This document shows, in pieces, positions 1-64,000 of a stretch of DNA of 64,000 nt; the stretch's first letter is position 1, and each line of letters begins with the position of its first letter. The position numbers were made by a program, and so were the translations under genes. The notes under the pieces were generated by a model. That model saw nothing but the letters and a program-made list of their open reading frames with translations. It made no database searches and was not told the origin of the DNA. This DNA comes from a candidate division WOR-3 bacterium (lineage in GTDB: Bacteria > Hydrothermota > Tepidihabitantia > SM23-42): contig JAFGPO010000139.1 in NCBI GenBank assembly GCA_016936155.1, forward strand, positions 156-64,155. Reading direction: 5' to 3'.

Positions 1-25
1 CGTTTATAGATTCCTTGCTCAATGA

Positions 26-442
26 ATGACCATGGGCCAGCTCAATACGATAAAACTCACCATGGTCAAAGGGCTGCAATTTACTGCTCACGACGAACAC
101 GGGCATACAATGATTCTTGACACTGAAACAAAAATCGGGGGCTTTGACCAGGGGTTCCGTCCCATGGAACTCCTCCTTGTATCTTTGGCCGGTTGTATGT
201 CAATGGATATCGTCTCGATTGTGCAGAAAAAGGGTGGTCAGATCACGTCTTTTGAGACCACAATACAGGGGCAGCGCGCAGAGAAACATCCAAAACGGTT
301 TGAAAAGATCATTGTGAAATTCATATGTCAAGGGAATTATGAACGAGAGGATTTGCTCCGTGCCCTGGAGTTGAGCAGGGATAAATACTGCGGAGTGTCC
401 GCCACGCTGCGGGACTCTCCTGATATCGAGTTTTCGATTTAG
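26..442 (+). CDS. OsmC/Ohr family peroxiredoxin-like protein
   Basis: 138 aa. Has the OsmC-type pattern GFRPMELLLVSLAGCMSMD and a second Cys in DKYCGVSATL. Confidence 0.8.
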   Translation: MTMGQLNTIKLTMVKGLQFTAHDEHGHTMILDTETKIGGFDQGFRPMELLLVSLAGCMSMDIVSIVQKKGGQITSFETTIQGQRAEKHPKRFEKIIVKFICQGNYEREDLLRALELSRDKYCGVSATLRDSPDIEFSI

Positions 443-453
443 AAGCGTCTCCC

Positions 454-1929
454 CTATTTTAGTTTAATGATTTTTTGCACGGCATGATGATGCGGCGTGC
501 TCATCACCACAAGATAGATACCAGCAGGAACTTCCTTCCCTGTATTGTCCATTCCATCCCAGACAAGCGTACTGCGTAATGCGTTGTGCATGCGGCGTGG
601 GAAAATTTTCACTGATTGTCCTGATATATCATAGATTTCTATATGCAGTTGTTGTGCATTACGCTCTACGTCATACGTAATACGCGTTTCTTTTTGGAAT
701 GGATTCGGTGCTACGGTAAATGATAGATCTTCTTTTTGATCATTGTGCTCTTCAGTACTGACCGGGTATCCGAAATCTGCGAAGTAGATCGAATACGGTG
801 AAGCATCGCCTTGTGTCCATACAAGGTATGCGCCGCAACTGCTCGGGAAGCGCACTGATTCTGTGATAGGGAAGTCAGTCCGGATCGAACCATTCGTCCA
901 GCCAGTAATAAAATAATAAAGTTGATAGTAGATGTCCTTAAGGCCAGCTGAATCCTCCTGCCAGAAAAGATACGACCATACATCACCCATCGTGGTCATA
1001 ACCGGATATGTCGATACACCAAGAGTTGCATATCCCCCACCGTTACCAGCATAGAATGTAATTTCACGGTTGTTTGTAGTACTTGTGTAATCATAGCATC
1101 CAGAAAAAGGGTCGTTTCCATGATCATAATCGAGCGATGAATGACCGGCTTCCATGTGGCTTGCATAGAGAGTAGTAACTGATGACCATACAGAATCCTG
1201 TTTGTAACAATACAGGATCTGGTACGGTGAGTAACATGATGTATCGATACAATCCCAGAGCACGAATACCCGGAAATCAGGTTCATAGATACTGATCGAG
1301 GGCAGGGTGTGCGTTGCATGAGGCCAGGTCGGGCTTACCTGGAAGATTGTGCCGAGCGAACCAGCATGGCATGGACGGTATAGTATCTGGTTAGAATTGT
1401 CGATATTCTCAACCCAGATAATGTATGCATTCATACTGTCATCAACAACAACATCCGCAAACATCGAGTTTTCTGCGGACTCGCTGATATTAACCGGCAT
1501 GCCATAGTCATCCAGGCAGTCGTACATGATATCCGTTGTGCCGGTCAGGGAATCTGTCTGCTGCCATACGATGTGCCGGTACCCAAAGGCATCAACATCA
1601 ATACCAGGATAATTACCTGGAGAGATCGTGATCGGCGTCTGCCAGACAAGACCCCGGTTTGTGGACATCGCATACTTTATGCTGTCGCCCTCATGAAATA
1701 CAATACTGATTGTATCAGTGTTCGGTCCTGCGTCGCGCAATGCGATTTTGTGACTGTTATTGAACGCCGTTGCATCGACTGCGTTCGTGTTCGTCACGAA
1801 CGTGTAGACGAATTGAGCATGCACAACGGCCCATGTACAGAGAACAAGACATATACACACACGGAGTAGATTCTTCGGTTGTACAATGAACGACAGTGGT
1901 ACATGCGGCTTACTTTTTTGAATATTCAT
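454..1929 (-). CDS. Secreted repeat (beta-propeller-like) protein with T9SS C-terminal sorting domain
   Basis: Start trimmed to ATG 1929, preceded by GGAGGTG. C-terminus NPFQKETRITY...IEIYDISGQ...VWDGMDNTGKEVPAGIYLVVM...KIIKLK is a Por_Secre_tail-like CTD. Paralog of 29949..31331. Confidence 0.65.
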   Translation of the reverse strand: MNIQKSKPHVPLSFIVQPKNLLRVCICLVLCTWAVVHAQFVYTFVTNTNAVDATAFNNSHKIALRDAGPNTDTISIVFHEGDSIKYAMSTNRGLVWQTPITISPGNYPGIDVDAFGYRHIVWQQTDSLTGTTDIMYDCLDDYGMPVNISESAENSMFADVVVDDSMNAYIIWVENIDNSNQILYRPCHAGSLGTIFQVSPTWPHATHTLPSISIYEPDFRVFVLWDCIDTSCYSPYQILYCYKQDSVWSSVTTLYASHMEAGHSSLDYDHGNDPFSGCYDYTSTTNNREITFYAGNGGGYATLGVSTYPVMTTMGDVWSYLFWQEDSAGLKDIYYQLYYFITGWTNGSIRTDFPITESVRFPSSCGAYLVWTQGDASPYSIYFADFGYPVSTEEHNDQKEDLSFTVAPNPFQKETRITYDVERNAQQLHIEIYDISGQSVKIFPRRMHNALRSTLVWDGMDNTGKEVPAGIYLVVMSTPHHHAVQKIIKLK

Positions 1930-2003
1930 ATACACCTCCATAGTAATTATAGAGTCATGCAGGAGAGTGTCAAGGTGCAAATGTAATTATCGCTACGCAA
2001 ATA

Positions 2004-2043
2004 TCATTTTCTCATTTTTACAATTGACAAAATGAGAAAATGA
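2004..2043. promoter_or_regulatory. Perfect 15-bp inverted repeat operator (TCATTTTCTCATTTT / AAAATGAGAAAATGA) spanning the arsR-like promoter
   Basis: Arms at 2004-2018 and 2029-2043 are exact reverse complements. They bracket and overlap the -35 box. Confidence 0.5.
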
Positions 2044-2051
2044 TATATAAT
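2024..2051 (+). promoter_or_regulatory. Sigma-70 type promoter of the ArsR-family gene (leaderless configuration)
   Basis: TTGACA (2024-2029), 16-nt spacer, TATAAT (2046-2051). ATG at 2057 is only 5 nt after the -10 box and has no SD. Confidence 0.55.
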
Positions 2052-2056
2052 CATAT

Positions 2057-2368
2057 ATGAAAAAAAGAAAGAAGATACCAGAGAAAAGGTATCGCGCATC
2101 GCGTATCTGCCGGGCACTTGGTAATCCGACCGCGTACGAAGCGCTGCATCTGTTGTCGTCTGGAAAGCGTTCGCCAGCAGAACTTGCCCAGCTTTTAGGC
2201 GTGAGCATTCCCACGGTATCACACGTACTGCGCGTGCTGCGGGATCTAGATCTTGTGCGATATGAAGTGACCTGGCGCGAGCATACCTACTGGCTAAAAG
2301 CAGCCACGATGAAGGATTTCATGACCGGACTTGAGATGCTCGTGGGAACGATCACCCGGATGCAATGA
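2057..2368 (+). CDS. ArsR/SmtB family winged-helix transcriptional regulator
   Basis: 103 aa. ICRALGNPTAYEALHLLSSGKRSPAELAQLLGVSIPTVSHVLRVLRDLDLV is a typical HTH_20/ArsR core. Confidence 0.8.
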   Translation: MKKRKKIPEKRYRASRICRALGNPTAYEALHLLSSGKRSPAELAQLLGVSIPTVSHVLRVLRDLDLVRYEVTWREHTYWLKAATMKDFMTGLEMLVGTITRMQ

Positions 2369-4568
2369 TCCGGGATATTCTATGAGTGATCGCTTGAACG
2401 CTCTGATGAGCAGGGAACTTCCTGCTCATAGCAGTAAAGTGCGCCAGTTCGGCTTCGACCTTATTGAGGATCGTACGGCGCGTGTGCTCTGACCAGGGAT
2501 CATACATCCGTTCGCAGGGCGCACCTCTCACCAGTTTAAACGCCTCGACGTATTTTCTCCAGGCAAGTGACCACTCATTGATCCGCGCAAATGCCCGGGC
2601 TTCTGAGAATATCCGGATACAATCATCGTAATCCGTCGTGATATAGAATCTGCGGTTGACCAGGCGCTTGGAAGCATGCTGAGATACGGTCACGATGTGA
2701 TGGCGTGTCAGTTTTAATGTGCGCCGCAGCCGACCAAGGACACGCGTCAGCCGGTACGTGGGATTCCGGCTGTCCGGCCAGAAATTCTTAAGGAGTTCCG
2801 CCATCGAGATGACCTTGCTTGGGGTATTGAAGCGCATTGCAAGGGCAATGAGGAGGGCATTTTCCTGGGGCGTAAGATTAATCTTATGGTAAATGTGGTT
2901 CCGGTATAGGATAGTGCTGCCCAGGAGTTTCACGTGAAACACCGGCAGCGAACGATCGAAAACCGGTAACCGGAGCAAAGATTTGGGAAGGTCAGGTTTC
3001 TTTCCTTTATCCAAAAGGAGGTGGACTGGCCGGGGGTAGAAGAGCAGAAAACGGTGGAGGAACCCGGTCAAGCCATTGGTTTTTGCATACCGCAGGGCTT
3101 TTGTATAGTACATAAGCCTGGATGTCTGATGGGCTTTCACCACGTAGCGCATGAGCCGAAAGATCGGGAAGTCGTCGAATTGTTGTGGTACATCGCTCGC
3201 GCCCAGGAGGATTTGCAGCGAGAAATATTCTCGCTGGACATCATATTTTTTCATGAGCGGCAGGTATTTTCTGAGTGTCGCGCGCGCTTCCCGGTGTTTT
3301 CCAAGCGCATGGTCGATCGCGGCGAACGACATCGCGGTTGTGTATATGTAATTGCGTAGCTGCTCTTGTTCTGACTGCCCGAGACAGTTGTGCAGGTGTT
3401 CGGTCGCCGTGCTTAATTGGCCCTGCCCAAGGTGGTGCAGGGCTTGAATAAGTTCATAAGTGACATAGTGCTGGTCATGAGGCCGAATGCGAAGATTGTG
3501 CACAAATCGTTGTTGCACCTCGCAATACTCGCCGGCGATGACCGCGGCAAGCGCGGTCTTCGCCTTGATCTCCTTTCTGGTGTTATCATCCTGGATGACC
3601 GAGAGCGCGCGGTAGTAATGCTTGAGCGCTTGATGATAGTTCGTCACAAAAGTCCATAGGTCACCAACCAGAAGATCGATATGCGCATGGTGCGTCGACC
3701 GCAGCAGCCTCTTACAACGTGCAACACATGCACGGGCGTTCTTCACATCGAGAAGTTCGGAGTATGCCGTGCCTGCGAGGAATGAGAGTGCGAGATTGAG
3801 GACCGGGTCACGGGAGTTTCCTTTTCGCGCCCATAGAATTGTGTAAAGTTCGATTTCTTTTTGTGGCGTGCGCATCCAGTGAAGGGCGAGCATTTCAAGG
3901 ATTCCGGCAAGGATCGAGGAATATTGCAGGTCCTTTTTTTCGAATGCCCGGCGCAGGTTTCGGGCTTTACGGTAAAGAACGGGTTTTGGGATGGACAAGA
4001 AATCCACTTCAAGCCGGTCGAGCCGTCGGCGCAAAGACAGATAACGTTCAGGAATGCGCCGGAGCACTGGTTCATAGGCGACCGGGAAACTTGGTAAATC
4101 ATTGATGATCCGGGCAGCACGGCGCAACGTTGTTGCTTGCTGATCGCGCTCAAGGAGCAGTTGTACGTGTTTGAGCGCGTGGCAAGTCTCATGGGTTTCT
4201 CGCCCGAGCGGAGAGAAGAGATTCTCGAATGACGTGCGTATGAGACTGTAGCGCTGCCATACTGCTCGTATGCCTTTGATCGAGATGGGAAATCCTTTGT
4301 GCTGAAGGAGCGTTCTTGCTTTTCTTAATGTGAGGCCAGGCTCGCGTTCTTTGAGCAGCATGATCGTCTGTTCTTGTTCGCGAGGCATGCGGTTCCATGG
4401 TTTCCGGTATGTGCATGGAGTTTTTTGTTCGGGCAGGGTTCGATACCACTGCACCCACCGGCACAGGGTGACAGGATGGACGCCTGCGTGCAAAGCAACG
4501 TTCTGTAACGTGCCTTCATCAAGGTACATGCGTACAGCACCAAGTCTCTTCTCAAAGGAATACGACAT
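2352..4568 (-). CDS. Large transcriptional regulator: N-terminal transposase-like HTH, helical/TPR-like middle, C-terminal winged-helix/BTAD-like region
   Basis: Start moved to ATG 4568, because the track TTG start is the -35 TTGACA of its own promoter. N-terminus reads GTLQNVALHAGVHPVTLCRWVQWY. The C-terminus resembles the SARP/BTAD arrangement. Function is inferred only. Confidence 0.45.
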   Translation of the reverse strand: MSYSFEKRLGAVRMYLDEGTLQNVALHAGVHPVTLCRWVQWYRTLPEQKTPCTYRKPWNRMPREQEQTIMLLKEREPGLTLRKARTLLQHKGFPISIKGIRAVWQRYSLIRTSFENLFSPLGRETHETCHALKHVQLLLERDQQATTLRRAARIINDLPSFPVAYEPVLRRIPERYLSLRRRLDRLEVDFLSIPKPVLYRKARNLRRAFEKKDLQYSSILAGILEMLALHWMRTPQKEIELYTILWARKGNSRDPVLNLALSFLAGTAYSELLDVKNARACVARCKRLLRSTHHAHIDLLVGDLWTFVTNYHQALKHYYRALSVIQDDNTRKEIKAKTALAAVIAGEYCEVQQRFVHNLRIRPHDQHYVTYELIQALHHLGQGQLSTATEHLHNCLGQSEQEQLRNYIYTTAMSFAAIDHALGKHREARATLRKYLPLMKKYDVQREYFSLQILLGASDVPQQFDDFPIFRLMRYVVKAHQTSRLMYYTKALRYAKTNGLTGFLHRFLLFYPRPVHLLLDKGKKPDLPKSLLRLPVFDRSLPVFHVKLLGSTILYRNHIYHKINLTPQENALLIALAMRFNTPSKVISMAELLKNFWPDSRNPTYRLTRVLGRLRRTLKLTRHHIVTVSQHASKRLVNRRFYITTDYDDCIRIFSEARAFARINEWSLAWRKYVEAFKLVRGAPCERMYDPWSEHTRRTILNKVEAELAHFTAMSRKFPAHQSVQAITHRISRIIASG

Positions 4569-4795
4569 ATTAGCGTTTCGTGGAAACATAGTACAAAAGT
4601 AATATACTCTTGTCAAGAGGAAGGTAAAATCATTAGAATTCCCTGAAAATCACGACATATATTGTATAAATATTCACAAGGAAGACATAATTGTTAATAT
4701 ACTATTGAAATGGCAGGAATACATGACTACTTAGACTTAAACCTTATATTTGCGTGTAGAGAACACAGAGATAAACATCAAGTAAGGAGGAGTAT

Positions 4796-7633
4796 ATGTG
4801 CATAAGTGTTATAGCCGCATACGCGGCGTTGATGATGATCGCGCACGCCCCGATGACACCGGAACTCACACACACGATCGCGGATGCGCGGCCCGATGAG
4901 ATGATCTCGTGCATTGTGTTCATGAAAGAAACGTATCCGTACGATCTCATGAGAGAATATTCTGTTCACGACCGAATAACCGCGTTTCAAGGGATTGCGC
5001 AGTTAAGCCAGGATCCGGTCCTTGTCTGGCTCAAGGGTCTGGGTGACAAGGTGCGCGTGCAGCATTCTTACTGGGTCATCAACGGGTTCTATGTCATGGC
5101 GATCCCTTCGGTCATTGCGCAGCTTGCCCTCCGGTCGGATATCGGCTGGATATCCCACAACGGTGAAGTCCATGCCATTGTCGAACCGCATTCCGAGCCT
5201 GCATATTCTTCAAGGGCGACACCCTGGGGCATAAGGAAGATCAAGGCTGATTCGTGCTGGGCAGCAGGATTTTCAGGTCAGGGCGTGATCATCGGGATGT
5301 GCGATACCGGAGTTGATTATGAACACCCGGCGCTTGCCGGAAAATGGAGCGGGTACTGGCTTGATGTGATCAATGGGCAGCCGCTGCCGTATGATGATAT
5401 GACCGGGACCTGGCACGGCACCCACTGCATGGGCACGATATGTGGAGGCGATGGTTTGGGCTCATTCACCGAGGACATCGGTGTCGCTCCTGGTGCGCAA
5501 TACGTTGCCGCGAAAATGCTCAATTCAGGTGGATCCGGGTCATACCAGCAGTGTCTTGATGGACTGCAATTCATGGCGGACCTGAAAGACTCGGTCGACA
5601 TCAAGGCGGTATCGAATTCCTGGGGCGGTTCAAATGGTGCAGATACATTTTTCTATCCCGTGATGCGGACATATATATCAATCGACATCATGCCGGTGTT
5701 TGCCAATGGGAATAACGGACCCGGAGCCGCAACCGTTGGTTGTCCGGGCAGTTATTCGAATAATCTTGGCATTGGCGCAACTGACAGCATTGATGCGATC
5801 GCATCATTCTCATCCCGGGGTCCGGCTCCGGATCAAGTTCCTTTTAATGATCCATCGACCTGGCTGCGCGATGATTGGAGCCTCATCAAACCACAGATCT
5901 CGGCACCGGGCGTTAACATTCGTTCTGCACAGGGCGGGGGCAGTGGTGGCTACCATAATCTGAACGGCACCTCTATGGCTACACCCCATGTTACCGGCTC
6001 GATCGCCATTATCTGTCAAAAGAACCAGAATCTGACTCCCAAAATGATCTATGATATCCTTCTTGACAATGTCGATGAACCATCCCAGGGGTCGCCGTAC
6101 CCGAACAACACGTACGGCTGGGGGCGGCTCAATGTCTGGAAAGCGCTCAACGGAACCCCGACCATGGACCAGCCGTGGATCTCCGTGCTCCGCAAGACCA
6201 TGGATGACATCAATCCAGGCGGTACCGGGCAGATGACCGTGACCCTCAAGAATGTCGGCGGAGCACAGGGTAACAATACGAGCGGCGTACTCGAATCGTT
6301 TGACAACTACATTACGATAGGCAACGATTTTTACCTGTTCGGGAACCTCGCGCCAAATGATACCGCAAACAACAATGCCGGTCCCTATTCGTACACAGCC
6401 CATGCCTTGACCCCGGAAGGACACAAGGCACGCATCGGCCTCATTCTTCATTCGGATGGTCCTTATGATAGTCTTGATTATAACGATACCCTGTTCTACA
6501 CGCTCGAGATCGGGACATTGCCGCCGCCATTTAAGATCTATGAGGATGACTTCGAATATGGCACAGGGATCGATAGCTTCTTGAACTACTGGGATGTAAC
6601 AGGCAACTGGCAGCGGACCACCAGTGTCGCACATTCGCCGACGCACTGCGCCTTCAGCGGGGCACTCGTGGACGGGAACGTGTATCTGACCTTGAAAAAT
6701 AGCATCGACCTATCCGGGTACGTCAATCCCCAGCTCAGTGTCTGGCACGGGTATAACTTTGACAACGCATTCTGGAACGATGCGATCATTCAGATCTCAA
6801 CGAACGGCGGTTCGACTTGGAGCAATATATGGGAGCTTCCTTTCAATTCGGCGGATTCGAGTAGCTGGGCTGAAGTCACCCAGGGTATCGGTACCGTTAG
6901 CAATAATATGAAGGTCAGGTTCCAGTTATTCTCGCGCGATTTTTTTCAGGACTATGCGCGCTGGTACATCGATGATTTTGCGATCATGACCCCGAGTGAC
7001 AATGAGCCTCCCTATTTCAGCAACACGACCTTGTGGCCGGATACGAATTTCACGGGGCCATTTCCCGTGCAATCGATCGTTACTGATCAAAGTGGCATTG
7101 ATGAGGTGCGTCTGTACTACCGGGTCAATTCCGGATCGTGGCAGGATCTGCAAATGTCTCACCAGGGAGGAGGTGTCTACCAGTCCGCGATCCCGCAACA
7201 GAATATGGACGATACGATCGACTACTACTTATGGGGACGCGATACCTGGATCGACCCAAATGAAGGTACGGATCCAGTCGGCGCGCCGGCCAGCGGATGC
7301 TATTCGTTCTGGATCGGTACAATCGGTGTTGCTGAGAACCGGACCCACGCGGTGCACTTCATGCCGCTCTCGACCAATCCGACACGCGGACCAGTATGTT
7401 TCGGGTTTGTGTTGCCAAGCGACATGAACGTTCACGCAGTCGTGTACGATATCAGCGGCCGGGTCGTACGTACGCTCGTGGATGGCGTTATTAAACAAGG
7501 CGAACATTTCGTCACCTGGAACCGGCTGGATGATCACAACCGAACAATTGCAGCCGGGGTCTACTTCCTTTCCTTTCAGGTCGAGGAGCATGCAGAAACG
7601 AACCGCATGCAGAAACTGATTTTGGTCAAATAG
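4796..7633 (+). CDS. Subtilisin-like serine protease (peptidase S8) with T9SS C-terminal sorting domain
   Basis: Catalytic triad contexts: GMCDTGVDYEHP (Asp), HGTHCMGTICG (His), GTSMATPHVTGS (Ser). SD is AAGGAGGAG. CTD reads VVYDISGRVV...AAGVYFLSF...KLILVK. Confidence 0.9.
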   Translation: MCISVIAAYAALMMIAHAPMTPELTHTIADARPDEMISCIVFMKETYPYDLMREYSVHDRITAFQGIAQLSQDPVLVWLKGLGDKVRVQHSYWVINGFYVMAIPSVIAQLALRSDIGWISHNGEVHAIVEPHSEPAYSSRATPWGIRKIKADSCWAAGFSGQGVIIGMCDTGVDYEHPALAGKWSGYWLDVINGQPLPYDDMTGTWHGTHCMGTICGGDGLGSFTEDIGVAPGAQYVAAKMLNSGGSGSYQQCLDGLQFMADLKDSVDIKAVSNSWGGSNGADTFFYPVMRTYISIDIMPVFANGNNGPGAATVGCPGSYSNNLGIGATDSIDAIASFSSRGPAPDQVPFNDPSTWLRDDWSLIKPQISAPGVNIRSAQGGGSGGYHNLNGTSMATPHVTGSIAIICQKNQNLTPKMIYDILLDNVDEPSQGSPYPNNTYGWGRLNVWKALNGTPTMDQPWISVLRKTMDDINPGGTGQMTVTLKNVGGAQGNNTSGVLESFDNYITIGNDFYLFGNLAPNDTANNNAGPYSYTAHALTPEGHKARIGLILHSDGPYDSLDYNDTLFYTLEIGTLPPPFKIYEDDFEYGTGIDSFLNYWDVTGNWQRTTSVAHSPTHCAFSGALVDGNVYLTLKNSIDLSGYVNPQLSVWHGYNFDNAFWNDAIIQISTNGGSTWSNIWELPFNSADSSSWAEVTQGIGTVSNNMKVRFQLFSRDFFQDYARWYIDDFAIMTPSDNEPPYFSNTTLWPDTNFTGPFPVQSIVTDQSGIDEVRLYYRVNSGSWQDLQMSHQGGGVYQSAIPQQNMDDTIDYYLWGRDTWIDPNEGTDPVGAPASGCYSFWIGTIGVAENRTHAVHFMPLSTNPTRGPVCFGFVLPSDMNVHAVVYDISGRVVRTLVDGVIKQGEHFVTWNRLDDHNRTIAAGVYFLSFQVEEHAETNRMQKLILVK

Positions 7634-7661
7634 CCTACGCATGTATATCTCCTCAACACAC

Positions 7662-7687
7662 GGGGCGGGCATGTGTCCGCCCCTTTC
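7662..7687 (+). terminator. Intrinsic terminator after the S8 protease gene
   Basis: Stem GGGGCGG / CCGCCCC with an 8-nt loop, followed by TTTC. Confidence 0.6.
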
Positions 7688-7759
7688 ATAGAAATGCGAG
7701 AGGCTTCATGCATTTAGGGTATGGTCGTTGAGGATGACAGATTGTAAAAAGGAGTGATT

Positions 7760-7966
7760 ATGGGGGATACGATCCGATATTTAGGACAGATCCTTATTCA
7801 TATCGGCGCGGCTGACCGTTCACAGGTTATGCATGCGCGATCACAGCAGATCAAGCGCCATTCCACAAAGAAGATCGGTGAGATCCTGTGCGACCCGGGA
7901 TACATCACCCAGGAGGATCTACATCGGGCCTTGAGCTTACAGCAGGATTTGGATTCAGTAGCGTGA
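7760..7966 (+). CDS. Small protein with two T2SS-E N-terminal (MshEN-like) motifs
   Basis: 68 aa. SD AAAGGAG precedes ATG 7760. Carries two LGxIL...G.I...L..AL..Q-like repeats (YLGQILIHIGAADRSQV and KIGEILCDPGYITQEDLHRALSLQ). Confidence 0.4.
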   Translation: MGDTIRYLGQILIHIGAADRSQVMHARSQQIKRHSTKKIGEILCDPGYITQEDLHRALSLQQDLDSVA

Positions 7967-8064
7967 CATAGTTCTACCAAACAAACCTTTTTTACATTAG
8001 GGACAGGATTATCATATCCCTTTTTTATTGACAGCACCCGATGCATCCATACAATGAGACCGGT

Positions 8065-8709
8065 ATGCATTTGCATGACAGAAGACAAGAATGTCAGATT
8101 AAAGCCGTGCTCTTTGATCTTGACGGCGTACTCATTAACAGTTACGATGCCTGGTTCCATCTGTTCAACGATACGCTTGAACACTTCGGCCACCCAGGGA
8201 TCAGCGAGCCGGTATTTCGCAAACATTGGGGCCAGAGCACCAAAGAGGATATTACGATATTCATGCCCGAAAGAACGATCGATGAGGTGCGCGGCTATTT
8301 TACAAACCATTACCAGCGTTTTCTTCCATATATTACATGCGACCCTGATGGACAGCCGGTCTTGCACTATCTGCGGTCTCACGGTCTGCTTCTGGGGTGC
8401 GTGACAAACTCCCATCTCGAGATCACGCAGACAGTATTGCGCCGCTATGTACTACAAGACTGTTTCGATGTTATTCTGACCGCGGATGATGTTGCCTGCC
8501 CCAAGCCCGAACCCGAGATCCTCATTACTGCATGCCAGCATCTTGAGGTAGAGCCGAAGGACGCCCTGTTTGTCGGGGACACGCACATTGATCTTGAAGC
8601 CGGGAGTCGTGCTGGCTGCATTATGGTGGGATATCGAATTGCTCATCCGCGGAGCGTGCAGAATCTCGCGCAGTTACGCGATTTGATTTCAGACGTTTAC
8701 CTTTCATGA
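8065..8709 (+). CDS. HAD-IA family hydrolase (phosphatase)
   Basis: Motif I AVLFDLDGVLINS. C-terminal motif LFVGDTHIDLEAGSRAG. Start set at ATG 8065, 9 nt after a TTGACA-N16-TACAAT promoter. Confidence 0.8.
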   Translation: MHLHDRRQECQIKAVLFDLDGVLINSYDAWFHLFNDTLEHFGHPGISEPVFRKHWGQSTKEDITIFMPERTIDEVRGYFTNHYQRFLPYITCDPDGQPVLHYLRSHGLLLGCVTNSHLEITQTVLRRYVLQDCFDVILTADDVACPKPEPEILITACQHLEVEPKDALFVGDTHIDLEAGSRAGCIMVGYRIAHPRSVQNLAQLRDLISDVYLS

Positions 8710-8786
8710 CAGTGTTGTTCGTCACTGGTCCAATACCCTTGACCCCCAAATATATTTTTTTATAATAACAATCAAAAGGAGGTTTT

Positions 8787-9023
8787 ATGGCAGTTGCTGC
8801 ATACCTTTTAATAAATACTGAAACCGGCAAGGAAGGTGATGTTGTTGAAGCCCTGAGAAAGATCGAGGGCGTTAAGCACGCCCACGTTGTGACCGGATTG
8901 CATGATGTGGTATGTTATGTTGAAGCACCTGAACTTACGGATCTGAAAAAGATCATCATCGAGAAGATCCGAGGCGTCAACGGCATTTCCCGTACAGTTA
9001 CGTGCTTTGCAGTTGATTGGTAA
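8787..9023 (+). CDS. Stand-alone Lrp/AsnC-type ligand-binding (RAM) domain protein
   Basis: 78 aa. AYLLINTETGKEGDVVEALRKIEGVKHAHVVTGLHDVVCYVEA resembles the AsnC_trans_reg fold. No HTH is present. SD is AAAGGAGG. Confidence 0.7.
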   Translation: MAVAAYLLINTETGKEGDVVEALRKIEGVKHAHVVTGLHDVVCYVEAPELTDLKKIIIEKIRGVNGISRTVTCFAVDW

Positions 9024-9166
9024 AAAAATAAGAAACAACCAGTACGCTGTTCTTGTCGAGCTCGTGTATCGCTAAGAAGGTTCTTTCATTAAAAGCGTTA
9101 TTTACGGATAACAGACGCCCATAATAGTATATCAGCTTCTGGGATTTGATATGCTTGCTTTTTTCC

Positions 9167-9194
9167 TTGACACCGTGTCATAATTATATATAAT
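9167..9194 (+). promoter_or_regulatory. Sigma-70 type promoter upstream of the sigma-54 activator gene
   Basis: TTGACA (9167-9172), 16-nt spacer, TATAAT (9189-9194). Confidence 0.5.
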
Positions 9195-9209
9195 CACTTG
9201 ACGACGAAG

Positions 9210-9261
9210 AGGTATGAATGGTGTACCTGATCGGGTATACCATTGATACCTTTTCTTTTTT
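9210..9261 (+). terminator. Strong terminator-like hairpin inside the 5' leader (attenuator or short sRNA end)
   Basis: 17-position stem AGGTATGAATGGTGTAC / GTATACCATTGATACCT with one G-G mismatch and one G-U pair. 8-nt loop, then TTTCTTTTTT. Confidence 0.55.
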
Positions 9262-9303
9262 AAAAATGGACGGAGAACGAGTATATGAGAGGGACGTTTG
9301 ATA

Positions 9304-10239
9304 ATGTGTGATCGGAAGACAAAGGGCGGGGAGGTTCCGCGTGCACCCTATACATTCAGTTCAATTGTCGGACTGGATACCTACAAACTGAGGGCCTTGC
9401 ATCTTGCCCAGAAGGAAGTCAATGTATTGATCGTTGGCGAAAGCGGTACCGGCAAAGAATTGTTCGCTTCATCCATACACAATGCCAGTGTTCGCGCCCG
9501 TAAACCATTTGTGATCATGAACTGCGCCGCGATCCCGGAGAGCCTGTTCGAATCAGAGCTGTTCGGTTACCGGAAAGGAGCGTTCACTGATGCCCGGCAG
9601 GATCACACCGGGCGGATTGAATTCGCATCAGGAGGCACGCTGTTCCTCGACGAGATCGGTGATTTGCCGCTTCCTGTGCAATCAAAGCTGTTGCGTGTGA
9701 TCGAAGATAAATCAGTGACCCGCCTTGGCGGTAACGCCCACCAGCATGTCGATGTGCGCTATGTTTTCGCGACGAACCAGGACCTTGGGGCATTGGTGAG
9801 CGCGCGAAAATTCAGAGAGGAACTCTATTATCGCATCAGTGCGCCCTGTTTGAAGATACCGCCCCTGCGCAAGCGGAAAGAAGAGATCCCTGCCCTGGTT
9901 GAGCAATATCTTGAACACTGCCATTATGATCATGGATTGCACATTACGCTCACTAAAGGAGCGCTGTCAAAATTGATGAAGTACCATTTTCCCGGGAACG
10001 TGCGCGAACTCCATGGTATCGTGAAGAACGCGGTGTTCATATGCAATTCGGGCGTGATCAGCGAAGCAGAGGTTGACATACAGCACCATTGTTCTGCCAA
10101 GAATCTAAAGGAACAGCTGGAAGAACATGCGATCCGGATCATCCGCGAGCAACTCACTGTTAACAATCACAATGTAAAAATGACCGCGCAGCAGCTTGAT
10201 ATCAGCCCGCGGACCCTTTACCGGTATTTGAAAAAATAA
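9304..10239 (+). CDS. Sigma-54-dependent transcriptional activator (bEBP) with AAA+ and Fis-type HTH domains only
   Basis: Walker A GESGTGKE. GAFTGA-region variant YRKGAFTDA. Walker B GGTLFLDEIGD. C-terminal HTH reads MTAQQLDISPRTLYRYLKK. No receiver, PAS or GAF domain precedes the AAA+ core. Confidence 0.85.
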   Translation: MCDRKTKGGEVPRAPYTFSSIVGLDTYKLRALHLAQKEVNVLIVGESGTGKELFASSIHNASVRARKPFVIMNCAAIPESLFESELFGYRKGAFTDARQDHTGRIEFASGGTLFLDEIGDLPLPVQSKLLRVIEDKSVTRLGGNAHQHVDVRYVFATNQDLGALVSARKFREELYYRISAPCLKIPPLRKRKEEIPALVEQYLEHCHYDHGLHITLTKGALSKLMKYHFPGNVRELHGIVKNAVFICNSGVISEAEVDIQHHCSAKNLKEQLEEHAIRIIREQLTVNNHNVKMTAQQLDISPRTLYRYLKK

Positions 10240-10317
10240 TCAATTGCAATTCAGTCCTGAAAACACTGTGCTGCCATAAGGTGCTTGAAACCAGTTGAAT
10301 AATCACTACAATGTTCC

Positions 10318-13143
10318 ATGCCGATCTTCCTCCTTACTGATATAGAAAGATCAACCGAAAAATGGGAGAAACACCGCGACAAAATGGGGGAGGTCCTGAT
10401 CCGCCATGATCAGATATTGAAACAGACGATCGAGAAATTCAAAGGGGATATTGTCAAACATACTGGCGATGGGGTATTCGCGGTATTCTGCCAGGGCGCT
10501 CCTCTTCACTGCGCGATTGAACTGCAGAAACGCTTTGAAAATGAAAAATGGAACGAGGTTGGTGAAATCAGAATACGGATCGGCATCCATGCTGGCGATG
10601 CGGAGAAACGGGGGAACGACTATTTTGGCGCGACGGTGAATCGCACTGCCCGCATCATGGAAGCCGCGTGGGGCGGCCAGATCGTCCTGACGCCGGAAGT
10701 CATTACTGCATGCACCACACCCCCGGGCGCCACGCTCCAGGACCTGGGCATTCACATGCTTCCCGATCTTGGAGAACCGCAGCAGATCTACGGACTCGTG
10801 CATCCCGATCTTGCACTCACTGAATTCCCGGCTCTGCGTTCCTTATCCGCACACCCTCATAATTTGCCTGCGCAGCCAACGCCGTTTGTCGGCCGCATCA
10901 GAGAACTGGAAGAACTTGCCAAATTGATCGATAATCCGAAATGCCGGCTGATCAATGTGGTCGGACCAGGAGGTATTGGTAAAACCCGGCTCGCAATCCA
11001 GGCGGCGGCGGACAAGATCAACAAATTCCGCCATGGCGTGTACCTGATTCCACTCGATGCGCTGACCATCGGCTCTATCCAATTTCTCGTATTCACGATC
11101 GCGAATGCGCTAAAGTTCTCGTTTTACAGCCGGGAAGACCCTAAACTTCAGCTTATAAATTACCTGCGCGAAAAGGAGATGCTCATGGTCATGGATAACT
11201 TTGAGCACCTCATAGCTGAAGCCGAGCTCCTGACCGAGATATTCGAGAATTGCCCGCATATAAAATTCCTCGTAACATCGCGTGAACGGTTACGTTTAAG
11301 AGGCGAATGGATTATTGAGATCAAGGGGATGGATTTTCCGGATCGAGCGCATGCTGACAAGTTCGATGAATACAGCGCGATCCAGCTTTTTATGCAGAGC
11401 GCCCAGCGCGTGAAGCCGGATTTCGTTCTTGCCCAAAATGATGAAGCGGCAATTGTGCAGATATGCGATGCTGTATCCGGGATACCGTTGGGCATTGAAC
11501 TCGCCGCATCATGGGTTAGATCCCTGTCATGTTCTGAGATCGCCCAGGAGATCGGCAAGGGACTTGATTTCTTGACCACGACCTTACAGGATGTCCCAAA
11601 ACGGCATCAGAGTCTGCGCGGTGTGTTCGATTATTCATGGAACCTGCTGACCCGGAAAGAAAAAAACACCTTTCGCGGGCTTGCGGTTTTCCCGGATGGA
11701 TTTCAGCGTGACGCCGCGCAGAGTATTCTTGCTGCGTCCCTGTCCGAATTGACCGTACTCGCGGATAAATCACTCATCCGCCGCAAACCCAATGGCCGGT
11801 ACGAATTGCTGCAGATCCTCCGCCAGTTTGCGCAGGAGCAGCTTGAAAAAAATCCAGCAATCAGAGATACAGTCCATGATGCGCACTGCGCATACTATGC
11901 CAATGTGCTTGATCGTTATGAAGAGAAATTCAAAGAAAGTGATCCCCCGGAATTCTACACGATGATGAGCGGGGAGATCGAGAACATTCGGGCGGCATGG
12001 CAGTGGGGAGTTGAGCACTGCCACATTGAGGACCTCGCTGAATTGCTCAAAGGGATGTTCCGGTTCTACGAGCGTAGGGGATGGCTGCATGAGGCAGAGC
12101 AGATCTTCCGGATTACCGCGGAAATGATGCGGATCAAATTCACTGCGCCGTTCGAGCACGATACCCACAAGGCGTTCTACAGCGCGACGATCGCCCGATG
12201 GGGGGGGATATGCAGACGGCTATCCTTGTATGAGCAGGGGCGGGATCTTCTCGAGGAGAGCTTATCCTATGCAAGAGAGCTCAACAACACAAAAGCGATG
12301 GCGTTCGCCTATAATGAACTCGGGGTGATCGCGTATCGTTTTGGCGAATTTATTAATGCTAAACAGCTGCATAAACAGGCATTAAAGATTCGCGAAGAGA
12401 TCGGAAATCAACGGTTGATCACTGCATCGCTCAATAACCTTGCGGTCGTCGTGTATGCCCTTGGTGATTATAACGAAGCAAAACGCCTCCACGAACAGGC
12501 GCTGTCCATACGCCAGAGGATCAATGATACGTATGGCATTGCCACCTCATTGAACAACCTCGGCAATGTCATGCACAGCCTGGGTAACAGCGCAAAGGCG
12601 AGCTCACTTTACGAACAGAGTCTTGTCCTGCGGCGCACGCTCAATGACCGGCTCGGTATCGGATCGTGTCTTAATAATCTAGGGTTATGCGCGGAAAACC
12701 TGGGGGATCTGGAAAGAGCCCGGCAACTGTACGAGGAAAGTGTAGCGCTCAAGATGGAGATCGGCGATACGCGTGCCGCGGCAAACACGCTTGATAATCT
12801 TGGCCGGATAAGCGAGAAATCAGGCGATGATGCGGGCGCCCGCAGGTATTACCGTGAATCCCTTACCATGCTCAGGACGATCAAAGCGATGCCGACCACA
12901 CTTGCGGTTGTCGCGACGATCGGGAAGTTTTTCCTGGGCATCCACAAGTATGACCTTGCGCTCATTTGTGCTGTGCTTGTTCAACACCACCCAGCCGCGA
13001 TCAGTGAGTCCAGGGAAACCGCCTCGGCCATCCTGGCTGAACTGGTGCACAAGTTACCCGCACAAACGATCGACCATGTCCGTAATGAGACTGAAACACA
13101 GCGTGCGGAAAATGTGCTGGAAATGATAATTGCTGCCCTCTAG
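10318..13143 (+). CDS. Class III adenylate/guanylate cyclase - STAND (NB-ARC-like) ATPase - TPR fusion protein
   Basis: Cyclase motifs: IFLLTDIERST, GDGVFAVF, IRIGIHAGDAEKRGNDYFGATVNRTARI. Walker A VVGPGGIGKTRLA. The C-terminal third has repeated TPR units (LNNLA/LNNLG...Y..A...). Confidence 0.8.
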   Translation: MPIFLLTDIERSTEKWEKHRDKMGEVLIRHDQILKQTIEKFKGDIVKHTGDGVFAVFCQGAPLHCAIELQKRFENEKWNEVGEIRIRIGIHAGDAEKRGNDYFGATVNRTARIMEAAWGGQIVLTPEVITACTTPPGATLQDLGIHMLPDLGEPQQIYGLVHPDLALTEFPALRSLSAHPHNLPAQPTPFVGRIRELEELAKLIDNPKCRLINVVGPGGIGKTRLAIQAAADKINKFRHGVYLIPLDALTIGSIQFLVFTIANALKFSFYSREDPKLQLINYLREKEMLMVMDNFEHLIAEAELLTEIFENCPHIKFLVTSRERLRLRGEWIIEIKGMDFPDRAHADKFDEYSAIQLFMQSAQRVKPDFVLAQNDEAAIVQICDAVSGIPLGIELAASWVRSLSCSEIAQEIGKGLDFLTTTLQDVPKRHQSLRGVFDYSWNLLTRKEKNTFRGLAVFPDGFQRDAAQSILAASLSELTVLADKSLIRRKPNGRYELLQILRQFAQEQLEKNPAIRDTVHDAHCAYYANVLDRYEEKFKESDPPEFYTMMSGEIENIRAAWQWGVEHCHIEDLAELLKGMFRFYERRGWLHEAEQIFRITAEMMRIKFTAPFEHDTHKAFYSATIARWGGICRRLSLYEQGRDLLEESLSYARELNNTKAMAFAYNELGVIAYRFGEFINAKQLHKQALKIREEIGNQRLITASLNNLAVVVYALGDYNEAKRLHEQALSIRQRINDTYGIATSLNNLGNVMHSLGNSAKASSLYEQSLVLRRTLNDRLGIGSCLNNLGLCAENLGDLERARQLYEESVALKMEIGDTRAAANTLDNLGRISEKSGDDAGARRYYRESLTMLRTIKAMPTTLAVVATIGKFFLGIHKYDLALICAVLVQHHPAAISESRETASAILAELVHKLPAQTIDHVRNETETQRAENVLEMIIAAL

Positions 13144-13625
13144 GGGCTGATTTTCTCAGATTTTTTCCCGGTGCGGAGCTCATCAAATACCAATAGAACC
13201 TGTTTTACATGTGCCGTTTTGTCGATCACGACAAGGATCGTGTCATCCCCGGCGATCGTGCCGAGTATCATATTGAGTGCCGCACTATCAATGGCCTTTG
13301 CCATGCCCTGAGCCTCCCCGGGAAATGTTCGCAAGATAATCAGGTTGTTAGTAAATTTTGTATCGATCACCAGGTTTTGGAATTTATGCCGTATTTCATC
13401 CAGATTTACCACTTCAAACTCAGTGGGAAGCTGGTATATGACCTGGTTGAGTCCCTTTGCTACCTTTATGACGCCCATTTCTCTCAGGTCGCGCGAGATT
13501 GTCGGTTGATTGACCTTGATGCCTCGGTCTGCCAGCTCTTTGAGCAATTCAACGTGCGTGCCGATTTTTTTCTTTTTGATCAAGTTTTTGATAATATCCT
13601 GTCTGGCTCGTTTCTTTAATGTCAT
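13140..13625 (-). CDS. argR: Arginine repressor
   Basis: N-terminal winged helix reads HVELLKELADRGIKVNQPTISRDLREMGVIKV. C-terminal oligomerisation/arginine-binding region has GTIAGDDTILVV. Confidence 0.85.
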   Translation of the reverse strand: MTLKKRARQDIIKNLIKKKKIGTHVELLKELADRGIKVNQPTISRDLREMGVIKVAKGLNQVIYQLPTEFEVVNLDEIRHKFQNLVIDTKFTNNLIILRTFPGEAQGMAKAIDSAALNMILGTIAGDDTILVVIDKTAHVKQVLLVFDELRTGKKSEKISP

Positions 13626-13630
13626 ACCTA

Positions 13631-13658
13631 ATTTTATCTAAAACGCGCCCCCTGTCAA
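13631..13658 (-). promoter_or_regulatory. Putative argR promoter (leaderless configuration)
   Basis: On the minus strand: TTGACA (13658-13653), 16 nt, TAAAAT (13636-13631), then 5 nt to ATG 13625. Confidence 0.4.
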
Positions 13659-13679
13659 TCAATAACACGTACGCGCCCC

Positions 13680-13707
13680 TTGACAGGGGATGTGTATTAT
13701 GTATAAT
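13680..13707 (+). promoter_or_regulatory. argG-argH promoter
   Basis: TTGACA (13680-13685), 16-nt spacer, TATAAT (13702-13707). SD AAGGAGG lies before ATG 13746. Confidence 0.6.
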
Positions 13708-13736
13708 TATTCATTAATATAGAATAATTATACAAG
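13698..13736. promoter_or_regulatory. Tandem ARG boxes (ArgR operator) overlapping the argG -10 box
   Basis: Box 1 TATGTATAATTATTCATT (13698-13715) matches TNTGAATWWWWATTCANW at 17 of 18 positions. A 3-bp spacer follows. Box 2 ATAGAATAATTATACAAG (13719-13736) matches 14 of 18. Together they form the palindrome TGTATAATTATTC..GAATAATTATACA. Confidence 0.7.
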
Positions 13737-13745
13737 GAGGTTGAC

Positions 13746-14987
13746 ATGGGAAAAGTCGTTCTTGCGTATTCCGGAGGTCTGGATACATCGGTATTGATTG
13801 CGATGCTCCGGGAGAAATATAACGCTCAAGTGATCGCCGTGACCATTGATTTGGGACAACATGAGGATCTCGCTGCGATCAAAGACAAGGCGCGCTCGAT
13901 CGGAGCGGTTGATGCATTCACGATCGACGCACGCGAGGAGTTCGCTCACAAGTACATCGTCCCATCATTACAAGCGAACGCCCTGTATGAGAATGTCTAT
14001 CCGCTCGCCACGGCGCTGGGACGCCCGCTGATCGCGGATAAGCTCATTCAAGTCGCACACGCGGTCAATGCGACCTCGATCGCGCATGGTTGCACCGGGA
14101 AAGGGAATGATCAGGTACGGATCGAGTCAGCGCTTGCATACCTTGACCCGTCAATTCATATTCTTGCGCCGGTCCGCGAGTTCTCTCTGTCACGTGACTA
14201 CGAACTTAAATACGCGCAGGAGCACGCGATTCCGGTTGAAAAAGCGGCAAGCACCTTTTCGATCGACGAGAACTTGTGGGGACGCAGCGCTGAATGCGGT
14301 GCTCTGGAGCAGGAGGATTGCGAGCCGCCAGAACAGGCCTTTGCATGGACCCAGTCCCCGCTTGATGCGCCGAATTACAGCGCGTACTGCGAATTGACAT
14401 TCGAACACGGCGTGCCAATTGCTTTCAATGGAAAACGCATGGCACTCGTCGATCTGATCCAGGAACTGAACCGGATCGGCGGGTTGCACAGTATCGGACG
14501 TATTGACCATATCGAATCCCGGCTGGTCGGCATCAAATCGCGCGAAGTATACGAAGCTCCGGCCGCAAAGATTTTAATCCAGGCGCATCAGGATCTGGAA
14601 AAGCTCGTATTGACACGGGACGTGCTCCACTTTAAGCCGGTTATCGAACATACGTTCGCGGATTGCGTATACAATGGCCTGTGGTTCTCACCGCTGCGCC
14701 AGGCATTATCCGGATTTACCACGCAGATACAGGAGAATATCACGGGAACCGTTAAAATGAGATTATACAAGGGATCAGCGATTGTGATCGGGCGCACTGC
14801 GGAAAAAGGGTTGTATGTCAAAGACCTGGCGACCTATGAAGGCGCCGATGAATTCGATTCGCGTGCGGCAAAAGGATTCATCCAGATCTGGTCTTTGCCC
14901 TATAAAGTATACTCGATCAAAAACAACGGGCATTCCGCGCGCGCGCTCCCGGATCTACCGGTTGCTGTTGACAGCACCGCAATCTGA
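13746..14987 (+). CDS. argG: Argininosuccinate synthase
   Basis: N-terminal KVVLAYSGGLDTSV ATP-binding motif. Family-typical sequence runs the full length (HGCTGKGNDQVR). Confidence 0.95.
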   Translation: MGKVVLAYSGGLDTSVLIAMLREKYNAQVIAVTIDLGQHEDLAAIKDKARSIGAVDAFTIDAREEFAHKYIVPSLQANALYENVYPLATALGRPLIADKLIQVAHAVNATSIAHGCTGKGNDQVRIESALAYLDPSIHILAPVREFSLSRDYELKYAQEHAIPVEKAASTFSIDENLWGRSAECGALEQEDCEPPEQAFAWTQSPLDAPNYSAYCELTFEHGVPIAFNGKRMALVDLIQELNRIGGLHSIGRIDHIESRLVGIKSREVYEAPAAKILIQAHQDLEKLVLTRDVLHFKPVIEHTFADCVYNGLWFSPLRQALSGFTTQIQENITGTVKMRLYKGSAIVIGRTAEKGLYVKDLATYEGADEFDSRAAKGFIQIWSLPYKVYSIKNNGHSARALPDLPVAVDSTAI

Positions 14988-14989
14988 TC

Positions 14990-16378
14990 ATGGATGCCAT
15001 TTGGAAGAAGCGGTTCGCTAAGGAACTCGATTTGGATATCGCTCACTTTTTGTGCTCGATCGAAGATGATGAACGCCTGATCGCGCATGACATCTCGGCT
15101 AACCGCGCGCACATACGGATGTTGAAAAAAAATGGTTTGATCACTGCCCGGGACCACGCCAGGATGGACCGCGCATTGCAGGATCTTAACGCGCAGTATG
15201 CCCAAAAAAAACTGATGCTCGATCAAGCGTGTGAAGATGTGCACATGAATATTGAAATGCAGGTGAAAAAGCGAAGCGGGCATCATGCGGGTAGCCTGCA
15301 CATGGCGAGGAGCCGGAATGACCTGATTGCGACTGATATGCGCCTCTATGCGCGAAAGAGCGTGGTCATGCTTATTTCCGACTGCCTGCGCGCACAAACC
15401 GCGCTTGTCAACCATGCCCGTGCTCACCATGATGTGGTCGTGCCCGGATACACGCATTTGCAGCAGGCGCAGCCAGTGCTCTGGGCATTTTACCTGCTCA
15501 GCATCTTTTTTAAATTGCAGAGGGATTGTGAGTGCCTGTTTGATGCCTACGTGCGCGTCAACATATCGCCTTTAGGTTCTTGTGCGCTCGCCGGCACCGC
15601 CCATAAGATCGATCCTGAATTCACTGCCGCGCGCCTGGGCTTCAGACGCTTCGCCGACAACAGCATGGATGCGGTAAGCGACCGTGATTTTCTGTGTGAG
15701 GTGGCTTACGTCTGTGCGCAGATCGGCACGCATTTCGCAGCATTGGCTGAAGACCTTATCATTTACACGACCCAGGAGTTCGCGCGGATCGCTCTGGATG
15801 ACGCGATCGCCACGGGTTCGAGCATCATGCCTCACAAAAAGAACCCGGATTGCCTTGAAATGCTTCGCGCCCGGGCCGGATCATTGATCGGGCACGTCGT
15901 CACCCTGTTTACCGTGATAAAGGGTCTGCCCAGTTCTTACAACCGTGATCTTCAGTGCACCAAGAGGGCATTCTTCGATTGTATCGATACGACTCATGCG
16001 TGCCTTCGTATCCTGCCGTGTATTATCGCGAACATGCGCCTGTTGAAGAACGACTGGGCAACAACACCTGCCTTATGTTGTGCGACAAATGTAGTCGATC
16101 ATCTCGCGGCGCACAAATTTACTTTCAGAAAGGCATACCACGCGGTTGCCGCGTGTGCCCGGCGCGCGCAGGGAAAAGTTGATACATTCATCAAAGAGTG
16201 CGCCCGGGAGTTCACGCTGGAACCAAATGTCATTGCCGCGCTGTTGATTCCGGTCAATGCGGTGCAGGCGAAATGCTCAAAGAATAGTACCGGTCCCGCT
16301 CAGGTCCGGAAGGCTCTTGCGCGCGCGCAGCGCATCATCCGAAACAGTCAACGCCGTATCAAACAACTCCGGCAGTAA
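14990..16378 (+). CDS. argH: Argininosuccinate lyase
   Basis: Fumarate-lyase signature GSSIMPHKKNPD. Starts 3 nt after the argG stop. Confidence 0.95.
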   Translation: MDAIWKKRFAKELDLDIAHFLCSIEDDERLIAHDISANRAHIRMLKKNGLITARDHARMDRALQDLNAQYAQKKLMLDQACEDVHMNIEMQVKKRSGHHAGSLHMARSRNDLIATDMRLYARKSVVMLISDCLRAQTALVNHARAHHDVVVPGYTHLQQAQPVLWAFYLLSIFFKLQRDCECLFDAYVRVNISPLGSCALAGTAHKIDPEFTAARLGFRRFADNSMDAVSDRDFLCEVAYVCAQIGTHFAALAEDLIIYTTQEFARIALDDAIATGSSIMPHKKNPDCLEMLRARAGSLIGHVVTLFTVIKGLPSSYNRDLQCTKRAFFDCIDTTHACLRILPCIIANMRLLKNDWATTPALCCATNVVDHLAAHKFTFRKAYHAVAACARRAQGKVDTFIKECAREFTLEPNVIAALLIPVNAVQAKCSKNSTGPAQVRKALARAQRIIRNSQRRIKQLRQ

Positions 16379-16432
16379 TTCTATGTATTGATGAGGGAAT
16401 GCGTCTTTTACACTGTAGATCGTGTTTGTTGA

Positions 16433-17485
16433 TCAGGGCGATTGCCAGATCACGGTGCCGGTCGTGTCGATATACATCCAGGAGTTCGTTTCCATAACTC
16501 TCGCCAGCCCGTTCGCGAACGGATGGGCAATAATGTAGTGAGGGGGTATCACCATTTCTCCCTGCGTATTGATATATCCGAACTTTCCATCGACCGCGAC
16601 ACAGGCGAGTCCCTCGCTGAACGGATACGCGCGTTCGTAAACCGGCGGTATCACGAACGCACCGCTGCGATCGATGTATCCCCAGGTATTGTCTTTCATG
16701 ACCGCGGCAAGGCCTTGGGAAAAGGACGTTGCCTGCGTAAACTGGTTTTTAAAAGCGTATGAGCCGGTGGTATCGATGTACCCCCATGCGCCGCCTTCAG
16801 GGATTCCATACATGGTCCTGGCACCGACATTGACGACGGCAAGACCTTCTGAAAACGAGCAGGCATAATCAAATTGCGGAGCGATGACAAGCATTCCCTG
16901 CGTATTGATATATCCCCAGGAGCCGCCGACCGTCCGGCCGTATACTGCGGAGCTGCCTGTACTCACGGGTGCCAGTCCGTGCACAAAATCGCCACAATCG
17001 TCGAACTGGGGTTTGATGACCACATTGCCCAGGGTATCCATGAACCCGACCTTGTCGTCCTGCGCGATCGGCGCACGACCTTGAGAGAAATGTCCGGCAA
17101 AGCTGAAGGTGTGCGAAAAAACTGTCTCCCCGCGCCGGTTAATGAAACGGCGATCTGTTCCAATATCCGCGGCTGCGAGTCCTTCATTGAACGGGGAAGC
17201 ATTATCGAATGAAGGATCGATCACAAAGGCGCCGGTTTTATCAATGTATCCCCACATCGATTCTTTACGGACGCACGCCAGGTCGTCGGAAAATGGTGTG
17301 ACTTCAGTGAACTGAGGTGCGATCACGACCTTGCCGTATTCGTCGATATACCCGTAAACGCCATGATCTTGTATAGGAAACCGGTGCATGCCCCTTGGTC
17401 TCTGACCGCAGTGCACGACGAGCAGACACACTGCAAATACAATAATAAATGTATATCGATACTTCATGAACATATTATTGTACAT
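16433..17485 (-). CDS. WG-repeat (KWG-like) containing secreted protein
   Basis: About 8 tandem units of the form WGYID..G..VI.PQF. N-terminal hydrophobic signal. The exact start among three nearby ATGs is uncertain. Confidence 0.75.
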   Translation of the reverse strand: MYNNMFMKYRYTFIIVFAVCLLVVHCGQRPRGMHRFPIQDHGVYGYIDEYGKVVIAPQFTEVTPFSDDLACVRKESMWGYIDKTGAFVIDPSFDNASPFNEGLAAADIGTDRRFINRRGETVFSHTFSFAGHFSQGRAPIAQDDKVGFMDTLGNVVIKPQFDDCGDFVHGLAPVSTGSSAVYGRTVGGSWGYINTQGMLVIAPQFDYACSFSEGLAVVNVGARTMYGIPEGGAWGYIDTTGSYAFKNQFTQATSFSQGLAAVMKDNTWGYIDRSGAFVIPPVYERAYPFSEGLACVAVDGKFGYINTQGEMVIPPHYIIAHPFANGLARVMETNSWMYIDTTGTVIWQSP

Positions 17486-17587
17486 AGAATGATCGATCGG
17501 TCAATACAGCCATACCATTGGTAGGGGCAAACCTGAATTAAGCCAAATACTGTGGCATTCAGGTCTCCAAACGTGGATTCTAATAAG

Positions 17588-17717
17588 GTAGGCCCCTTTA
17601 AAAAGGCGAGTAAGGATAGAGAAGAGACATGCTGACCCGCAAATCATCATACCCTAGCAATGAGCGGACATGGAGCTCTTACTTTATATTTACCTTCCTA
17701 AAGAGGCCTACTTTTTT
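17588..17717 (+). ncRNA. Candidate structured small RNA (long imperfect hairpin ending in a T-run)
   Basis: GTAGGCCCCTTTA (17588-17600) pairs with TAAAGAGGCCTAC (17699-17711) with 1 mismatch. Inner helices are AAGG/CCTT and AGTAAG/CTTACT. TTTTTT follows at 17712-17717. It lies in a 336-bp gap with no ORF and I recognise no known family. Confidence 0.25.
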
Positions 17718-17821
17718 AAGGCGCTGTGCACCGTGCGCAGCGCCTCTGGCTTTCCTATTCGCAATGCATGATATGCGGGCACTGTGAAAAATGTGTGAAA
17801 AATGGATAATAAAGAGGGTAT

Positions 17822-18250
17822 TTATTCGGCTTGAGACACCATGTCATCGAATATAGGTTCAATTGAGCCGGTCACATCGTCATCTGACTGTGGTATCAGT
17901 CCGGCGTCATCGTTCGTATCCCCTTCATACCCCCAGATAAGAATCGATCCCTGAAAAATATCGCAGGAAAATACCGTTCCTTCATCAAATGCGATCGGCG
18001 GATCAAAGGTTTGACCCCAGCTCTTGGTGTCTGGTGAATCGAGCCAGAACGTGGACCCGCTCACGAGCAGTTCTGCCGCGCCTGTGCCGCTTTGCATCAT
18101 GAGACCATACAACCAGAATGTTTTGCCCTGAGACACCATGTAGAGGTTGCCAGAGCGGCTCGCATATTTCCACCTATTCGCGGGTTTGAATGCGTATGCG
18201 CTGGAAACACATACGCTCAGACTAATAACAATGAAAAGTATTTTTTTCAT
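17822..18250 (-). CDS. Hypothetical secreted protein
   Basis: Start set at ATG 18250 after AGGAGGTAG. Signal peptide is MKKILFIVISLSVCVSSAYA. No recognisable domain. Confidence 0.5.
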   Translation of the reverse strand: MKKILFIVISLSVCVSSAYAFKPANRWKYASRSGNLYMVSQGKTFWLYGLMMQSGTGAAELLVSGSTFWLDSPDTKSWGQTFDPPIAFDEGTVFSCDIFQGSILIWGYEGDTNDDAGLIPQSDDDVTGSIEPIFDDMVSQAE

Positions 18251-18401
18251 ACTACCTCCTGATAAAGTATATGTTAATCCCATGATCATGCAAGGAATTT
18301 TTCACGTACAGTGCGGGTTCGAATCCGGTATTACGTATCCAATAATTTCGTGCTTGAATAGGTTTTCTGAAATCCCTACTAAAGCCGTTCTTGTAAGAAT
18401 A

Positions 18402-19376
18402 TTAGCGAGTGAGAATGAATGCAAAGCTGATAAGGAGATACGCCAGCGTAAAAAGGTAAAAACACGCGATGTCAAAACGCCGCGACATTTTTTCCTTGCC
18501 GCCTGAGTACCATTTAAGCGAAAGCGTTGACTGGGCGAGGGACAGGAAAATGAAGATGAATGCGAGGATGTGTAATTTATCCGCGAGCGTCATGACATTC
18601 GTGTCTGGCAGCGCTGACGTGATTACATATTCACTCGCGACCGCGGCGAATATCGCGCCGATACCCAGTCCAAAGCGCGGGTCAAGATCGATCGGTTTGA
18701 TGAAGAACGCAAGAAAAGCGATGAGCGCCGCGATCATGACCCCGAAGAATAATTTCGCAAAATAACCAAGACCAGGGCGGATTGCGCGGATCGAGTAGAT
18801 AAAACGGGAGTACACCGACTCGCTATTCGTGGGCAGGGAAATGTCGCCGTAGTTCGTTTGATAACGGTGGTCGACAACCTCACCCCATCCTTTTTCTACG
18901 CGCCAGCCGGGGATCTGGATCTCAGGATTCATCGCGCAGTTCTCGCAATCGGCGATGTACTGCAGTTTGAAATTTTCATTGTCCGTGTCCTCGATTTCGA
19001 CTGTAAGGACATGGTCATCCAGGGGGAAGTCGGTTACGTCCCAGAATTTCGTGATCGTAGCAACAACCCGGCATGAAGCATAATGAAACCCTTCAATAAC
19101 ATCTTCATAGATGCCGTCGATTGACTCGGTCCGTCCATTCACGACTTCGAAGGACTCGAGCGGATCGATACTGTCGCTCATCCAGCGAAACCAGATATAG
19201 AAATCCACCGAGAATTTATTGTCGCGCAAACTGATATCGTAGACCTGGTTTAGGTACACGCCGATGTACACCTGATCAGGCGAGGTTTCAATATCCTGAG
19301 CCGCGACCAGGGGAGAGGATACCATCATGCACAGTGCACAAAATAGCAAAAGACATTTGCTGTTACCATGAGACAT
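18402..19376 (-). CDS. Prokaryotic pentameric ligand-gated ion channel (pLGIC / Cys-loop superfamily) homolog
   Basis: Signal peptide followed by a beta-rich ectodomain (VYIGVYLNQVYDISLRDNKFSVDFYIWFRWMSD). Four C-terminal TM segments have an M1-M4 layout, with a short M1-M2 loop, M2 LGIGAIFAAVASEYVITSALP, and M4 at the extreme C-terminus. Confidence 0.6.
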   Translation of the reverse strand: MSHGNSKCLLLFCALCMMVSSPLVAAQDIETSPDQVYIGVYLNQVYDISLRDNKFSVDFYIWFRWMSDSIDPLESFEVVNGRTESIDGIYEDVIEGFHYASCRVVATITKFWDVTDFPLDDHVLTVEIEDTDNENFKLQYIADCENCAMNPEIQIPGWRVEKGWGEVVDHRYQTNYGDISLPTNSESVYSRFIYSIRAIRPGLGYFAKLFFGVMIAALIAFLAFFIKPIDLDPRFGLGIGAIFAAVASEYVITSALPDTNVMTLADKLHILAFIFIFLSLAQSTLSLKWYSGGKEKMSRRFDIACFYLFTLAYLLISFAFILTR

Positions 19377-19514
19377 ATATCACCTCCGTGATTTCGGCAG
19401 ATTGTATATGATAGAGCCCTATTGTCAAGACAACCGCATTCCTTGAATAAAAGTTATTTTTTGCATATAATGAAGTGTTTGACAATTGAAGGATATATAA
19501 TTTAAGGAGGTATC

Positions 19515-19943
19515 ATGGCGACAAAAGCACAGAGGAAAAAGGAGATCTGGAAATGGTTCAAGGATACGCAGGTCATTTACCTTGCGACCGTGCAGGGCAG
19601 AAAACCGCAGGTGCGGCCTGTGACCATGGTCCGCGTCAAGAACAAATTCTGGGTGCTCACTGGCGCGCGCGATGCCAAGGTCCGCCAGATCAAGAAGAAT
19701 AACAGTATTCAATATTGTCTGTCGATAAAGAAAGGGAAATACAGTGGTTCGATACGTGCTGACTGCCGGGCGCGTATCATCAGGGAAAAGAAAACGCGAA
19801 GGCTTATTGCGGCTCGTGTCCCATTCTTCAAGCATTTTTGGAAGACCCCGGATGATCCGACGTTCGCGTTGCTTGAGTTGGTCATGAAACAGGTGGAGTA
19901 TGCAAAGCCCGGAGCGTTTACTTCAATCGCAATCAAAGTGTAG
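19515..19943 (+). CDS. Pyridoxamine 5'-phosphate oxidase-like FMN-binding family protein
   Basis: 142 aa. IYLATVQGRKPQVRPVTMV...FWVLTGARDAKVRQIKKN resembles the split-barrel PNPOx / general stress protein 26 family. SD is AAGGAGG. Confidence 0.65.
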   Translation: MATKAQRKKEIWKWFKDTQVIYLATVQGRKPQVRPVTMVRVKNKFWVLTGARDAKVRQIKKNNSIQYCLSIKKGKYSGSIRADCRARIIREKKTRRLIAARVPFFKHFWKTPDDPTFALLELVMKQVEYAKPGAFTSIAIKV

Positions 19944-19973
19944 GTGGTCAATAGATACATAACACGGGTAGAA

Positions 19974-20006
19974 TAAAAAAAGGGCGCCCTCCGGCGCCCT
20001 TTTTTA
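19974..20006. terminator. Bidirectional intrinsic terminator between convergent genes
   Basis: AAAAAAA-AGGGCGCC-ctcc-GGCGCCCT-TTTTT. Perfect 8-bp GC stem flanked by an A-run and a T-run. Confidence 0.75.
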
Positions 20007-20017
20007 CCAAGTGACAC

Positions 20018-21814
20018 TTACCGTATCAATAATACTTTGTCTGAGATATGCTGATCCTTGCTCGTGACATGCAGGAAATACACGCCGTTTGCAACCAGCG
20101 CGCCGCTGTGATCCCTGGCATCCCAGGTGATGTGTGGATCCGTGACCCGGGCGTACCTGCGTACAAGACACCCGCTCGCATCGTAGATCATGATGTCCAC
20201 GGGAGAGGAACAGCTCTTGAGGATGATATTCAGCGTATTCGTGAACGGATTCGGCATCGCGTTCATTATTATGACATGCTTTTTATTAATTTCGTTGCTT
20301 CCGAGAATGATCGGGACGGTCACGTCGTCGACGTACCAGCCTTCGTCAATGACGCTCTGGTCGCTCAAGAAACGGAAGCGGAGCCGTACGGTTTGACCGT
20401 GATATGCGGTGAGAGCATGGACCTTTTCGATCCATGATGTCTGCATGCCGTTCAGCTCACCGAGAATCTGCCACCAGCCCTTGTTGTTGTCGATCTCCAC
20501 GTAGCTGTAATCCCAGTCGGTTTCCAGCCGGTACTGGGTCCAGTAGTGGAGCGCGCTGTCCGGGGTTACGACAAAATACGGAGAGATGAGGGATGCGTCA
20601 TTGAGATTAGTGTATTGGTGCGAGGACTCGAGTCCGCTGTACCAGGAGTGACTCGATGAATGGCTCTTATGGGTCGTGAGGTGCCAGTTGTCATTGATGC
20701 CGCCGAATCCCGAATGTGTCCACTGCCCTTCGCCCGATTCCATGTCATCACTGAATCCGGATTGGTCAACGACCAGGAACGAGACATCATCCTGATATCC
20801 GCCGCCGAAAACCACCGCAAACGTCCATGTGTACGGTGTCGGACAACTGCCGGTCACGAATGCATCGACCGTGATCACCACATCAGCATCACCCTGTTCC
20901 AAGGACACTGATTGCGGGCTCGTGGAATTGACTGTCACGTACGGATCGGACGATGATATCGCCGCGGGGCCCGTGTAGGTTCCGCCGCCCTGATTCTTGC
21001 CCGTGATGTACAGGCGCATGGACTCGCCCGGTTCGACAAACCCGTTGCCATTGCCGCTCAGTTCATCAACCGAGTGCCCGTAGTAATCCATGCGCGGCGT
21101 GCTCATGATCTTGATCTCTACCGCCTGGTAGATCTCGCGCGATGATCCCTGGACAAACGATACGATATAGCATTCGTCTTCATCCCAGGTATTGTCAATC
21201 GTGAAGGCTTGAGACCGGATGATTGTGTCGCTTGCCGGGATCGTGACCGCAGTGCCGGTGGCGCTGGGCACCATATCCCTCATTACGTGATCGACATCAG
21301 TCATCCCTCCCCAACTGTAGGGGATATTATTCTCGATGACCACAAAGTGCAGGTTGCCGCTGATCGCGCTGCTCGTGGTATTCTCCACAAGCGCGGTGAT
21401 CGTGCCGGTATTGCTGCCGGAATTGTATGAACAGGTCAGATCGATGATCAGGGGACTGGAAATCCCGGCTCGTGTTGTCAGATGATGACGGTAGATGGGA
21501 AACATGGTTCCGGGAAATGCTACACCACCAGTTTCCTGTATTGATCCGTCGATCCTGACGATCGGCGTGCCGGTGATGCTGTAGTAACTGGCACGCTGTG
21601 ATGCTTCGGCAGTATAGAACGGATAAGATGATGAGATGTGGTAGCCTATGACTACTAATGAATCATAGGAACGATCATGATTTTCAGCAAGACCTCTTGC
21701 TGCTCCAGGGCAGTATGCTCAACCCCCGACCCGGGTAAACTCCTCCATGACCACGACGCGCTGCGCCGCAAACGCGGTGGCGAGAAGAAGAAAAACAAGA
21801 CATATCTTTTTCAT
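20018..21814 (-). CDS. T9SS-sorted secreted protein with N-terminal thioredoxin-like domain, with in-frame TGA (21721-21719) as candidate selenocysteine (UxxC)
   Basis: SD AAGGAG precedes ATG 21814. Signal peptide is MKKICLVFLLLATAFA. Then VVVMEEFTRVGG-TGA-AYCPGAARGL continues in frame into the 495-aa track ORF. The C-terminal CTD reads IMIYDASGCLV...NGVYFLHV...KVLLIR. A pseudogene is the alternative. Confidence 0.6.
21685..21702 (-). other. Candidate bacterial SECIS stem-loop
   Basis: On the mRNA strand: UGA, 16 nt, then CAGCAAG-AGGU-CUUGCUG. The stem is a perfect 7 bp and the loop contains GGU. Confidence 0.45.
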
Positions 21815-21834
21815 ACCCATCTCCTTGTACTGTA

Positions 21835-21863
21835 ATTATATAGGCAAGACATAGTAATGTCAA
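21835..21863 (-). promoter_or_regulatory. Sigma-70 type promoter of the TGA-containing T9SS gene
   Basis: On the minus strand: TTGACA (21863-21858), 17-nt spacer, TATAAT (21840-21835). Confidence 0.55.
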
Positions 21864-22039
21864 GACTTTAGGATAGTAAAGATACCACTCTTCGATTACA
21901 AAGATAAATGAAAAATGACAGGGTAATGGCGTCCATGCAGAATTCCCTTTCCTCCTTGAGAGGAGGGGGCCTGGGTGAGGAGGGAACAGGAATATCTCGG
22001 TAATCTCAAATGTCAAGAAATAGCCATTTTTGCCATTTC

Positions 22040-22066
22040 TGTCAAAATCACTGACATATTTGTCAC
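22040..22066. promoter_or_regulatory. Distal upstream activator-like palindromes (TGTCA-N7-TGACA-N4-TGTCAC)
   Basis: Half-sites at 22040-44, 22052-56 and 22061-66. TGACATATTTGTCAC has the same architecture as the proximal site. Confidence 0.4.
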
Positions 22067-22135
22067 AAGAAATGTTTTCGCAAAGCGTTATTTTTCAATG
22101 CTTCACGCGAAATTGAATAATATGCCGCATAAACC

Positions 22136-22151
22136 GTGACAAATCTGTCAC
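22136..22151. promoter_or_regulatory. Proximal upstream activator-like palindrome GTGACAAATCTGTCAC
   Basis: Perfect 6-bp arms GTGACA / TGTCAC separated by 4 nt. Centre lies about 48 bp upstream of the -24 GG. Confidence 0.45.
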
Positions 22152-22190
22152 AACCGTAAAAATTTAACCCGAAATTTCGAGCCAAATCCC

Positions 22191-22206
22191 TGGCACGAAA
22201 ATTGCT
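22191..22206 (+). promoter_or_regulatory. Sigma-54 (-24/-12) promoter upstream of the RiPP precursor gene
   Basis: cTGGCACGaaaaTTGCTt matches YTGGCACG-N4-TTGCW at every specified position. GG is at 22192-93 and GC at 22204-05. Confidence 0.65.
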
Positions 22207-22327
22207 TATATATACTAAGTACATTTATATAGTGGACAGGCATGAAAAAGTAGAGTTCCACATATTCGTATTGTGCTTTGTTGTTTCCCGGGAATATGAA
22301 GCCATTGTGAAAGGGGGTGAGTTCAGC

Positions 22328-22474
22328 ATGCATGATAAACTACGATCGTCGATTGATCAAGCAGGTCTTAAAGAGGACTTTCTTGCTATGGCCGATCAGG
22401 CTTATGGAACAGTTCCTAAGTGTGGCATAGCATGTGCTCCTGGGTGCATTATCATGAGTCCTGCTATTGAATGA
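22328..22474 (+). CDS. RiPP precursor peptide candidate (48 aa, CX3CX3C core)
   Basis: MHDKLRSSIDQAGLKEDFLAMADQAYGTVPKCGIACAPGCIIMSPAIE. SD AAGGGGGTGA sits 7-8 nt before the ATG. It is the in-frame C-terminal part of track ORF 22202..22474. The radical-SAM gene starts 58 nt downstream. Confidence 0.6.
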   Translation: MHDKLRSSIDQAGLKEDFLAMADQAYGTVPKCGIACAPGCIIMSPAIE

Positions 22475-22485
22475 GAAACACCGGA

Positions 22486-22511
22486 GTGGGGGGTGAATGT
22501 TTGCCCCCCAC
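22486..22511 (+). promoter_or_regulatory. GC-rich stem-loop between the precursor and maturase genes
   Basis: GTGGGGGG-tgaatgtttg-CCCCCCAC. Perfect 8-bp stem with no T-run after it. Confidence 0.5.
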
Positions 22512-22532
22512 CTGTACTGTAAGAGGTATAAC

Positions 22533-23969
22533 ATGATAGAGTGTGATATTAATGATATAATGAAAAATAATTTACGTATTGTGTTGAATCCGAAATTACG
22601 GATGCGTAAGGATATCGATAGAATATATATATTCCCGGTGAATCCCTTTACCTACCAGGAAAAGAACAAACGCATTTACATCAAACCCGCAGAAGCTGTC
22701 ACGCTTGCGCTATTTGATGGTAAGAAGAGGTTAATCGATGTCGTTCATGATATCACAAACATACTACACATTACTGAAGATACCGCGACGCGCATCATTA
22801 GAAATATTATAAAGCGCTACAATGAGTATATGGTCGATGTAGATCGACTAACCGACGAGATTATCACCTATGATCCAGTTGATTTTATTATCCCGAAAGA
22901 AAAGATTGATACCCATACAATTTTCCCCAAAATTCCTGAAATTATCATGTTTATCCCCACTTTTGCCTGTAATTTTGCCTGCAGGTATTGTTATGCGCCA
23001 AAGAGTGCACCCCGTAATGTTCTTCATTTGGATATTATTGATTCATTCCTGAAACAACTTGCAAAATGGAAGCTACCATCCCTTTTCTTCTCGGGCGGAG
23101 ATCCTTTTTGCCATCCACACATCACAGATATCCTGCAATTATGTGTCAATTATAAGATTAAACCTATTATACCGACAAAATCGATACTAACGCGCGATCA
23201 GATAGCATGTTTGCAAAAACTCGGCATAGATGAGATACAAATGAGTATTGACACAATCCAGCCGCAAAAATGCTGTGACCTGCTTGGTGCGAGAGAAAGC
23301 TATATGAATGATATGCTCCAGCAGATTCGATTCTTAACCATGAATGGTATCAAGGTGTATTCGAACAGCGTGCTCACATCCAGTACTATTCATGCCATTC
23401 CCTTGTTGGTGGAACACCTTTACGCACTGGGGGTGCGACGCATGAGTTTCAGTCAGTATTCCCGCTCCTTATTCTGCCATCAGGACGAGTTATTCTGCAA
23501 ATCGGAGAGCTATGAGTGGTTTGATCACGAAATTCAAATGCTGCAACAACGGTTTCCGCAATTGAAAATTTCATATAAAAATATGAAGGATCCGACTTTC
23601 ATGACACAGCAGGAAAAAGAGGCTTTTTTTCAGAACCGCCCAAATTGTACGGCAGGGAAGATGGGCGTGGTTATCTTACCCGATGGAAAAGTTACCGTGT
23701 GTGAAACGCTATATTACAACAGCGATCTAATGCTTGGTGACCTTCAACAGACATCGATAGAGGATATATGGAATTCCGCAGAACGCCATAATATAATAAC
23801 GCGATCACCACAAAGATTGACTTCAGATATCTGTACATCATGCCCGGAAGTCGAATATTGTTATCTTATAAAAGGAAAATGTTATGTTCGTGCGCTCCAG
23901 GCGTATGGCAGCGTTAAGATGCCCGATCCATACTGCCCCAAGAGCCCAGCGGGGAGGAGGATATTGTGA
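22533..23969 (+). CDS. Radical SAM / SPASM-domain peptide maturase with N-terminal RRE (PqqD-like) region
   Basis: CX3CX2C cluster in FIPTFACNFACRYCYAP. C-terminal auxiliary-cluster cysteines occur in CTAGKMGVVILPDGKVTVC and CTSCPEVEYCYLIKGKCY...PYCP. The ~100 aa before the cluster look like an RRE. Start chosen at ATG 22533 (SD AAGAGGT); ATG 22497 is the alternative. Confidence 0.85.
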   Translation: MIECDINDIMKNNLRIVLNPKLRMRKDIDRIYIFPVNPFTYQEKNKRIYIKPAEAVTLALFDGKKRLIDVVHDITNILHITEDTATRIIRNIIKRYNEYMVDVDRLTDEIITYDPVDFIIPKEKIDTHTIFPKIPEIIMFIPTFACNFACRYCYAPKSAPRNVLHLDIIDSFLKQLAKWKLPSLFFSGGDPFCHPHITDILQLCVNYKIKPIIPTKSILTRDQIACLQKLGIDEIQMSIDTIQPQKCCDLLGARESYMNDMLQQIRFLTMNGIKVYSNSVLTSSTIHAIPLLVEHLYALGVRRMSFSQYSRSLFCHQDELFCKSESYEWFDHEIQMLQQRFPQLKISYKNMKDPTFMTQQEKEAFFQNRPNCTAGKMGVVILPDGKVTVCETLYYNSDLMLGDLQQTSIEDIWNSAERHNIITRSPQRLTSDICTSCPEVEYCYLIKGKCYVRALQAYGSVKMPDPYCPKSPAGRRIL

Positions 23970-25186
23970 TGATAAAAGCTGGGGTTCTTGGCAAATGCGA
24001 CTTTGTTTTTCTTGAGAAACCTATTTTCACAAATATATATGGAGTACAAATTAATTGCGGTTCTCAGGATGATCCTGTCGGCACACCAGGCATCGCTCAT
24101 CTTCTTGAACATGTCATTTTTCATTCGAGTCCAGCCCAGGATATTATCCGTGGGGGAGGGTGCGTACAGGCCATGACAGAGCGTGAAAAAACTACGTATA
24201 TCTGCCAGATTCCCACTAACTACAACTGCCTTTTCAATCGATTTCTAGATTCCATTCTCACTCCCGCTTTTAATCAGGAGAGCATTCACAAAGAGAAACA
24301 AAGTGTATTAGATGAATATGCTGCAGTACATAAAGATGGAATCGTTAGAATCATTGATTCATTATACCAACTCATGTTTCCTAAGCAGGGACTGGGCAAG
24401 CCAGTACTCGGCTGCCCAGCAGCTATTCAGCAGATCGAAGTCGAAGACCTTGTTACTTTTCACGCAAAACACTATCAACTATCGAATATTGTTGTCATCC
24501 AGATGGGTTCAGCGATCAATTCCACATATATGCCGAATGGTGGGGTGTTTCGTCATGTGCATAGAACGGATTCATTCAGCACCAAGATCAATACCGGAAT
24601 GCCCAAATTCGGTTGGGAGGTTTCTTCCACAAACAGTAATATATTTCTTCTTGGTTTCCCGGTTTATACAGGAAGTGATAATAAAAAAAGTGCCTTGGTT
24701 CTCCTTGAACGGATGCTCCAACGGTTTGCCGATGAATATGTCATGTCATGCAATGACCTGCATGCTTTAACCTGGCAGTTTTCATTTCAATGCAAGCTCT
24801 ACCGTGATGTCGGAATTCTGTTTTGTCTTATTGCTGGAAAGGGGCAAATCTGTAAACGATTTCTCAGTCAGTTGCGCGAAAAAGTAAAGCAGTTCATCCG
24901 GAATGGATTTACCGATATGCAAATATATGATACTTATAAATTCAGCATAAATTACCACCATACTATGATTGCAGATCCGCTAACGGAAATCAAGACTGCC
25001 TTGCAGGACGTGATTCAGAGTGCAAACATCGGGGAGTATGAAGGGCGAGTTACATCTCCGATTTCAAGGGTAAACAGAAATGTAATGAACACTGTTGCGG
25101 AGTATATTTTTGCGCCTTCTGCTATGCATTATTACGCGAAATGTAGTGCTGATATGTACAGTCTACCGTACATTATACACATATGA
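23969..25186 (+). CDS. M16 (pitrilysin) family zinc peptidase, probable leader peptidase
   Basis: Inverted zincin motif HLLEH (GIAHLLEHVIFH). Downstream motif EKQSVLDEY. The start overlaps the maturase stop (TGATG). Confidence 0.8.
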   Translation: MIKAGVLGKCDFVFLEKPIFTNIYGVQINCGSQDDPVGTPGIAHLLEHVIFHSSPAQDIIRGGGCVQAMTEREKTTYICQIPTNYNCLFNRFLDSILTPAFNQESIHKEKQSVLDEYAAVHKDGIVRIIDSLYQLMFPKQGLGKPVLGCPAAIQQIEVEDLVTFHAKHYQLSNIVVIQMGSAINSTYMPNGGVFRHVHRTDSFSTKINTGMPKFGWEVSSTNSNIFLLGFPVYTGSDNKKSALVLLERMLQRFADEYVMSCNDLHALTWQFSFQCKLYRDVGILFCLIAGKGQICKRFLSQLREKVKQFIRNGFTDMQIYDTYKFSINYHHTMIADPLTEIKTALQDVIQSANIGEYEGRVTSPISRVNRNVMNTVAEYIFAPSAMHYYAKCSADMYSLPYIIHI

Positions 25187-26142
25187 AATTGCATTCTCAA
25201 AGAGATGGTGCTCCGGACGTAGCAATACAAGTCGAGAAACTGAATAAATGCTATGGTTCCAAGCAGGTACTTGATAATGTGAGTTTTTCAGTGAAGAGGA
25301 GTGAGTGTTTTTGCCTTTTAGGTCCCAATGGCGCCGGTAAAACCACGGCCATGAAGATCATCACTGGAATGTTGAGTGGAGACACCGGAATCGTTGAAGT
25401 AAAAGGTATGACCATTACTGAATTACGCAAAAGAGAACGTGGATACATTACGTTAATCCCGCAATATGCTAATCTTGATCCCTTGTTAACAGTTGAAGAA
25501 AACCTGATCTTTTATGGATTGCTTCAGAAGATGAGATACAAGGAAATACACTCCAGAGTCGTCAAATTACTGCGGGTATTTGAGATCGCCCATCTAAAAA
25601 AACAGGTAACCCATCGTTGTTCAGGAGGCGAATACCAGCGCTTGTTGGTTGCCAGAGCGTTCTTGCGACCAGCCGAGATCATTTTTATGGATGAGCCAAC
25701 TGCTGGCATCGATATATTATTTAAAAACATACTTTGGGACTATTTTATTGAGGAAAAAACACGAGGGAGGACGATATATTTGAATACTCACGACCTGAAT
25801 GAAGCAGAAGTCCTGGCTGATCGAATAGGATTTCTATTACATGGAAAGCTCATTGCCATTGATACACCGAGCAGATTAAAATCTCTTGTGCAGGGTGTGC
25901 ATGTATCCGTGAAATGTAGTAATATCATATATCACACAGAGTTGTTCGCAGAGCATAAACACACGCTGATAGATGATAAGACCATTGTGTTACAAGTTGC
26001 TACTGTTGACGCTGCTATTATAAGGTTACTTGAGAGGTTATCCACTATCAACCATATCCTTAATGTTGAGATCACTCAGCCTTCCCTCAATGACGTTTTT
26101 AAGAAACTTGGGGCAGTGAATGCTAGCGATACTGTGGCGTGA
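25183..26142 (+). CDS. ABC transporter ATP-binding protein (ABC-2 type exporter)
   Basis: Walker A GPNGAGKTT. Signature CSGGEYQRL. Walker B IIFMDEPTAGID. ATGA overlap with the M16 gene. Confidence 0.9.
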   Translation: MKLHSQRDGAPDVAIQVEKLNKCYGSKQVLDNVSFSVKRSECFCLLGPNGAGKTTAMKIITGMLSGDTGIVEVKGMTITELRKRERGYITLIPQYANLDPLLTVEENLIFYGLLQKMRYKEIHSRVVKLLRVFEIAHLKKQVTHRCSGGEYQRLLVARAFLRPAEIIFMDEPTAGIDILFKNILWDYFIEEKTRGRTIYLNTHDLNEAEVLADRIGFLLHGKLIAIDTPSRLKSLVQGVHVSVKCSNIIYHTELFAEHKHTLIDDKTIVLQVATVDAAIIRLLERLSTINHILNVEITQPSLNDVFKKLGAVNASDTVA

Positions 26143-26878
26143 AATCCGGCTCCATTATACAAAGCCATACTGGCTGATAGCCAATTTTGTTACACCGCTA
26201 TTCTATTTAGCGTTCTTTGGAGTTTTATTTTCCAACGCGATCAATACTGTAACTTTTCATGGCTCTGAATTCAGTTATCTTCATTTTTTTATTCCCGGGC
26301 TTATCGCTATGCAATCCTTTTTATCATGGTCCCACACACTTGCGCTCGTGAACCTTGATCGACGAGCCCGCGTTCTTGAAGTGATTTCCATGTCCTCGAC
26401 ACATCTTGATGAATATTTTTATGGACGTCTCATTGGCACACAAATTCTGGTCATTATCAAGACCTCGGTATTGCTGGGTATTGCAGTAATATTCTTTAAT
26501 TTTCCCGTAAGGTGCGTATACAGCATAGTAATCTTCGTTCTATTATTGATCATAAGTAATTGCATATGGTTCAATATTGGATTCATATTGGGATTCCTGA
26601 TTCGAACAGAGGACATACGTGACATAGTAATGCAGTTGATTACTCTACCTCTTACCTTTTTGTCCAATATCTATTATCCCGTTGAGAGCCTTACTGGCAT
26701 TTTACGCGCAATTGTATACGCAAATCCATTGACTCACGCCACAACTGTCATTCGTATAGTTCTCCTCATAAATGGAAGCATCCAGATTTCCTCCATCGTC
26801 ATATTGAGCATATACTTCACTATTACTATTATACTGGTTTATATAGGTCTACATAAATTCTGCGCTCGTCTGGAGTAG
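26120..26878 (+). CDS. ABC-2 family transporter permease
   Basis: 252 aa with about 6 hydrophobic segments. Overlaps the ATPase gene by 23 nt. Confidence 0.75.
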   Translation: MLAILWREIRLHYTKPYWLIANFVTPLFYLAFFGVLFSNAINTVTFHGSEFSYLHFFIPGLIAMQSFLSWSHTLALVNLDRRARVLEVISMSSTHLDEYFYGRLIGTQILVIIKTSVLLGIAVIFFNFPVRCVYSIVIFVLLLIISNCIWFNIGFILGFLIRTEDIRDIVMQLITLPLTFLSNIYYPVESLTGILRAIVYANPLTHATTVIRIVLLINGSIQISSIVILSIYFTITIILVYIGLHKFCARLE

Positions 26879-26933
26879 TAGATATTCCAAATGGTTCTAT
26901 CGATATAGCTAAACGACATAAAAATCTGTCACA

Positions 26934-28084
26934 ATGGCAATGATTGAATCATCGCCATTATGGAAGAACCGATCGTTTATACTCTACCTGGTTGGTCAGT
27001 CGATCTCTGCGCTCGGCGATGACTTCTATCTCATCGCATTCATGTGGCTTGCAATGGAGATCTCCGGTGGCAGGGGAATTGCGGTTGGTGGTATTTTCAG
27101 CATTTATATGCTCAACGAAGTTGTATTTGGGTTTATTGCTGGACCGATCGCCGATAGAATAAACAAAAAGAGACTATTGATTTTTGTCGATGTCATACGC
27201 GGCTTGTTTGTCGTAATCCTGTTCATGCTCGTAAGGCGTGGAATGGCAACCATTACGCAGCTCTATGTTATCACGTTTTGCTTTTCGTTGGTCTCGCCAT
27301 TCTTTCATCGGACCGAATTCACCATAATCCCCTTTATTCTGGACGCAAAAGTGCTGCTGCGTGGCAATGGAACACTGGCTGGGTTCCGGCGCCTTATGCA
27401 GGTGATCGCTCCGGCAATAGGTGGTGTGGTCATTGCCCTGATTGGCATTGAGAGTTGTTTCCTCATCGATAGTATAACCTTCTTCATTTCATCGGTATGC
27501 ATCGCAGGTGTGGCTGTAAAGCAAGTCCAGCAGAAAAAGGAAGTTCTTACCTTGGAGGCCCGATACTGCCATTGTTGCCTCTGCTCGCTCAGAAGAGAGA
27601 TGTCGGGGCTTCCGGGTATGGTATCATGATGAGCGCTCTTTCCGTGGGTCTCATTGTTTCTGGATTCATTATTGGATTTTTTGAAAAGTGTTTCAGCAAG
27701 ATACGGTTGATTTTGGTTGGTTTGTTATTATCATCAATATCCATTCTCTTGATTGGCGTATATCCCCGCGCTTTTGTAATCGTCGGATCGATGTTCCTGC
27801 TTGGTCTAGGTTTGAATATTTCCAATTTACCTATCATTACTCTTTTTCAAACCAAAGTTAATCCGGCAAAAATTGGTGTTGTCTCGAGTTTTGTATTTAC
27901 AATTGCCCAGGCCGCACAGCCGATTTCCATTGCTTTAAGCGGTATTCTCGCGGATTTCATCATCTTGAATACCTTATTTATTATAATTGGAACTCTGTTA
28001 CTCCTTGGAACCATAATCGGCTTTCTCCTCGCGCAATTTAGAGAAAACAAGACCATCTTCATTAATATCAAAGAATCGCATTAA
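26934..28084 (+). pseudogene. MFS transporter (MFS_3 / EntS-like), disrupted
   Basis: Two overlapping ORFs in different frames (26934..27629 and 27497..28084). The N-terminal half has about 6 TMs and the C-terminal half only about 5. The frame change lies near the A5 run at 27533-27538. Confidence 0.6.
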
Positions 28085-28120
28085 TAAATGAATAATATCT
28101 CAAAACAATCATATTCAAAA

Positions 28121-28155
28121 TTGAACAAATTGGGGCCTGTCCCCATTTTGTTCAA
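28121..28155. repeat. REP-like palindromic hairpin (left)
   Basis: TTGAACAAATTGGGG-CCTGT-CCCCATTTTGTTCAA. 15-bp arms with a single mismatch. Confidence 0.7.
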
Positions 28156-28185
28156 TTTCAACTAAGAGAAAAGATAAGAGAATAG

Positions 28186-29055
28186 ATGGCGCGAGGATCT
28201 CGTTTGGTCGCTGCTGGTCTGTACCACCACGTATTTAATCGGGGCAATGATCGCCACCCGATATTTAAGCGGGAGGAGGATTACCACAGGTACTTGCGAT
28301 ATTTAGAGATTTTTAGTCCCACATTCAATATCAACATTGTCGCATTCACGTTGATGGAATGGCACATTCACTTGTTTCTATATGATAGAAAAGGGGAAAT
28401 GTCGTCTTTTATGCATTTGTTGCACGGTAAATACGCACGTTTGTATAATATATGTCACGAAAGGACAGGCCATGTGTTTACCGATCGATTCAAGAACAAA
28501 ATAGTGGATACAAATACATATGGTAAATGGCTATCTCGATATATTCACCGTCAGGCGGTGGATGCTGGCCTTGTAGAAAAGGCAGAGGATTATCCCTGGA
28601 CCAGCTATCATCACTACATCGGTCGAACGGAAATGCGTTTTGTATCTTCTGATACGATACTGGAGCAATTCAGTGAAAATAAGCAAGAACAAGTTTCATT
28701 ATACAGAAAATTCATTGAAGATGAGGAAGCAGGCCCAATAGACTGGAGACAAACGGAAATAAATGTCAATCCTATTATTGGAAATAGAGAATTTATTGAG
28801 AAAATGACTCGAAAATTAGGATTATATGATAAAAAATCATGTGAAATGCAGGATGTAATAGAGAAAATCTGTGTTGATTACGGCGTTAATCTTGACGCTA
28901 TGAAATATCCATCCGGAAATAAAGAACGAGCTACACGTCGGTATTTAATAAAAATGCTAAATCACAACCGCGGGATGAGTGTATCAGCGATTGCAAAAGG
29001 TTTGAATATCTCAAAAGGTCTTGTTTCAATGACATTGAATAATGAGGAATATTAA
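28186..29055 (+). CDS. REP-associated tyrosine transposase (Y1_Tnp / IS200-like) fused to a C-terminal DnaA-domain-IV-like HTH
   Basis: HUH motif WHIHLFL. Catalytic-Tyr context LSRYIHRQAV. The N-terminus YHHVFNRGNDRHPIF is typical of COG1943. The C-terminus RRYLIKMLNHNRGMSVSAIAKGLNISKGLVS resembles Bac_DnaA_C. Confidence 0.8.
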   Translation: MARGSRLVAAGLYHHVFNRGNDRHPIFKREEDYHRYLRYLEIFSPTFNINIVAFTLMEWHIHLFLYDRKGEMSSFMHLLHGKYARLYNICHERTGHVFTDRFKNKIVDTNTYGKWLSRYIHRQAVDAGLVEKAEDYPWTSYHHYIGRTEMRFVSSDTILEQFSENKQEQVSLYRKFIEDEEAGPIDWRQTEINVNPIIGNREFIEKMTRKLGLYDKKSCEMQDVIEKICVDYGVNLDAMKYPSGNKERATRRYLIKMLNHNRGMSVSAIAKGLNISKGLVSMTLNNEEY

Positions 29056-29065
29056 GTAATAATAA

Positions 29066-29100
29066 TTGAACAAAATGGGGACAGGCCCCAATTTGTTCAA
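29066..29100. repeat. REP-like palindromic hairpin (right, inverted copy)
   Basis: TTGAACAAAATGGGG-ACAGG-CCCCAATTTGTTCAA. Exact reverse complement of the left copy. Confidence 0.7.
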
Positions 29101-29124
29101 TTTTGAAGCGAAAAAATAGTTATT

Positions 29125-29826
29125 TTACCCCGATAATTTAAATTGGATTGGTATTGAAACCCAGACCTTTACGGGTTTGCCGGCGTGGCTGGCTGGTTCG
29201 AACACGGATTGTTTCACCGCGGACAGGGCTGCGTTGTCCAGGGATTCATCGCCGCTCGAGGCGTACACTTCAGTTGCGCTGATGCTCCCGTCAAATTCAA
29301 TGAGCGCCCGCACCACGGTCCGGCCTTCAATGCCGTTTTTCCGCGCCTGCTCCGGGTACTCGGGTTTTACGATGTTTACAGGCGTAGGTTTTACGTCGAC
29401 AATATGGTAGGCAATGATATTCGGATCCTTTTCAAGATCTGTTGGTGTTTGGGCATGATGATCAGTCAATGTAAACCTGATCGGGATTGACACCCACACC
29501 CGGACCGGCTTGTCCCCGTGGCGCGCCGGCTTGAACATGGCAGCCTGCACTGCCTCGAGCGCGGCATTGTCCAAAATTTCAAATGAACTGGATTTCTGTA
29601 TCATGGCTTGCTCTATCCTGCCGTCCGCCCCAACCAGCACTTTGGTCAGGATATCGCCCTGAATACCTTGATTTTTCGCTTGTTCTGGGTATACGGGTTT
29701 GGGAAGGGAAATGGGTTTTGGCTTGACCTCGACGTCGTCATACGCCATGACCGGGGCCTGGGATGAACATGTGATGCACAGGCACAAGACTATACTGGTA
29801 ATCGCCAGGACGATCACATTCTTCAT
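29125..29826 (-). CDS. TonB-family protein with two tandem TonB C-terminal domains
   Basis: The unit KP.YPE.A...GI.G...V...I..DG.I......SSG...LD.AAL.AV....F.PA.H.GKPV.VWVSIPI.F occurs twice. N-terminal signal/anchor. Confidence 0.75.
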   Translation of the reverse strand: MKNVIVLAITSIVLCLCITCSSQAPVMAYDDVEVKPKPISLPKPVYPEQAKNQGIQGDILTKVLVGADGRIEQAMIQKSSSFEILDNAALEAVQAAMFKPARHGDKPVRVWVSIPIRFTLTDHHAQTPTDLEKDPNIIAYHIVDVKPTPVNIVKPEYPEQARKNGIEGRTVVRALIEFDGSISATEVYASSGDESLDNAALSAVKQSVFEPASHAGKPVKVWVSIPIQFKLSG

Positions 29827-29948
29827 AATTCCTCCTCAATTAATGATAATGCCGGGTGGATGCTTGTCAAGAGGCGAAAACCATAGAACATTCACTCCTT
29901 GACATGGACAAAAGAACCTCCTACAATATGGAGAAACAAGGAGGCGGT

Positions 29949-31331
29949 ATGGTAACATTACTTGTATATTTTGTGATATCCCAGCAGTGGTCGACGCCGG
30001 TGAATCTGGGCATATCCGGGATCGCCGATATTTACCCGCAAACACACAGGTCCCAGCAATGGTGGACGGATTCCCTGTGCCTCATGTGGCAGGCGTTTCA
30101 GGATGATAACTGGGAGATCTATTCGCGTTTTTCAACGGGATCGGCATGGAGCGATACGATCCGCGTCACCAATGATCCTTCTGATGACATACATCCCAGT
30201 GTCACCTATGACCCTTATTTGCACCGGTTCTGGTGTGTGTGGGAACGTGATGGTGATATCTATGCGTCCTATTACCAGTCACCATCATGGTCGATACCAG
30301 AAGCAATAACCAGCGGACCAGCATATGATCAGGATCCATCCATCTTTTGCCAGGATTCTTTTGTCCGCGTCGTGTGGCAGAGAACAATCAATGATTCCAC
30401 GAATATCTATGCCAGTTATCGCGTGTTATATTCTTCATGGGCTACTCCTGTTCCAATAACCCAGGACCAGGGAATTCCGAACGTCACGCCAAAGCTCAAT
30501 GCGGGCAATAATTACGCGATTGCCGTATGGCAGCATGGAGATGACATATATTACAGCACGAACAGCAGCAATTACTGGACAGCACCGCAGGCGATCACCA
30601 CCACATCGGCGCAGGAAATGTTCCCGGATGTTAATAGTTTTGACAACGGCTCAGTGTGCATTTGCTGGCAGTCTGATTCAACCGGCGATTATGAGATATA
30701 CCGGACTGCTGTAGATACATTCACCACCTATTACCGGGTCACGAATAACACTGCAGATGATTGGAATCCCTGTCCGCTTTTTTATACGATTCCGATTCTG
30801 CAATGGGAAATACCCATGATCCTGTTTGCGAGCAGGCGAAACGGCAACTTTGATATTTTTTCCTGGCTTGATTGGTCCGGAGCGGTTCCTGTGGACACGG
30901 ATCCGGGACAGGATATCAATCCGGTTTGCACGGCCAATTTTGATGTCTACATCTGGGCGCTGTGGCAGAGCGACCGGAACGGTGATTGGGACATCTATGG
31001 TAGTTACCAGTTCAATCCAGGAAGCGTGGCGGAATCAGGTGAAGATCTTGCTGTTCCCTGGTGTACCGTGATCCCGAATCCGTTCCGAACTGAAACGCGT
31101 ATTGCGTATGGCGTAAGGCGTACTACAGCAGATAATACAGAAATCAGGATCTATGATATTGCTGGTATGTTAGTGAAATGTTGCCCTCGCAGTACGCATG
31201 ACGCATTACGCTGTACGATCATCTGGGATGGTACCGATCACTCAGGGCATCCGGTGGCGCCTGGTGTGTATTTCGTGCGGATTGAAACCGATCAAGGGGT
31301 GTTTCCGCGAAAAATCATAAAGATCGATTGA
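29949..31331 (+). CDS. Secreted repeat (beta-propeller-like) protein with T9SS C-terminal sorting domain
   Basis: Start at ATG 29949 after GGAGG. At least 7 repeats of the W(Q/E)..(D/N)..(W)(D/E)IY type. CTD reads NPFRTETRIAYGV...IRIYDIAGMLV...IIWDGTDHSGHPVAPGVYFVRI...KIIKID. Confidence 0.6.
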   Translation: MVTLLVYFVISQQWSTPVNLGISGIADIYPQTHRSQQWWTDSLCLMWQAFQDDNWEIYSRFSTGSAWSDTIRVTNDPSDDIHPSVTYDPYLHRFWCVWERDGDIYASYYQSPSWSIPEAITSGPAYDQDPSIFCQDSFVRVVWQRTINDSTNIYASYRVLYSSWATPVPITQDQGIPNVTPKLNAGNNYAIAVWQHGDDIYYSTNSSNYWTAPQAITTTSAQEMFPDVNSFDNGSVCICWQSDSTGDYEIYRTAVDTFTTYYRVTNNTADDWNPCPLFYTIPILQWEIPMILFASRRNGNFDIFSWLDWSGAVPVDTDPGQDINPVCTANFDVYIWALWQSDRNGDWDIYGSYQFNPGSVAESGEDLAVPWCTVIPNPFRTETRIAYGVRRTTADNTEIRIYDIAGMLVKCCPRSTHDALRCTIIWDGTDHSGHPVAPGVYFVRIETDQGVFPRKIIKID

Positions 31332-31358
31332 CCTGTTTGCTGCAGTCAGTCGCAATGC

Positions 31359-33587
31359 TTATTTTGCGAGGAGCACTTTTTCCGTAAACATCGTTGTCCC
31401 ACTCTGCAGACGGATAAAGTAAATCCCTGCCGGGAGAGCGGTTCCCTTATCATCGGTTCCGTACCACCGCAGGTGCGACGGTTCAATACGTTCCGGGCGC
31501 TGCACGTACGTTCTTACACGGGCTCCGGCAATATCATATATTGAAATCGTAATTTCCGCCTCCGCAGGATAAAAAGAAATTGTCGTGGAGGAGGAAAATA
31601 CGGTTGGTTCCGCCGATAAAAACGGCTGTACCTGAACAATCGGACTAACTTGCTCCTTGATACCAACGGTTACATCCGCAGGTTCCAAGCATGAGTAATC
31701 ACCCCAGTCCCAGATCGTGTTACATCCACGCACCAGATAGTGGTACAAACCGTCTGGATGGTTGGTGAAGCTGTAAAGCGTATCCGGGATGTTGTCGGCG
31801 ACAGTATCGATGTTCGCGAAGATACACGAGGGAGCAATGTCATCAACATAAAAGCCGCCACTCGTCGTGCTTCCATCATACATGCACCGGAATCGCACGT
31901 ATATTGATGTACCTTCCCATGCGGCAAGCGAATACGCGGCGTGGAACCATGCCGTGTTATTGCCCGTGAAGCGCGTGGTATCGAGATTGAACCACTGTTT
32001 GGTATTTTCCGATACTTCCACTACGGCAACGTCGTAGTTGTTCTCAAGGTTGGACCGGTAGAAAAAGGAGACCGAATCCCCGGCGTGCACCAGGTAAGGA
32101 TGTTTTGAGACGAACGCGGTGTTCTGGCGGTTGGTATTCCCGGACCAGAGACTATGGGTTCCCGAGTGCGCCTGGGAAGTGGTCATGGTGAAGCCGTTGA
32201 GCACCCAGCGATCCGATCCGCTCTCAAGGTCATCGGTAATGACTGAGGGATCTGCGAGCTCCACCAGTTCCCAGCAAACGGGATGATTTTCATCTGGATT
32301 GACCGCATGCCATGTTACGCTGAAGTTCGGACCCACGGTTCCTATAGGGTATATGGAGGGCGGCGCGACCTCGCCCTCGCATAGAATTTGGATCGAATCC
32401 CGGCATAGTTCTGCGTACAGTTTTAAACCCTTGAAGTTCTCGCGGCAGATGTGATCAAGATTGCCCACGGGCTGGTAGAACGACGTACCAACTTCAGTCA
32501 AATACGCAAGGCACGGTCGTCCTGAAACCCAGTGTCCGTATGAGTACATCCAGTCAATACTGCCGCCACCCAGGGGATAGAGTACCGAATATGTTTGTCC
32601 GGCATTATAGGTTCCGCCGCTGATACGATTTATTTGATTTGATATCCGCGCGCCGAAGCGCTCAAAAACTGTTGAATCCGGTGAACCAACGGGCGTCCAT
32701 CCCCACGGCCACATTATTACCTCACCATAACTGTGGTAGGACATATTCGCATGGATCTGATGCGCGTAGAAGTACTGCGTGAGACCGCGCGTTTCATCGC
32801 CTGAATTCACATTGGCGCCGCAGAAGGTGGTACTCGATGGGTAGTGGGATGCTTCACCTTCATCTACTGCGCCCCAATCACCTTCAATATCCGGACCGCA
32901 CCCGCCGTAATTACGATTGCAATCCGTTCCAATGTACCCCTGGAATGGTTCGCGATTCTTGCGCCACATATTGCCGGACGGGTAATCATACACAAAACCG
33001 TCCGCATTAATGATCGGAAACAGGTACATTTCCAGATTATCCACCAGATCGGTTATTTCAGGCACCACACCATAACTATTCAGGATCGAGTCAGTAAAAA
33101 AGAGCACGACTTCAATGACCGCCCACTCGCGCGAGTGGTGCAGTGCATCCACGAGCAGACCTGGCTCGTTATCCTCTTCGATATGGGGATTGTCAGAGAT
33201 CTTCACCCCGTACAACCATCGTCCTTCATGCGTTGGGATCGGCAGTGAATCAAATGTGCAGATCGCCGGGAAATCGTTCGCCATATCACGCAGCATGATA
33301 TTCACGGTATCATATGAATGATATTGACCGCGTAGGTGCTCTCTGGCAAGCGCAATGCTTGGTACGGTGATTTCATATGTCAAACCCGATCCGATAATGC
33401 GGTCCATAGTAGTCCGGTCGGTTACGATGTCATACCACTGTCCGCGCTGAACACCTGCGATATCCAGTTCGAATTTCGGCGAGATACGGGATAGATCGTC
33501 CCAGGAGGAGGTGTAAACACGCACGATCATATCCCCGGCATGAGCGATTACAGCCGTACAAAGAATAAGAAGAAAAAGCATTTTCAT
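31359..33587 (-). CDS. M14 family zinc carboxypeptidase with T9SS C-terminal sorting domain
   Basis: Zinc-ligand context HHSREW. INADGFVY and WRKNR motifs. Signal peptide MKMLFLLILCTAVIAHA. CTD reads ISIYDIAGARV...PAGIYFIRL...KVLLAK. Confidence 0.85.
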   Translation of the reverse strand: MKMLFLLILCTAVIAHAGDMIVRVYTSSWDDLSRISPKFELDIAGVQRGQWYDIVTDRTTMDRIIGSGLTYEITVPSIALAREHLRGQYHSYDTVNIMLRDMANDFPAICTFDSLPIPTHEGRWLYGVKISDNPHIEEDNEPGLLVDALHHSREWAVIEVVLFFTDSILNSYGVVPEITDLVDNLEMYLFPIINADGFVYDYPSGNMWRKNREPFQGYIGTDCNRNYGGCGPDIEGDWGAVDEGEASHYPSSTTFCGANVNSGDETRGLTQYFYAHQIHANMSYHSYGEVIMWPWGWTPVGSPDSTVFERFGARISNQINRISGGTYNAGQTYSVLYPLGGGSIDWMYSYGHWVSGRPCLAYLTEVGTSFYQPVGNLDHICRENFKGLKLYAELCRDSIQILCEGEVAPPSIYPIGTVGPNFSVTWHAVNPDENHPVCWELVELADPSVITDDLESGSDRWVLNGFTMTTSQAHSGTHSLWSGNTNRQNTAFVSKHPYLVHAGDSVSFFYRSNLENNYDVAVVEVSENTKQWFNLDTTRFTGNNTAWFHAAYSLAAWEGTSIYVRFRCMYDGSTTSGGFYVDDIAPSCIFANIDTVADNIPDTLYSFTNHPDGLYHYLVRGCNTIWDWGDYSCLEPADVTVGIKEQVSPIVQVQPFLSAEPTVFSSSTTISFYPAEAEITISIYDIAGARVRTYVQRPERIEPSHLRWYGTDDKGTALPAGIYFIRLQSGTTMFTEKVLLAK

Positions 33588-33601
33588 AAGCCCTCTATGA
33601 T

Positions 33602-34885
33602 TTATTCGCGGTGCAGGATCAATTCCAGATCATCGTCCGTGCCGTAGTTCCGGTCAAATCCCGGGCTCTGGAGCGTGATCCCGCGGTCCTGGATGACGTA
33701 TTCCCATGTTTCATTGGTGAACGGGTCGCATGTAACCGCGGGATCGAACGCGTCGAGTATCTCCGGGAAATTGCCGAAGCGATGTGCATGGATGCGCAAG
33801 AGGACTGCGCATAGCACCATGCGTATGCGCGCCTGCTGTTTGAGTTTTCTTGCAAACATGCCCCGGAAATTCGGCATGTAAAGGGCGAAGGAAATGTTCT
33901 TCCGGGCGTAGTCGTCCGGATCACTCTTTTCAAGGGCGGCCAGCACCGCAAGGTCCTCATCAATGCCTTGTTTCCCGGCGGCGCTCTGCCGGGCAGAGGC
34001 GAACATGGTATTTGAATAGCGGATCGCCTTGAGCATGGAATTGCGCGGGGAGAACACGGATCTCCAGCAAATCAAACGTTCGGCAAAATTCTCAAAGACA
34101 TTGTTTTGCAGTACGCCGATGTTCGTGAAAAGAGGATTACCCACTGGCCACCGCGCGACCGTAACCGTCATGCTTGCCTGCTCAAGTTCCAGTGAAGTTA
34201 ACAAAGAGGGCATATCTTTCTCGTACAGGGCAAGGATCGCCTCAAGTGATTCAAGGTTGTCGGTTTCATACGCGTCGTGCGCAAGCGCGATCTCGAGCGT
34301 ACGGAGCTGTACCCCGATCATCACCAGCGAAACCATATAATTAATTAGGATCGGTGAACCGTTGAGAATTCTTTTTGCGAACAGCAGGCCAAGGATATGC
34401 CGGTCAAGGGCTCTGTCCAGAGCGTTTTGTTCCAGGGCGGCAAGCGCTTGCCCGCTGATAAGTTTCGCTGCACTCGAAAGGTGTATATATTCCGGGAGTT
34501 TGGCCAGCGCGCCTTCTTCGTAATCGATCGGTATCCGGCAGTTCGGCTGCATATTGCCCTGGCGTACGAACTCAACGACATCCGGATATGCAGCCAATGC
34601 TACTTCCACTTCCGGGCTCAGTTCGATCTCCTGTTCGATGTACTGCGTTACTGCAAAATCGAATTTTCTGGATTTCATGTCTTCAATGACATGTTTGTAG
34701 TAATCCCAAGCATTATTTGCCGGTTCATTCATATACTTTTTGATGAGTATAAGGGATTTTTCGCTTTCCTTTTTTATCTGTTGCTGCGCGCCCAGATCAA
34801 CGATCCACCCTATGATAAAAATTATAATACACGCACCAATAATGCACAGTGCAAACACTCCGATCGTTCTTAAAGTTTTTTTCAT
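33602..34885 (-). CDS. Hypothetical membrane-anchored protein
   Basis: Start at ATG 34885 after GGAGG. One N-terminal TM (IGVFALCIIGACIIIFIIGWIV). No recognised domain. Confidence 0.45.
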   Translation of the reverse strand: MKKTLRTIGVFALCIIGACIIIFIIGWIVDLGAQQQIKKESEKSLILIKKYMNEPANNAWDYYKHVIEDMKSRKFDFAVTQYIEQEIELSPEVEVALAAYPDVVEFVRQGNMQPNCRIPIDYEEGALAKLPEYIHLSSAAKLISGQALAALEQNALDRALDRHILGLLFAKRILNGSPILINYMVSLVMIGVQLRTLEIALAHDAYETDNLESLEAILALYEKDMPSLLTSLELEQASMTVTVARWPVGNPLFTNIGVLQNNVFENFAERLICWRSVFSPRNSMLKAIRYSNTMFASARQSAAGKQGIDEDLAVLAALEKSDPDDYARKNISFALYMPNFRGMFARKLKQQARIRMVLCAVLLRIHAHRFGNFPEILDAFDPAVTCDPFTNETWEYVIQDRGITLQSPGFDRNYGTDDDLELILHRE

Positions 34886-35031
34886 GAAAACCTCCGGCTT
34901 AAGTATAATGACACCCCACACAGTGTCAAGAAACGAGGTATCGGCTGGAAGAAAAATCCGCTGCGGAAATTTTATCAAACCGATTAAAGAACGTGAATAG
35001 CACGATATTCAATAAAAGGTCAGCAAATGTT

Positions 35032-35598
35032 TTACTGTATGACCAATTCGATCCGGTTATTCTTGGCGCGACCCTCTTCAGTCTCGTTGCTCGTGATCGG
35101 GGATAGGGGACCGACCCCGCTTGCGAACAGCCGGTCCAGATCGATGCCGAATCGGCTGGACAGCGTGTTCATCACCGCCTCAGCACGTTTCTGTGAAGTT
35201 ATCATGCCGGATAATACTCCCGCACTGTTGTCTGTGTGTCCTACAATGTAGATGTTCAGTTTTGGGTGATTCGTAAGCATCTTCGCGATAACTCCCAGAC
35301 AGGAGTCGGATTCGATCGCCAGGGTATTGTCGTTGTTGAATACGATCCCCTGAATGATGATATGACCGTTCAAGTGCAACTGTTCATACAGCGTGACATC
35401 CGGATCGATCATTTCAGTCGCACCGGAGTAGGCGTCCACGGCTTTTTCAGCGGGCGCTTCTGCTTTGGGGGTTCCGGGTATTAGCTCTTCGATCGTTTCC
35501 TGGGATGCCGGTACTTCCTCGATCTGAGCGTAAAGCGTCATGATACCACAAAATAGTGCAAGTAGAAAAACATTCCACATTTTTTTGACATAAGCCAT
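35032..35598 (-). CDS. OmpA/MotB-domain (peptidoglycan-associated) protein
   Basis: The C-terminus IYIVGHTDNSAGVLSGMITSQKRAEAV...GVGPLSPITSNETEEGRAKNNRIELVIQ is a typical OmpA_C-like domain. Confidence 0.8.
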   Translation of the reverse strand: MAYVKKMWNVFLLALFCGIMTLYAQIEEVPASQETIEELIPGTPKAEAPAEKAVDAYSGATEMIDPDVTLYEQLHLNGHIIIQGIVFNNDNTLAIESDSCLGVIAKMLTNHPKLNIYIVGHTDNSAGVLSGMITSQKRAEAVMNTLSSRFGIDLDRLFASGVGPLSPITSNETEEGRAKNNRIELVIQ

Positions 35599-35704
35599 AC
35601 CACATCCTCCTTCGTCATATTATATGCACGCTTGACCTACGGTCAAGTTCAATTCCTTGACAATCGCACACGCTCTGTTATAATCGCAGAGGTCAGGAGG
35701 TAAC

Positions 35705-36397
35705 ATGAAACGACTCGTTAATTCAATAATATTTTTATGTATTTATACGGGAGGTAGTCTCGCGGCAGATTTTTCCGATCTGAAAGGGAAATGGGAAAGC
35801 CAGACCGGCTACGGGACCGTGACACTTGAGTTCCAGACCGAAATGGAACTGGTCTTTGATGGCGACTTTGCCAACTACACGCTCGTTGACGACGCGATCC
35901 GCGTGGTCGAGGAGATCTGGTACGTTGACTACCCGTATACGCTCGAGAATGACGTGCTGATGGTCTGGTTTCCAGAAGGGTACCAGCTCGAGTTCACCCG
36001 GGTGAAAGAACAGACCCCGCCGTCAGGCGGAAACAACGCAGGAAAGGAAGCCGGATCAGCGGATCTGGTCCAGCACTTCGCTGGCACGTGGTCGCACTAT
36101 ACCGCGTACACCGAGGATCACTTCACACTCATGCCTGATGGCCGCTACTACGAGCAGTACATCGCCGCGTACGGCGGCGACGGGAGCGATTTTGAGGGTG
36201 ACTGGCAGGCTGGCGGCGAGAGCCGCAGTGCCGCGACCTGGACGATCCACGGGAATAAGGAAAAGGGCGTGCTCATAGTGCTCTGGCAGGATGGATCAAC
36301 GACCGACTATCACTATGAGGTGTTTGTTGAAAAAGGGATCACCTATTGGTCTGAATACCTGTTCAATGGTGATCTCTACGCGAAACAGAAGGAGTAG
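35705..36397 (+). CDS. Hypothetical secreted protein
   Basis: A TTGACA-N16-TATAAT promoter and SD AGGAGG lie upstream. Signal peptide present. No recognised domain. Confidence 0.45.
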   Translation: MKRLVNSIIFLCIYTGGSLAADFSDLKGKWESQTGYGTVTLEFQTEMELVFDGDFANYTLVDDAIRVVEEIWYVDYPYTLENDVLMVWFPEGYQLEFTRVKEQTPPSGGNNAGKEAGSADLVQHFAGTWSHYTAYTEDHFTLMPDGRYYEQYIAAYGGDGSDFEGDWQAGGESRSAATWTIHGNKEKGVLIVLWQDGSTTDYHYEVFVEKGITYWSEYLFNGDLYAKQKE

Positions 36398-36402
36398 GAG
36401 CA

Positions 36403-37647
36403 CTATCGAGTAACCACGACTTTCTCTATAAAAGCCGCGTTACGCGTTTCAAGGACAGCAAAGTATACCCCTGCACAAAGGTCAAGCGGAATCTTCCATT
36501 GCACAACGTGCGGTCCAACATGCGCGCCGGGAAGGATCACCTCATCGATCATGCGTCCTGATATCGAATAGATACATAATCGCGCACGATCAGAGACAGA
36601 CACCATGCAGGAGAACGACGCGACATGCTGTACGGGATTCATGATGATGCGAAAATGACCGGGTACCGACGTGACACTGCGGTTGAGCGCGCCACCGCTG
36701 ATCGTCACGTTCTCGCAGAGCCAGACATACCCGTCCTGCCCGCCCAGAATGATGTCGAGGTCACCATCCCTGGTCCAATCCGTGCAGTGGATACGTGAGT
36801 TCGTGTAGCCGTCAAGAAAGACGCTGTCCTCGGTCATGAGTGTCTCGTACTGAACTTCAAAATACGGGGCCTGATTTGTCGCACGGTTCTTAAAAAAATA
36901 AAGGAAGCCGTTTTCATTGCCGCATACCAGATCTTTCAAGGAATCCCCGTCCAGATCGAATATCGCAGGGTGCGCGTGCACAACTTCCAAATGACCACCG
37001 CCCGCCTGCATGAGCTGGTAACCGCGGAAAAAGGGAACGGCATTGGTGCCGAAATTGAGATAAACGCGGATATTACCGGTATCCGGCAGTACGTGCTCGA
37101 TTTCACCGATGATCAGGTCTTTTTTGCCATCCTCGTTCCAATCATGGATGCACGGGCAACTGTTCGCTGAAACCCTGACATCAACCTGCATGCCGCTGCT
37201 GTCGTGCTGGATGTGACCGGCATTATGCAAGCCGCTTCCGGTTTCTAAAAAGAGGGTGGTGTAACCGTCGCTGTCCCCGGCGATCAGGTCGCGTTGTCCA
37301 TCTTCATTCCAGTCGCAAACTGCGACTGTTGCGCCCTGGCATCAGCTGAACGGGAGGGTGATAACTGAACCATCCGCGTACACATATTCAGGCGCGGCGA
37401 ACAGTGGATCGTTGGTCGAACCGATGTTTTCATAAAAGAGGATGTGACCGTATACGAATTGTCCGACGAGCAGGTCCTTGTCGCCGTCCGTATCCCAGTC
37501 ACATACATGGGGCGCGCTGAAGAATTCCACCCGGAGTGTTTCCCCGGCAGCGAGCAGGTTTTCCGGGGAAAGAAAGAGCGGGGTCTGCGCATATCCGTGC
37601 AGCCCAAGCAGCAATAGAGCGAGAACGATCGATCGGAGGATATTCAT
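36403..37647 (-). CDS. FG-GAP/VCBS-repeat T9SS cargo protein interrupted by one in-frame TGA (37344-37342): candidate selenoprotein or pseudogene
   Basis: Signal peptide MNILRSIVLALLLLGLHGYAQ. Repeats: CDWDTDGDKDLLVG, CDWNEDGQRDLIAG, HDWNEDGKKDLIIG. Reading ...VITLPFS-TGA-CQGATVAVCDWNEDG stays in one frame across track ORFs 37342..37683 and 36403..37230. CTD at the C-terminus. Confidence 0.5.
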
Positions 37648-37713
37648 CTTCATATAGTATAATAGGGAACAGAACCTGGTCAACAGACAGTTGTAATGGT
37701 ATTCCCGCTGTTA

Positions 37714-37745
37714 TCATTTTGTCAATTGACAAAATGAGAAAATGA
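37714..37745. promoter_or_regulatory. Second copy of the ArsR-type operator module (24-bp perfect palindrome plus AAAATGA repeat)
   Basis: TCATTTTGTCAATTGACAAAATGA-GAAAATGA. The 23-mer CAATTGACAAAATGAGAAAATGA (37723-37745) is identical to 2021-2043. It lies 30 nt upstream of the -35 TTGACC (37683-37678) of the FG-GAP gene. Confidence 0.45.
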
Positions 37746-37790
37746 AACGATGTCTCTACACTCCTTTCTGATTGCGGGTTTACTCCCTCC

Positions 37791-38996
37791 TCACCTGATC
37801 AAGGTGACTTTTTCCGTATAGTGTTCATCATCGATTTCGACTACGACAAGGTATGTCCCGCTCGGCAGAGGCGTGCCGTGATCATCAGTGCCGTCCCAGA
37901 TGAGTGTACTGCGTAAAGCGTCATGCGTAATGGGAGGGAAACATTTCACCAAGACACCAGCTATATTATAGATTTTGATTTCTATATCTGTCGCACCACG
38001 CCCTACGCCATACGCGATACGCGTCTCGGTTCGAAACGGATTGGGACTGATCGTGAAGTCGCTGATCGCCGGTGCCGGTTGTTCTTTCACGCCGATACCC
38101 AGGGAACCCTCTTCGTTATACGCGACCGCGCCGTTGTTCCACCCGCCGATCACGTAGACGTAATCCCCGACTAGGCCGACTGCGATTGACTGCCGGCTGT
38201 AGGTCATCGCGGTTTCGTACGACCAGACATTGGTCGAAGGATTGTACACCTCGACCGTCGTGTGGTAGTTAGAGTAATCGTAGCCGCCCACTGCATACGC
38301 CATTCCACCATAGGTGAATCCGCCAACACAGTACCGGTCTTCATTCATGGACCCGCACCATGACCATGTGTCGGTTGCCGGATCGTAGCGCTGGGTGATG
38401 TTGGTTGAACCACCACCGATCGATGTGGAGCCGCCGAACGCGTAGATCGTGTCATTGATGACCGCGCATCCGGGGCCAAAGCGCGCGGTGGGCATCGTGG
38501 CTTTTGTATCCCAGGTATCAGTTGCCGGATCGTATTCCTCCACGGTGCTGAATACATTGCCACCCATGTTCATGCCGCCGATGACATAGATCAGCCCGTT
38601 CACTACCGCGACACCGCTCGCATACCGCGCGGTCGGCATCGGTGTTTTGGTCGTCCATGAATTGGACATGGGATTGTATTCCTCCACTATATTCGTAGCC
38701 GTGCTGCCAATCCACCCGCCAAATACATACATTTTCCCATTGACCGCGGCCGCGACAACGTGGGCACGCGCCGTCGACATGGGAGCGAGCGTATCCCATA
38801 CGTCCTGAACAGGATCATATGTATGGAGCGTGCGATACCTGCCGCTCCCGCTGTCACGTCCCCCAATAACGTAAATTGTATCAGTCATGACCGCGCAGCC
38901 GCTTCCCGCGAGCGCCATGGGAAGCGGTGTCTTCGTCGTCCACGTTAAGGGGAATGTCTGAAGGACCGTAATCAAGACTACATACGTGAGATGCAT
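37791..38996 (-). CDS. Kelch-repeat protein with T9SS C-terminal sorting domain
   Basis: Six Kelch-type blades (IYVIGGRD, MYVFGGW, IYVIGGMN, IYAFGGS, AYAVGGYD, VYVIGGWN). CTD reads NPFRTETRIAYGV...IKIYNIAGVLV...LIWDGTDDHG. Promoter is TTGACA-N16-TATACT and SD is GAGGAGG. Confidence 0.8.
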   Translation of the reverse strand: MHLTYVVLITVLQTFPLTWTTKTPLPMALAGSGCAVMTDTIYVIGGRDSGSGRYRTLHTYDPVQDVWDTLAPMSTARAHVVAAAVNGKMYVFGGWIGSTATNIVEEYNPMSNSWTTKTPMPTARYASGVAVVNGLIYVIGGMNMGGNVFSTVEEYDPATDTWDTKATMPTARFGPGCAVINDTIYAFGGSTSIGGGSTNITQRYDPATDTWSWCGSMNEDRYCVGGFTYGGMAYAVGGYDYSNYHTTVEVYNPSTNVWSYETAMTYSRQSIAVGLVGDYVYVIGGWNNGAVAYNEEGSLGIGVKEQPAPAISDFTISPNPFRTETRIAYGVGRGATDIEIKIYNIAGVLVKCFPPITHDALRSTLIWDGTDDHGTPLPSGTYLVVVEIDDEHYTEKVTLIR

Positions 38997-39120
38997 TGTA
39001 CCTCCTCATCTGAAGTATAATACACAGGATAGCGGTGTCAAGCAGGATTGCACCAGTGGGTGAACCCTTTATTGACATATCGCGCAATAACTCTATAATA
39101 AAAGGAAGAAAAGGAGAATT

Positions 39121-39675
39121 ATGAAATCTACCATTTTTGCATGCATAGTCACGTTCATTATTCTGATTGTCGGATGTGCAGGACCATCAGAACCAAAAGT
39201 CTACACCCACGAACAGGCGCATTTTTCTGTCACATGTCCCGCGGGATGGAGTCTCATTTCGCAGGATGGGGAAATGTTCGAATTCCGCAGCGGCGACGTG
39301 AAGCTGATCGAAGTGGGAGGGTTCGATTTTGGCTTGACCTCAGCTGATTTTGAGGAAATGTCTGATAGCGAATTCAAGGACTGGATGAAAGATGCTTCAT
39401 TGGGGGGATTGGAAGGATACTGTAGTGAAGCAGAGATCCAGGAATGGACGATCGATGAGCAGTATCATGCAACATGGGGAGGTCTTGAAGCTTATCGGGT
39501 CCGTGCCCAGGGATTCTCCAATGCCGCGGATGTTGATATGGTCGTGGATCTGGTCGCAGCCATAAATCTCGATAATGGTATGCTCTACATGTTCGCATCC
39601 CAAATCGCCAAGAGCCAGTACGAAGGTGCAAAGAAGGATATGGATGCAGCGCTTACGAGTTTCCGCGTGAACTAA
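39121..39675 (+). CDS. Hypothetical lipoprotein
   Basis: Lipobox-like ILIVGCAG. SD AAAGGAG. No confident domain call. Confidence 0.5.
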   Translation: MKSTIFACIVTFIILIVGCAGPSEPKVYTHEQAHFSVTCPAGWSLISQDGEMFEFRSGDVKLIEVGGFDFGLTSADFEEMSDSEFKDWMKDASLGGLEGYCSEAEIQEWTIDEQYHATWGGLEAYRVRAQGFSNAADVDMVVDLVAAINLDNGMLYMFASQIAKSQYEGAKKDMDAALTSFRVN

Positions 39676-39694
39676 AGAATCGGTCTTGGAAAAA

Positions 39695-39718
39695 GGGGCT
39701 CATAAGAGCCCCTTTTCT
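39695..39718 (+). terminator. Intrinsic terminator
   Basis: GGGGCTC-ataa-GAGCCCC followed by TTTTCT. Confidence 0.7.
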
Positions 39719-39822
39719 GCTTTGTCTGACGAAGGGGATATCACTACCACAAGACCACGGAATTTTATGTGTAAGGTGTAATATCACAGTGACCGCATTC
39801 AGGACAGCAAGTACAATTGCAA

Positions 39823-39850
39823 TTGACTTCCGTGGTCTTCACACTATAAT
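39823..39850 (+). promoter_or_regulatory. Sigma-70 type promoter of the STAND-TPR gene (leaderless configuration)
   Basis: TTGACT (39823-28), 16 nt, TATAAT (39845-50), then 6 nt to ATG 39857. Confidence 0.5.
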
Positions 39851-39856
39851 CTGAAC

Positions 39857-42697
39857 ATGCACAAACGGATCAATCTCCCGATCAAAGTGTTCGTTGACCG
39901 GCTCAAGGAGATCAACCAACTCAAGGAACTCCTGATGAACGACACTCAGGGGGAACGGATCATTATCGTACGGGGCAATGTCGGTGCGGGGAAGACACGA
40001 TTTGTCCAGGAGGTATTGAAGACCGTGGAGTGGCGCGATATGATATGGGGAGACTGTTCCTATCTTGCGGATTACATCGCGTACTATATCGTGCGTGAAC
40101 TTGTGAAATTCCACATCCAGGCCCAGGGACCGGGTATACTCAAGGGAATTGCACCGTCGTACAAAAGGATCATCGGCAAACTGGTCCCGGAAGCGATGGA
40201 TGAAGATGCGGAACAGGTGAGGGATTCCGCGATCCTCGATGATAAATTTGCATTCAACGAGGGCATCAAACAGGTCCTTGAACGAGGCGCGCGGGCCAAG
40301 ATCATCGTTGTGGACAACAGTCAGTGGATCGATCAATCATCGGCCGATCTTCTCCGGTTCCTCATCAAGGCAGAGAAAAAGCAGCGCATATCGTTCGTTT
40401 TCCTTTACCGGTCCGATGAGGAAACCGAGGTCTTAAAGACGTTTCTTTCCGCGGTGCGCAAGAACGATAATGTCACGGAGATCTCCATAGAACCATTTTC
40501 GCAAAACGAAGTGCGCGCAATCCTTGTATCGATTATCGGCGAGGAACCGGAGGAGCACTTCATGCGGTATGTGCTGCAGTGGAGCGGGGGCAATCCTTTT
40601 TACATCGAGGAGATCACGAGCACGCTCGTGCTTGATGGCCACCTTGTACTCGACCGCGGACATTGGAGTTTCCATGAACCGAAAACCGGTACCGTGCCCA
40701 GGACAATAACTGAGATTGCTACCGCCAAGTACCTCAGTTTGAGCAGTGATGCTCAACGCGTCCTCGATGTCGCCAGTGTTATCGGGTGGTTTGATGTTCA
40801 GATATTGGAGGACCTCGTTGGTCTGAAATCGGTGCGGATCGTGGAACTCATTGAAGAGATCGATAAAGTCGGAATGATCCGCTACACTGAGGAGCGCATC
40901 GAGTTCAGCGATGAGATTACCCGGAATGCAGTGTATGCGCAGGTCGCGCAAAAGGCGGATGTAAAGTCCATACACCGGAATGTGGGGAATTTGGTCAAAC
41001 AACAGAGCCGGGCGAATGAGCGTCCCGTTGTTCAAGAACTGGCATACCACTACTACCATGGAGCGGATCCTGATAAAGGAGTACGGTTCTGTATTCGTGC
41101 CGGGGACAACGCGCGCGAGGGCTATGCGCATAAGGAAGCAATACGATACTATACGTGGGCGCTGGAAATGCTGACAGAAGGGGACAAGCGGGAAAAAATA
41201 GAGTTCATGATAGAATGTCTGCGCAAGCGTATCGCCGTGTTCGGTATCCTTGGTGAACACGAACATGCCTTGAATGACATCCGTAAGGCGATCATGCTGG
41301 TTCAGAAAATTCATGATGCAAACTGCGAAATGGAGATGCTTTATGACCTGGCACATACACTCTTCCAGTTATCAAAACCACACGATGCATCACGAGAGGT
41401 CGAACGTCTTATTGCGCTCGCTGAGCAGCGCAGTGATCATATGTGGCGTGCGCGTGGGATCATGCTGACGGCCACCATCCAGATGCACTTTGCGAATTAC
41501 GCCCCGGCCCTTGAATTGTACAAGGAAGCGCTTGCGTATTTCGAGCGCGTGAATGATCAGAAAAACATGTCAACGATCAACATGCACATGAGTGTGATCT
41601 ACCGCAATCTTGGTAAATTCGACCAGGCTCATAAAATGCTTGAACGCGCCCAGTCGTATGCTGAGCATACCGGCGATAAGCGCGCGGTCGCGTCATGCTT
41701 GATCGTTACCGGGAACCTGCACTCCATAGTCGGTCAGTATGACCAGGCGCTCCGATCGTACGAAGAAGCATACCGGGTGCATCGTGATGTCGGGTACAAA
41801 CAGGGGGCAGCGATCGCGTGCGCCAGCATAAGCAATGCGTACGTTGCCCAGGGACAGTACCGTAAAGGACTGCAATACATGCAGGATGCGATGGGTATGA
41901 TGCGGGGGATCGATGACCATATGACCGAAGCTGGAGATTTCGCGAACATAGGTGGTATCTACACGTGGCTTGGAGAGTATCCAAAGGCGATCAATGCTTT
42001 TGAGAATGGACTTCGGATCGCGCGTGAGATCGAAGCCAGTGCGCTGGAAGTATATATCCTCGATCATCTTGGTTCGGTGTACTACTATCTTGGAAATTTT
42101 CCATATGCTGATTCACTGCACAAGGAAGCTTCTGTTCTTATCAAACAAAGGCATCTTGAAGTCGGTGCATTCCACAACCTGCTGTTCAGGGGACGCCTGT
42201 ACCTTGCGGAGAAGAAATTACCAGAGGCAAAGACTTTTATTGAAAATGCCAATGAAACCGCCAGGAAACTTGGATCCAAAACCATGACGATCGATGCCCT
42301 ATTCCTTTTGTGCGAGTACAATCTCGAGCAGGGAGATAAGACCCTCTTTATCCAGCACATGAAGAAAGTGTCGGATTATGAAACCGGGCCTTTAGTGAAA
42401 AGTACCTCTGGATACCAGGATTTTCTGTTTGGACGTTTCCATATACTGGATCATGATTTTCCGACGGCTGGGAAAGTACTGCGTTCGGCGCTGCAGGTGT
42501 TCGAAGGACTTGAAGAACAGTATAATATCGGACAGGTATACGCATATCTGGGTATCATGGAACGACTCAGGGGTCAGGAAGCAGACGGGCGTGCGTACCT
42601 GATCACGGCACGCGGAATTTTTGAAGCGATCGGCGCCAAAGCATGGAAACAAAGGATTGATGGAATTTTGAACGCCGAACCATCATCCGATGCGTAG
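39857..42697 (+). CDS. STAND-type AAA ATPase with C-terminal TPR array (no N-terminal effector domain)
   Basis: Walker A IVRGNVGAGKTRFV. Walker B-like IIVVDNSQWID. The C-terminal half is TPR-rich. Paralogous to the central and C-terminal parts of 10318..13143 and 53141..56374. Confidence 0.75.
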   Translation: MHKRINLPIKVFVDRLKEINQLKELLMNDTQGERIIIVRGNVGAGKTRFVQEVLKTVEWRDMIWGDCSYLADYIAYYIVRELVKFHIQAQGPGILKGIAPSYKRIIGKLVPEAMDEDAEQVRDSAILDDKFAFNEGIKQVLERGARAKIIVVDNSQWIDQSSADLLRFLIKAEKKQRISFVFLYRSDEETEVLKTFLSAVRKNDNVTEISIEPFSQNEVRAILVSIIGEEPEEHFMRYVLQWSGGNPFYIEEITSTLVLDGHLVLDRGHWSFHEPKTGTVPRTITEIATAKYLSLSSDAQRVLDVASVIGWFDVQILEDLVGLKSVRIVELIEEIDKVGMIRYTEERIEFSDEITRNAVYAQVAQKADVKSIHRNVGNLVKQQSRANERPVVQELAYHYYHGADPDKGVRFCIRAGDNAREGYAHKEAIRYYTWALEMLTEGDKREKIEFMIECLRKRIAVFGILGEHEHALNDIRKAIMLVQKIHDANCEMEMLYDLAHTLFQLSKPHDASREVERLIALAEQRSDHMWRARGIMLTATIQMHFANYAPALELYKEALAYFERVNDQKNMSTINMHMSVIYRNLGKFDQAHKMLERAQSYAEHTGDKRAVASCLIVTGNLHSIVGQYDQALRSYEEAYRVHRDVGYKQGAAIACASISNAYVAQGQYRKGLQYMQDAMGMMRGIDDHMTEAGDFANIGGIYTWLGEYPKAINAFENGLRIAREIEASALEVYILDHLGSVYYYLGNFPYADSLHKEASVLIKQRHLEVGAFHNLLFRGRLYLAEKKLPEAKTFIENANETARKLGSKTMTIDALFLLCEYNLEQGDKTLFIQHMKKVSDYETGPLVKSTSGYQDFLFGRFHILDHDFPTAGKVLRSALQVFEGLEEQYNIGQVYAYLGIMERLRGQEADGRAYLITARGIFEAIGAKAWKQRIDGILNAEPSSDA

Positions 42698-42699
42698 CA

Positions 42700-43509
42700 T
42701 CACCGGCGGCTGATCACCCTCTTTATCACCACACTTACGATAAAACACACGCCGCACAGGAGTACGATTGTTGCCCCGGATGGCAGGTCGAGGAGGAAGG
42801 AAAGGATAAGACCGCCGACGGAAAGAGCGATCGCGAGGATCGTGGTAAATAGCGCAATTTTCTTCAGCGTTGAAGAGAATTGTTTGACGATCGTCGCCGG
42901 GAATGTGAGAAGTGCGATGATTAAGATAATCCCAACAACGCGTATGAGCACGATCGTACTGAGGGCGATGAGTCCGAGCAGAATGAAGTAGAGGAGATCA
43001 GTCGGTACACCGACGATTAAGGAAAATTCTTCGTCAAAGGAGATCGCCTGCAGTTCTTTAAAGAGTACGATCGTTGTTGCAATGATAATGATATCGAGCA
43101 CGCCCATGATAAGTATGTCGATCATGGGTACTGAGAGGATCGAGCCGAACAAGTAGCCGAATAGATCCGGAGCATACCCCGGGGTCAGGGATATGAACAG
43201 GATCCCGAGCGCCATGCCGATTGTCCAGAGTATTCCGATCGCAGAATCCTCGCTGATCCTGGTGCGCCGGCGCAGGATTCCGATGCCTATGGCCGAGAGA
43301 ATGCTGAACGGCAGAGCCATGATGATCGGGTTGACGCCGAGCAGATACCCGAGACCGATGCCGCCGAATGCGGCGTGCGAGATCCCACCACTGATGAACA
43401 CGATCTTTTTTGTGACCACGAATGTCCCGACGACGCCGCACGCGATGCCGACCAGCAACGCCGCGCAGAGGGCGTGTCTCATGAATTCGTACTGGAAGAT
43501 TTCAATCAT
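42700..43509 (-). CDS. Metal (Zn/Mn/Fe) ABC transporter permease, ABC-3 family
   Basis: Start at [14 protein letters not shown]. Multi-TM ZnuB/TroD-like sequence. 8-nt overlap with the ATPase gene. Confidence 0.8.
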
Positions 43510-44269
43510 GCGTATGCTCATCGTGCGCGGGTGTGGTTGGACTATGGGTGAGTATCTGGACCGGACATTCATACAATTCAGCGAGTTTCTGTATTCCCTC
43601 TTTTTTTGACCCGTGGAAAAATAATTTTTTGTTCACGCACGCGATCTTATCAATGTACGTTGAAACAACGCTGATGTCGTGTGTGACCAGAACGATCGCG
43701 ATCCGCGTATTGAGTTCATTCAAGAGCTGATACAGTGTATTCTGCCACTGTGTATCAATGCTCGACACCGGTTCATCGAGCAGGAGCAGCTGCGGTTCGG
43801 TCGCCAGCGCCCGTGCAATGAGTACGCGCTGGCGTTGTCCCCCTGAAAGATCAGCGATCGTACGGTGCTTAAGATCGGATAGCCCGACGAGCGCGAGGAC
43901 ACGTTCGGCAATACCGTGATCCGCAGACGTGTAGGAATGACCGAGCCCGGTTCTCCCCAGTCTTCCCATGAGCACAACGTCGATGATCCGTATCGGAAAA
44001 TCGTGATCAAATACCAGGTGCTGGGGCAGGTAACCGATTCGGTGCCGCGCGCGCGCCGGCGTGGTTTGGAATACCCGCACCATACCCTGCTGGGGCGTCA
44101 GTAATCCGCAGAGTATCTTCAGGATCGTCGTTTTGCCGCCGCCATTCGGTCCTATGATACTTAAAAAATCTCGGTCATGAACCGTGATGCTGACATCCTC
44201 CAGGACCGGCACTCTATCATAGGAAAAATAAACATGCTGTAATTCAACGATCGGTTCGGCCATGATCAC
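43502..44269 (-). CDS. Metal ABC transporter ATP-binding protein
   Basis: Walker [10 protein letters not shown]. Signature LSGGQRQRV. Walker B LLLLDEP. Confidence 0.9.
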
Positions 44270-45156
44270 TCCAGGTAACGTGCCAGCATCGCTGCGAAGG
44301 TCCTGATAGTATCTATATAGTTCTCGGCCAGCGGATCGACAAGCACGACCTGACCGTCGATATCGCGCGCGATACTCTCAGCGTACTTGCGGTCGAACTG
44401 AGGTGATGCAAAAAGGACATGGATATCGAACTGGCGGGCAGTCTCGATGATGTGCTCAATAGTCCGGGCGGACGGTTCTTTGCCACCGGCTTCGATGGTT
44501 TTCTGCTCGAGACCGTAATCCCGGGCAAAGTAATTCCAGGCCGAGTGGTATACGATGAATATCTTTTGTTTCTTTTGAGCGAGCATATCGACGATTGCGC
44601 GGTCAAGGCTGTCAAGCCGTATGCTCACTTCCACCATGTTCCCGTGATAGAGTGTTGCATGTTGCGGATCGATTGATGCGAGGGCGCGGGAGATATTGCC
44701 GATCATCGTCTGTGCATTGCGCACTGACACCCAGATATGCGGATCGATCGCGTCGTCATCTGCATGATCGCGCGCAGACTCGCGGGTACTGATGAGGAAA
44801 ATCCCATCCGATGCATCACACACGTGCATGGTGTGGTTTATCGCGAGCATCTTATCAAGCCAGACCAGCTCGAATTCAATGGGCGTCCCTACCTTGATAT
44901 AGAGGTCCGCCTCGCTGAGCAGGGCCATCTGAGCCGGTGTCGGTTCATAGGTGTGCGGCGAGGCACCGGACGGCACCATGGTGATGACCTGGACATGATC
45001 CCCTCCGACCTTTTTAACGAGATCGGCAAGGGGTGGAATAGAAACGGCAACCGTTACTCGGTCATGCGGTGTATCGTCCTCGCGGCATGCGACGGACGCA
45101 AAGCCGAACACGAGGAATAAAGCGATCACCGATCGCAACGCGCATCGCGTATTCAT
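44266..45156 (-). CDS. Metal ABC transporter substrate-binding lipoprotein (ZnuA/TroA family)
   Basis: Start at MNTRCALRSVIALFLVFGFASVAC (lipobox). TroA-like motifs ASPHTYEPTP and DPHIW. Confidence 0.8.
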   Translation of the reverse strand: MNTRCALRSVIALFLVFGFASVACREDDTPHDRVTVAVSIPPLADLVKKVGGDHVQVITMVPSGASPHTYEPTPAQMALLSEADLYIKVGTPIEFELVWLDKMLAINHTMHVCDASDGIFLISTRESARDHADDDAIDPHIWVSVRNAQTMIGNISRALASIDPQHATLYHGNMVEVSIRLDSLDRAIVDMLAQKKQKIFIVYHSAWNYFARDYGLEQKTIEAGGKEPSARTIEHIIETARQFDIHVLFASPQFDRKYAESIARDIDGQVVLVDPLAENYIDTIRTFAAMLARYLE

Positions 45157-45249
45157 GAACGCTCCATTGTACCCGCGGTATATGGCTAAGTCAAGGGACG
45201 TTCCGGCCCGGTATTGACACAATTGATAAACGAAGTACTATCTGCGGGT

Positions 45250-46425
45250 ATGGATCTTATCGGCCGGATACTCGCGATCTTCATTGTATCGTTGGGCGTT
45301 CTATATTGGATCGTGCAGTTCGTCGCAACGATCCTGCTCGTGAAAAAGGTGCGGGCGATCAGCGCGCTGCCAGCGACTGCCCGGACCTCATGGCCGCGTG
45401 TTTCCGTGATCATGCCGGCGCGTAATGAAGCGGACACGATCGAGGCTGCACTGCATATGCGTTGCGCATCCGACTACCCGGATCTTGAATTGATCGTGGT
45501 CAATGACCGCTCGATTGACGATACCGGGATGATCGCCGAACGCATGGCGGTCCAGGACAAACGCATACGGGTGCTCCATGTCGATTCGCTTCCTGAAGGG
45601 TGGCTTGGCAAGCTTCATGCAATGCATGTCGGCGCGCAAGAAGCGAGCGGCCAATGGCTGTTGTTCAGTGATGCGGATGTCCATGTAAAACCCGGTACGC
45701 TGCGCCGCGTGATCGCCTGGTGCGAGGATAAGCGAATTGACCACATGGCGGTCATTCCCGATCTCTCCCCGGTAGGGTTCTTTGTGGACGTAACGCTCTC
45801 GGTATTCATGCGCCAGATATGCATATTCGGGCAGGCGTGGAGAGTCGAGGACCCGGGATCCGGCGCCGCGATCGGCGCAGGCGCGTTCAATCTCGTGCGG
45901 CGCGGTTCTTTTGATGCGGTGCGCGGATTCGAAAAGATCCGGCTCACGGTAACGGATGATTTCGCATTCGGGCGAGTGCTGAAGGAATCAGGCGCCCGTG
46001 CCGGCGTGCTGAACGGGCGTGGTCGCGTGACCGTGTGTTTTTATCGAACGCTCCATGATATGGCGATTGGATCCGAACGCGCGCTCTTTACCATGTTTGG
46101 AAAGTTCAGTGCGCTGCGTTTAATCGCGTTCGGAATGCTTATGCTGGTGTGTGAGGTCGCCCCGTTTATCGCGCTTTTTTTCGATGGATTGCCGCTCGTG
46201 CAGCTGATCGGGCTTATTTTCGCGGGGGTCATTATTGCGACGTCGATCATAGCCAACGTTTATCTGGGGCGGGCGTGGTGGACCGCGTTCTTTGTCCCGG
46301 TCGCGAACGTGATCATGTGTGTGTGCACGGTGCGCGCCGCCATCCTGGGCGCGAAGCGCGGTGGTATCATCTGGCGCGGGACGTTCTATTCGAACGAGCA
46401 ATTGCGCACATTCAGACAGCTATGA
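45250..46425 (+). CDS. Family 2 glycosyltransferase (membrane-associated)
   Basis: VSVIMPARNEADTIEAAL...LIVVNDRSIDDTG and a DAD motif (FSDADV). C-terminal TM segments. Start set at ATG 45250 because the track TTG start is the -35 TTGACA. Confidence 0.75.
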   Translation: MDLIGRILAIFIVSLGVLYWIVQFVATILLVKKVRAISALPATARTSWPRVSVIMPARNEADTIEAALHMRCASDYPDLELIVVNDRSIDDTGMIAERMAVQDKRIRVLHVDSLPEGWLGKLHAMHVGAQEASGQWLLFSDADVHVKPGTLRRVIAWCEDKRIDHMAVIPDLSPVGFFVDVTLSVFMRQICIFGQAWRVEDPGSGAAIGAGAFNLVRRGSFDAVRGFEKIRLTVTDDFAFGRVLKESGARAGVLNGRGRVTVCFYRTLHDMAIGSERALFTMFGKFSALRLIAFGMLMLVCEVAPFIALFFDGLPLVQLIGLIFAGVIIATSIIANVYLGRAWWTAFFVPVANVIMCVCTVRAAILGAKRGGIIWRGTFYSNEQLRTFRQL

Positions 46426-46451
46426 GGTGTCGTTTTGCCTGAGCTGGCCTG

Positions 46452-47405
46452 CTATTGTTTTATTACTTTGTGCGTCCGTTGATTGACCTGCACAAAGTAC
46501 ACACCCGGTGTAAGATCCATGAAGTCCAGCCAGATCCCTTCGTGTTCGCCACGCACTTCAACCACTTTGCATACCATTCCTGAGATATCGTACACTTTGA
46601 TCGTGGAGGTATGCGGATCGAGCGGAATGAAAAGGATCCGGTGGAAAGGATTTGGATACAAAGCCGGAGTAGGCGCAGGAGAACGGGTATGCTCGGTAAC
46701 GCCGAGATTTAGATAGAAATCTCCGTTCATGATCGGTTCCAGGGCAGAGAGTCTTCCAACTGACAACATGTCCGGGATATAGCCGGTCGCCGCTACATCA
46801 ACATAGTAATACCAGGGTAGTAAATCGGTTAATGCATATGCCCCGAACGTATCAGTATAGGTGGTGCAACATTCAAACAGGTAAGGAGGACCGAAGATCG
46901 TGTACCAATTTTGACGCGCGCGTGCCGTGACCCGGGCCGCGTTCAACGGTGCTCCCAGGTAATCATACACATGTCCCGAGACACTACATCCGGGATAATC
47001 ATCATTGGGCGCTCCGAATGTCGGCGTGGAATCAAGGTACCAGTCTTCGACAAAAAACCAGGGCGGTGACCAGGTGGAATCATACGCAAAGCAATAGAAA
47101 CGCGAACTTGACCAATAAGGTGGAGGAAGCGGCTGCTCAGATGGGTATTTCACTGAATCGAGATACCAGAAGCTATGGTACAGCCACACGGTGGCTTTAT
47201 TATCCGGCAGGTCGAAATCTCCGCTCAGCATTGACCGGTCGATCACGGTTGGCACGTTGATCGGGAAGGTAATATCAGTGTCAACATAGGCTGAACCAGC
47301 CGGTGTTGCAATGATCATGTCGAGCAGCGACAGCGTGTCATGGCTGCCGCATGCACATCCGATCAAACATACCACCATCATGTTGCGCAGTGCTGCTGTT
47401 GTCAT
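46452..47405 (-). CDS. Secreted protein with carboxypeptidase-regulatory-like fold and T9SS C-terminal sorting domain
   Basis: VSGHVYDYLGAPLNAARVTARA is CarboxypepD_reg-like. CTD reads IKVYDISGMVC...PGVYFVQV...HKVIKQ. Confidence 0.55.
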   Translation of the reverse strand: MTTAALRNMMVVCLIGCACGSHDTLSLLDMIIATPAGSAYVDTDITFPINVPTVIDRSMLSGDFDLPDNKATVWLYHSFWYLDSVKYPSEQPLPPPYWSSSRFYCFAYDSTWSPPWFFVEDWYLDSTPTFGAPNDDYPGCSVSGHVYDYLGAPLNAARVTARARQNWYTIFGPPYLFECCTTYTDTFGAYALTDLLPWYYYVDVAATGYIPDMLSVGRLSALEPIMNGDFYLNLGVTEHTRSPAPTPALYPNPFHRILFIPLDPHTSTIKVYDISGMVCKVVEVRGEHEGIWLDFMDLTPGVYFVQVNQRTHKVIKQ

Positions 47406-47450
47406 GATGCGGTTCGTACCTGCACCTCGGTCTTTTTGCGGTGTTGGATA

Positions 47451-48572
47451 CTACGAATGTGCTTTTTTCTCGATCGCTCCCAGCAGCGAAGTGAATGCCT
47501 GTTCAAATGCCTTTACGCCCTCTTTTAAGAGCGTAGCACACACTTCATCCATGCGTATACCAGCCATCGCGAGATCCGCGATCACCCTGTGAGCATGCGC
47601 TCCGGTATGCGCAAGCGTTTCCTTGACAGCGCCGTGGTCCAGGAATGCATGTAGGGTCTTTTCCGGCACTGTGTTGATTGTATTTTTCGCAATGAGCTCG
47701 GCAACATACTTGATGTCGCTGTACTCGGGATTTTTCGTGCTCGTTGAACCCCACACGATCCTCTGGAGCCGGATTCCCCGGGCACGGAGTGCGGTGAAGC
47801 GCTCGTTTTTTTGCAGATCGCAGAAACTATCGTAGATGAGCGCGGCATTCGCGACCGCCGCCCGGCCGCGCAGGGCTTCGAGCGTATTGATCGCGTCCTC
47901 GTCATTTTCTGAGTCGATGAGTTCTTCGAGCAAGGTATCAATGAGCGTGTCGACGCGGCTCACGAAAACGCTCGCGACCGAACACACTCGCTGTGGATCC
48001 CCATTGTGGTCAAGATACTCCTCGGCGCCGGCAAGGTAAGCCTGCGCTGCCTTAGTGTAATCCTGGAGTGAAAAGATGAGCGTGATATTGACGTTCGCGC
48101 CCTTGCTGATGAGGGTGGTTACAGCCGGGAATCCCTTGTCAGTTGCCGGAACCTTGAGCATGAGATTGGGCCGGTCAACCCGGGCATAGAGCCGCAGGCC
48201 TTCGGCAATCGTCTTATCAGTATCATAGGCAAGCGAGGGATCGATCTCCAGGCTGACATACCCGTCCATTCCGTGCGTGCGGTCCCATACCGGGCGGAAC
48301 ATATCCGCGGCATCCTGGATATCGCGTACCGTGAGTTCATCGTAGATCTCAAACACGCTCTTGCCTTTGGATGCCATTTCCTTGATGTGGGCGTCATAAT
48401 CAGCACTCTTGCTCACGGCATTATTAAAGATCGACGGGTTCGAGGTGACACCCATGACCCCCTGCTCGATGAGAGCGGCAAGTTTCCCGGAATCGATCGT
48501 CGCGCGGCTTATGTAGTCGAGCCATGCGCTCTGACCGAACTCAGCAAGTTCATGCAAAATGGTTTTTGCCAT
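47451..48572 (-). CDS. tal: Transaldolase (long, ~370-aa type)
   Basis: GVTSNPSIFNNAV. Catalytic Lys context LMLKVPAT. ANVNITLIFS. Confidence 0.9.
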   Translation of the reverse strand: MAKTILHELAEFGQSAWLDYISRATIDSGKLAALIEQGVMGVTSNPSIFNNAVSKSADYDAHIKEMASKGKSVFEIYDELTVRDIQDAADMFRPVWDRTHGMDGYVSLEIDPSLAYDTDKTIAEGLRLYARVDRPNLMLKVPATDKGFPAVTTLISKGANVNITLIFSLQDYTKAAQAYLAGAEEYLDHNGDPQRVCSVASVFVSRVDTLIDTLLEELIDSENDEDAINTLEALRGRAAVANAALIYDSFCDLQKNERFTALRARGIRLQRIVWGSTSTKNPEYSDIKYVAELIAKNTINTVPEKTLHAFLDHGAVKETLAHTGAHAHRVIADLAMAGIRMDEVCATLLKEGVKAFEQAFTSLLGAIEKKAHS

Positions 48573-48634
48573 TCAACCTCCTTGGATCAGCGATACATGA
48601 AATGGATACACGCTGTCGCTTTAAGGACAATAAA

Positions 48635-50578
48635 TTACTTCACGACCACGAGTTTGGCGACTTTTTCATTGACCGGCGTGACAAGACGGCAGAAGTAGAT
48701 ACCTGCCGGAAGATCGTGAACCGCCACCGTGTACACTCCCGGGATCCGCGCTCCATCGAACAGGGTGTGTTCGACCCGGCCTGTGACATCATAGAGCACG
48801 AGCCGTATGTGGCCGGTCTGGTTCACGACGTACGTGACTTTCGGATGGGTAGATGGATTTACCCCGATGAGCAGGTCATTATAGAGCGGATCTCCTTGTA
48901 CTGCCTCTTCGATCCCGTAGAACGTTTCGTACTTACAGAGCACGCGATAGTCCGGATCGAAATTGATGTTTATTACCGAGTCCGCTACGACGAATTCAGC
49001 GTGCTGTGGCGATGCAGTGATAGGAATAGTGACGGTCGTATCCGCACCGGTCGTGTTGAGCAGGATCTGCACCGGCATATGAAAGACTGCTGGAGCGTTC
49101 GTCTGGACCTGGTATATATGCACGCGGAAGAGGAAGTCGTTCCCTGACGGAATACAGTTCCAGTAGACCTCGTATTCTGGATATCCCTGGTCATAGACCC
49201 ATTCGTCAAAGAACCATGTGAGGTCCGTGCCGTACACGAGCGAGAACACCGCGTTCATATCGTCTGTGCATGCGCATCCGTACTCGAAAGAATCCCGGTA
49301 TGCATGCATGCCTTCAAAGAAATGATCCTGGTTGAGGAACCTGAGCATGTGCATGACCCAGCATGCCTTGCAGTATGTGTATCCCCAGGAGAAGATGCTG
49401 TCGAGCGGGGGATCGTAGAGCGGGCGGCGGTAGCTTGCGTCTTCCACGAAATAATCCTGGGCGCGCCCGAGCAGGGTCGCGATATAAGAGGACCACCCGA
49501 GCGTATGCCAGTCATAGTTCGCGTCGCTGGAGGTCGCGCATCCTTCATTGAGCCATATGTCCCGGAAATCAACGCAGGTAACCATATCGCCCCACCACTG
49601 GTGCGAGAGTTCATGGCAGATGATCCGCTTCCAGGAGTGCGAGCCGCCAACCGCGCTGCGGTGCAGCGTCGTATTCTCCTGGTGTTCCATGCCGCCCCAG
49701 GCATACGGGTACACGACGTCATGACCATACCGGTCAAAGGGGTACGGTCCGTACATGGAATCGAGCAATGCGATGGATACGAGCACATCACCGAGTGAAT
49801 TGATTGACTGGACCGAATCCTCGGGCCAGACAAAGTGCTTGATTTCGACCGTATCACCCGACGGCGAGTAGTACCAGTTAGACCAGGGCGTAAAGACCGA
49901 CGCGCCGAAGTGCATGAGGTATGTCGCGATCGGGTAGTGCTCTGTCCAGGTGAACGTCGCCCTGTTCTGCGCATAGCCGACGCTATCCAATTGACCGTTC
50001 GCGCAGACTGTGTAAGAATCCGGGACCGTGACGTGCATGACACATCCCTGGTCCGCTTTGTCGAACGGGTCGTCGTAGCACGGCATCCATGCCCGCGCGT
50101 CCCATGGTTCACCGAGCGTGTAGGCGAGCGCGTGGAGGGTGTTGTAATCATAGTTGCGCGGGTAGTACACGAATCCTGATTGGTAGAACGTGACGTTCCA
50201 TGAACCGTGGTACCCGACATGGATGTCGAACGTGTCATCGGTATTATACGCGTGCGGAAGACTGATGATGAGCGAATCGCCGATCGTTGCATGGCTGGTT
50301 GTGGTCCCATCGACAAGGATCGAATCGATCGTCAGGGTGTGCGCATGGATGACCGCACTCGTCAGATTATCCACCCGGCTGCAGCAGGTGATCAGGTTCG
50401 TGCCGGAAATACTGCGCGATGTCATGGGCAGCGTGACATCCAACTCATAGTGCAGGACATTGAATTCGTGGAGCGATTCCGCGCGCTCGTAGTGGATCGC
50501 CGGGACATGCTGGTAAAATTTGGCTTCTAAATTATCGGTTTCCCCCCATTGTGTCAATAACATAAGCATCAGCAACAT
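48635..50578 (-). CDS. M1 family aminopeptidase with T9SS C-terminal sorting domain
   Basis: GGMEHQ (GxMEN variant). HELSHQWWGD...WLNEG (HExxH plus distal Glu). CTD reads LVLYDVTGRV...PAGIYFCRL...KLVVVK. Promoter is TTGACA-N16-TATAAT and SD is AAGGAG. Confidence 0.85.
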   Translation of the reverse strand: MLLMLMLLTQWGETDNLEAKFYQHVPAIHYERAESLHEFNVLHYELDVTLPMTSRSISGTNLITCCSRVDNLTSAVIHAHTLTIDSILVDGTTTSHATIGDSLIISLPHAYNTDDTFDIHVGYHGSWNVTFYQSGFVYYPRNYDYNTLHALAYTLGEPWDARAWMPCYDDPFDKADQGCVMHVTVPDSYTVCANGQLDSVGYAQNRATFTWTEHYPIATYLMHFGASVFTPWSNWYYSPSGDTVEIKHFVWPEDSVQSINSLGDVLVSIALLDSMYGPYPFDRYGHDVVYPYAWGGMEHQENTTLHRSAVGGSHSWKRIICHELSHQWWGDMVTCVDFRDIWLNEGCATSSDANYDWHTLGWSSYIATLLGRAQDYFVEDASYRRPLYDPPLDSIFSWGYTYCKACWVMHMLRFLNQDHFFEGMHAYRDSFEYGCACTDDMNAVFSLVYGTDLTWFFDEWVYDQGYPEYEVYWNCIPSGNDFLFRVHIYQVQTNAPAVFHMPVQILLNTTGADTTVTIPITASPQHAEFVVADSVININFDPDYRVLCKYETFYGIEEAVQGDPLYNDLLIGVNPSTHPKVTYVVNQTGHIRLVLYDVTGRVEHTLFDGARIPGVYTVAVHDLPAGIYFCRLVTPVNEKVAKLVVVK

Positions 50579-50701
50579 AAAGTCTCCTTATGACCTATTA
50601 TACGCAGGGGGTCAGCACTGTCAATCGCTGCTCATGATGTGAAACCTGCAGACGTTTCTTACGTACTATAGTATAGAGTGCATTGATCGAGAGGAGGATA
50701 T

Positions 50702-52822
50702 ATGGTATTCATTACCTGGTTATTGTTTGTCACGGTCAGTGAAAAAACTATTGTCGTGCATTTCACAGAAAAGGCTCCTGCTATCGACGGCCATATCGAA
50801 GACGTCTGGGCACAGGCGGATTCTGCTTATGATTTTATCCAGCACTACCCGTACGAGAACGAAAAGCCAACCGAGAGAACAGTAGTGTACGTGCTCCAGG
50901 ACCATGATAATCTCTATTTCGCGTTCCGGTGCTATGCGGATAGTCTGGAGCCGGTATTCCATCTGACAAAAAGCGAGGATTGGGTGGCGGTGGGCATTGA
51001 CCCGTTCAATTGCAAAACCATGGGATACTATTTCCTGTTGAACGGGAGCGGGATCTTTGATGACGGCTGGGTCCTTGATGACGGCCGGACAAAGGACGGA
51101 TCATGGGACGGTGTCTGGTATCAGGCCATTGCCAAATACGATGACCGTTATGAAGTAGAAATGAAGATACCCTTCAAAACGATCCGCTATAAAGAGGATC
51201 TCACGACGTGGGGGGTCCAATTCGAACGCTACATTGAAAAGAATCAGGAAGATCAGTACTGGACAGAGGTTCTGCAGATCGACGGTGATCTTGTGTCCCG
51301 ATGGGGGACGCTGGCGAATATGAATCCCCAGTCGCGCGGCTACTACTTTGAGTTTTATCCTGAAGCGTATACACGAATTGACCGTTACTGGTACGCTGAA
51401 GATGACAGCATCGACTTCACGCCGAGCATCAGTCTTAATGCTAAGTGGGACATCACACCGCAGGCCACCTTCAATGCGACCGTTTATCCTGATTTCGCCC
51501 AGATAGAATCCGATCCATTCACCCTGAACCTGGGGCGCTACCCGATCTACCTTGATGAACGGAGGCCTTTTTTCCTTGAGGGGAAGGACGTATTCAGAAT
51601 GTCTGATTTTGGTGAGGGGAAGGGATTTTTTGATGCCCTTGAGATATTCTATTCGCGGAAAGTCGGCCGGTCAATGAACGGCGATGCAGTACCGATCATC
51701 ACCGGCGCAAAATTGACCAATAAGACAGAAGATTTTAATATCGGGGTGCTGGGCGCGTTGACAGACGAGTATTCATGCGGCGATTCACTCGTGGAGCCGG
51801 ATTGTGGATTCGGGGTAGTTCGGGCGCAGCAGCGGCTCTTCGGTAATTCCAATGTCGGTATCCTCGCGAGCGGAGCCATGACTGATCCGGACAACTACAA
51901 TTACGCGATCGGGCTGGATGGGGTTTATCGCAAAAGGGCGAATCAGTTCATTATTCAGGGAGCATTGAGCAATAACCGCGGCAAATACGGCTGGGCTGTT
52001 AACTCCGGCTTTTTCGGGCTGCTCGGCAGTATTTTAACGATCAGCAGGGTTGAGCTCATCAGCGATTCATTCGACGTGACCGATATCGGGTTTGTTCCCT
52101 GGGCCGGGCAAAAACAGGCCATGCTCCTGAGCGGTCCGTTCAAACAGTGGCGCACTGGATTCATGAGCAATCTCTATGCCGCGCCGGGCGTGTACGCTAT
52201 CCAGGAAGCCGGAGACACGAATTGGTCAATAATCGGGCTGATCGAGATCAACCCGAATACGCGGAGCGGCTGGGGATGTGACCTTTCGCTCTACTGCGGC
52301 CCCTACTATGAGGCGGATACGCACTATACCTATCGGAGCATATGCCTTAGCACGTGGGGACGGCTGTTCGATCAGCACGTCGATTTTGGCGGAGAATATA
52401 CCTACACATATAATTACTGGCGCGGGTTTCTCGCATACCGCGGCATCGGCTGGCTCGCGTACAACTATGCGCTCGAGCAGCACGTGAGCATCGGCATGTC
52501 ATCCAATCTTTGGGTCGAGTGGGACACGCTTGGCTCAATACTGGCAATAACCCCGCGCGTGCGGCCGAATATCAATGTGCGGTTCAGCGCGCGCATGAAT
52601 CTGCAGATGTTCAGTGAGCTTGTCATGGCGACTCCAGGTTCGGATATCCCGGAAACAGAATTACAATCGAACCGGTTCGGCGTGCTTTTTTCCTGGAATT
52701 TCCTGCCTAAATCCTGGCTGTACATCGCTTTTAATGACTACCGAATGCAGGGCGGACAGGGGAGCCTTGAACCGCAATACCAGATCGGTGCGATCAAAGC
52801 CAAATACCTGCTGTATTTTTAA
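50702..52822 (+). CDS. CBM9-like / DUF5916 family outer-membrane-associated protein
   Basis: The N-terminus APAIDGHIEDVWAQADSAYDFIQHYPYENEKPTERTVVYVLQDHDNLYFAFRC is typical of the CBM9-like domain. The long beta-rich C-terminus ends in aromatic residues (LLYF). Confidence 0.6.
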   Translation: MVFITWLLFVTVSEKTIVVHFTEKAPAIDGHIEDVWAQADSAYDFIQHYPYENEKPTERTVVYVLQDHDNLYFAFRCYADSLEPVFHLTKSEDWVAVGIDPFNCKTMGYYFLLNGSGIFDDGWVLDDGRTKDGSWDGVWYQAIAKYDDRYEVEMKIPFKTIRYKEDLTTWGVQFERYIEKNQEDQYWTEVLQIDGDLVSRWGTLANMNPQSRGYYFEFYPEAYTRIDRYWYAEDDSIDFTPSISLNAKWDITPQATFNATVYPDFAQIESDPFTLNLGRYPIYLDERRPFFLEGKDVFRMSDFGEGKGFFDALEIFYSRKVGRSMNGDAVPIITGAKLTNKTEDFNIGVLGALTDEYSCGDSLVEPDCGFGVVRAQQRLFGNSNVGILASGAMTDPDNYNYAIGLDGVYRKRANQFIIQGALSNNRGKYGWAVNSGFFGLLGSILTISRVELISDSFDVTDIGFVPWAGQKQAMLLSGPFKQWRTGFMSNLYAAPGVYAIQEAGDTNWSIIGLIEINPNTRSGWGCDLSLYCGPYYEADTHYTYRSICLSTWGRLFDQHVDFGGEYTYTYNYWRGFLAYRGIGWLAYNYALEQHVSIGMSSNLWVEWDTLGSILAITPRVRPNINVRFSARMNLQMFSELVMATPGSDIPETELQSNRFGVLFSWNFLPKSWLYIAFNDYRMQGGQGSLEPQYQIGAIKAKYLLYF

Positions 52823-52964
52823 CAGACTTCTCGGCTCGTCCCTCACCAGGTTCGGTCCTCGCTCCAAGAGTAAAAAATTATTGTTCCTCTCATTGTATTC
52901 GAGACCGGCGAGCAAAGTCGAGACCACCGCTATTTTTTGCATTACGCCTTACGCTCTACGCTTT

Positions 52965-53030
52965 GTCATCCTGAACGTAGCGAAGGATCTCAAAGAATAG
53001 ATTCTTCGTCGCGTAGCTCCTCAGAATCAC
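52965..53030. repeat. Imperfect inverted repeat of the GTCATCCTGA...CGAAGGAT type (REP/MITE-like intergenic element)
   Basis: The left arm GTCATCCTGAACGTAGCGAAGGATCT pairs imperfectly with the reverse complement of ATTCTTCGTCGCGTAGCTCCTCAGAATCAC. It sits in a 318-bp non-coding gap. Confidence 0.3.
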
Positions 53031-53140
53031 AGAAATAGTTTGGATTTTGTGATTTGCAATTCTGTCGAAGACAGACTGCCTCCTTGACATGCCTGCGGCG
53101 TGGTTTATAATGAACACAACGAGAAGGCTTGGGTAGATAC

Positions 53141-56100
53141 ATGGTTCTGGATGATCTAACAAAATTATACAATCGGCGCGAGCTGTTTGCTCGCCTCCGG
53201 CAGGAGATCGCGCGCTCAAAACGCAGCCACATTCCGTTCAGCATTCTATTGATCGATTTAGATCACTTCAAAGCAGTCAACGATAACTACGGACACGTGC
53301 GCGGTGATCGGGTTCTCGAAGAGGTTGCAGAAATCATCCGCGAAAATTGCCGGGAAATGGATATCCCTTGCCGATATGGCGGGGATGAGTTCGTCGTGCT
53401 CGTTCCGGAGACCGATCGCTGGTCAGCAGAAAAGGCAGCGGAGCGCCTTCTCGGGCGCTTTGGTGATTATACATTCCTGGGGTATGATGAACAACCGGAT
53501 CTCCATTTGACCGTGAGCATCGGCACCGCAACCTTTGAGAGTAATATTGAAAAACCAGAGACACTGATCGAACGGGCTGATCAGGCGCTCTACACCGCAA
53601 AAAAGAGCGGGCGGAACCAGATTTGCAAGGATATTGATACCAGTGCTGTATCCAAGGAACCGCGTCTGAATTTCAGCGGATTCATCGACCGTGATAAAGA
53701 ACTCGATGCGCTCAAAGTGGTGTTCGATACGATGCGCAAGAAAAGAGGCGGTTCAGTCATTGTCAGCGGCGAAGCAGGTATCGGCAAAACCCGTTTGGTC
53801 ATGGAATTGGAAAAATATGCCAGGATGCACAAGGCGTTGTTTTTGACAGCCAAGCCGTTTGAATTCGGCGTGACCCCGCCCTACCATATATTTTTCCAAG
53901 TAATAAAATCTTTCGTGCAAAGAGGGAGTAAACTGCACGCCCAGGTTTTCAGTGCCTTACCTTCTGTGTATAAGGCCGAGCTTGTTAAGTTCATTCCGGA
54001 ACTTCGCGTTGCGATCAGTCCAGCGCAGCAATCATCGCGTATTTCCGCGGAGTATGAAAAAATGCGACTGTTCGACGCGGTATTCCAATCGTTTGAGTTC
54101 ATGACGCACGAATTTCCGGTGTTCATTTTTTTCGATGATATGCAGTGGTCGCGTGAGGCTGACCTGGAATTACTTGGATATATTATGAGGAACATCACGC
54201 ATCTGCGTCTGTGTATCTGCTGTGCGTATCGGACTGAGGAGATCGACGACAAGCATCCCCTGCAGCAATTCCTGCGGGCGATGAGTCGCGAACATCGGTT
54301 TGAATCACTCGGGTTGGAAGGATTGACTGAAAAAGACACGTGTCTTTTGATCAACACCATTATCGGATTTGCGGTACCGGTGCATGTTTCCCAGATGATT
54401 TATAATGAAACAAGCGGTAATCCATTTTATATAGAAGAGATCATTAAATCATTGGCCGTGGAAAAGGATCTATACTGGAACGGCGCGCGGTGGAGCTTCC
54501 GCGATATCGAGAGAATAAACCTGCCAACGAGCGTGGGCGACCTTTTGCGCCGGCGGCTCGAGGATGTTGATGAGGAACATAAGGGTGTTCTCTCGGTCGC
54601 CTCCGCGATCGGCAATCATTTTTCCCTGTCGCTCCTTCAGCGCGTAACTGAGAGCAACGAAGGCTTCCTGCTCGATATTCTCGATATCTGTCTGCGACGG
54701 GGACTGGTGCGGCTTGAAGATGAGGACGTGTACACTTTCTCGAACATCCTGTTGCAAAGGACTTTATACGATGATCTGAGCGCGATCAAAAAGCGTCGGC
54801 TGCATTTGAAAATCGCTCAGGCGATTGAGCGTATCAACTATGATGCGATCGAGCAGGTGTACGAGAATTTGGCGCACCATTATCTGATGGCAGAGTATTG
54901 GGAGACTGCTTTCGAATACGGATTCAAGGCGGCCGAGAAACTGAAAAAACTCTACGCAAACCAGGATGCAATCCTGCGATATCAAACATGTTTGCGGCTC
55001 ATCAGTAAGAACGACATTGCGCGACCTGATATCGAGGTGAAAATCCATATCGGATTGGCTGATATATATTACCTGATCGGCAACTACGGGGGCGCGATCA
55101 AGCAGTACCGCGAGGTGCTTGAACGATCGGATCTCAATAGTGTGCGGCGGTCCGATATTCTGCGGAACATGGCAAAAGTCTATCAGCGGCTCGCCGATTT
55201 TGATAATGCGCTCAAGTGCATCATAGAAGGGAAAGCGCTGCTCGATAAGAACGAACATGCGCTCAAGATCGCTCAGTTCGACACGGCCGCAATGTGGATC
55301 TATAGTAAACAGGGGGATGCGCAGCGGGCGCGTGAAATCGCCGACCAGGCGCTTGAGGTCTTTAAACGCGAGGAGCAGGAGGAGGATATCGGCACCCTGT
55401 ACAGCAATCTCGGCACCCTGTACCATGATTTCGGGGATTGGGACAAAGCAGAGGAAGTGTACATGAAGAGCCTCGAGTCCCGGGAACGCGTTGGAGATGA
55501 ATACGATATCGCGGCGAGTTACAATAACCTTGGTAATGTGTACCAGCGCAAATCCGATTTTGAGAAAGCGATTCTCTACCATAAGCGTGCCCTGCAGATC
55601 CGCGAGAAGATCGGTGATCGCTATGGTATTGCCGGTTCTTATAACAACCTGGCACTCGTGTACGATTATCTTGGTGAATGGGATAAGTGCCTTGATTATC
55701 ACCATAAAAGCTTGAATATATCGATCCAGATATGCAGTCCGCACTCAGTCGCGCTTTCGTATAGCAACATCGGTTATGTGTTGACAAAAAAGGGTGATTT
55801 CCAGCAAGCCCTGCAGTTTTCTCTGCAGGCACTCGAAGCCGCGGAGCGGATCGGCGATATCACTCACCTGGCATCGGTTAAGAACAATCTTGCGAATATA
55901 TATGTTGCCATGGGTGAGAGCGAAAAGGCATTGGATATGCTAAGACGGGCACGCGAGAAGATCGAGAAGCACGGATACAAGAATTTGCTGGCAGAGAACA
56001 GCAAGATCTATGGCGAATACCATCTTGCAGCAGGCGCATACGATGAGGCGAAAAAATATGTCGATGAGGCGATCGGGATTTCAGAACAAATCGGTGACCT

Positions 56101-56374
56101 GGAGATCCTCGCCGAATCATACATCCTTGCTGGAAGGCGCTATGCTCATGAAGGGAGCTTTCCCAAAGCGCTCGAGGCCTTTGACAAGTGCGCGAGCGTT
56201 TCCCGTCCGATCCATAATGAATACCTGTGCGCTAAATGTCTGTTTCATGAGGGCGAGGCATTGAAAGATATGGGCAATTTGGACAAGGCACAGCAATTCT
56301 TCATCCAGGCAAAAGAGATATTTCAACGCCTGGGTGTTCAGCACTACCTTCAGATGCTCGATAGAATCCTTTAG
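53141..56374 (+). CDS. GGDEF diguanylate cyclase - STAND AAA ATPase - TPR fusion protein
   Basis: Begins directly with DDLTKLYNRR. Active site RYGGDEFVVL, with RxxD (REMD) 5 residues upstream. Walker A VSGEAGIGKTRLV. Long C-terminal TPR array (YNNLG/YNNLA units). Confidence 0.8.
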   Translation: MVLDDLTKLYNRRELFARLRQEIARSKRSHIPFSILLIDLDHFKAVNDNYGHVRGDRVLEEVAEIIRENCREMDIPCRYGGDEFVVLVPETDRWSAEKAAERLLGRFGDYTFLGYDEQPDLHLTVSIGTATFESNIEKPETLIERADQALYTAKKSGRNQICKDIDTSAVSKEPRLNFSGFIDRDKELDALKVVFDTMRKKRGGSVIVSGEAGIGKTRLVMELEKYARMHKALFLTAKPFEFGVTPPYHIFFQVIKSFVQRGSKLHAQVFSALPSVYKAELVKFIPELRVAISPAQQSSRISAEYEKMRLFDAVFQSFEFMTHEFPVFIFFDDMQWSREADLELLGYIMRNITHLRLCICCAYRTEEIDDKHPLQQFLRAMSREHRFESLGLEGLTEKDTCLLINTIIGFAVPVHVSQMIYNETSGNPFYIEEIIKSLAVEKDLYWNGARWSFRDIERINLPTSVGDLLRRRLEDVDEEHKGVLSVASAIGNHFSLSLLQRVTESNEGFLLDILDICLRRGLVRLEDEDVYTFSNILLQRTLYDDLSAIKKRRLHLKIAQAIERINYDAIEQVYENLAHHYLMAEYWETAFEYGFKAAEKLKKLYANQDAILRYQTCLRLISKNDIARPDIEVKIHIGLADIYYLIGNYGGAIKQYREVLERSDLNSVRRSDILRNMAKVYQRLADFDNALKCIIEGKALLDKNEHALKIAQFDTAAMWIYSKQGDAQRAREIADQALEVFKREEQEEDIGTLYSNLGTLYHDFGDWDKAEEVYMKSLESRERVGDEYDIAASYNNLGNVYQRKSDFEKAILYHKRALQIREKIGDRYGIAGSYNNLALVYDYLGEWDKCLDYHHKSLNISIQICSPHSVALSYSNIGYVLTKKGDFQQALQFSLQALEAAERIGDITHLASVKNNLANIYVAMGESEKALDMLRRAREKIEKHGYKNLLAENSKIYGEYHLAAGAYDEAKKYVDEAIGISEQIGDLEILAESYILAGRRYAHEGSFPKALEAFDKCASVSRPIHNEYLCAKCLFHEGEALKDMGNLDKAQQFFIQAKEIFQRLGVQHYLQMLDRIL

Positions 56375-56438
56375 ACTGACCTCATATCCCAAACCTTCAT
56401 CATGAGAACCTCTACCAATGCCTCTATTCCATTATTTT

Positions 56439-56455
56439 TGCACATTTCCTGTGCA
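56439..56455. promoter_or_regulatory. NtrC-like dyad TGCACA-N5-TGTGCA (possible bEBP binding site)
   Basis: Perfect 6-bp arms extended by T5/A5 runs. Centre lies about 70 bp upstream of the -24 GG at 56517. Confidence 0.35.
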
Positions 56456-56515
56456 AAAAAGAGGGTGAGAGTGCATTGTGTTTGATTGATATGTCGAAAT
56501 ACCATGCGCTTTCCC

Positions 56516-56531
56516 TGGCATGGCTGTTGCA
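56516..56531 (+). promoter_or_regulatory. Candidate sigma-54 (-24/-12) promoter upstream of the DUF4476 gene
   Basis: TGGCAT-ggctg-TTGCA has correct GG-N10-GC spacing. SD AAAGGAGG and ATG 56556 follow within 40 nt. Confidence 0.5.
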
Positions 56532-56555
56532 TTATACATAGGTAAAGGAGGTTGT

Positions 56556-57164
56556 ATGTGGACCAGCGTTGTGCTCTTCATGCTTATCAGTGTCTATCCT
56601 GGAGAAGTTATGATCAATGGACCAGAAGGTGCGGTCAGTATCGTGCTGCCGGATCAAGGGCAGTATATTGCAGATCAAGGTCACATGACGATCGGCGCGG
56701 TCTTGGCGAGCGTCAATGTGCGGTTGCATTTGCTGGAGGAATTGCATCGCGAACATGCGCTCTCGCCGCATGACTGTGCGCGCCTTATTAAAGAGATCCA
56801 ATTTCTGCTCACCTTACTGCCTGCCCAATTCTATTTCTCGCTCGACCCTTCCCTCTATTGTAATGATCCTGTTCAGCCGGTATACGCCATGTCCACCGGC
56901 GATTTTACGATTTTGGTCAAGGATCTTGACGAGGAGCTGTTCTCCGATGATAGGCTGAATCTTCTCCGGATCACCGCGTCCAGCCATTTCTTTTTAATTG
57001 AGCAAGTTGAAACGATCCTTGAGTATTTCACGTTTGAAGATGATAGAGTCGAGGCGGTAAGGATCTTGTATCCACAGATTTTGGATGATGAAAATGCTTA
57101 CCGCCTTTTTAAAAAATTTGTCTTCTCGAATTCCAAAAAAGAATTAGCCAAAATCTTGCAGTAG
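56556..57164 (+). CDS. DUF4476-like domain protein
   Basis: Start at ATG 56556 after AAAGGAGG. N-terminal hydrophobic segment. The C-terminal region FSDDRLNLLRITASSHFFLIEQVETILEYFTFEDDRVEAVRILYP resembles DUF4476. Confidence 0.5.
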   Translation: MWTSVVLFMLISVYPGEVMINGPEGAVSIVLPDQGQYIADQGHMTIGAVLASVNVRLHLLEELHREHALSPHDCARLIKEIQFLLTLLPAQFYFSLDPSLYCNDPVQPVYAMSTGDFTILVKDLDEELFSDDRLNLLRITASSHFFLIEQVETILEYFTFEDDRVEAVRILYPQILDDENAYRLFKKFVFSNSKKELAKILQ

Positions 57165-57474
57165 TTACCCGAACACCCAGAACCCCTCCTGCTGCCAGCC
57201 GGGCAAGGTCGTATAGACCTTGCCCGGCTCTTTGCACATGAATCCAGTTGACACTGTTCATTTCGATATTATAATTCATGGTGATCGCAGGAGAACACCA
57301 TTCCATGAGAAACCGCAGGTCCTGAAATAATGAGGAGATATTATCCGGACCCGCGGTCTCTGTATGGCTCATACCAGTACATTGCACTATAGGTGTCTTT
57401 TGTGAAAAAAGTGTGAAAAGTACAGGGTTGCAATTTACGCGGACTGTGGTATACTGAGAAAGCAGGAGGTGTTC

Positions 57475-58434
57475 GTGTTGAAGTGGCAAACATGTTGTTT
57501 TGTTATCATCATGGGCATGATAGCATCGTGTTCAACCAAAGGAGGTTCGATGGAAGTAACCAGGGACCTACCAGACTTTGATGCGCTCTGGGATTATAAT
57601 GACCCGGCGGCTACTGAAGTCAAGTTCAGGGAATTGCTGCCCGCTGCCCAGACGAGTAATGATCTCTCGTATGTAATACAATTAATGACCCAGATCGCAC
57701 GGGCGCAGGGATTGCAGAGAAAGTTCGATGAAGCACATGCCACGCTCGATTCAGTGCAAGGAATGATCAAGGAAGAACTCGTGGTCGCCAATGTGCGGTA
57801 TCTGCTTGAGCGCGGCCGGGCGACGAACTCTTCAGGTGATCCGGAAAAAGCAAAACCGTATTTTTTCGATGCCTATGAGATCGCATCCGCGAATAACGAG
57901 GATTACTATGCGATCGATGCGATCCACATGTTGCAGATCGTGGACCCGCCAGAAGAGCAGTTGAAATGGGCGGGGCTTGCCCTGGAGATGGCGGAGAAGA
58001 CAGCCGATGAAAGGGCGCGCAAGTGGCTCGGTCCATTATACAACAATACGGGATGGACCTACTTTGACCTGAAGCAGTATGACAAAGCCCTTGAGTTGTT
58101 CGAAAAGTCACTTGCGTACCGCCAGTCGATCAACGACGAAAAGGGAACCTTTATCGCGAAATGGACCATTGCCCGGACCTACCGGGAAGTGAGCCGGATC
58201 GACGAGGCACTTGCCCTGCAGCAGGCCCTGGAGCAGGAGATCGATGAGAAAGGGCTCGATCCTGATGGTTATGTGTATGAGGAGATCGGTGAGTGTTTGT
58301 TGATCCTACAGAGAATGAATGAAGCCAGACCTTATTTTGCCAAAGCATACAATCTTCTGTCCCAGGACCCGTGGTTGCAGGCGAATGAGCAAGCGCGTCT
58401 TGATCGCCTCAAGAGGCTTGGTGGGGCCGAATGA
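57475..58434 (+). CDS. TPR-repeat lipoprotein
   Basis: GTG start lies 5 nt after AGGAGG. Lipobox MGMIASCS. TPR-like helical repeats. Promoter is TTGCAA-N16-TATACT. Confidence 0.6.
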   Translation: MLKWQTCCFVIIMGMIASCSTKGGSMEVTRDLPDFDALWDYNDPAATEVKFRELLPAAQTSNDLSYVIQLMTQIARAQGLQRKFDEAHATLDSVQGMIKEELVVANVRYLLERGRATNSSGDPEKAKPYFFDAYEIASANNEDYYAIDAIHMLQIVDPPEEQLKWAGLALEMAEKTADERARKWLGPLYNNTGWTYFDLKQYDKALELFEKSLAYRQSINDEKGTFIAKWTIARTYREVSRIDEALALQQALEQEIDEKGLDPDGYVYEEIGECLLILQRMNEARPYFAKAYNLLSQDPWLQANEQARLDRLKRLGGAE

Positions 58435-58471
58435 ATTCAGTAATGAACATGATCGAAAACAAGGAGGCAGT

Positions 58472-59686
58472 GTGAAACGCATGATAGTATTCTTGTGCAT
58501 TGTGATGTGCACATCGTTATTCGGTTTTTCCAAATGGCTTAATACCGCACGGATCACGTACCAGGATGGCGATTTTGACCGCGCTAAGTACGCGTGCGAG
58601 AGCGGGATCGCTGAAGGGGAGCGGCACTTCGAACTGTATGCTATCCTCGGCGGGAGCCTGATTGGATTGGGTGATTATCAGGCCGCCGCGATTGCCCTTG
58701 ATAGCGCGTTCGTGATCGATTCCGTGCAGGTGCTCGAGTGGATGGTTAAGAAGGGTGGCTATCCTTACTACTACCAGGCGTATTATTTTTCCGCGCGCGA
58801 ATTGTTCGAGAAAGCTCTGTATGAACCAGCACTCGCGAAACTCGTGAAGAGCCCGGTGCTTGCGCCGGATGATATCAATACGCTCGTTCTTAAAGGCACC
58901 ATCTTCTATCAATTGGATCGTCTTGATCAAGCAAATGCTGTGTACCGCAGGATCCTTGATATCGATCCGGATAATGCGGATGTTCATTTCCTGATCGGCA
59001 AGGCTCTGTTCGAGGGAAAGCAGTTTGACAGCAGCCTCGTGTACATGGCGAATGCCGGCGAGAACTACAAAAAAGAATATGATCGTAAAGCGCAGCTTCT
59101 CTTCAAAAACCTTACCGAAGTCAAGAATGAGCTCGTGCAGAAAATCCTGTGGCTCTGGTCCCGGCAGGATCTTGATTCGCTCGACATCGTGGTCAAGAGC
59201 GAGCTGCTCCACGAGGACGGGATCGTTGTGTACAAAAAAACCATTGAACAGTATGCCAAGGTTGCCGGCGATCTTGCCCGGAGTTACTATTATATCGGCA
59301 TGTCCTACTACTATTTGAAAAACGACAGCCTTGCCCTGCAGTACCTGAAGACGAGCTTGAAATACAACCCGGATGATCCGGACGCGCTGTTTTTTACCGG
59401 TGAGAGCATTCTGCGCTCCGGCGACTATCAGGGCGCGCTGCCGTACTTTCGTTACCTCGTGCACGTGAAGCATGATGACGTGTACGGGTGGTTCTACATC
59501 GGGGTGTGTTATATGCAGCTCAAGGATTTTGAAAAGGCGCTCGATGCGTTCGAGAATCATGTGCTTGCATTGAATCCCGGGCACATCGATGCAATGACCA
59601 ACCTCGCTTACATTTATAACGAGCAGGGGAATTCCGCTAAGGCGAATGAATATTTGAACCGCGTCCAGGAACTTCAGGATCAATGA
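58472..59686 (+). CDS. TPR-repeat protein (secreted)
   Basis: GTG start lies 4 nt after AAGGAGG. Signal-like MKRMIVFLCIVMCTSLFG. Multiple TPR units (DPDNADVHFLIGKALFEGKQFDSS, NPDDPDALFFTGESILRSGDYQGA). Confidence 0.65.
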   Translation: MKRMIVFLCIVMCTSLFGFSKWLNTARITYQDGDFDRAKYACESGIAEGERHFELYAILGGSLIGLGDYQAAAIALDSAFVIDSVQVLEWMVKKGGYPYYYQAYYFSARELFEKALYEPALAKLVKSPVLAPDDINTLVLKGTIFYQLDRLDQANAVYRRILDIDPDNADVHFLIGKALFEGKQFDSSLVYMANAGENYKKEYDRKAQLLFKNLTEVKNELVQKILWLWSRQDLDSLDIVVKSELLHEDGIVVYKKTIEQYAKVAGDLARSYYYIGMSYYYLKNDSLALQYLKTSLKYNPDDPDALFFTGESILRSGDYQGALPYFRYLVHVKHDDVYGWFYIGVCYMQLKDFEKALDAFENHVLALNPGHIDAMTNLAYIYNEQGNSAKANEYLNRVQELQDQ

Positions 59687-59724
59687 ACACGAACTATTCG
59701 GGAAGTCTTTAGAGAAGGTGATCG

Positions 59725-62700
59725 ATGAAGAAATATGTCATGCGTTCCATCGTACTCTGCCTCAGCGTGGCCGGCATGTGCCTGGTCACGCGTGCCGATC
59801 CGATCAGGGATGTCCATTTCCCTGCACCCTCGCCCGATGGCACGAAACTTCTTTTTTCCTATCAGGGCGATCTCTGGGTGACCGGTATAGCAGGCGGGCG
59901 CGCCGAGCGGTTCACGGTCCACACCGGGTACGAAAGCACGGGTCGGTGGTCCCCGGACAATGCATGGATCGCCTTTGAATCGGATCGCTACGGCAACGAC
60001 GATATTTTCATCATGCCGTCGGACGGGAGCGCGCCGCCAACGCGTTTGACATACTATTCGATGCACGATGCCCTGTATGACTGGACCCCGGATGGGGCCT
60101 CGATCCTCTTCGGGAGTTACCGCCATACCTTTTCGTCCGCCCTCTACGAGATCCCCATACAGGGAGGTATGCCGCGGATGGTTTTTGCTTTCAGCGCGCG
60201 CGAACTCTGTATGTTACCGGACGGCAAAACGATCCTGTTCTCCCGCAATGGCGCATCCTGGTGGCGCCGCCGCTATCGAGGCGGTAATGACAAGGAGATC
60301 TGGATGAAAGTCTTGCCTGACGGCGTGTCCCAACGTTTGACCGACGCACCGGGCGATGATGGATATCCCATGTATTCAGTGTACGACGGCATGGTGTACT
60401 TTGTGAGCAACCGGGGTGATGACCGGGTAAAGAACCTCTGGCGCATGAACATCGATGGCACCGCGCCCGAGCAATTGACCCATGAGACCGAGGATATCTA
60501 TTTCCCGTGCATTTCCGGGAACGGCCGGGTCATCGCGTACGAGTGTGACGGCTGCCTTGCGGTGTTCGATGTCGAGACGCTCATTGGGCGGCGCGTCATG
60601 GTCGAGACAGTGCAGGATCATAAGGAAAATCCGGAAACCTACCAGGTGTTCACAAGCCAGGCGACCGAGTTCCGCCTGTCCCCGGATGAAGAACAGCTTG
60701 CCTTTGTGGTCCACGGTGACATTTTCGTGATGTCATTCAAGGACAACAGGCCGGATAAGGTGGCGCAGGTTACGTCGACGCCCTATATTGAAAGGGATAT
60801 TTCGTGGCACCCGAGCAGGGAACTTCTCGTTTATTCATCGATGCAGGACGGCGACATGGATATTTACACGATCGAACCGGCGGAAAAAGAACGATTCGCC
60901 CAGGACCTGCTCTTCATTTCACGCAAGGTCGTTGATACGCCGGAAACTGAAAGCAAGCCGGTGTTTTCGCCGGACGGCGATCACATCGCGTTTTTCAGGA
61001 ACAAGCGCGGGCTTTTTGTTATGGACACGGACGGCCGGAATCGCTGTCAGCTCTATGATCAGAACGATGTCCTGTGGATGGACTGGTCACCGGACAGCCG
61101 CTGGATCGCCTTTAGCCGGACCTCGCTTGGGTGGCGTGAAGACATCTATGTGGTGCCGATCAGCGATCCGGGAAAAGCCGTGAACATATCGAATCATCCG
61201 AATGATGACTACAAGCCGATGTGGAGCGCCGACGGAAAACGTATTTCATTCGCCTCGCGCAATGCGACCGGCGATCTGTGGGTGAAGTACGCATTTCTGC
61301 AGAAAGCCGATGAGGAGCGCGACGGGGAATACTGGGAAACGTATGAGCCGGATTCGATTGATCAGGATATCCTTATCGAATTCGAGAATATCGAGGACCG
61401 CATCCATACCGTGGTCAAGGTTCAAGGATACTACAATATCATCGATCAATCTCCGGATGGCGAGCAGTACGTGATTTATGCCAATAACCTTGAGGACAAT
61501 GATATCTGGACCGTGGACTGGCAGGGAAAGGATTTGAAGCGGATTACGGAAAACAATGTACGGCCCAAGCAGTTCACTGTTTCCAGAGACAAAAAAGATA
61601 TTTACTACCTGTCCGGCACCGGCGGCCTGTACAAAACCGCGATCGCGATTGCGGCCTCGGTCCCCCTGAATTTTGCCGTGGGGATGTATATCGATCGGTC
61701 CGCTGAGCAGGAACAGGTGTTCAGGGAAGCGTGGTGGGCTTTGCAGGACGGATTCTATGACAGTGATTTTCACGGCGTCGACTGGCGTGCGATGTATGAC
61801 AAATATTGTGAGCGCGCGCTCGCGAGCCGCACCACGCGCGATTTTCAGATGATCATCGGGATGATGATCGGCGAACTGAATGCTTCGCACCTCGGCGTCT
61901 GGAAACAGGAGCAGGATCAGGAAACGACCGGTGCGCTTGGCATCGTGTTCAATGGCGCGTACCGCGGAAAAGGCGCCCGGGTCGAAGAGATTATTCCTGA
62001 TTCGCCGGCAAGTGAAGACAGGGTGGGGATAGATCCCGGAGATATCATCACGCATATCAATGGTGTCGCGATCGAACCGGGCGACAACGTATACGCTTTC
62101 CTGCGTAATGCGAACAACAAGGAGATCATGCTCACGCTCAATGAGCCAGATGGAATCCGGAACGTGCGTATAACCGCCAAGGATCCATGGACGATCGCCC
62201 GGCTCGTGGATAAAGCGTGGGTGCGATCGAACGAAGCGTACGTGCATGCAACGAGTAAGGAACGGGTTGGGTATGTGTATATCGCATCAATGGGAGTCTC
62301 CAATCTGCGGCAGTTCGAGCAGGATCTGTACCAGGAACTTGACCGGGATGGGTTGATCCTCGATATACGTTATAATGGCGGCGGCAGTATCCATGACGAA
62401 TTGATCGAGATCCTGCGCAGGACCGTGTACGCGTATTCGATTGAACGTGACGGCACCAAGGAGTATAACTCGCTGTTCCGGTGGGACAAACCGATCGTCC
62501 TGCTCATCAATGAATACTGCTACAGCGATGCCGAGATCTTCCCGGCCGGGTTCAAGGAGCTGAATCTCGGTATTGTAGTTGGCCAGCCGACATTCGGTGC
62601 CGTGATCGGAACGAATGATATCCAATTGCTTGACGGCACCGGATTCCGCGTGCCCGGTACTGGCTGGTACACGCTCTCAGGTACGAATCTTGAGAATACG

Positions 62701-62817
62701 CCGGTCACACCCGACGTCTTTGTGGAAAATACGCCGGAGCAGGACGGTTTGACCGGTGATAACCAACTCAGGAAAGCGCTCGACATTATGCTCGAGCAGC
62801 TGCCGCCGGAACATTGA
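59725..62817 (+). CDS. Tricorn protease homolog (PD40/TolB-like beta-propellers, PDZ, S41 peptidase domain)
   Basis: The N-terminus PAPSPDGTKLLFSYQGDLWV and repeated SPDG motifs indicate PD40 blades. PDZ-like GIDPGDIITHINGVAI. S41 core GLILDIRYNGGGSI and INEYCYSDAEIF. Confidence 0.8.
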   Translation: MKKYVMRSIVLCLSVAGMCLVTRADPIRDVHFPAPSPDGTKLLFSYQGDLWVTGIAGGRAERFTVHTGYESTGRWSPDNAWIAFESDRYGNDDIFIMPSDGSAPPTRLTYYSMHDALYDWTPDGASILFGSYRHTFSSALYEIPIQGGMPRMVFAFSARELCMLPDGKTILFSRNGASWWRRRYRGGNDKEIWMKVLPDGVSQRLTDAPGDDGYPMYSVYDGMVYFVSNRGDDRVKNLWRMNIDGTAPEQLTHETEDIYFPCISGNGRVIAYECDGCLAVFDVETLIGRRVMVETVQDHKENPETYQVFTSQATEFRLSPDEEQLAFVVHGDIFVMSFKDNRPDKVAQVTSTPYIERDISWHPSRELLVYSSMQDGDMDIYTIEPAEKERFAQDLLFISRKVVDTPETESKPVFSPDGDHIAFFRNKRGLFVMDTDGRNRCQLYDQNDVLWMDWSPDSRWIAFSRTSLGWREDIYVVPISDPGKAVNISNHPNDDYKPMWSADGKRISFASRNATGDLWVKYAFLQKADEERDGEYWETYEPDSIDQDILIEFENIEDRIHTVVKVQGYYNIIDQSPDGEQYVIYANNLEDNDIWTVDWQGKDLKRITENNVRPKQFTVSRDKKDIYYLSGTGGLYKTAIAIAASVPLNFAVGMYIDRSAEQEQVFREAWWALQDGFYDSDFHGVDWRAMYDKYCERALASRTTRDFQMIIGMMIGELNASHLGVWKQEQDQETTGALGIVFNGAYRGKGARVEEIIPDSPASEDRVGIDPGDIITHINGVAIEPGDNVYAFLRNANNKEIMLTLNEPDGIRNVRITAKDPWTIARLVDKAWVRSNEAYVHATSKERVGYVYIASMGVSNLRQFEQDLYQELDRDGLILDIRYNGGGSIHDELIEILRRTVYAYSIERDGTKEYNSLFRWDKPIVLLINEYCYSDAEIFPAGFKELNLGIVVGQPTFGAVIGTNDIQLLDGTGFRVPGTGWYTLSGTNLENTPVTPDVFVENTPEQDGLTGDNQLRKALDIMLEQLPPEH

Positions 62818-62822
62818 CCGCG

Positions 62823-63428
62823 ATGCACCGGCATATTGATCCTCAACGCATGCATACGGTCCGCAGGCAGAATGTGGATCTGCGCCATGTCGTGTTAAAG
62901 GGCCGGATTCTGGACATCGGCGGCGGCAGTGAAGGCATCATCGGGCACATGAAGAGAAACAAAGTCGTGGCGATCGATCCGAGCGAGCGCGAGCTACGGG
63001 AAGCGCGATCCGGCGGATTGAAGATCATTATGGATGTCCGCATGCTCAAGTTCCTCGATAACACATTCGATACAGTGACCGCCTTCTTTTCCCTGATGTA
63101 CATTCCCGAGGATGATCGCGAACAGGTGTTCAAAGAGGTGTACCGTGTGCTCAAAAAAGGCGGTCATTTCGTGATATGGGACGCGGTCATGCCCAAGCGG
63201 CGGGCGAATCAGAAAAAGAACATATTCGTTGTGCCGTTAACGATCATAATTCCGCGTACCAAAATTCAGACCACATTCAGCGCTCAATGGCATCAAAGCG
63301 GCCAGAACCGTCGTTCGTTCCAAAAACTGGGTGAGAAGATCGGGTTTTCGGTGATAAAAATATCCGAGCGCAAAAGCGTCTGCTTTATGCGCATGGTTAA
63401 GACTAATTGCGATCGGCCTGATCAGTAG
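62823..63428 (+). CDS. Class I SAM-dependent methyltransferase
   Basis: Motif I ILDIGGGSEG. Post-I VVAIDPSE. Motif III-like LKKGGHFVIWD. Confidence 0.75.
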   Translation: MHRHIDPQRMHTVRRQNVDLRHVVLKGRILDIGGGSEGIIGHMKRNKVVAIDPSERELREARSGGLKIIMDVRMLKFLDNTFDTVTAFFSLMYIPEDDREQVFKEVYRVLKKGGHFVIWDAVMPKRRANQKKNIFVVPLTIIIPRTKIQTTFSAQWHQSGQNRRSFQKLGEKIGFSVIKISERKSVCFMRMVKTNCDRPDQ

Positions 63429-63595
63429 CCGACTTTTTGGATCTTGAGCATTTCAACGATCCGGTAGAGCGCGCACTCGCCGTCACATTCGGCCGGACAT
63501 TTCCACCCCGCATTAATATGTTTTGCCGGGCACATGCGCGGTTTTGTTGAATCGCTGAACGGACATAGAAAATATTCCTTCTTTTCCGCTGCCAT
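63422..63595 (-). CDS. Small cysteine-rich protein (57 aa), not in the ORF track
   Basis: MAAEKKEYFLCPFSDSTKPRMCPAKHINAGWKCPAECDGECALYRIVEMLKIQKVGY. SD GAGGAGG sits 7 nt before ATG 63595. Five Cys. Its 3' end overlaps the convergent methyltransferase by 7 nt. Confidence 0.45.
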   Translation of the reverse strand: MAAEKKEYFLCPFSDSTKPRMCPAKHINAGWKCPAECDGECALYRIVEMLKIQKVGY

Positions 63596-64000
63596 CAGTA
63601 CACCTCCTCGATCGTCGCAGATGAATTTCTTCTATTATACGTGTTCCCGCTGCGCTGTCAATGATTACATAGCGTAGAGCGTATTGCATAGGGTGAAACA
63701 GCGCAAAGACGCATTATTGAATCATGATTCGTGCATTACCCGATTACTTACTCACCAATGACAAAATCACGCAGGATAAAAGACAGGAACTATTCTCTAT
63801 TTGCTTGAACAATGATTATCTTTGCTCGTCGCCTGCTCTGAGCAACGCCGAAGGGAGCGAGCGCAGCCCCGTTACATATGAAAACCGCATGAGCGGACGG
63901 ACAATGTGCGATAGGCGATTTCAATCAGGACGCGTTTGTATTAATTAATAAATGGGTCATCGCGTAAATGAGTGGGTAAAAATCGGCATCAAAACCGCTG

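Follow-up and report, generated by a model that had tools for sequence, protein, structure and literature searches.

Results

A gene interrupted by an in-frame TGA

The window, i.e. the whole 64-kb stretch of DNA analysed here, harbours on its minus strand a gene for a large, multidomain protein with a single in-frame TGA codon (Table 1). The ATG at 21814, the TGA at 21721-21719 and a 495-aa ORF of the ORF track at 20018-21505 form a single frame of 598 codons. Its N-terminal translation reads MKKICLVFLLLATAFAAQRVVVMEEFTRVGG, then TGA, then AYCPGAARGLAENHD, and continues in the same frame into the 495-aa ORF. The earlier note on this DNA had proposed precisely this frame, with 103 codons missed by the ORF track and a Shine-Dalgarno-led ATG opening a signal peptide; the codon count (598 vs 495) and the AAGGAG read upstream of the ATG agree with it. 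The same architecture of ~600 aa is found in the orthologues L086, L087 and L104 (L numbers denote the homologous loci or contigs that we collected, and P numbers the collected proteins). Gene callers shorten relatives of this gene as well, as seen with P0002 and with the calls of 512-552 aa in L145-L147. A 10.9-kb Logan contig matches window positions ~29-40 kb.

Table 1. Features of the TGA-containing gene and of its predicted product
Feature	Position	Strand	Basis
Predicted selenoprotein gene, complete	20018..21814	-	598 codons including one in-frame TGA; stop TAG/TAA 20018-20020
Shine-Dalgarno AAGGAG	21821..21826	-	6 nt before ATG 21814; direct sequence reading
Signal peptide MKKICLVFLLLATAFA	21767..21814	-	Sequence; hydrophobic N-termini in all homologues; helix 4-17 in P0123 model
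In-frame TGA, predicted selenocysteine codon, residue 32	21719..21721	-	Same column TGA in relatives
U-A-Y-C redox motif (UxxC), residues 32-35	21710..21721	-	N-terminus of helix α1, thioredoxin fold
Bacterial SECIS hairpin CAGCAAG-AGGU-CUUGCUG	21685..21702	-	7 bp, 4-nt loop
Thioredoxin-like domain, ~residues 19-115, cis-Pro loop at TGTPIV	21470..21760	-	Profile and model
β-sandwich, ~residues 116-238	21101..21469	-	Thioredoxin domain + sandwich = Omp28-related module; eight strands in model
InhA-like MAM domain, residues 383-502	20309..20668	-	Pfam PF20773, E 5.9e-13
T9SS C-terminal sorting domain, residues 521-594	20033..20254	-	PF18962 27.9 bits (cutoff 27); TIGR04183 27.8 bits (cutoff 23)

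Domain organization and export signals

The predicted signal peptide is probably cleaved between AFA and AQ. For the rest of the N-terminal region, profile searches matched thioredoxins with E values of ~1e-5 and aligned the UxxC motif to the CPHC/CPYC motifs of the archaeal proteins 1FO5 and 1NHO. The cis-Pro (Y/V)PT loop was also aligned to these two thioredoxins. The structure model is that of P0123, a Cys homologue 59% identical to the window protein (pLDDT 87). It shows a β1-α1-β2-α2-β3-β4-α3 topology, with β1 at residues 23-29, the CPYC motif at 33-36 and α1 at 36-49. By homology to P0123, the window protein should adopt the thioredoxin fold as well. The profile and the fold search with the P0123 model thus agree with each other on the thioredoxin-like CxxC module that had been recognized from the DNA sequence at the N-terminus.

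With a signal peptide and a C-terminal sorting domain scoring above the model cutoffs, the protein qualifies as a type A cargo of the type IX secretion system (T9SS). Por_Secre_tail or FlgD_ig C-termini are present on at least eight other ORFs of the window, which implies that a T9SS is active in this organism. Genes for PorK/L/M/N, Sov and PorU/V are absent from the 64-kb window.

The TGA column in relatives

When the first 236 aa were used as a protein query, two matches were obtained within the limits of the word index, and homologues were gathered from DNA collections. The pattern used to scan genomes included the Cys codon and was therefore biased towards Cys forms; the search was repeated on metagenomes with a query devoid of the CxxC region, i.e. 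blind to the motif column. This second search returned 59 loci. Every close relative of the window protein among them has a TGA at the column, including L139 (97% identity to the window protein), L086 (80%), L087/88 (64%), L089 (60%), L090 (57%), L104 (55%), L112 (52%) and L135 (44%). These close relatives span at least 10 different metagenomes. Of the more distant loci, 45 have TGY.

TGA forms were also found independently of the motif-blind search, in L001, L080 and L142 (L142/143), and more of them came from NCBI and ENA metagenome-assembled genomes (MAGs), namely L145, L146 and L147, the latter with two. L141 and L144 complete the list. Altogether, this position is a TGA in at least 17 distinct sequences, which stem from independent assemblies and have 44-97% protein identity and intact frames on both sides, and ~100 other homologues have a Cys codon (TGY). 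Sec (selenocysteine) and Cys paralogues can occur within one genome, as in the tandem pair of L080 or in L006 and L145, which belong to the same MAG. An alignment of orthologues had been named beforehand as a check of the Sec reading, and its outcome, TGA in close relatives and Cys in distant homologues, is the pattern that this reading predicts.

A hairpin maintained in the TGA forms

As described in the earlier note, a perfect 7-bp hairpin starts 16 nt past the TGA. The distance from UGA to the loop is 23 nt, and the folding energy is -9.9 kcal/mol; three of 200 shuffled sequences folded as well as the hairpin. As a control for chance, we looked at the 2,612 TGA triplets of the window. A hairpin with the geometry and energy of a bacterial SECIS (bSECIS) follows 2.8% of them, and ~1% precede one of at least 7 bp with -9.9 kcal/mol or better. 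Such a hairpin is missing from all 16 TGA codons of the window that are genuine stops. The published bSECIS criteria call for a stem of 4-16 bp, a loop of 3-9 nt with a G within its first two positions, 16-37 nt between UGA and loop, and a minimal free energy (MFE) of -7.5 kcal/mol or lower (PMC13188914). The window hairpin satisfies them all. An Rfam scan of the window, hairpin included, gave no family match.

Further evidence comes from codon usage in relatives that share the same peptide. All nine distinct TGA forms that encode CPGAARGL do so with GCA GCA AGR GGN CTT GCY GAR, and they form seven of the seven pairs, with a mean MFE of -10.9 kcal/mol. In contrast, the 20 Cys forms with an identical CPGAARGL peptide use mixed codons, form two to five of the seven pairs and reach -4.6 kcal/mol. 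Across 14 distinct TGA forms, pairing of the helix is 100%, vs 20-55% in slid controls. The helix is nearly invariant in these 14 forms, with one compensatory change (A-U>G-C) and one G-C>G-U change, and its covariation score was reached by 37 of 500 shuffles. Covariation was dropped as sole proof of the hairpin, the variation being too small, and the contrast between Sec and Cys codons was used instead. Thus, selection at the RNA level keeps the hairpin at synonymous sites, in the TGA forms only.

Stop codon usage and Sec machinery

TGA is the commonest stop codon of the window, ending 16 of the 37 Pfam-supported genes. Among them is the Pfam-confirmed argG, whose TGA at 14985-14987 had been cited in the earlier note as an example of ordinary termination. 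There is thus no reassignment of the code. A global reassignment of TGA (code 4 or 25) was also rejected on the grounds that the column aligns to Cys, and not to Trp or Gly.

The window and the examined flanks of the closest orthologues contain no selA, selB, selD or tRNA-Sec gene. A Pfam scan of the ~43 ORFs of the window revealed no SelA, SelB or SelD, and a tRNA scan found no tRNA-Sec in the window or among the 11 tRNAs of 144 loci. A tblastn search with an approximate E. coli SelA sequence gave no match in the loci collected. Across 1 Mb of collected loci, the sole gene of the Sec machinery is selD, which adjoins homologous genes in 13 related loci. On the L112 contig, a TGA form is accompanied by a selD gene with a TGA at the catalytic G-[U/C]-x-x-K site, and a second Sec-type selD is found in L121. 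The selD fragments of L115 (Cys-type) and L112 (Sec-type) both score above the TIGR00476 cutoff. These sequences indicate that Sec decoding exists in the lineage, and the source organism itself presumably has the Sec trait.

A second TGA-containing gene

Another T9SS protein of the window, with FG-GAP repeats and encoded at 36403-37653, also has a conserved TGA followed by a hairpin. This recurrence of the signature within one window adds to the case for Sec in the Omp28-like gene. The FG-GAP/VCBS-repeat protein has a conserved, predicted U-C dipeptide. A literature search linking FG-GAP to selenocysteine yielded nothing relevant, and we did not find the family in any selenoprotein catalogue. 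It appears to be uncatalogued among selenoproteins. In several MAGs (L145, L146 and L147), the Omp28-like and FG-GAP genes lie side by side, and in related clades the Omp28-like genes share a conserved neighbourhood with selD. One might speculate, with little confidence, that the Omp28-like UxxC and FG-GAP/VCBS proteins belong to a small set of T9SS-exported surface selenoproteins of WOR-3-like sediment bacteria, which would form an extracellular, selenium-dependent redox or selenium-capture module instead of acting as unrelated oxidoreductases.

Discussion

Alternative readings of the TGA

The UGA might be recoded to a residue other than Sec, either to Cys by a SelB-like/tRNA(UCA) system, or to Trp or Cys by near-cognate readthrough stimulated by the hairpin. 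Sec-to-Cys recoding variants have been described, and comparative sequences do not tell which amino acid is inserted. The loci examined contain neither selA nor tRNA-Sec; nevertheless, selD, which provides the selenium donor, is found near homologous genes in related organisms, and two of these selD genes are themselves of the Sec type. The hairpin also fits the consensus of SelB-dependent bSECIS elements. Moreover, with Cys paralogues coexisting with the TGA forms (L080; L006 and L145), a costly recoding just for the sake of a Cys would make little sense. We thus consider recoding to another residue improbable.

A second possibility is that the TGA is a true stop. The upstream part would then be a 31-residue leader peptide, the downstream ORF would be translated from Met104 or remain untranslated, and the hairpin would be a regulatory element or an attenuator. 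We scanned the reading frame between the TGA and Met104 and found no ATG, GTG or TTG, yet the protein sequence of these 71 codons is strongly conserved and comprises helix α1, strand β2 and the cis-Pro loop. A product starting at Met104 would be devoid of the signal peptide and of the thioredoxin domain, and the 31 upstream codons, which correspond to the signal peptide and strand β1, would be useless alone. Gene callers do treat the TGA as a stop, both in P0002 and in L145-L147. Decoding of UGA as Sec is never fully efficient, so that partial termination is to be expected. Nonetheless, genuine termination as the function of this codon seems very unlikely.

Lastly, the TGA might stem from an error in sequencing or assembly, or from a recent mutation of a Cys codon (TGY>TGA) that made the gene a pseudogene; the probability of this is negligible. 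TGA is one substitution away from TGC and TGT, and one relative from a metagenome, L113, seems degraded, as it has TGG at the column and another in-frame stop, but the same TGA recurs in all the distinct sequences counted above, between intact frames and always together with the hairpin, and over such divergence a pseudogene would keep neither the coding sequence nor the RNA structure.

Proposed mechanism

Together, the reading frame, the conserved TGA/Cys pair, the hairpin under RNA-level selection, the thioredoxin fold and the signals for sorting strongly support the Sec reading. In all likelihood, then, TGA 21721-21719 is a selenocysteine codon for the active site of a secreted, thioredoxin-like surface protein. 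The earlier note had reached the same reading, with Sec replacing the first Cys in a CxxC motif, a SECIS element downstream and export as a T9SS cargo, and the conserved column, the hairpin kept in the TGA forms and fitting the bSECIS criteria, the thioredoxin fold and the presence of both a signal peptide and a C-terminal sorting domain all concur with it.

According to the mechanism that we propose, the 7-bp hairpin with its AGGU loop would recruit SelB-GTP-Sec-tRNASec at the UGA, leading to insertion of Sec rather than to termination. The 598-residue pre-protein would be directed to the periplasm by its Sec-type signal peptide, and the T9SS sorting domain would then bring it through the outer membrane, so that it ends up on the cell surface or in the medium. 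The N-terminal thioredoxin fold and the β-sandwich would form a two-domain module as in HBP35. In the predicted U32-x-x-C35 motif at the start of helix α1, Sec would take the place of the nucleophilic first Cys, and U32 and C35 might cycle between the selenol/thiol and selenenylsulfide forms. The MAM domain probably binds the substrate or a surface. We infer that the window protein is exported and that it has redox activity on a substrate.

Significance

The clade of the window protein is systematically mis-annotated: the products called measure 495-552 aa, with fragments down to 178 aa, and are devoid of both signal peptide and catalytic domain. This clade also lies beyond the reach of the curated selenoprotein model of NCBI. 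As gene callers shorten these proteins and the curated model misses them, the selenoproteomes and secretomes of uncultured FCB-type bacteria are underestimated. The window gene would place Sec on a large multidomain protein delivered to the surface by type IX secretion, a link for which our literature search found no precedent. The natural series of Sec and Cys paralogues, sometimes in one genome, bears on the question of why Sec stays in an extracellular oxidoreductase. The FG-GAP candidate and the linkage with selD provide testable leads on the role of surface selenoproteins.

Comparison with known systems

Like the fdhF-type bSECIS of E. coli, the window hairpin is part of the coding sequence and follows the UGA directly on its 3' side. 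The string AGGUCU of its loop region is presumably also present in the E. coli fdhF minihelix. Past this string, the window hairpin has no homology to the fdhF SECIS, and it is devoid of a bulged U; it is a candidate SelB target. With respect to the bSECIS consensus (Zhang & Gladyshev 2005, via PMC13188914), the window loop has a G at position 2, followed by another G.

The UxxC selenoproteins of thioredoxin fold tabulated in PMC2398784 also have Sec at the N-terminal nucleophile, and many of them are predicted to be extracytoplasmic. They are periplasmic or membrane-anchored single-domain proteins, unlike the window protein, which is predicted to be a multidomain T9SS cargo of ~60 kDa.

The Omp28 Pfam model PF11551 matches residues 75-238 with 50.6 bits, above its cutoff of 34.9, but it covers these residues only and thus does not include the CxxC/UxxC part. 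The Cys homologues are annotated at NCBI as 'Omp28-related outer membrane protein'. Membership of the Omp28 lipoprotein family NF033782 was rejected (55 bits vs a cutoff of 150). In contrast with the Omp28 lipoproteins, the window protein ends in a T9SS C-terminal domain, and its signal peptide is type-I-like and devoid of a lipobox Cys. A literature search for Omp28 in connection with selenoproteins returned nothing relevant.

The best NCBIfam match of the window protein is NF045500, 'Omp28-related selenoprotein', with an E value of 2.4e-17 and 63.4 bits, well below the cutoff of 200, which makes it a relative rather than a member of this equivalog. The other TGA and Cys forms collected score 43-73 bits against the same model. 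NF045500 corresponds to the 'hypothetical protein GOS_C' of Zhang & Gladyshev 2008 (PMC2398784), and it is included in the review PMC13188914. The two groups share a thioredoxin-like fold, a UxxC motif with a single Sec, many Cys homologues and a SECIS directly after the UGA. The U of GOS_C would align to the TGA column of the window gene, as the fold has a single CxxC. GOS_C comes from marine surface-water reads, whereas the clade of the window protein is found in sediment-type metagenomes and WOR-3/Stahlbacteria-like MAGs. This clade is further set apart by additional MAM and T9SS sorting domains and by a conserved SECIS sequence of its own. Thus, the window protein is distantly related to a selenoprotein family that has been in the catalogues since 2008, and it is not a new kind of selenoprotein.

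In the fold search, the N-terminal module came closest to hemin-binding protein 35 (HBP35) of P. gingivalis (PDB 5Y1A; Foldseek E 1.9e-11, TM 0.62), which is also matched by the sequence profile (E 1.1e-4). Both proteins have a thioredoxin domain with the redox motif, followed by a β-sandwich and a T9SS C-terminal domain. HBP35 differs by having Cys for Sec and no MAM domain, with 17% identity in the structural alignment, and its hemin binding and its part in haem acquisition are peculiar to HBP35. It has been established experimentally that HBP35 is a surface protein secreted by the T9SS (PorSS) with CxxC-dependent thioredoxin activity, measured as insulin reduction (PMC2907840, PMC3120885). 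The earlier note had regarded an exported UxxC domain as unusual for a T9SS substrate. The exported UxxC domain itself stands, but it is less unusual than was thought, given that HBP35 is a T9SS-secreted thioredoxin and that NF045500 is already catalogued.

Reading frame and TGA usage

The earlier note had placed an ATG with a Shine-Dalgarno sequence, an in-frame TGA and a 495-aa ORF in a single frame, and inspection of the sequence bore this out. From the ATG at 21814, the frame reads MKKICLVFLLLATAFAAQRVVVMEEFTRVGG, TGA, AYCPGAARGLAENHD and continues straight into the ORF. There is no in-frame ATG, GTG or TTG between the TGA and Met104, and 103 codons are therefore absent from the ORF list, as had been proposed. 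TGA also serves as an ordinary stop, as claimed: the Pfam-supported ORFs of the window end with 16 TGA, 12 TAG and 9 TAA codons, and argG is among those ending with TGA (14985-14987). Since TGA is thus the commonest stop codon, its reassignment in this organism is ruled out.

Features of the window and positions of selD in related loci
Feature	Position	Strand	Remarks
Shine-Dalgarno AAGGAG	21826-21821	minus	read from sequence, upstream of the ATG
In-frame TGA	21721-21719	minus	
Hairpin CAGCAAG-AGGU-CUUGCUG	21702-21685	minus	perfect, 7 bp; 16 nt after TGA; -9.9 kcal/mol
495-aa ORF	20018-21505	minus	same frame as ATG and TGA, unbroken
Omp28 (PF11551)	residues 75-238		50.6 bits, cutoff 34.9
InhA-like MAM domain	residues 383-502		Pfam match
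T9SS sorting domain			PF18962 match; TIGR04183 27.8 bits, cutoff 23
FG-GAP/VCBS-repeat secreted protein	36403-37653	minus	signal peptide, T9SS-like C-terminus
In-frame TGA, FG-GAP gene	37344-37342	minus	LPFS*CQGATVAVCDW, U-C dipeptide
Hairpin CAGUCGCA-GUU-UGCGACUG	37310-37328	minus	perfect, 8 bp; 13 nt past TGA; -12.4 kcal/mol
Radical SAM/SPASM enzyme	22497-23969		low-GC block
IS200-like transposase	28186-29055		low-GC block
T9SS cargo genes (examples)	454-1980, 4796-7633, 29856-31331, 31359-33587, 37791-38996, 46452-47405		
selD, L112	~3600-3991		
selD, L121	~6200-6565		
selD, L115	6044-6590		
selD, L009, L117-L120, L122, L123, L125-L127			

Conservation of the TGA codon

The first homologue, L001 (42% identity), has a TGA at the identical column (EEFTSTG*PSCPGAA). 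A genome scan, whose pattern included a Cys codon and was thereby biased to Cys forms, collected about 80 relatives, nearly all with Cys-x-x-Cys, but also turned up the TGA form L080. A metagenome search using a query without the motif region retrieved 59 loci, with TGA at the column in 13, TGY in 45 and TGG in one (L113). Among them, the close relatives of the window protein are all TGA forms, and the more distant ones have TGY. The TGA forms include L139 (97% identity to the window protein), L086 (80%), L087/88 (64%), L089 (60%), L090 (57%), L104 (55%), L112 (52%) and L135 (44%), together with fragments L141 and L144. Loci from MAGs or assemblies, L145, L146 and L147, provided additional ones, with two tandem copies in L147. 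The MAG harbouring L145 also holds a Cys form (L006). Full-length orthologues share the ~600-aa architecture. In a neighbour-joining tree, the Sec forms of the window clade cluster together, and L001, L080 and L142 represent separate Sec occurrences among Cys forms, and the hairpin is a different one in each. The presence of TGA across orthologues and these separate Sec forms nested among Cys forms exclude a sequencing error or a pseudogene.

L080, an independent Sec occurrence within the family, comes from a Bacteroidetes MAG with tandem Omp28-like T9SS paralogues (1181-2845 and 3001-4668), one with TGA and one with Cys. The TGA form reads CTGTW*SFCPGSA; behind it comes a bulged hairpin of 10 bp whose loop is GGUGUG. 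L142/L143 code for a small, distant Omp28-like paralogue (249 aa, 2812-3561) with TGA in FSSTN*EYCKRA and a perfect 8-bp hairpin, AAACGUGC-GGA-GCACGUUU, 9 nt downstream; its UGA-to-loop spacing of 17 nt is near the lower limit of bSECIS elements. In the metagenomic relative L113, the Trp codon (~1461) is closely preceded by an additional stop in the frame (CE*FTATWWPYCPG); probably the copy is degraded or the contig is of low quality.

A constrained hairpin downstream of the TGA

The perfect hairpin described in the earlier note was confirmed, with the spacing and stability listed in the table. It falls within all four published bSECIS constraints, i.e. a stem of 4-16 bp, a loop of 3-9 nt with G within its first two positions, a UGA-to-loop distance of 16-37 nt and an MFE <= -7.5 kcal/mol (PMC13188914). 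As a chance control, we scanned every TGA triplet of the window (n=2,612) for bSECIS geometry with dG <= -7.5 kcal/mol. Such hairpins follow 2.8% of the triplets, and about 1% are followed by one as good as that of the gene. None was found behind the genuine TGA stops of the window (0/16).

The most telling test for selection on the hairpin is the codon contrast between TGA forms (nine distinct ones) and Cys forms (twenty) with the identical peptide CPGAARGL. All nine TGA forms use GCA GCA AGR GGN CTT GCY GAR, giving 7/7 base pairs and a mean MFE over 39 nt of -10.9 +/- 1.3 kcal/mol, whereas the Cys forms use mixed synonymous codons (e.g. five Arg and five Leu codons), with 2-5/7 pairs and an MFE of -4.6 +/- 2.8 kcal/mol. 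The residue following the peptide is Ala in those Sec forms, its GCY codon being part of the 3' arm, and Asp in most Cys forms. The helix is 100% paired in 14 distinct TGA forms, against 20-55% for slid controls. One compensatory change (A-U to G-C) was found in L144, and L145 and L146 have a G-C to G-U change together with an Ala to Val replacement. Because the helix hardly varies, the covariation statistics are weak taken alone (37/500 shuffles reach the observed value), and the argument for selection thus rests on the codon contrast. The independent Sec forms L001, L080 and L142 have G-loop hairpins of their own, which lie 9-15 nt past the TGA.

Domain composition, fold and proposed function

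A Pfam scan of the 598-residue product, with Cys in place of the TGA, matched three models (table). The profile of the N-terminal module matches the archaeal thioredoxins 1FO5 and 1NHO (E about 1e-5); the TGA column, the first Cys of the family, aligns with the first Cys of their CPHC/CPYC motifs, and the (Y/V)PT cis-Pro loop is likewise aligned. As a stand-in for the window protein we used a model (pLDDT 87, pTM 0.81) of P0123, a Cys form that is 59% identical to it and comes from a WOR-3 MAG. The model shows the topology b1-[CPYC]-a1-b2-a2-b3-b4-a3 and, after it, a beta-sandwich of eight strands; the PDB entry that matches it best is 5Y1A, HBP35 of Porphyromonas gingivalis (E 1.9e-11, TM 0.62). 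The profile, the model and this match show that the earlier note was right to identify a T9SS cargo with a thioredoxin-like CxxC domain. HBP35 is a T9SS cargo by experiment, with CxxC-dependent thioredoxin activity (PMC2907840, PMC3120885); such a domain is therefore not unusual in itself on a T9SS substrate.

The conserved TGA/Cys pair, the constraint on the hairpin and the fold support the proposal that the TGA is decoded as Sec, and we consider it very probably a Sec codon. SelB-Sec-tRNASec would bind the hairpin, with the ribosome positioned at the UGA, and the pre-protein would be exported first by its signal peptide and then by the T9SS. U32 would take the place of the nucleophilic Cys in the thioredoxin CxxC motif and form a selenenylsulfide with C35, while the MAM domain may hold a substrate.

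Selenium machinery and selD linkage

Searches for tRNAs, Rfam families and SelA, SelB or SelD within the 64-kb window found none. Using tblastn with the E. coli SelD sequence against the collected locus DNA, we found 13 related loci in which selD and the Omp28-like gene are separated by about 2.5 kb. Two selD fragments were checked with TIGR00476 (cutoff 125) and scored 225 (L115) and 156 bits (L112). In ten loci the active site is of the Cys type (AAGCAGK); L121 (AAG*ASK) and L112 (CAG*ASK) have a TGA at the catalytic position (G-U-x-x-K), i.e. are Sec-type. On a single contig, L112 combines the Sec-type selD with a TGA-form Omp28-like gene that has the same CAGCAAG...CUUGCUG hairpin. Together with the Sec-type selD of L121, this indicates that Sec decoding operates in the broader lineage, and we infer that the window organism also performs it.

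The order of the neighbourhood is kept: Omp28-MAM-T9SS gene, small Omp28-like paralogue, small T9SS protein, selD. This proximity could reflect lineage synteny alone, or a functional tie of surface thioredoxin-like proteins to selenium metabolism.

A second TGA-containing gene

The FG-GAP/VCBS-repeat protein is a candidate new selenoprotein family. Its TGA and hairpin are kept in five other distinct orthologues of 56-83% identity (L083, L084, L145, L146 and L147), and the TGA recurs in L085, where the same sequence was assembled independently. Pairing in the helix is 96%, with a G-C/G-U/A-U series at one pair. At the TGA position, Cys-Cys is found in one full-length homologue and Trp-Cys in another; distant homologues have Gly or Asn, then Cys. 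FG-GAP/VCBS selenoproteins are absent from the PMC13188914 review, BSepDB, deep-Sep and the Haft & Gwadz texts, and from the results of a direct literature search.

The two TGA genes are 15 kb apart in the window. TGA-form Omp28-like and FG-GAP genes are adjacent in L145 (7825 and 9953) and L146 (7833 and 9953), and in L147 (3705, 5772 and 9953) two tandem TGA-form Omp28-like paralogues neighbour a TGA-form FG-GAP gene.

Genomic context

Directly upstream of the Omp28-like gene (22000-30000), the G+C content falls from about 0.52 to about 0.41. In addition to the radical SAM/SPASM enzyme and the transposase, this block codes for an M16 peptidase, an ABC transporter pair and an MFS fragment, and it looks like a horizontally acquired island for RiPP-type peptide maturation and export. 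Genes for T9SS cargo with Por_Secre_tail/FlgD_ig C-termini are unusually numerous in the window; their products include an S8 protease, a Kelch propeller and an M14 carboxypeptidase that also has a MAM domain. Three large signalling proteins of the AAA/TPR type, with cyclase or GGDEF domains, are encoded there as well.

Comparison with known selenoproteins

No paper that ties selenoproteins to type IX secretion, or to Omp28, came up in our literature searches. The finding gains some interest from its T9SS setting, from the second candidate family and from the linkage to selD. The top NCBIfam match of the window protein is NF045500, 'Omp28-related selenoprotein' (63 bits, E 2.4e-17), whose curated cutoff of 200 is reached by none of the collected Sec or Cys forms. 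NF045500 corresponds to the 'hypothetical protein GOS_C', a UxxC protein with one Sec (2026 review, PMC13188914). GOS_C was found in 2008 by Zhang & Gladyshev, with 74 Sec sequences and 312 Cys homologues, and has a Trx-like fold and an unknown function (PMC2398784). The window protein likewise has UxxC in a Trx-like fold but scores below the curated cutoff, and its clade is set apart by the multidomain T9SS-cargo architecture. This clade is thus a new, divergent and mis-annotated branch of a known kind of selenoprotein.

Follow-up and report, generated by a model that had tools for sequence, protein, structure and literature searches.

The closest described systems to the locus analysed here are those of subtilosin A (sbo-alb), the SCIFF/ranthipeptides (CteA-CteB, Tte1186a-Tte1186 and PapA-PapB), streptide (SuiB, KxxxW) and PQQ (PqqA, PqqE, PqqD and PqqF). 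The subtilosin A locus combines a precursor (SboA), an RRE-radical SAM-SPASM enzyme (AlbA), M16-type peptidases (AlbE/AlbF) and an ABC exporter/immunity pair (AlbC/AlbD), and a similar set was found in the 64,000-nucleotide stretch of DNA that we analysed (the window). The gene order, all on the + strand, is a 48-aa ORF, an RRE-radical SAM-SPASM enzyme, an M16 peptidase, a DrrAB-type ABC-2 exporter and a frameshifted MFS gene. The genes are as tightly packed as the first-pass annotation had claimed, with TGATG at 23967-23971, ATGA at 25183-25186 and a 23-nt overlap at 26120-26142. Its analogy with subtilosin held for the gene logic, but only loosely: a single active M16 gene, dispensable in one clade, takes the place of the AlbE/AlbF pair, the AlbA model gives 43 bits, with a cutoff of 850, no sign of head-to-tail cyclisation was seen, and the cluster has a putative sigma-54 promoter and a diderm host. 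The SCIFF/ranthipeptide systems share with this locus the Cys-rich core with CX2-4C spacing, the RRE-rSAM-SPASM architecture and a highly conserved precursor; however, the present host is no clostridial-type organism. It belongs to a diderm lineage with many T9SS-type C-terminal sorting domains, in agreement with the earlier description of a T9SS-bearing, apparently non-Firmicute host, and GTDB contains no close representative of it.

The precursor gene (22328-22474, + strand) encodes MHDKLRSSIDQAGLKEDFLAMADQAYGTVPKCGIACAPGCIIMSPAIE and has its own Shine-Dalgarno sequence, AAAGGGGGTGA, 6-16 nt 5' of its start. Its leader covers approximately residues 1-31 and its core is approximately CGIACAPGCIIMSPAIE, in which CX3CX3C is followed by 8 residues past the last Cys, as first described. 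L5, L14, D17, F18 and P30 are invariant in the leader, which follows the pattern L-[KR]-x-x-[IV]-x-x-[AT]-x-L-[KR]-[ED]-D-F-[LM], and the core motif is C-G-[IV]-x-C-A-P-G-C-x-I-M. The conserved non-Cys core residues (G33, I/V34, A37, P38, G39, I42 and M43) are aliphatic or small; the core has no invariant Trp, Tyr or Phe and no conserved Asp, Asn or Thr acceptor. When the window was compared with the relative L088, the precursor was the best-conserved gene of the cluster (96% identity, against 67% for the maturase, 43% for the M16 peptidase, 61% for the ABC ATPase and 72% for the ABC-2 permease), and its codon changes comprised 18 synonymous and 2 non-synonymous ones. Judged from these comparisons, the precursor ORF is under strong purifying selection.

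The precursor adjoins a homologous maturase gene at all peptide-family loci examined. A DNA scan of JGI metagenomes with the core motif matched 6 contigs, and the maturase gene lay directly downstream of the motif in all five that had downstream DNA. Furthermore, a Cys-rich peptide adjoins every relative of the maturase down to 25% identity (L006, L007, L100, L101 and L102). Throughout the maturase family, which is uncurated and comprises at least 150 clusters at 50% identity, Cys is the one feature that all cores share. The small ORF and the maturase thus constitute, on comparative grounds, a genuine RiPP pathway, as had been proposed. The opposite reading takes the small ORF as spurious and gives the radical SAM enzyme a protein or a cofactor to mature (as anSME, NirJ or AhbD do); it is disfavoured and deserves hardly any credence. 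In its favour, the enzyme resembles NirJ, AhbC/AhbD and a tungsten-cofactor maturase at the generic SPASM level (approximately 60-70 bits); nevertheless, the ORF is conserved, strongly selected and always beside the maturase, the maturase carries an RRE domain, and among its relatives anSME stands well behind PqqE and SuiB, so that the enzyme lies nearer to RiPP maturases than to anaerobic sulfatase maturases.

The maturase gene (22533-23969, + strand; longest ORF from 22497) encodes 478 aa. ATG 22533 is probably the true start, because it is preceded by an AAGAGG Shine-Dalgarno sequence and agrees with the starts of the homologues. A conserved hairpin has ATG 22497 in its loop, and the model has a pLDDT below 50 for residues 1-14 counted from this codon. 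The RRE (approximately 22578-22817), radical SAM core (approximately 22953-23375) and SPASM region (approximately 23646-23936) follow one another. The reported radical SAM and SPASM assignments were borne out by Pfam matches (Radical_SAM, 2.6e-16; SPASM, 2.1e-11), with CNFACRYC providing C158, C162 and C165. The AF2 model of residues 24-134 had a pLDDT of 92, and its top Foldseek matches (TbiB1, ThcOx, PbtF, PqqD, lasso B1, NisB and MccB) were nearly all RRE domains; on this predicted structure, the N-terminal domain is an RRE, as the RRE-like label had anticipated. Seven further C-terminal Cys, spaced C-X17-C...C-X2-C-X5-C-X6-C...C, are invariant in a 19-sequence family alignment. This set, including X17 between its first two Cys, is the same auxiliary pattern as that of the SCIFF/ranthipeptide enzymes and fits the scheme of a 3-Cys AC1 and a 4-Cys AC2 reported for the thioether formers CteB, PapB and Tte1186 (PMC10177961). 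C334, almost invariant within the close subfamily, could provide AC1 with a fourth ligand.

The full-length maturase model (pLDDT 88) matched SuiB best, followed by PqqE, SkfB and CteB. The SuiB match (Foldseek 3.7e-19, 470-495 aligned columns) extends over the full length and the same three-domain layout, but at 16% identity and with a TIGR04080 score of 42 bits against a cutoff of 500, and the peptide lacks the Lys-x-x-x-Trp motif. The Foldseek alignment with CteB was poor (rmsd 15 A), and the family profile matched CteB at only 5.8e-12. Beyond the maturase family the best match was an AlbA-like protein (P0022). PqqE was the best sequence match in NCBIfam and PDB, ahead of generic SPASM enzymes, but with 86 bits against a cutoff of 381; the maturase fell below every curated family cutoff, and none of the family members tested matched an NCBIfam model. 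NCBIfam precursor models, which we take to include SCIFF, gave no match to any precursor at E up to 10. No curated family fits the precursor or the maturase, and the earlier reluctance to assign a product class was therefore right. The statement that the peptide does not look like SCIFF is true of the peptide in the window; those beside the distant members L006, L007 and L100, such as DCESCEQSCKQSCKLSCSTNCK, may be SCIFF-like in our judgement.

The rank of PqqE, together with a match of PqqF, itself an M16 peptidase, to the peptidase of the cluster and the M16 gene alongside a radical SAM gene, raises the reading that the peptide, like those of PQQ or mycofactocin, is the precursor of an intracellular redox cofactor or else a protein-like accessory, and not an exported product. 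A precursor far better conserved than its enzymes also favours this reading, strong precursor conservation being typical of cofactor precursors. We consider it improbable. All PQQ scores are far under their cutoffs; PqqB, PqqC and PqqD-type genes are absent, the RRE being fused to the maturase and not separate as in PqqD; the peptide has neither the PQQ E-X3-Y motif, with its Glu/Tyr pair, nor the mycofactocin C-terminal Val-Tyr; and no partner accompanies precursor and maturase in the family more constantly than the dedicated ABC-2 exporter.

As for the chemistry, thioether crosslinking by the maturase appears most likely, on the circumstantial evidence of Cys-rich cores throughout the family and the CteB-like 3+4 auxiliary Cys count. 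Since aliphatic or small residues, and not the Asp, Asn and Thr known as ranthipeptide acceptors (PMC8326336), make up the conserved non-Cys part of the core, we favour alpha-carbon (sactionine-type) over beta/gamma (ranthionine-type) links. A nested hairpin as in subtilosin is impossible in this three-Cys core, because just 8 residues follow the last Cys. Less probable, though of appreciable weight, is a RiPP maturase with non-thioether chemistry: a SuiB/DarE-like C-C or C-O crosslink, an epimerisation, or an anSME-like oxidation of the Cys beta-carbon, with the three Cys acting as disulfide ligands, metal ligands or cluster-docking residues. SuiB, the best structural neighbour, joins Lys to Trp by a C-C crosslink, and PqqE, which is nearest in sequence, is a C-C bond former; both count against the thioether model, and the invariant G, A, P, G, I and M of the core would be odd thioether acceptors. 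Full-length similarity, however, does not predict reaction type in this radical SAM superfamily (Precord et al., PMC10288494), a point that also leaves room for non-thioether reactions. Known cyclophane or streptide chemistry is ruled out by the lack of an invariant aromatic residue in the core; moreover, Cys alone is common to the cores, and the seven-Cys pattern suggests an open AC1 site like that of thioether formers.

The M16B-type zinc peptidase gene (23969-25186, + strand; start ATG 23969) encodes 405 aa with an invariant H45-L-L-E48-H49 and E117, so that the HLLEH noted earlier is indeed intact. A signal peptide was not evident when the N-terminus was inspected by eye. The enzyme is presumed to be the leader peptidase; nevertheless, its gene is absent in L002, L003, L090 and L094, and its absence from one clade (L002, L090 and L094) indicates that the leader need not be removed by M16. 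The exporter assignments agreed with Pfam: a DrrA-like ABC ATPase (25183-26142, + strand; ABC_tran 4.3e-29, TIGR01188 213 bits), kept at all peptide-family loci with sequence 3' of the maturase, and a conserved DrrB-like ABC-2 permease (26120-26878, + strand; ABC2_membrane 2.9e-19). The Mef/EntS-like MFS efflux gene (26934-28084, + strand) is spread over two frames (26934-27629 and 27497-28084), with a frameshift and the loss of approximately 35 profile positions near 27545. The reported decay is real to this extent, and either a pseudogene or an assembly error would explain it. The MFS gene was seen only in this cluster: it is absent in L001, where the permease is directly followed by a Y1 transposase gene, in the clade-2 loci and in L004/L005, while the L088 and L091 contigs stop at or inside the permease gene. 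The conserved core therefore consists of precursor, maturase, ABC ATPase and ABC-2 permease, with M16 and MFS as accessories; of the self-contained six-gene pathway first proposed, these four genes stood.

The broken MFS gene, a G+C content of the region 7-10 points below its flanks and an adjoining Y1-transposase-like gene might suggest a decaying relic that yields no product. This is very improbable, since five genes have their full length and undamaged catalytic motifs, the near-identical relative L091 (95%) and the 64-67% relatives retain the same genes in the same chromosomal place with mostly synonymous change, and the Y1 gene itself is syntenic in L001.

Upstream of the precursor, a sigma-54 (RpoN) type promoter, TGGCAC-gaaaa-TTGCt, is predicted at 22191-22206 (+ strand), 138 nt 5' of the precursor ATG. 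Only two matches to the strict consensus lie in the window, both strands counted, and all peptide-family loci with upstream DNA have one copy of GGCAY-N5-TTGC in the right orientation approximately 100-170 nt 5' of the precursor. Position 22191, where the range given by the first-pass annotation begins, is the -24 element of this putative promoter. Candidate UAS for a sigma-54 activator lie further upstream: a proximal palindrome, GTGACA-aatc-TGTCAC (22136-22151, + strand), and, 85 bp from it, the distal palindromes (22040-22066, + strand), TGTCA-N7-TGACA at 22040-22056 and CTGACA-tatt-TGTCAC at 22051-22066, which form a conserved block in the alignment of the window with L091, L088 and L001. 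GTGMCA-N4-TGKCAC, with at most one mismatch, occurs twice in the 64 kb, both times upstream of the precursor; L001 and clade 2 have GTGCCA-N4-TGGCAC, a symmetric change in both arms. A bEBP gene is present in the window at 9298-10239, and another adjoins the L006 cluster. Directly 3' of the precursor stop, a GC-rich stem-loop (22482-22513, + strand; -26 kcal/mol, z = -2.3) without a U-tract is probably an attenuator or an mRNA-stabilising hairpin; eight loci have a 10-16 bp stem in the same position, with a sequence that differs by lineage. The putative promoter, the two upstream palindromes and the stem-loop are newly recognised elements, and all are conserved. A terminator-like hairpin with a T-run (28131-28155, + strand) is the likely end of the operon.

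The model that we propose takes from comparison which genes belong to the set, that precursor and maturase are co-conserved, that the peptide is under selection, that the N-terminal domain has an RRE fold, that the catalytic motifs are intact and that the cis elements are conserved; the reaction type, cleavage site, export and biological role are inferred. An enhancer-binding protein would bind the two GTGACA-N4-TGTCAC sites and activate the TGGCAC-N5-TTGC promoter. The 48-aa precursor would be translated from the first cistron, and the stem-loop after its stop probably maintains an excess of precursor mRNA over the enzyme genes. The RRE domain of the maturase would bind the conserved leader, and the radical SAM cluster (C158/C162/C165) would cleave SAM and abstract a hydrogen from a core residue. 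A core Cys thiolate, held on auxiliary cluster 1 with its only three protein Cys ligands (C384, C402 and C462), would then attack the substrate radical to give a thioether; up to three crosslinks would be possible in CGIACAPGCIIM, with 2 Da lost for each. Where present, the cytoplasmic M16B zinc peptidase would cut off the leader, probably near the invariant P30-x-C32, and the DrrAB-type ABC-2 pump would serve product export and/or producer protection. We regard it as rather probable that the locus is an operon under sigma-54 control whose product is a ribosomal peptide, modified by the radical SAM enzyme and exported. The peptide family has not yet been described, while the type of cluster is already familiar: a real and intact gene cluster for a small cysteine-containing peptide that would be made, modified by an iron-sulfur radical enzyme, trimmed and exported.

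The plus-strand cluster begins with a 48-aa ORF at 22328-22474, followed by a radical SAM ORF (22497-23969; 490 aa in its longest form), an M16 peptidase gene (405/406 aa, 23966/23969-25186), an ABC ATPase gene (25183-26142), an ABC-2 permease gene (26120-26878) and the two halves of an MFS gene, which overlap and are read in different frames (26934-27629 and 27497-28084). A hairpin with a T-run, resembling a terminator, lies 3' of the MFS halves, at 28131. The first-pass annotation had proposed a thioether-type radical SAM/SPASM RiPP cluster here. Every one of its domain calls was recovered by the Pfam and NCBIfam scans of the called ORFs, and the TGATG, ATGA and 23-nt overlap junctions were present as it described; the cluster observation as a whole was thereby confirmed.

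Relatives of the maturase were collected by a word-indexed search of 5.8 billion proteins, which gave 23 hits, and the contigs of these hits were then inspected. In the close relatives (L001, L088/L089 and L091-L093, whose maturases are 64-67% or 95% identical to that of the window), a near-identical 48-aa peptide was found at the same position. In a second clade (L002/L003, L090 and L094; maturase identity 46-48%) the peptide was MDKQNLKAMINQADLKDDFMRMTDISYNEQPRCGIACAPGCLIMSPAAT or a close variant, and in the more diverged L004/L005 (39% relative) it was ...PSCGICCAPGCVIMRVNVN. The precursor comparison showed L5, L14, D17 and F18 to be invariant in the leader, together with P30, C32, G33, C36, A37, P38, G39, C40, I42 and M43 further on. 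Between the window and L088, the peptide was 96% identical, compared with 67% for the maturase, 43% for the M16 peptidase, 61% for the ABC ATPase and 72% for the permease; the precursor codons differed at 18 synonymous and 2 non-synonymous positions. As an independent test, the JGI metagenome collection was scanned for DNA encoding C-G-[IV]-x-C-A-P-G-C-x-I-M. Six contigs were obtained, and a maturase homologue lay directly 3' in all five with downstream DNA, the sixth contig stopping just past the peptide gene. Conservation of the small ORF beside homologous maturases, a check that the first-pass annotation had asked for, was thus seen in the contig comparison as well as in the DNA-motif scan, and the small ORF is a real precursor. 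When the 48-aa peptide itself was used in the word-indexed protein search, only one match was returned, which reflects the sensitivity limit of the method and not rarity.

The maturase carries the radical SAM cluster motif CX3CX2C (C158-X3-C162-X2-C165), which was invariant in 19 sequences of the family (Pfam Radical_SAM, 2.6e-16), and a SPASM domain (Pfam, 2.1e-11). Exactly seven further Cys residues were invariant in the 19 members, namely C384-X17-C402, C446-X2-C449-X5-C455-X6-C462 and C480. The enzyme likely starts at ATG 22533 rather than at 22497, since an AAGAGG Shine-Dalgarno sequence precedes the former and the starts of homologues agree with it. The upstream start is disfavoured because residues 1-14 were modelled with a pLDDT below 50 and ATG 22497 falls inside a conserved hairpin. 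The first-pass annotation had also noted an RRE-like N-terminus. When residues 24-134 were modelled alone (pLDDT 92), the predicted fold was beta3-alpha3, with three or four strands ahead of three helices, and the Foldseek matches were almost exclusively RiPP recognition elements: TbiB1 (TM 0.75, rmsd 2.6), the lasso B1 protein 6jx3 (TM 0.78) and PqqD 5sxy, as well as the PbtF RRE, ThcOx, NisB, MibB, TbtB and MccB. At the sequence level, Pfam PqqD matched this domain weakly and in one of 11 members only (0.005). Both the domain model and its Foldseek matches bear out the annotation, and the N-terminal domain is predicted to be an RRE fused to the enzyme; the assignment rests on predicted structure, because a PDB sequence search with the N-domain profile returned no match.

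CX3CX2C, a seven-Cys SPASM domain, an RRE and a co-conserved adjacent small precursor are the four features expected of a generic RRE-dependent radical SAM/SPASM RiPP pathway, and all four were found. The cluster clearly works like a pathway of this kind, which upholds its interpretation as a RiPP locus.

We then compared the cluster with characterised systems. No NCBIfam model attained its cutoff on the maturase. The best scores were those of PqqE (TIGR02109, 85.8 bits versus a cutoff of 381) and GeoRSP (81 versus 400), with AlbA (NF012164, 43 versus 850) and the KxxxW maturase (42 versus 500) lower. In a PDB search with the family profile, PqqE ranked first (1.4e-28), followed by SuiB (5.8e-22), the SkfB core (7e-18), CteB (5.8e-12) and anSME (2.7e-10). 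The AlphaFold model of the maturase (pLDDT 88) matched SuiB over essentially its full length, then PqqE, SkfB and CteB, with anSME lower (Foldseek, 3.7e-19 for SuiB versus 1.5e-11 for anSME). Clustering with anSME, a non-RiPP SPASM enzyme without an RRE, had been named as one of the outcomes that would speak against a RiPP maturase. Instead, PqqE and SuiB were nearer in both the profile and the Foldseek rankings, and an RRE is predicted. PQQ biosynthesis is likewise an improper fit, since the PqqE score falls far below its cutoff and the Glu-X3-Tyr core of PqqA is absent from the precursor.

On the side of the sactipeptides (AlbA/ThnB/TrnC/SkfB type), the low AlbA score places the maturase outside the characterised sactisynthase family, no SkfB or StsB model was present among its 25 best NCBIfam matches, and SkfB in the PDB matched it in the radical SAM core only. 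Since sactisynthases are paraphyletic (PMC10288494), this result counts as weak evidence. The peptide differs as well: sactipeptides form a nested hairpin, in which the N-terminal half supplies the donor Cys and the C-terminal half the acceptors, whereas the core here is short (17 residues) and has only 8 residues after its third Cys. This length would allow a partial or non-nested topology at most. Among the same 25 matches, all far below their cutoffs, no model of a CteB/PapB/QhpD-like ranthisynthase was found, and CteB was reached only with the family profile. As for the precursors, Pfam gave no match, and at E values up to 10 no NCBIfam precursor model matched any of five precursors scanned, including that of SCIFF, for which we take such a model to exist in NCBIfam. 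The sole NCBIfam match (PepV dipeptidase, E 0.05) was rejected as chance. A literature search on the core motif found nothing relevant. The claim that the core is unlike those of subtilosin, SCIFF and PQQ therefore held, and membership was found neither in these types nor in the streptide and anSME groups. The precursor family is undescribed, and the maturase family is uncurated.

The type of crosslink was considered from the Cys pattern. In the thioether-forming enzymes CteB, PapB and Tte1186, auxiliary cluster 1 is bound by three Cys, which leaves one site open, and auxiliary cluster 2 by four (PMC10177961). In their sequence spacing, X17 included, the seven Cys of the window maturase equal this scheme, but C334 is also nearly invariant in the close subfamily and could be a fourth ligand of auxiliary cluster 1. 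This circumstantial likeness is the main argument that the chemistry is plausibly Cys-directed and probably of the thioether type. Overall similarity does not reveal the reaction type in this superfamily (PMC10288494). The acceptors in known ranthipeptides are Asp, Asn or Thr (PMC8326336). Because none of these is conserved in the core, we lean towards alpha-carbon links.

Of the remaining genes, those for M16 and MFS are accessory. The AlbE/AlbF pair of subtilosin is an M16-type example of leader peptidases, whereas the window cluster has one M16 gene only. Its product resembles MPP-beta and bacterial M16B proteases, and H45-x-x-E48-H49 (the HLLEH reported as intact at first reading) and the distal E117 were kept in all five orthologues. 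The M16 gene evolves faster than any other in the cluster. The second-clade loci L002, L003, L090 and L094 are without M16, and the ABC ATPase gene lies directly 3' of the maturase gene there. In class III lanthipeptide pathways, leader removal by M16 proteases is documented (PMC10885120). The ABC ATPase and ABC-2 permease genes were found beside precursor and maturase in every CGxxCAPGC locus reaching far enough downstream. In contrast, the MFS gene was present in the window's cluster only among the loci compared. Its two half-ORFs match positions 1-188 and 224-361 of the TIGR00900 profile but are only about 9 nt apart, and since so little DNA spans the profile gap, the gene, correctly read as decayed, appears to be broken by a deletion plus a frameshift.

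The G+C content of the cluster was 41.6%, compared with about 50-51% in the flanks. The segment 22001-30000, which also covers the right-hand neighbours, was 7-10 points below the flanking DNA, and the same offset was seen in L001, L088 and L090, relatives differing in background G+C. The lower G+C could stem from an ancient horizontal transfer, or these genes may be compositionally biased. Downstream, an IS200/REP-type Y1 transposase-like gene (28186-29055, plus strand) matches an HTH-type domain weakly at its C-terminus, below the Pfam cutoff (E about 0.004-0.007). A counterpart with 50% identity occupies the syntenic position in L001, so that the gene looks resident, and possibly domesticated, and not recently inserted. 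The genes of 431 aa and 443 aa that lie 5' of the cluster in L090/L002 and L088 were rejected as members, being mutually non-homologous and absent from the window. CBM9/DUF5916 proteins of about 700-760 aa are encoded directly 3' of the cluster in L004 (5918-8044) and in the distant L006 (3978-6269), and the window has one at 50702-52822, 23 kb from the cluster; this proximity may be a functional link or mere lineage-specific abundance. An Rfam scan of 21-29 kb of the window gave no credible match.

The 300 nt 5' of the peptide gene were strongly conserved in an alignment of the window, L091, L088 and L001. Within this region, TGGCAC-gaaaa-TTGCt at 22191-22206 matches the sigma-54 -24/-12 consensus, and the strict form of this consensus occurs only twice in the window, both strands counted. 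The other match, TGGCATggctgTTGCA at 56516-56531 (plus strand), lies at the start of an ORF at 56520-57164. Every peptide-family locus with upstream DNA had GGCAY-N5-TTGC once, in the correct orientation and roughly 100-170 nt 5' of the peptide, the distant L004 clade included. Furthermore, two GTGACA-N4-TGTCAC sites, the only two in the window with up to one mismatch allowed, were located 5' of the peptide at 22051-22066 and 22136-22151, 85 bp apart. L001 and the second clade have GTGCCA-N4-TGGCAC, a symmetric change in both arms. Exactly two copies of the 12-mer AATCTGTCACAA are present in the 64 kb, at 22142-22153 in the proximal palindrome and at 26923-26934 just before the MFS start codon; two matches were attained in 5 of 100 shuffles, and the 12-mer may be a shared operator half-site.

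A sigma-54 activator gene (Sigma54_activat and HTH_8, without an N-terminal sensor domain) at 9298-10239 on the plus strand could be a regulator of the RiPP operon. It adjoins a gene for a 941-aa adenylate/guanylate cyclase-AAA_16-TPR (STAND-like) protein at 10318-13143 (plus strand). In the L006 cluster a sigma-54 activator gene lies directly upstream, beside three GGAAC-N6-GTTCC palindromes; the two activators share 39% identity, as is generic for proteins of this kind. In eight loci the stop codon of the peptide gene is followed by a GC-rich stem-loop of 10-16 bp, which differs in sequence between lineages and would fit differential expression of precursor and enzymes. A sigma-70 scan showed no enrichment over shuffles, and a literature search on sigma-54 together with RiPPs found nothing relevant.

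Just upstream of the cluster, on the minus strand at 20018-21820, is a gene for a T9SS-tailed Omp28/InhA-MAM protein with a single in-frame TGA (21719-21721) between the signal peptide and the remainder of the protein. The surrounding motif, EEFTRVGG-[TGA]-AYCPG, is a thioredoxin-like UxxC; TGA and motif were kept in L001, L088, L091 and L092, and a conserved stem-loop, GCAGCAAGAGGUCUUGCUG, lies 19 nt 3' of the TGA. On these sequence features the protein is a candidate secreted selenoprotein. Elsewhere in the window TGA is used as an ordinary stop codon, and no tRNA-Sec was found within the 64 kb. Many of the proteins encoded in the window carry a C-terminal FlgD_ig or Por_Secre_tail sorting domain, and the best GTDB match of ArgG (argG, 13746-14987) was only 61% identical; the host seems to belong to a T9SS-bearing lineage that has been poorly sampled.

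In an exhaustive HMM search covering 1.84 billion representatives, at least 150 full-length maturase matches scored above 327 bits, and 1,764 hits in all had E <= 1e-30. The family, which forms at least 150 clusters when grouped at 50% identity, is without a curated model; ten sampled members had no NCBIfam match at 1e-30. Their source names were all generic, one being an Olavius algarvensis-associated symbiont, and a scan of GTDB species representatives with two maturase peptide patterns found no relative. Wherever the neighbourhood could be read, a Cys-rich small ORF was found 5' of the enzyme, which makes Cys the one constant of the family substrates. Next to distant members these peptides were ...DCESCEQSCKQSCKLSCSTNCKNG... 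(L006), ...CLNCAGSCKSGISQPCASCASCQPSCASCY... (L100) and ...SCEGGSCKYRCITCMNGSS... (L102). In L101 the peptide, ...SCGLGCFLGAGSG..., has a GG leader and is accompanied by a C39-peptidase ABC transporter, and in L007 three tandem paralogous Cys-rich precursors, ...DCGKGCKEGCLTCQSGCSTCNTG..., lie 5' of the enzyme at 293-535, 849-1106 and 1683-1871.

One more orphan radical SAM RiPP cluster would, by itself, be no surprise to a specialist. We consider it unlikely that the CGxxCAPGCxIM peptides are founders of a new RiPP class, made by an uncurated RRE-radical SAM-SPASM family with an undescribed crosslink type or topology, and that an uncultured phylum with a T9SS uses the near-invariant product as a sigma-54-controlled exported signal, not as an antibiotic. 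If true, the crosslinks would for example be thioethers attached at unactivated positions (aliphatic, Gly or Pro) inside CX3C rings. Much new peptide chemistry has come from radical SAM/SPASM RiPPs, and the short 17-residue core with its single maturase is a small, testable system. The cluster also provides an entry point to a sizeable maturase family from essentially uncultured lineages, without a curated model or a characterised member and always accompanied by Cys-rich peptides. The peptide is much more highly conserved than the enzyme, and the sigma-54/enhancer architecture is conserved too; both suggest that the product has a regulated role in physiology, for instance as a signal, rather than that of an arms-race toxin.

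Follow-up and report, generated by a model that had tools for sequence, protein, structure and literature searches.

What does a short reading frame with three evenly spaced cysteines encode when it lies ahead of a radical-SAM/SPASM gene, and what might the neighboring enzyme make of its product? The locus that raises this question occupies positions 22328-22474(+) of the window, by which we mean the whole 64,000-nt stretch of candidate division WOR-3 DNA that was analyzed. The original prediction placed here a 48-aa precursor peptide, with a helical leader and a small cysteine-bearing core, buried inside a longer ORF that a mechanical list reports as 90 codons. Translation of 22328-22474(+) gives MHDKLRSSIDQAGLKEDFLAMADQAYGTVPKCGIACAPGCIIMSPAIE, 48 aa with Cys at 32, 36, and 40, in exact agreement with the sequence quoted at the time. 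Downstream on the same strand follow, in order, genes for a radical-SAM/SPASM enzyme, an M16 peptidase, a DrrA-like ABC ATPase, and an ABC-2 permease, then a frameshifted MFS gene and a RAYT-like Y1 transposase gene; the precursor is presumably co-transcribed with the maturase gene.

The precursor gene and its start codon

The enclosing ORF (22202-22474) opens with a TTG, and this TTG at 22202 is at the same time that of the TTGC in the -12 element of a sigma-54-type promoter. It had been proposed that the promoter overlies the beginning of the long ORF and that only the last 48 codons, counted from an ATG, are translated. Comparison bears out both points: a promoter element of this type is kept in every related locus, the homologues are 48-49 aa long, and the sequence 5′ of the ATG varies in both length and sequence. 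Since the upstream 42 codons are unconserved and the spacing between promoter and ATG differs among loci, from 71 to 178 nt, the 48-codon gene is the real one. Ahead of it lies the ribosome-binding site AGGGGGTG (22312-22319, + strand), a strong Shine-Dalgarno sequence 8 nt 5′ of the ATG at 22328. Most related loci, which carry L numbers here, have GAAAGG(G/A)GGTGA ahead of the start codon, and the L083/L165 and L166 branches have other purine-rich, Shine-Dalgarno-like sites.

The pattern of substitution is likewise informative. Nei-Gojobori counts between the window and L161 give a pS of 0.51-0.54 and a pN of 0.02; between the window and L081, pS in the core is saturated and pN is 0.16. As judged from these sequence comparisons, changes in the precursor are overwhelmingly synonymous and indicate strong purifying selection. 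The source sample also contains a second strain allele, with S8L and one synonymous change as its only differences; the residue that this allele carries is the one seen in homologues. Three metatranscriptomes from the source study (n=3) have zero coverage over 21900-25300 and are uninformative at this abundance.

Because the peptide is kept beside orthologous radical-SAM genes and its substitutions are overwhelmingly synonymous, the ORF stands far beyond what chance would produce. The contrary view, that it is a chance reading frame or that the 90-aa TTG ORF is the true protein, could appeal to the automatic ORF list that reported the longer frame and to one gene caller that extended homologues to 55-58 aa. 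Set against the unconserved upstream codons with their variable length, the conserved promoter inside them, the strong Shine-Dalgarno site 5′ of the ATG in all loci, and a pN/pS pattern typical of a coding region, it is extremely improbable, and we regard it as refuted by the comparative data. The small peptide is encoded by a real and strongly conserved gene, the 48-codon ORF, whose identification as a precursor gene is, in terms of comparative sequence analysis, firm. For annotation, the lesson is that calling the 90-aa ORF is an error and that the precursor gene is mis-started or missed by gene callers.

Distribution and conservation of the family

The 478-aa maturase has 39 relatives at E<=1e-10, and the DNA upstream of such genes was scanned by script over ~700 nt at the first 160 loci, the region of the closest relatives being also read directly. 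Directly 5′ of every close enzyme relative (39-95% identical) that comes with upstream sequence lies an ORF of 48-49 codons that belongs to this family. In counts, a small same-strand ORF stands beside the maturase at 10 of 10 loci with DNA, to which 13 database proteins are added, 13 being the number found with a profile of eleven such peptides. A word-indexed peptide search of 5.8 billion proteins returned one relative, 90% identical, and HMMER, run exhaustively against 1.84 billion cluster representatives, returned four clusters at 50% identity. Altogether about 20 distinct precursor homologues are on hand, all metagenomic, and by these searches the precursor family is real, rare, and so far only metagenomic. 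The window, too, derives from a sediment metagenome; argininosuccinate synthase, compared for taxonomy, has its best match at 61% identity in a metagenome-assembled genome.

The peptide can be divided into a leader of about residues 1-29/31 and a core from about 30/32 to 48. All members have the motif C-x3-C-x-P-G-C followed by exactly 8 residues, so that C32, C36, P38, G39, and C40 are invariant toward the C-terminus. In the N-terminal part, which had been assigned as the leader, L5, I9, A12, L14, and D17 are invariant and F18 is nearly so, in keeping with that assignment. Conservation of the core tops that of both the leader and the enzyme, with mean pairwise identities of 67%, 44%, and 48%, respectively, and CG[IV]ACAPGC is invariant wherever the enzyme of a member has 45% identity or more. 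The core contains no conserved aromatic residue, and no conserved acidic or basic partner either.

Precursor-like peptides are also found upstream of enzyme relatives that are only ~30% identical, from Paenibacillus, Methanothrix, Geothrix, Breoghania, Afifella, and others. These distant peptides have the same style of leader, for example, L(K/R)xLLxxxGLSxxELL, and longer CxxxC-repeat cores ending in xGC; to judge by these motifs, the family in the window appears to be the minimal branch, with three Cys, of a wider and uncharacterized superfamily of CxxxC-repeat peptides. The precursor itself has no Pfam or NCBIfam match, literature searches on CXXX repeats, the CAPGC core motif, GTANR, and sigma-54 with RiPPs found nothing relevant, and no second precursor copy was found in the window. 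New here are the precursor family, its core motif, its geometry, and its regulation, all outside Pfam, NCBIfam, and the searchable literature; known already is the RRE/radical-SAM/SPASM RiPP operon with an exporter, which is of a standard kind.

The maturase and its probable chemistry

The maturase gene (22533-23969, + strand) encodes a protein that matches Pfam PF04055 and PF13186, in which CX3CX2C (C146/150/153) and 7 SPASM Cys are invariant. An AlphaFold2 model built with 23 homologues (pLDDT 91.3) has an N-terminal beta3-alpha3 domain, residues 16-95, with the RRE fold; Pfam PqqD finds no match in the maturase at E<=0.01, which leaves the fold as the sole basis for calling the RRE. The modeled structure agrees with the earlier description of an enzyme that combines an RRE-like N-terminal domain with a full SPASM domain. 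When the model is compared with the PDB by Foldseek, the best matches are SuiB, PqqE, SkfB, CteB, and anSME, at 14-18% identity. Those to SuiB, SkfB, and CteB are nearly full-length, the SuiB alignment running over 471-484 columns that include the RRE, and the PqqE match covers ~350 columns, its RRE-type partner PqqD being a separate protein.

In sequence terms, the maturase reaches the curated cut-off in none of the NCBIfam maturase families, its best scores being 86 bits for PqqE (cut-off 381) and 82 bits for GeoRSP (cut-off 400). It does not fall among the known sactisynthase families (AlbA, ThnB, TrnC/D, SkfB, KgrC, and others), as the AlbA model gives 43.5 bits against a cut-off of 850 and SkfB is matched by sequence at E=3e-4. 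The protein thus has the architecture of a RiPP maturase and belongs to no named family. Both a RiPP precursor and an RRE-dependent radical-SAM/SPASM maturase are present, which makes the system a member of the general class so defined, and the neighboring radical-SAM enzyme almost certainly modifies the precursor peptide.

As to what the modification may be, thioether formation, that is, Cys-based crosslinking, would be the most economical chemistry, since the three Cys are the only invariant side chains of the core and no aromatic, acidic, or basic partners are conserved. The best reading of the locus, which we consider probable, is a new family of Cys-crosslinked RiPPs, sacti- or ranthipeptide-like, under sigma-54 control. 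Several observations are counted against it. The enzyme falls short of every curated NCBIfam maturase cut-off, the M16 gene is missing from about half of the family, and no locus has an activator gene next to the cluster. SuiB and PqqE, the best structural and sequence matches, form C-C rather than C-S bonds, and it is unusual for an antimicrobial RiPP to have a core that is better conserved than its leader and its enzyme.

The C-C bonds of SuiB and PqqE also belong to a different account of the chemistry, in which the precursor is real and its enzyme forms no thioethers, catalyzing instead epimerization, Cys oxidation within C-A-P-G-C, or a C-C or C-O link, with the Cys remaining as metal-binding thiols or as disulfides. 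The C-A-P-G-C stretch resembles the CxPxR motif targeted by anSME-type enzymes, and anSME is among the matches; SuiB, which makes a Lys-Trp C-C link, and PqqE, which makes another C-C link, stand nearest among solved structures in both sequence and fold; the enzyme lies outside every curated thioether-synthase family; and the very high conservation of the core would suit a metal- or cofactor-binding peptide. However, with only Cys, Pro, and Gly invariant, there is no conserved aromatic, Lys, Glu, or other usual partner for known C-C or C-O crosslinks, the distant enzyme relatives are all paired with multi-Cys CxxxC cores, and the thioether formers SkfB and CteB are strong structural matches too. 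To our knowledge, anSME-type enzymes are devoid of an RRE, which we also count against this account. Taken together, we find a product without thioethers quite unlikely.

If thioethers are formed, the shortness of the tail constrains how they can be arranged. With 8 residues after Cys40, a nested pattern of the thuricin or subtilosin type is impossible, and a compact hairpin at P38-G39 is geometrically possible. The original prediction had seen a geometry different from that of the hairpin sactipeptides; a compact hairpin accommodates the invariant Pro-Gly and the invariant 8-residue tail no less well than a non-hairpin arrangement would. A small hairpin centered on P38-G39 is suggested by the invariant Pro-Gly, the invariant length of the tail, and the fact that residues 30-37 span the same length as residues 41-48.

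Comparison with known systems

The gene order recalls that of subtilosin A. In the sboA-albABCDEFG cluster of B. subtilis, the precursor gene directly precedes that of the RRE/radical-SAM/SPASM enzyme AlbA, a stem-loop lies 3′ of the precursor gene, AlbC/D are an ABC ATPase and permease, AlbE/F are M16 proteins, and three Cys serve as donors. The window likewise has a precursor before the maturase, a stem-loop, an ABC pair, an M16 peptidase, and three Cys. However, the core of subtilosin runs to 35 residues, its acceptors lie 9-27 residues downstream, and the peptide is cyclized head-to-tail, whereas only 8 residues follow the last Cys here; the M16 gene is single and often absent rather than one of a pair; and a sigma-54 promoter stands in place of sigma-A/Rok/ResD control.

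Thuricin CD (TrnA/TrnB) has the same donor spacing as the core in the window, C-x3-C-x3-C, and the hydrophobic cores of this and other hairpin sactipeptides are similarly rich in Gly and Ala. Its acceptors, however, lie 8-23 residues past the last Cys in a 30-residue core, in a nested pattern unfit for an 8-residue tail, and its enzymes are not close in sequence to the maturase in the window. Compact alternatives do exist: StsA is a three-ring hairpin sactipeptide with the motif CxCxCx4GxGxG (PMC10288494). The StsA/StsB system resembles the one described here in its short core and its three Cys, which in StsA are joined into a small nested-sactionine hairpin, and it indicates that three rings are feasible within ~15 residues (PMC10288494). 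The difference lies in the acceptors, which in StsA are Gly, whereas the motif in the window is Cx3CxPGC with a tail devoid of conserved Gly.

The ranthipeptides, including the SCIFF peptides (CteA-CteB, PapA-PapB), offer a second line of comparison. They too are Cys-rich peptides with RRE-rSAM-SPASM enzymes, extreme conservation of the core, and often a minimal cluster of precursor plus enzyme, and CteB is a significant structural match to the maturase. PapB acts on C-x3-D units, which have the same i/i+4 period. Nevertheless, neither position i+4 nor any other in the core has a conserved Asp, Glu, Asn, or Thr acceptor, CteB is absent among the sequence matches of the maturase in the PDB and is reached by fold only, and neither a ranthisynthase of the CteB/PapB/QhpD type nor a SCIFF-maturase model is among the best 25 NCBIfam matches listed, all of which are below cut-off.

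The families TIGR04117 and TIGR04118 ("Cys-Xaa-Xaa-Xaa repeat radical SAM target") have in common with the window a Cys at every fourth residue beside a radical-SAM/SPASM maturase. The distant relatives match them weakly, at 13-18 bits against cut-offs of 35-50, and the peptide in the window and its close relatives have no match. Both of these families are themselves uncharacterized. Finally, SuiB, the maturase of streptide, is the best overall structural match, including the N-terminal RRE, and its substrate has a helical leader; it differs in being only 16-17% identical and in linking Lys to Trp, neither of which is conserved in the core in the window. The donor spacing of thuricin CD without room for acceptors of the thuricin type, the invariant Pro-Gly, and a core that evolves more slowly than the enzyme make the present family a good case in which to learn how several thioethers can be installed by a radical-SAM/SPASM enzyme in so short a peptide.

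Probable leader recognition, cleavage, and export

Free precursor modeled by AlphaFold2 has two leader helices, residues 2-11 and 15-25, at modest confidence (pLDDT 73-78), and an unstructured core (pLDDT ~50) that is of no help on topology. The segment LKEDFLAM had been put forward as an RRE-binding patch; its LKEDFL portion spans three conserved positions and may act in this way. Because a basic residue lies just ahead of Cys32 in all branches but one (the L166/P0048 branch has Ser), the alignment suggests that the leader is cut near this residue.

It had also been argued that cleavage by an M16-type peptidase fits better than that by a C39 peptidase-domain exporter, the peptide being devoid of a double-glycine motif. 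The second half of this argument stands, as the precursor has no such motif and the transporter is of the ABC-2 type with no C39 domain. A C39/double-glycine export route was considered and rejected on the same two grounds, the missing GG motif and an ABC protein devoid of a peptidase domain.

The first half could hold for part of the family at most. The gene at 23966-25186(+) encodes a 406-aa M16B zinc peptidase (PF00675, 62 bits), a candidate leader peptidase whose translation contains the M16 N-terminal domain and the HxxEH zinc motif as HLLEH at residues 45-49 (H45-L-L-E48-H49). MPP-beta and PqqF are its nearest solved relatives, and the AlbEF complex is reportedly the M16 leader protease of subtilosin. 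For other RiPPs, M16 leader proteases are documented, namely PttP1/P2 (PMC10885120). The window, L161, L164, and L166/L167 have the M16 gene, which is missing from L081, L082, L083, L165, L168, L250, and L252, that is, from about half of the orthologous clusters, and M16-type processing fails as a general rule. Given how frequently the gene is absent, the peptidase is not essential to the family; it appears to be an accessory rather than a universal part of the cluster, with a candidate role in removing the leader.

The constant cluster consists of the precursor, the radical-SAM enzyme, the ABC ATPase, and the ABC-2 permease. The DrrA-like ATPase (25183-26142, + strand) matches PF00005 and scores 213 bits with TIGR01188, below cut-off, and the DrrB-like permease (26120-26878, + strand) matches PF01061. 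Both are kept in every orthologous cluster with enough sequence, and the permease is a putative component for export and/or self-protection.

Control of transcription

Upstream of the gene, at 22191-22205(+), lies the sigma-54-type -24/-12 promoter TGGCACgaaaaTTGC (also given as TGGCACGAAAATTGC), the sole exact match to TGGCAC-N5-TTGC in the 64-kb window. When one mismatch is allowed, this pattern occurs 4 times, not more often than the 4.9 expected by chance; one site by itself is therefore no proof, and the evidence lies in its conservation across loci. GGCA[CT]-N5-TTGC is found at all ten related loci at the distances from the start codon given above, with diverged flanks, and in each of the ten the -24 GG and the -12 GC are kept at the canonical spacing, as expected of a sigma-54 promoter. 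No strong sigma-70-like site is found ahead of the gene on the precursor strand.

Conserved palindromes lie ~40 and 130 nt further upstream. The distal element (22040-22067, + strand) combines the inverted repeat TGTCAaaatcacTGACA with a TGTCAC half-site 3′ of it and is a candidate site for an activator, or enhancer-binding protein; equivalent TGTCA..TGACA elements occur upstream in L161, L164, L081, L082, and L168. The proximal palindrome GTGACAaatcTGTCAC (22136-22151, + strand), unique in the window and ~40 nt 5′ of the -24 element, is a candidate enhancer or UAS, and it recurs at equal distance from the promoter in 6 of the 10 loci, the window and the same five relatives. Its half-sites change symmetrically, from GTGACA-N4-TGTCAC in the window and L161 to GTGCCA-N4-TGGCAC in L164, L081, and L168 (TGGCAT in L082), which is the behavior expected of the site of a dimeric activator. 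L169 has a degenerate copy, CTGCCA..TGTCAT, and L083, L165, and L166 have different TGACA..TGTCA palindromes at other positions. Between the proximal site and the promoter lies a further small inverted repeat, CGAAATTTCG (22170-22179, assigned to neither strand), which may be the site of a second regulator or of DNA bending; similar TTGAAAT(T/A)TCG motifs occupy the same place in L161, L164, L081, L083, and L165.

A gene for a sigma-54 activator, sensor-less and composed of an AAA+ domain plus HTH_8, is located in the window at 9304-10239, 12 kb away, and in the related loci examined no activator gene was found beside the cluster. Rfam has no match over 21500-22700, which includes the promoter, the 5′UTR, the precursor gene, and the start of the radical-SAM gene, and thus no known riboswitch or leader RNA in this interval.

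Past the stop codon, between the precursor and radical-SAM genes, there is a G+C-rich stem-loop with no U tract (22482-22514, + strand), the 64-nt stretch folded around it having an MFE of -24.4 kcal/mol and a z of -3.1. In 7 of 7 loci folded, a hairpin of unrelated sequence occupies the same place, with MFEs of the folded stretches from -20.6 to -37.1 kcal/mol. A scan for canonical intrinsic terminators found none, and a classical terminator was rejected as the identity of this hairpin, which has neither the canonical form nor the U tract. As in other bacteriocin and RiPP operons, it probably stabilizes the precursor transcript or partially terminates or attenuates transcription, setting the ratio of precursor to enzyme.

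Proposed mechanism and biological role

In the mechanism that we propose, an enhancer-binding protein bound to the palindromes would activate sigma-54 RNA polymerase, and the hairpin past the stop codon would hold the precursor transcript in excess over those of the enzymes. The amphipathic leader, through L5, I9, A12, L14, D17, and F18, would dock the peptide on the maturase, which by means of 5′-deoxyadenosyl radicals would link the three Cys sulfurs to carbons of the short core. The product would be a compact thioether-bridged peptide, probably folded at the Pro38-Gly39 turn with the 8-residue tail as the opposite strand. Near the conserved basic residue that precedes Cys32, the leader would be cut by the M16 peptidase where there is one and by a host protease elsewhere, and the ABC-2 pump may then export the product, protect the producer, or both.

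What the product does is a separate matter. It may not be an antimicrobial and may instead be a conserved signaling or cofactor-like molecule, comparable to the SCIFF ranthipeptides, PQQ, or mycofactocin, with a sequence fixed by a conserved partner. Antimicrobial RiPPs usually show a core less conserved than the leader and the enzyme, the reverse of what is seen here, and a signaling or partner-constrained role has been discussed for SCIFF peptides; in addition, sigma-54 control would imply expression in response to a signal, and no dedicated immunity gene is evident besides the ABC-2 pair. The exporter cuts both ways: its constant presence is compatible with a secreted signal and with a bacteriocin alike and speaks against a cofactor that stays inside the cell. 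The neighborhood has no conserved receptor or partner gene, however, and a family that amounts to so few clusters among the representatives searched is rare, unlike housekeeping cofactors. We therefore hold a non-antimicrobial role of this kind to be possible and worth keeping in mind, if on the whole doubtful.

A more far-reaching outcome, which we regard as unlikely, is that the core leads to an undescribed crosslink topology or Cys-derived modification, such as a minimal Pro-Gly-centered hairpin held together by three very short thioethers, and that the product is a sequence-constrained, secreted signal or metal-binding molecule turned on through sigma-54 rather than a bacteriocin, in a lineage of uncultured sediment bacteria with a T9SS.

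Under the preferred reading of a new Cys-crosslinked RiPP, the locus represents a small family of modified peptides that has not been described before and comes from sediment bacteria not yet cultured, within a type of system that is already well known. Its fully conserved sigma-54 promoter with symmetrically changing upstream sites would be an unusually clear instance of enhancer-dependent control of a RiPP operon. The family is compact and well delimited, and its four-gene minimal cluster and core of 17-19 residues should make co-expression an easy test.

Neighborhood and variation of the peptide cluster

First, the DNA around the precursor gene varies within the sediment metagenome from which the window derives, where sequencing run X1 contains another allele of window 22134-22384. 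In this second allele, a stretch of the 5′UTR (22211-22299) has given way to a sequence of about equal length but no relation to it, position 22324 is deleted, and the precursor peptide carries S8L together with one synonymous change in its gene; the coding frame and the promoter are both retained.

Second, two further genes of the window have counterparts at loci that carry relatives of the window maturase. The region 9304-13143 encodes a sigma-54 activator of 311 aa, which consists of AAA+ and HTH_8 domains without an N-terminal sensor domain, and after it comes a guanylate-cyclase/AAA/TPR (STAND-like) protein of 941 aa; comparable cyclase- or GGDEF-AAA-TPR giants lie close to the peptide cluster at loci L161, L164, and L250. 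Divergent from the cluster is a gene for an Omp28/MAM/T9SS-sorting-domain protein (20018-21505), faced by a perfect minus-strand sigma-70 consensus at 21835-21863 (TTGACA, 17-nt spacer, TATAAT; 12/12), and this gene is syntenic with the cluster at L161 and L164.

Third, the entire cluster and the transposase unit downstream of it form a low-GC island (21700-29100; 38-44%) between flanks of 50-55% GC, and at most other loci the homologous clusters are about 5-9 points lower in GC than at least one flank. This low GC could stem from lateral spread or from an intrinsic compositional bias. Between cluster and transposase unit, an EntS/Mef-like MFS efflux gene (26934-28084) is interrupted and reads as two frames that overlap (26934-27629 and 27497-28084); the break reflects a frameshift in a pseudogene or else a misassembly, and every one of the homologous clusters lacks the gene. 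The unit itself (28114-29107) contains a Y1 (IS200/RAYT-like) transposase gene (28186-29055). In its product, both the HUH motif (WHIHLF) and the Tyr motif (RYIHRQ) are intact, and an HTH-like extension follows at the C-terminus. An inverted repeat of 44 nt without mismatches brackets the gene, with arms at 28114-28157 and 29064-29107 that each form a hairpin of their own, a classical REP/RAYT arrangement. Since orthologues of the transposase (39-50% identical), surrounded by hairpins different from those of the window, occur immediately 3′ of the peptide cluster at L164, L252/L083, and L165, the Y1/RAYT unit travels with the cluster.

Distant relatives

Finally, maturase relatives of about 31-33% identity occur in cultured Paenibacillus species (L006, L007, L008, L013, L085, and L093, Paenibacillus and relatives) and in Methanothrix MAGs (L002 and L004). 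Two or three tandem precursor genes lie 5′ of these distant maturases, encoding peptides with leaders in the style of the window peptide and longer CxxxC-repeat cores, such as RCTIGCSMRCTSCSPGCSNGG. Together, the family of the window peptide and these CxxxC-repeat peptides look like an uncharacterized superfamily, the culturable members of which could be used as experimental models.
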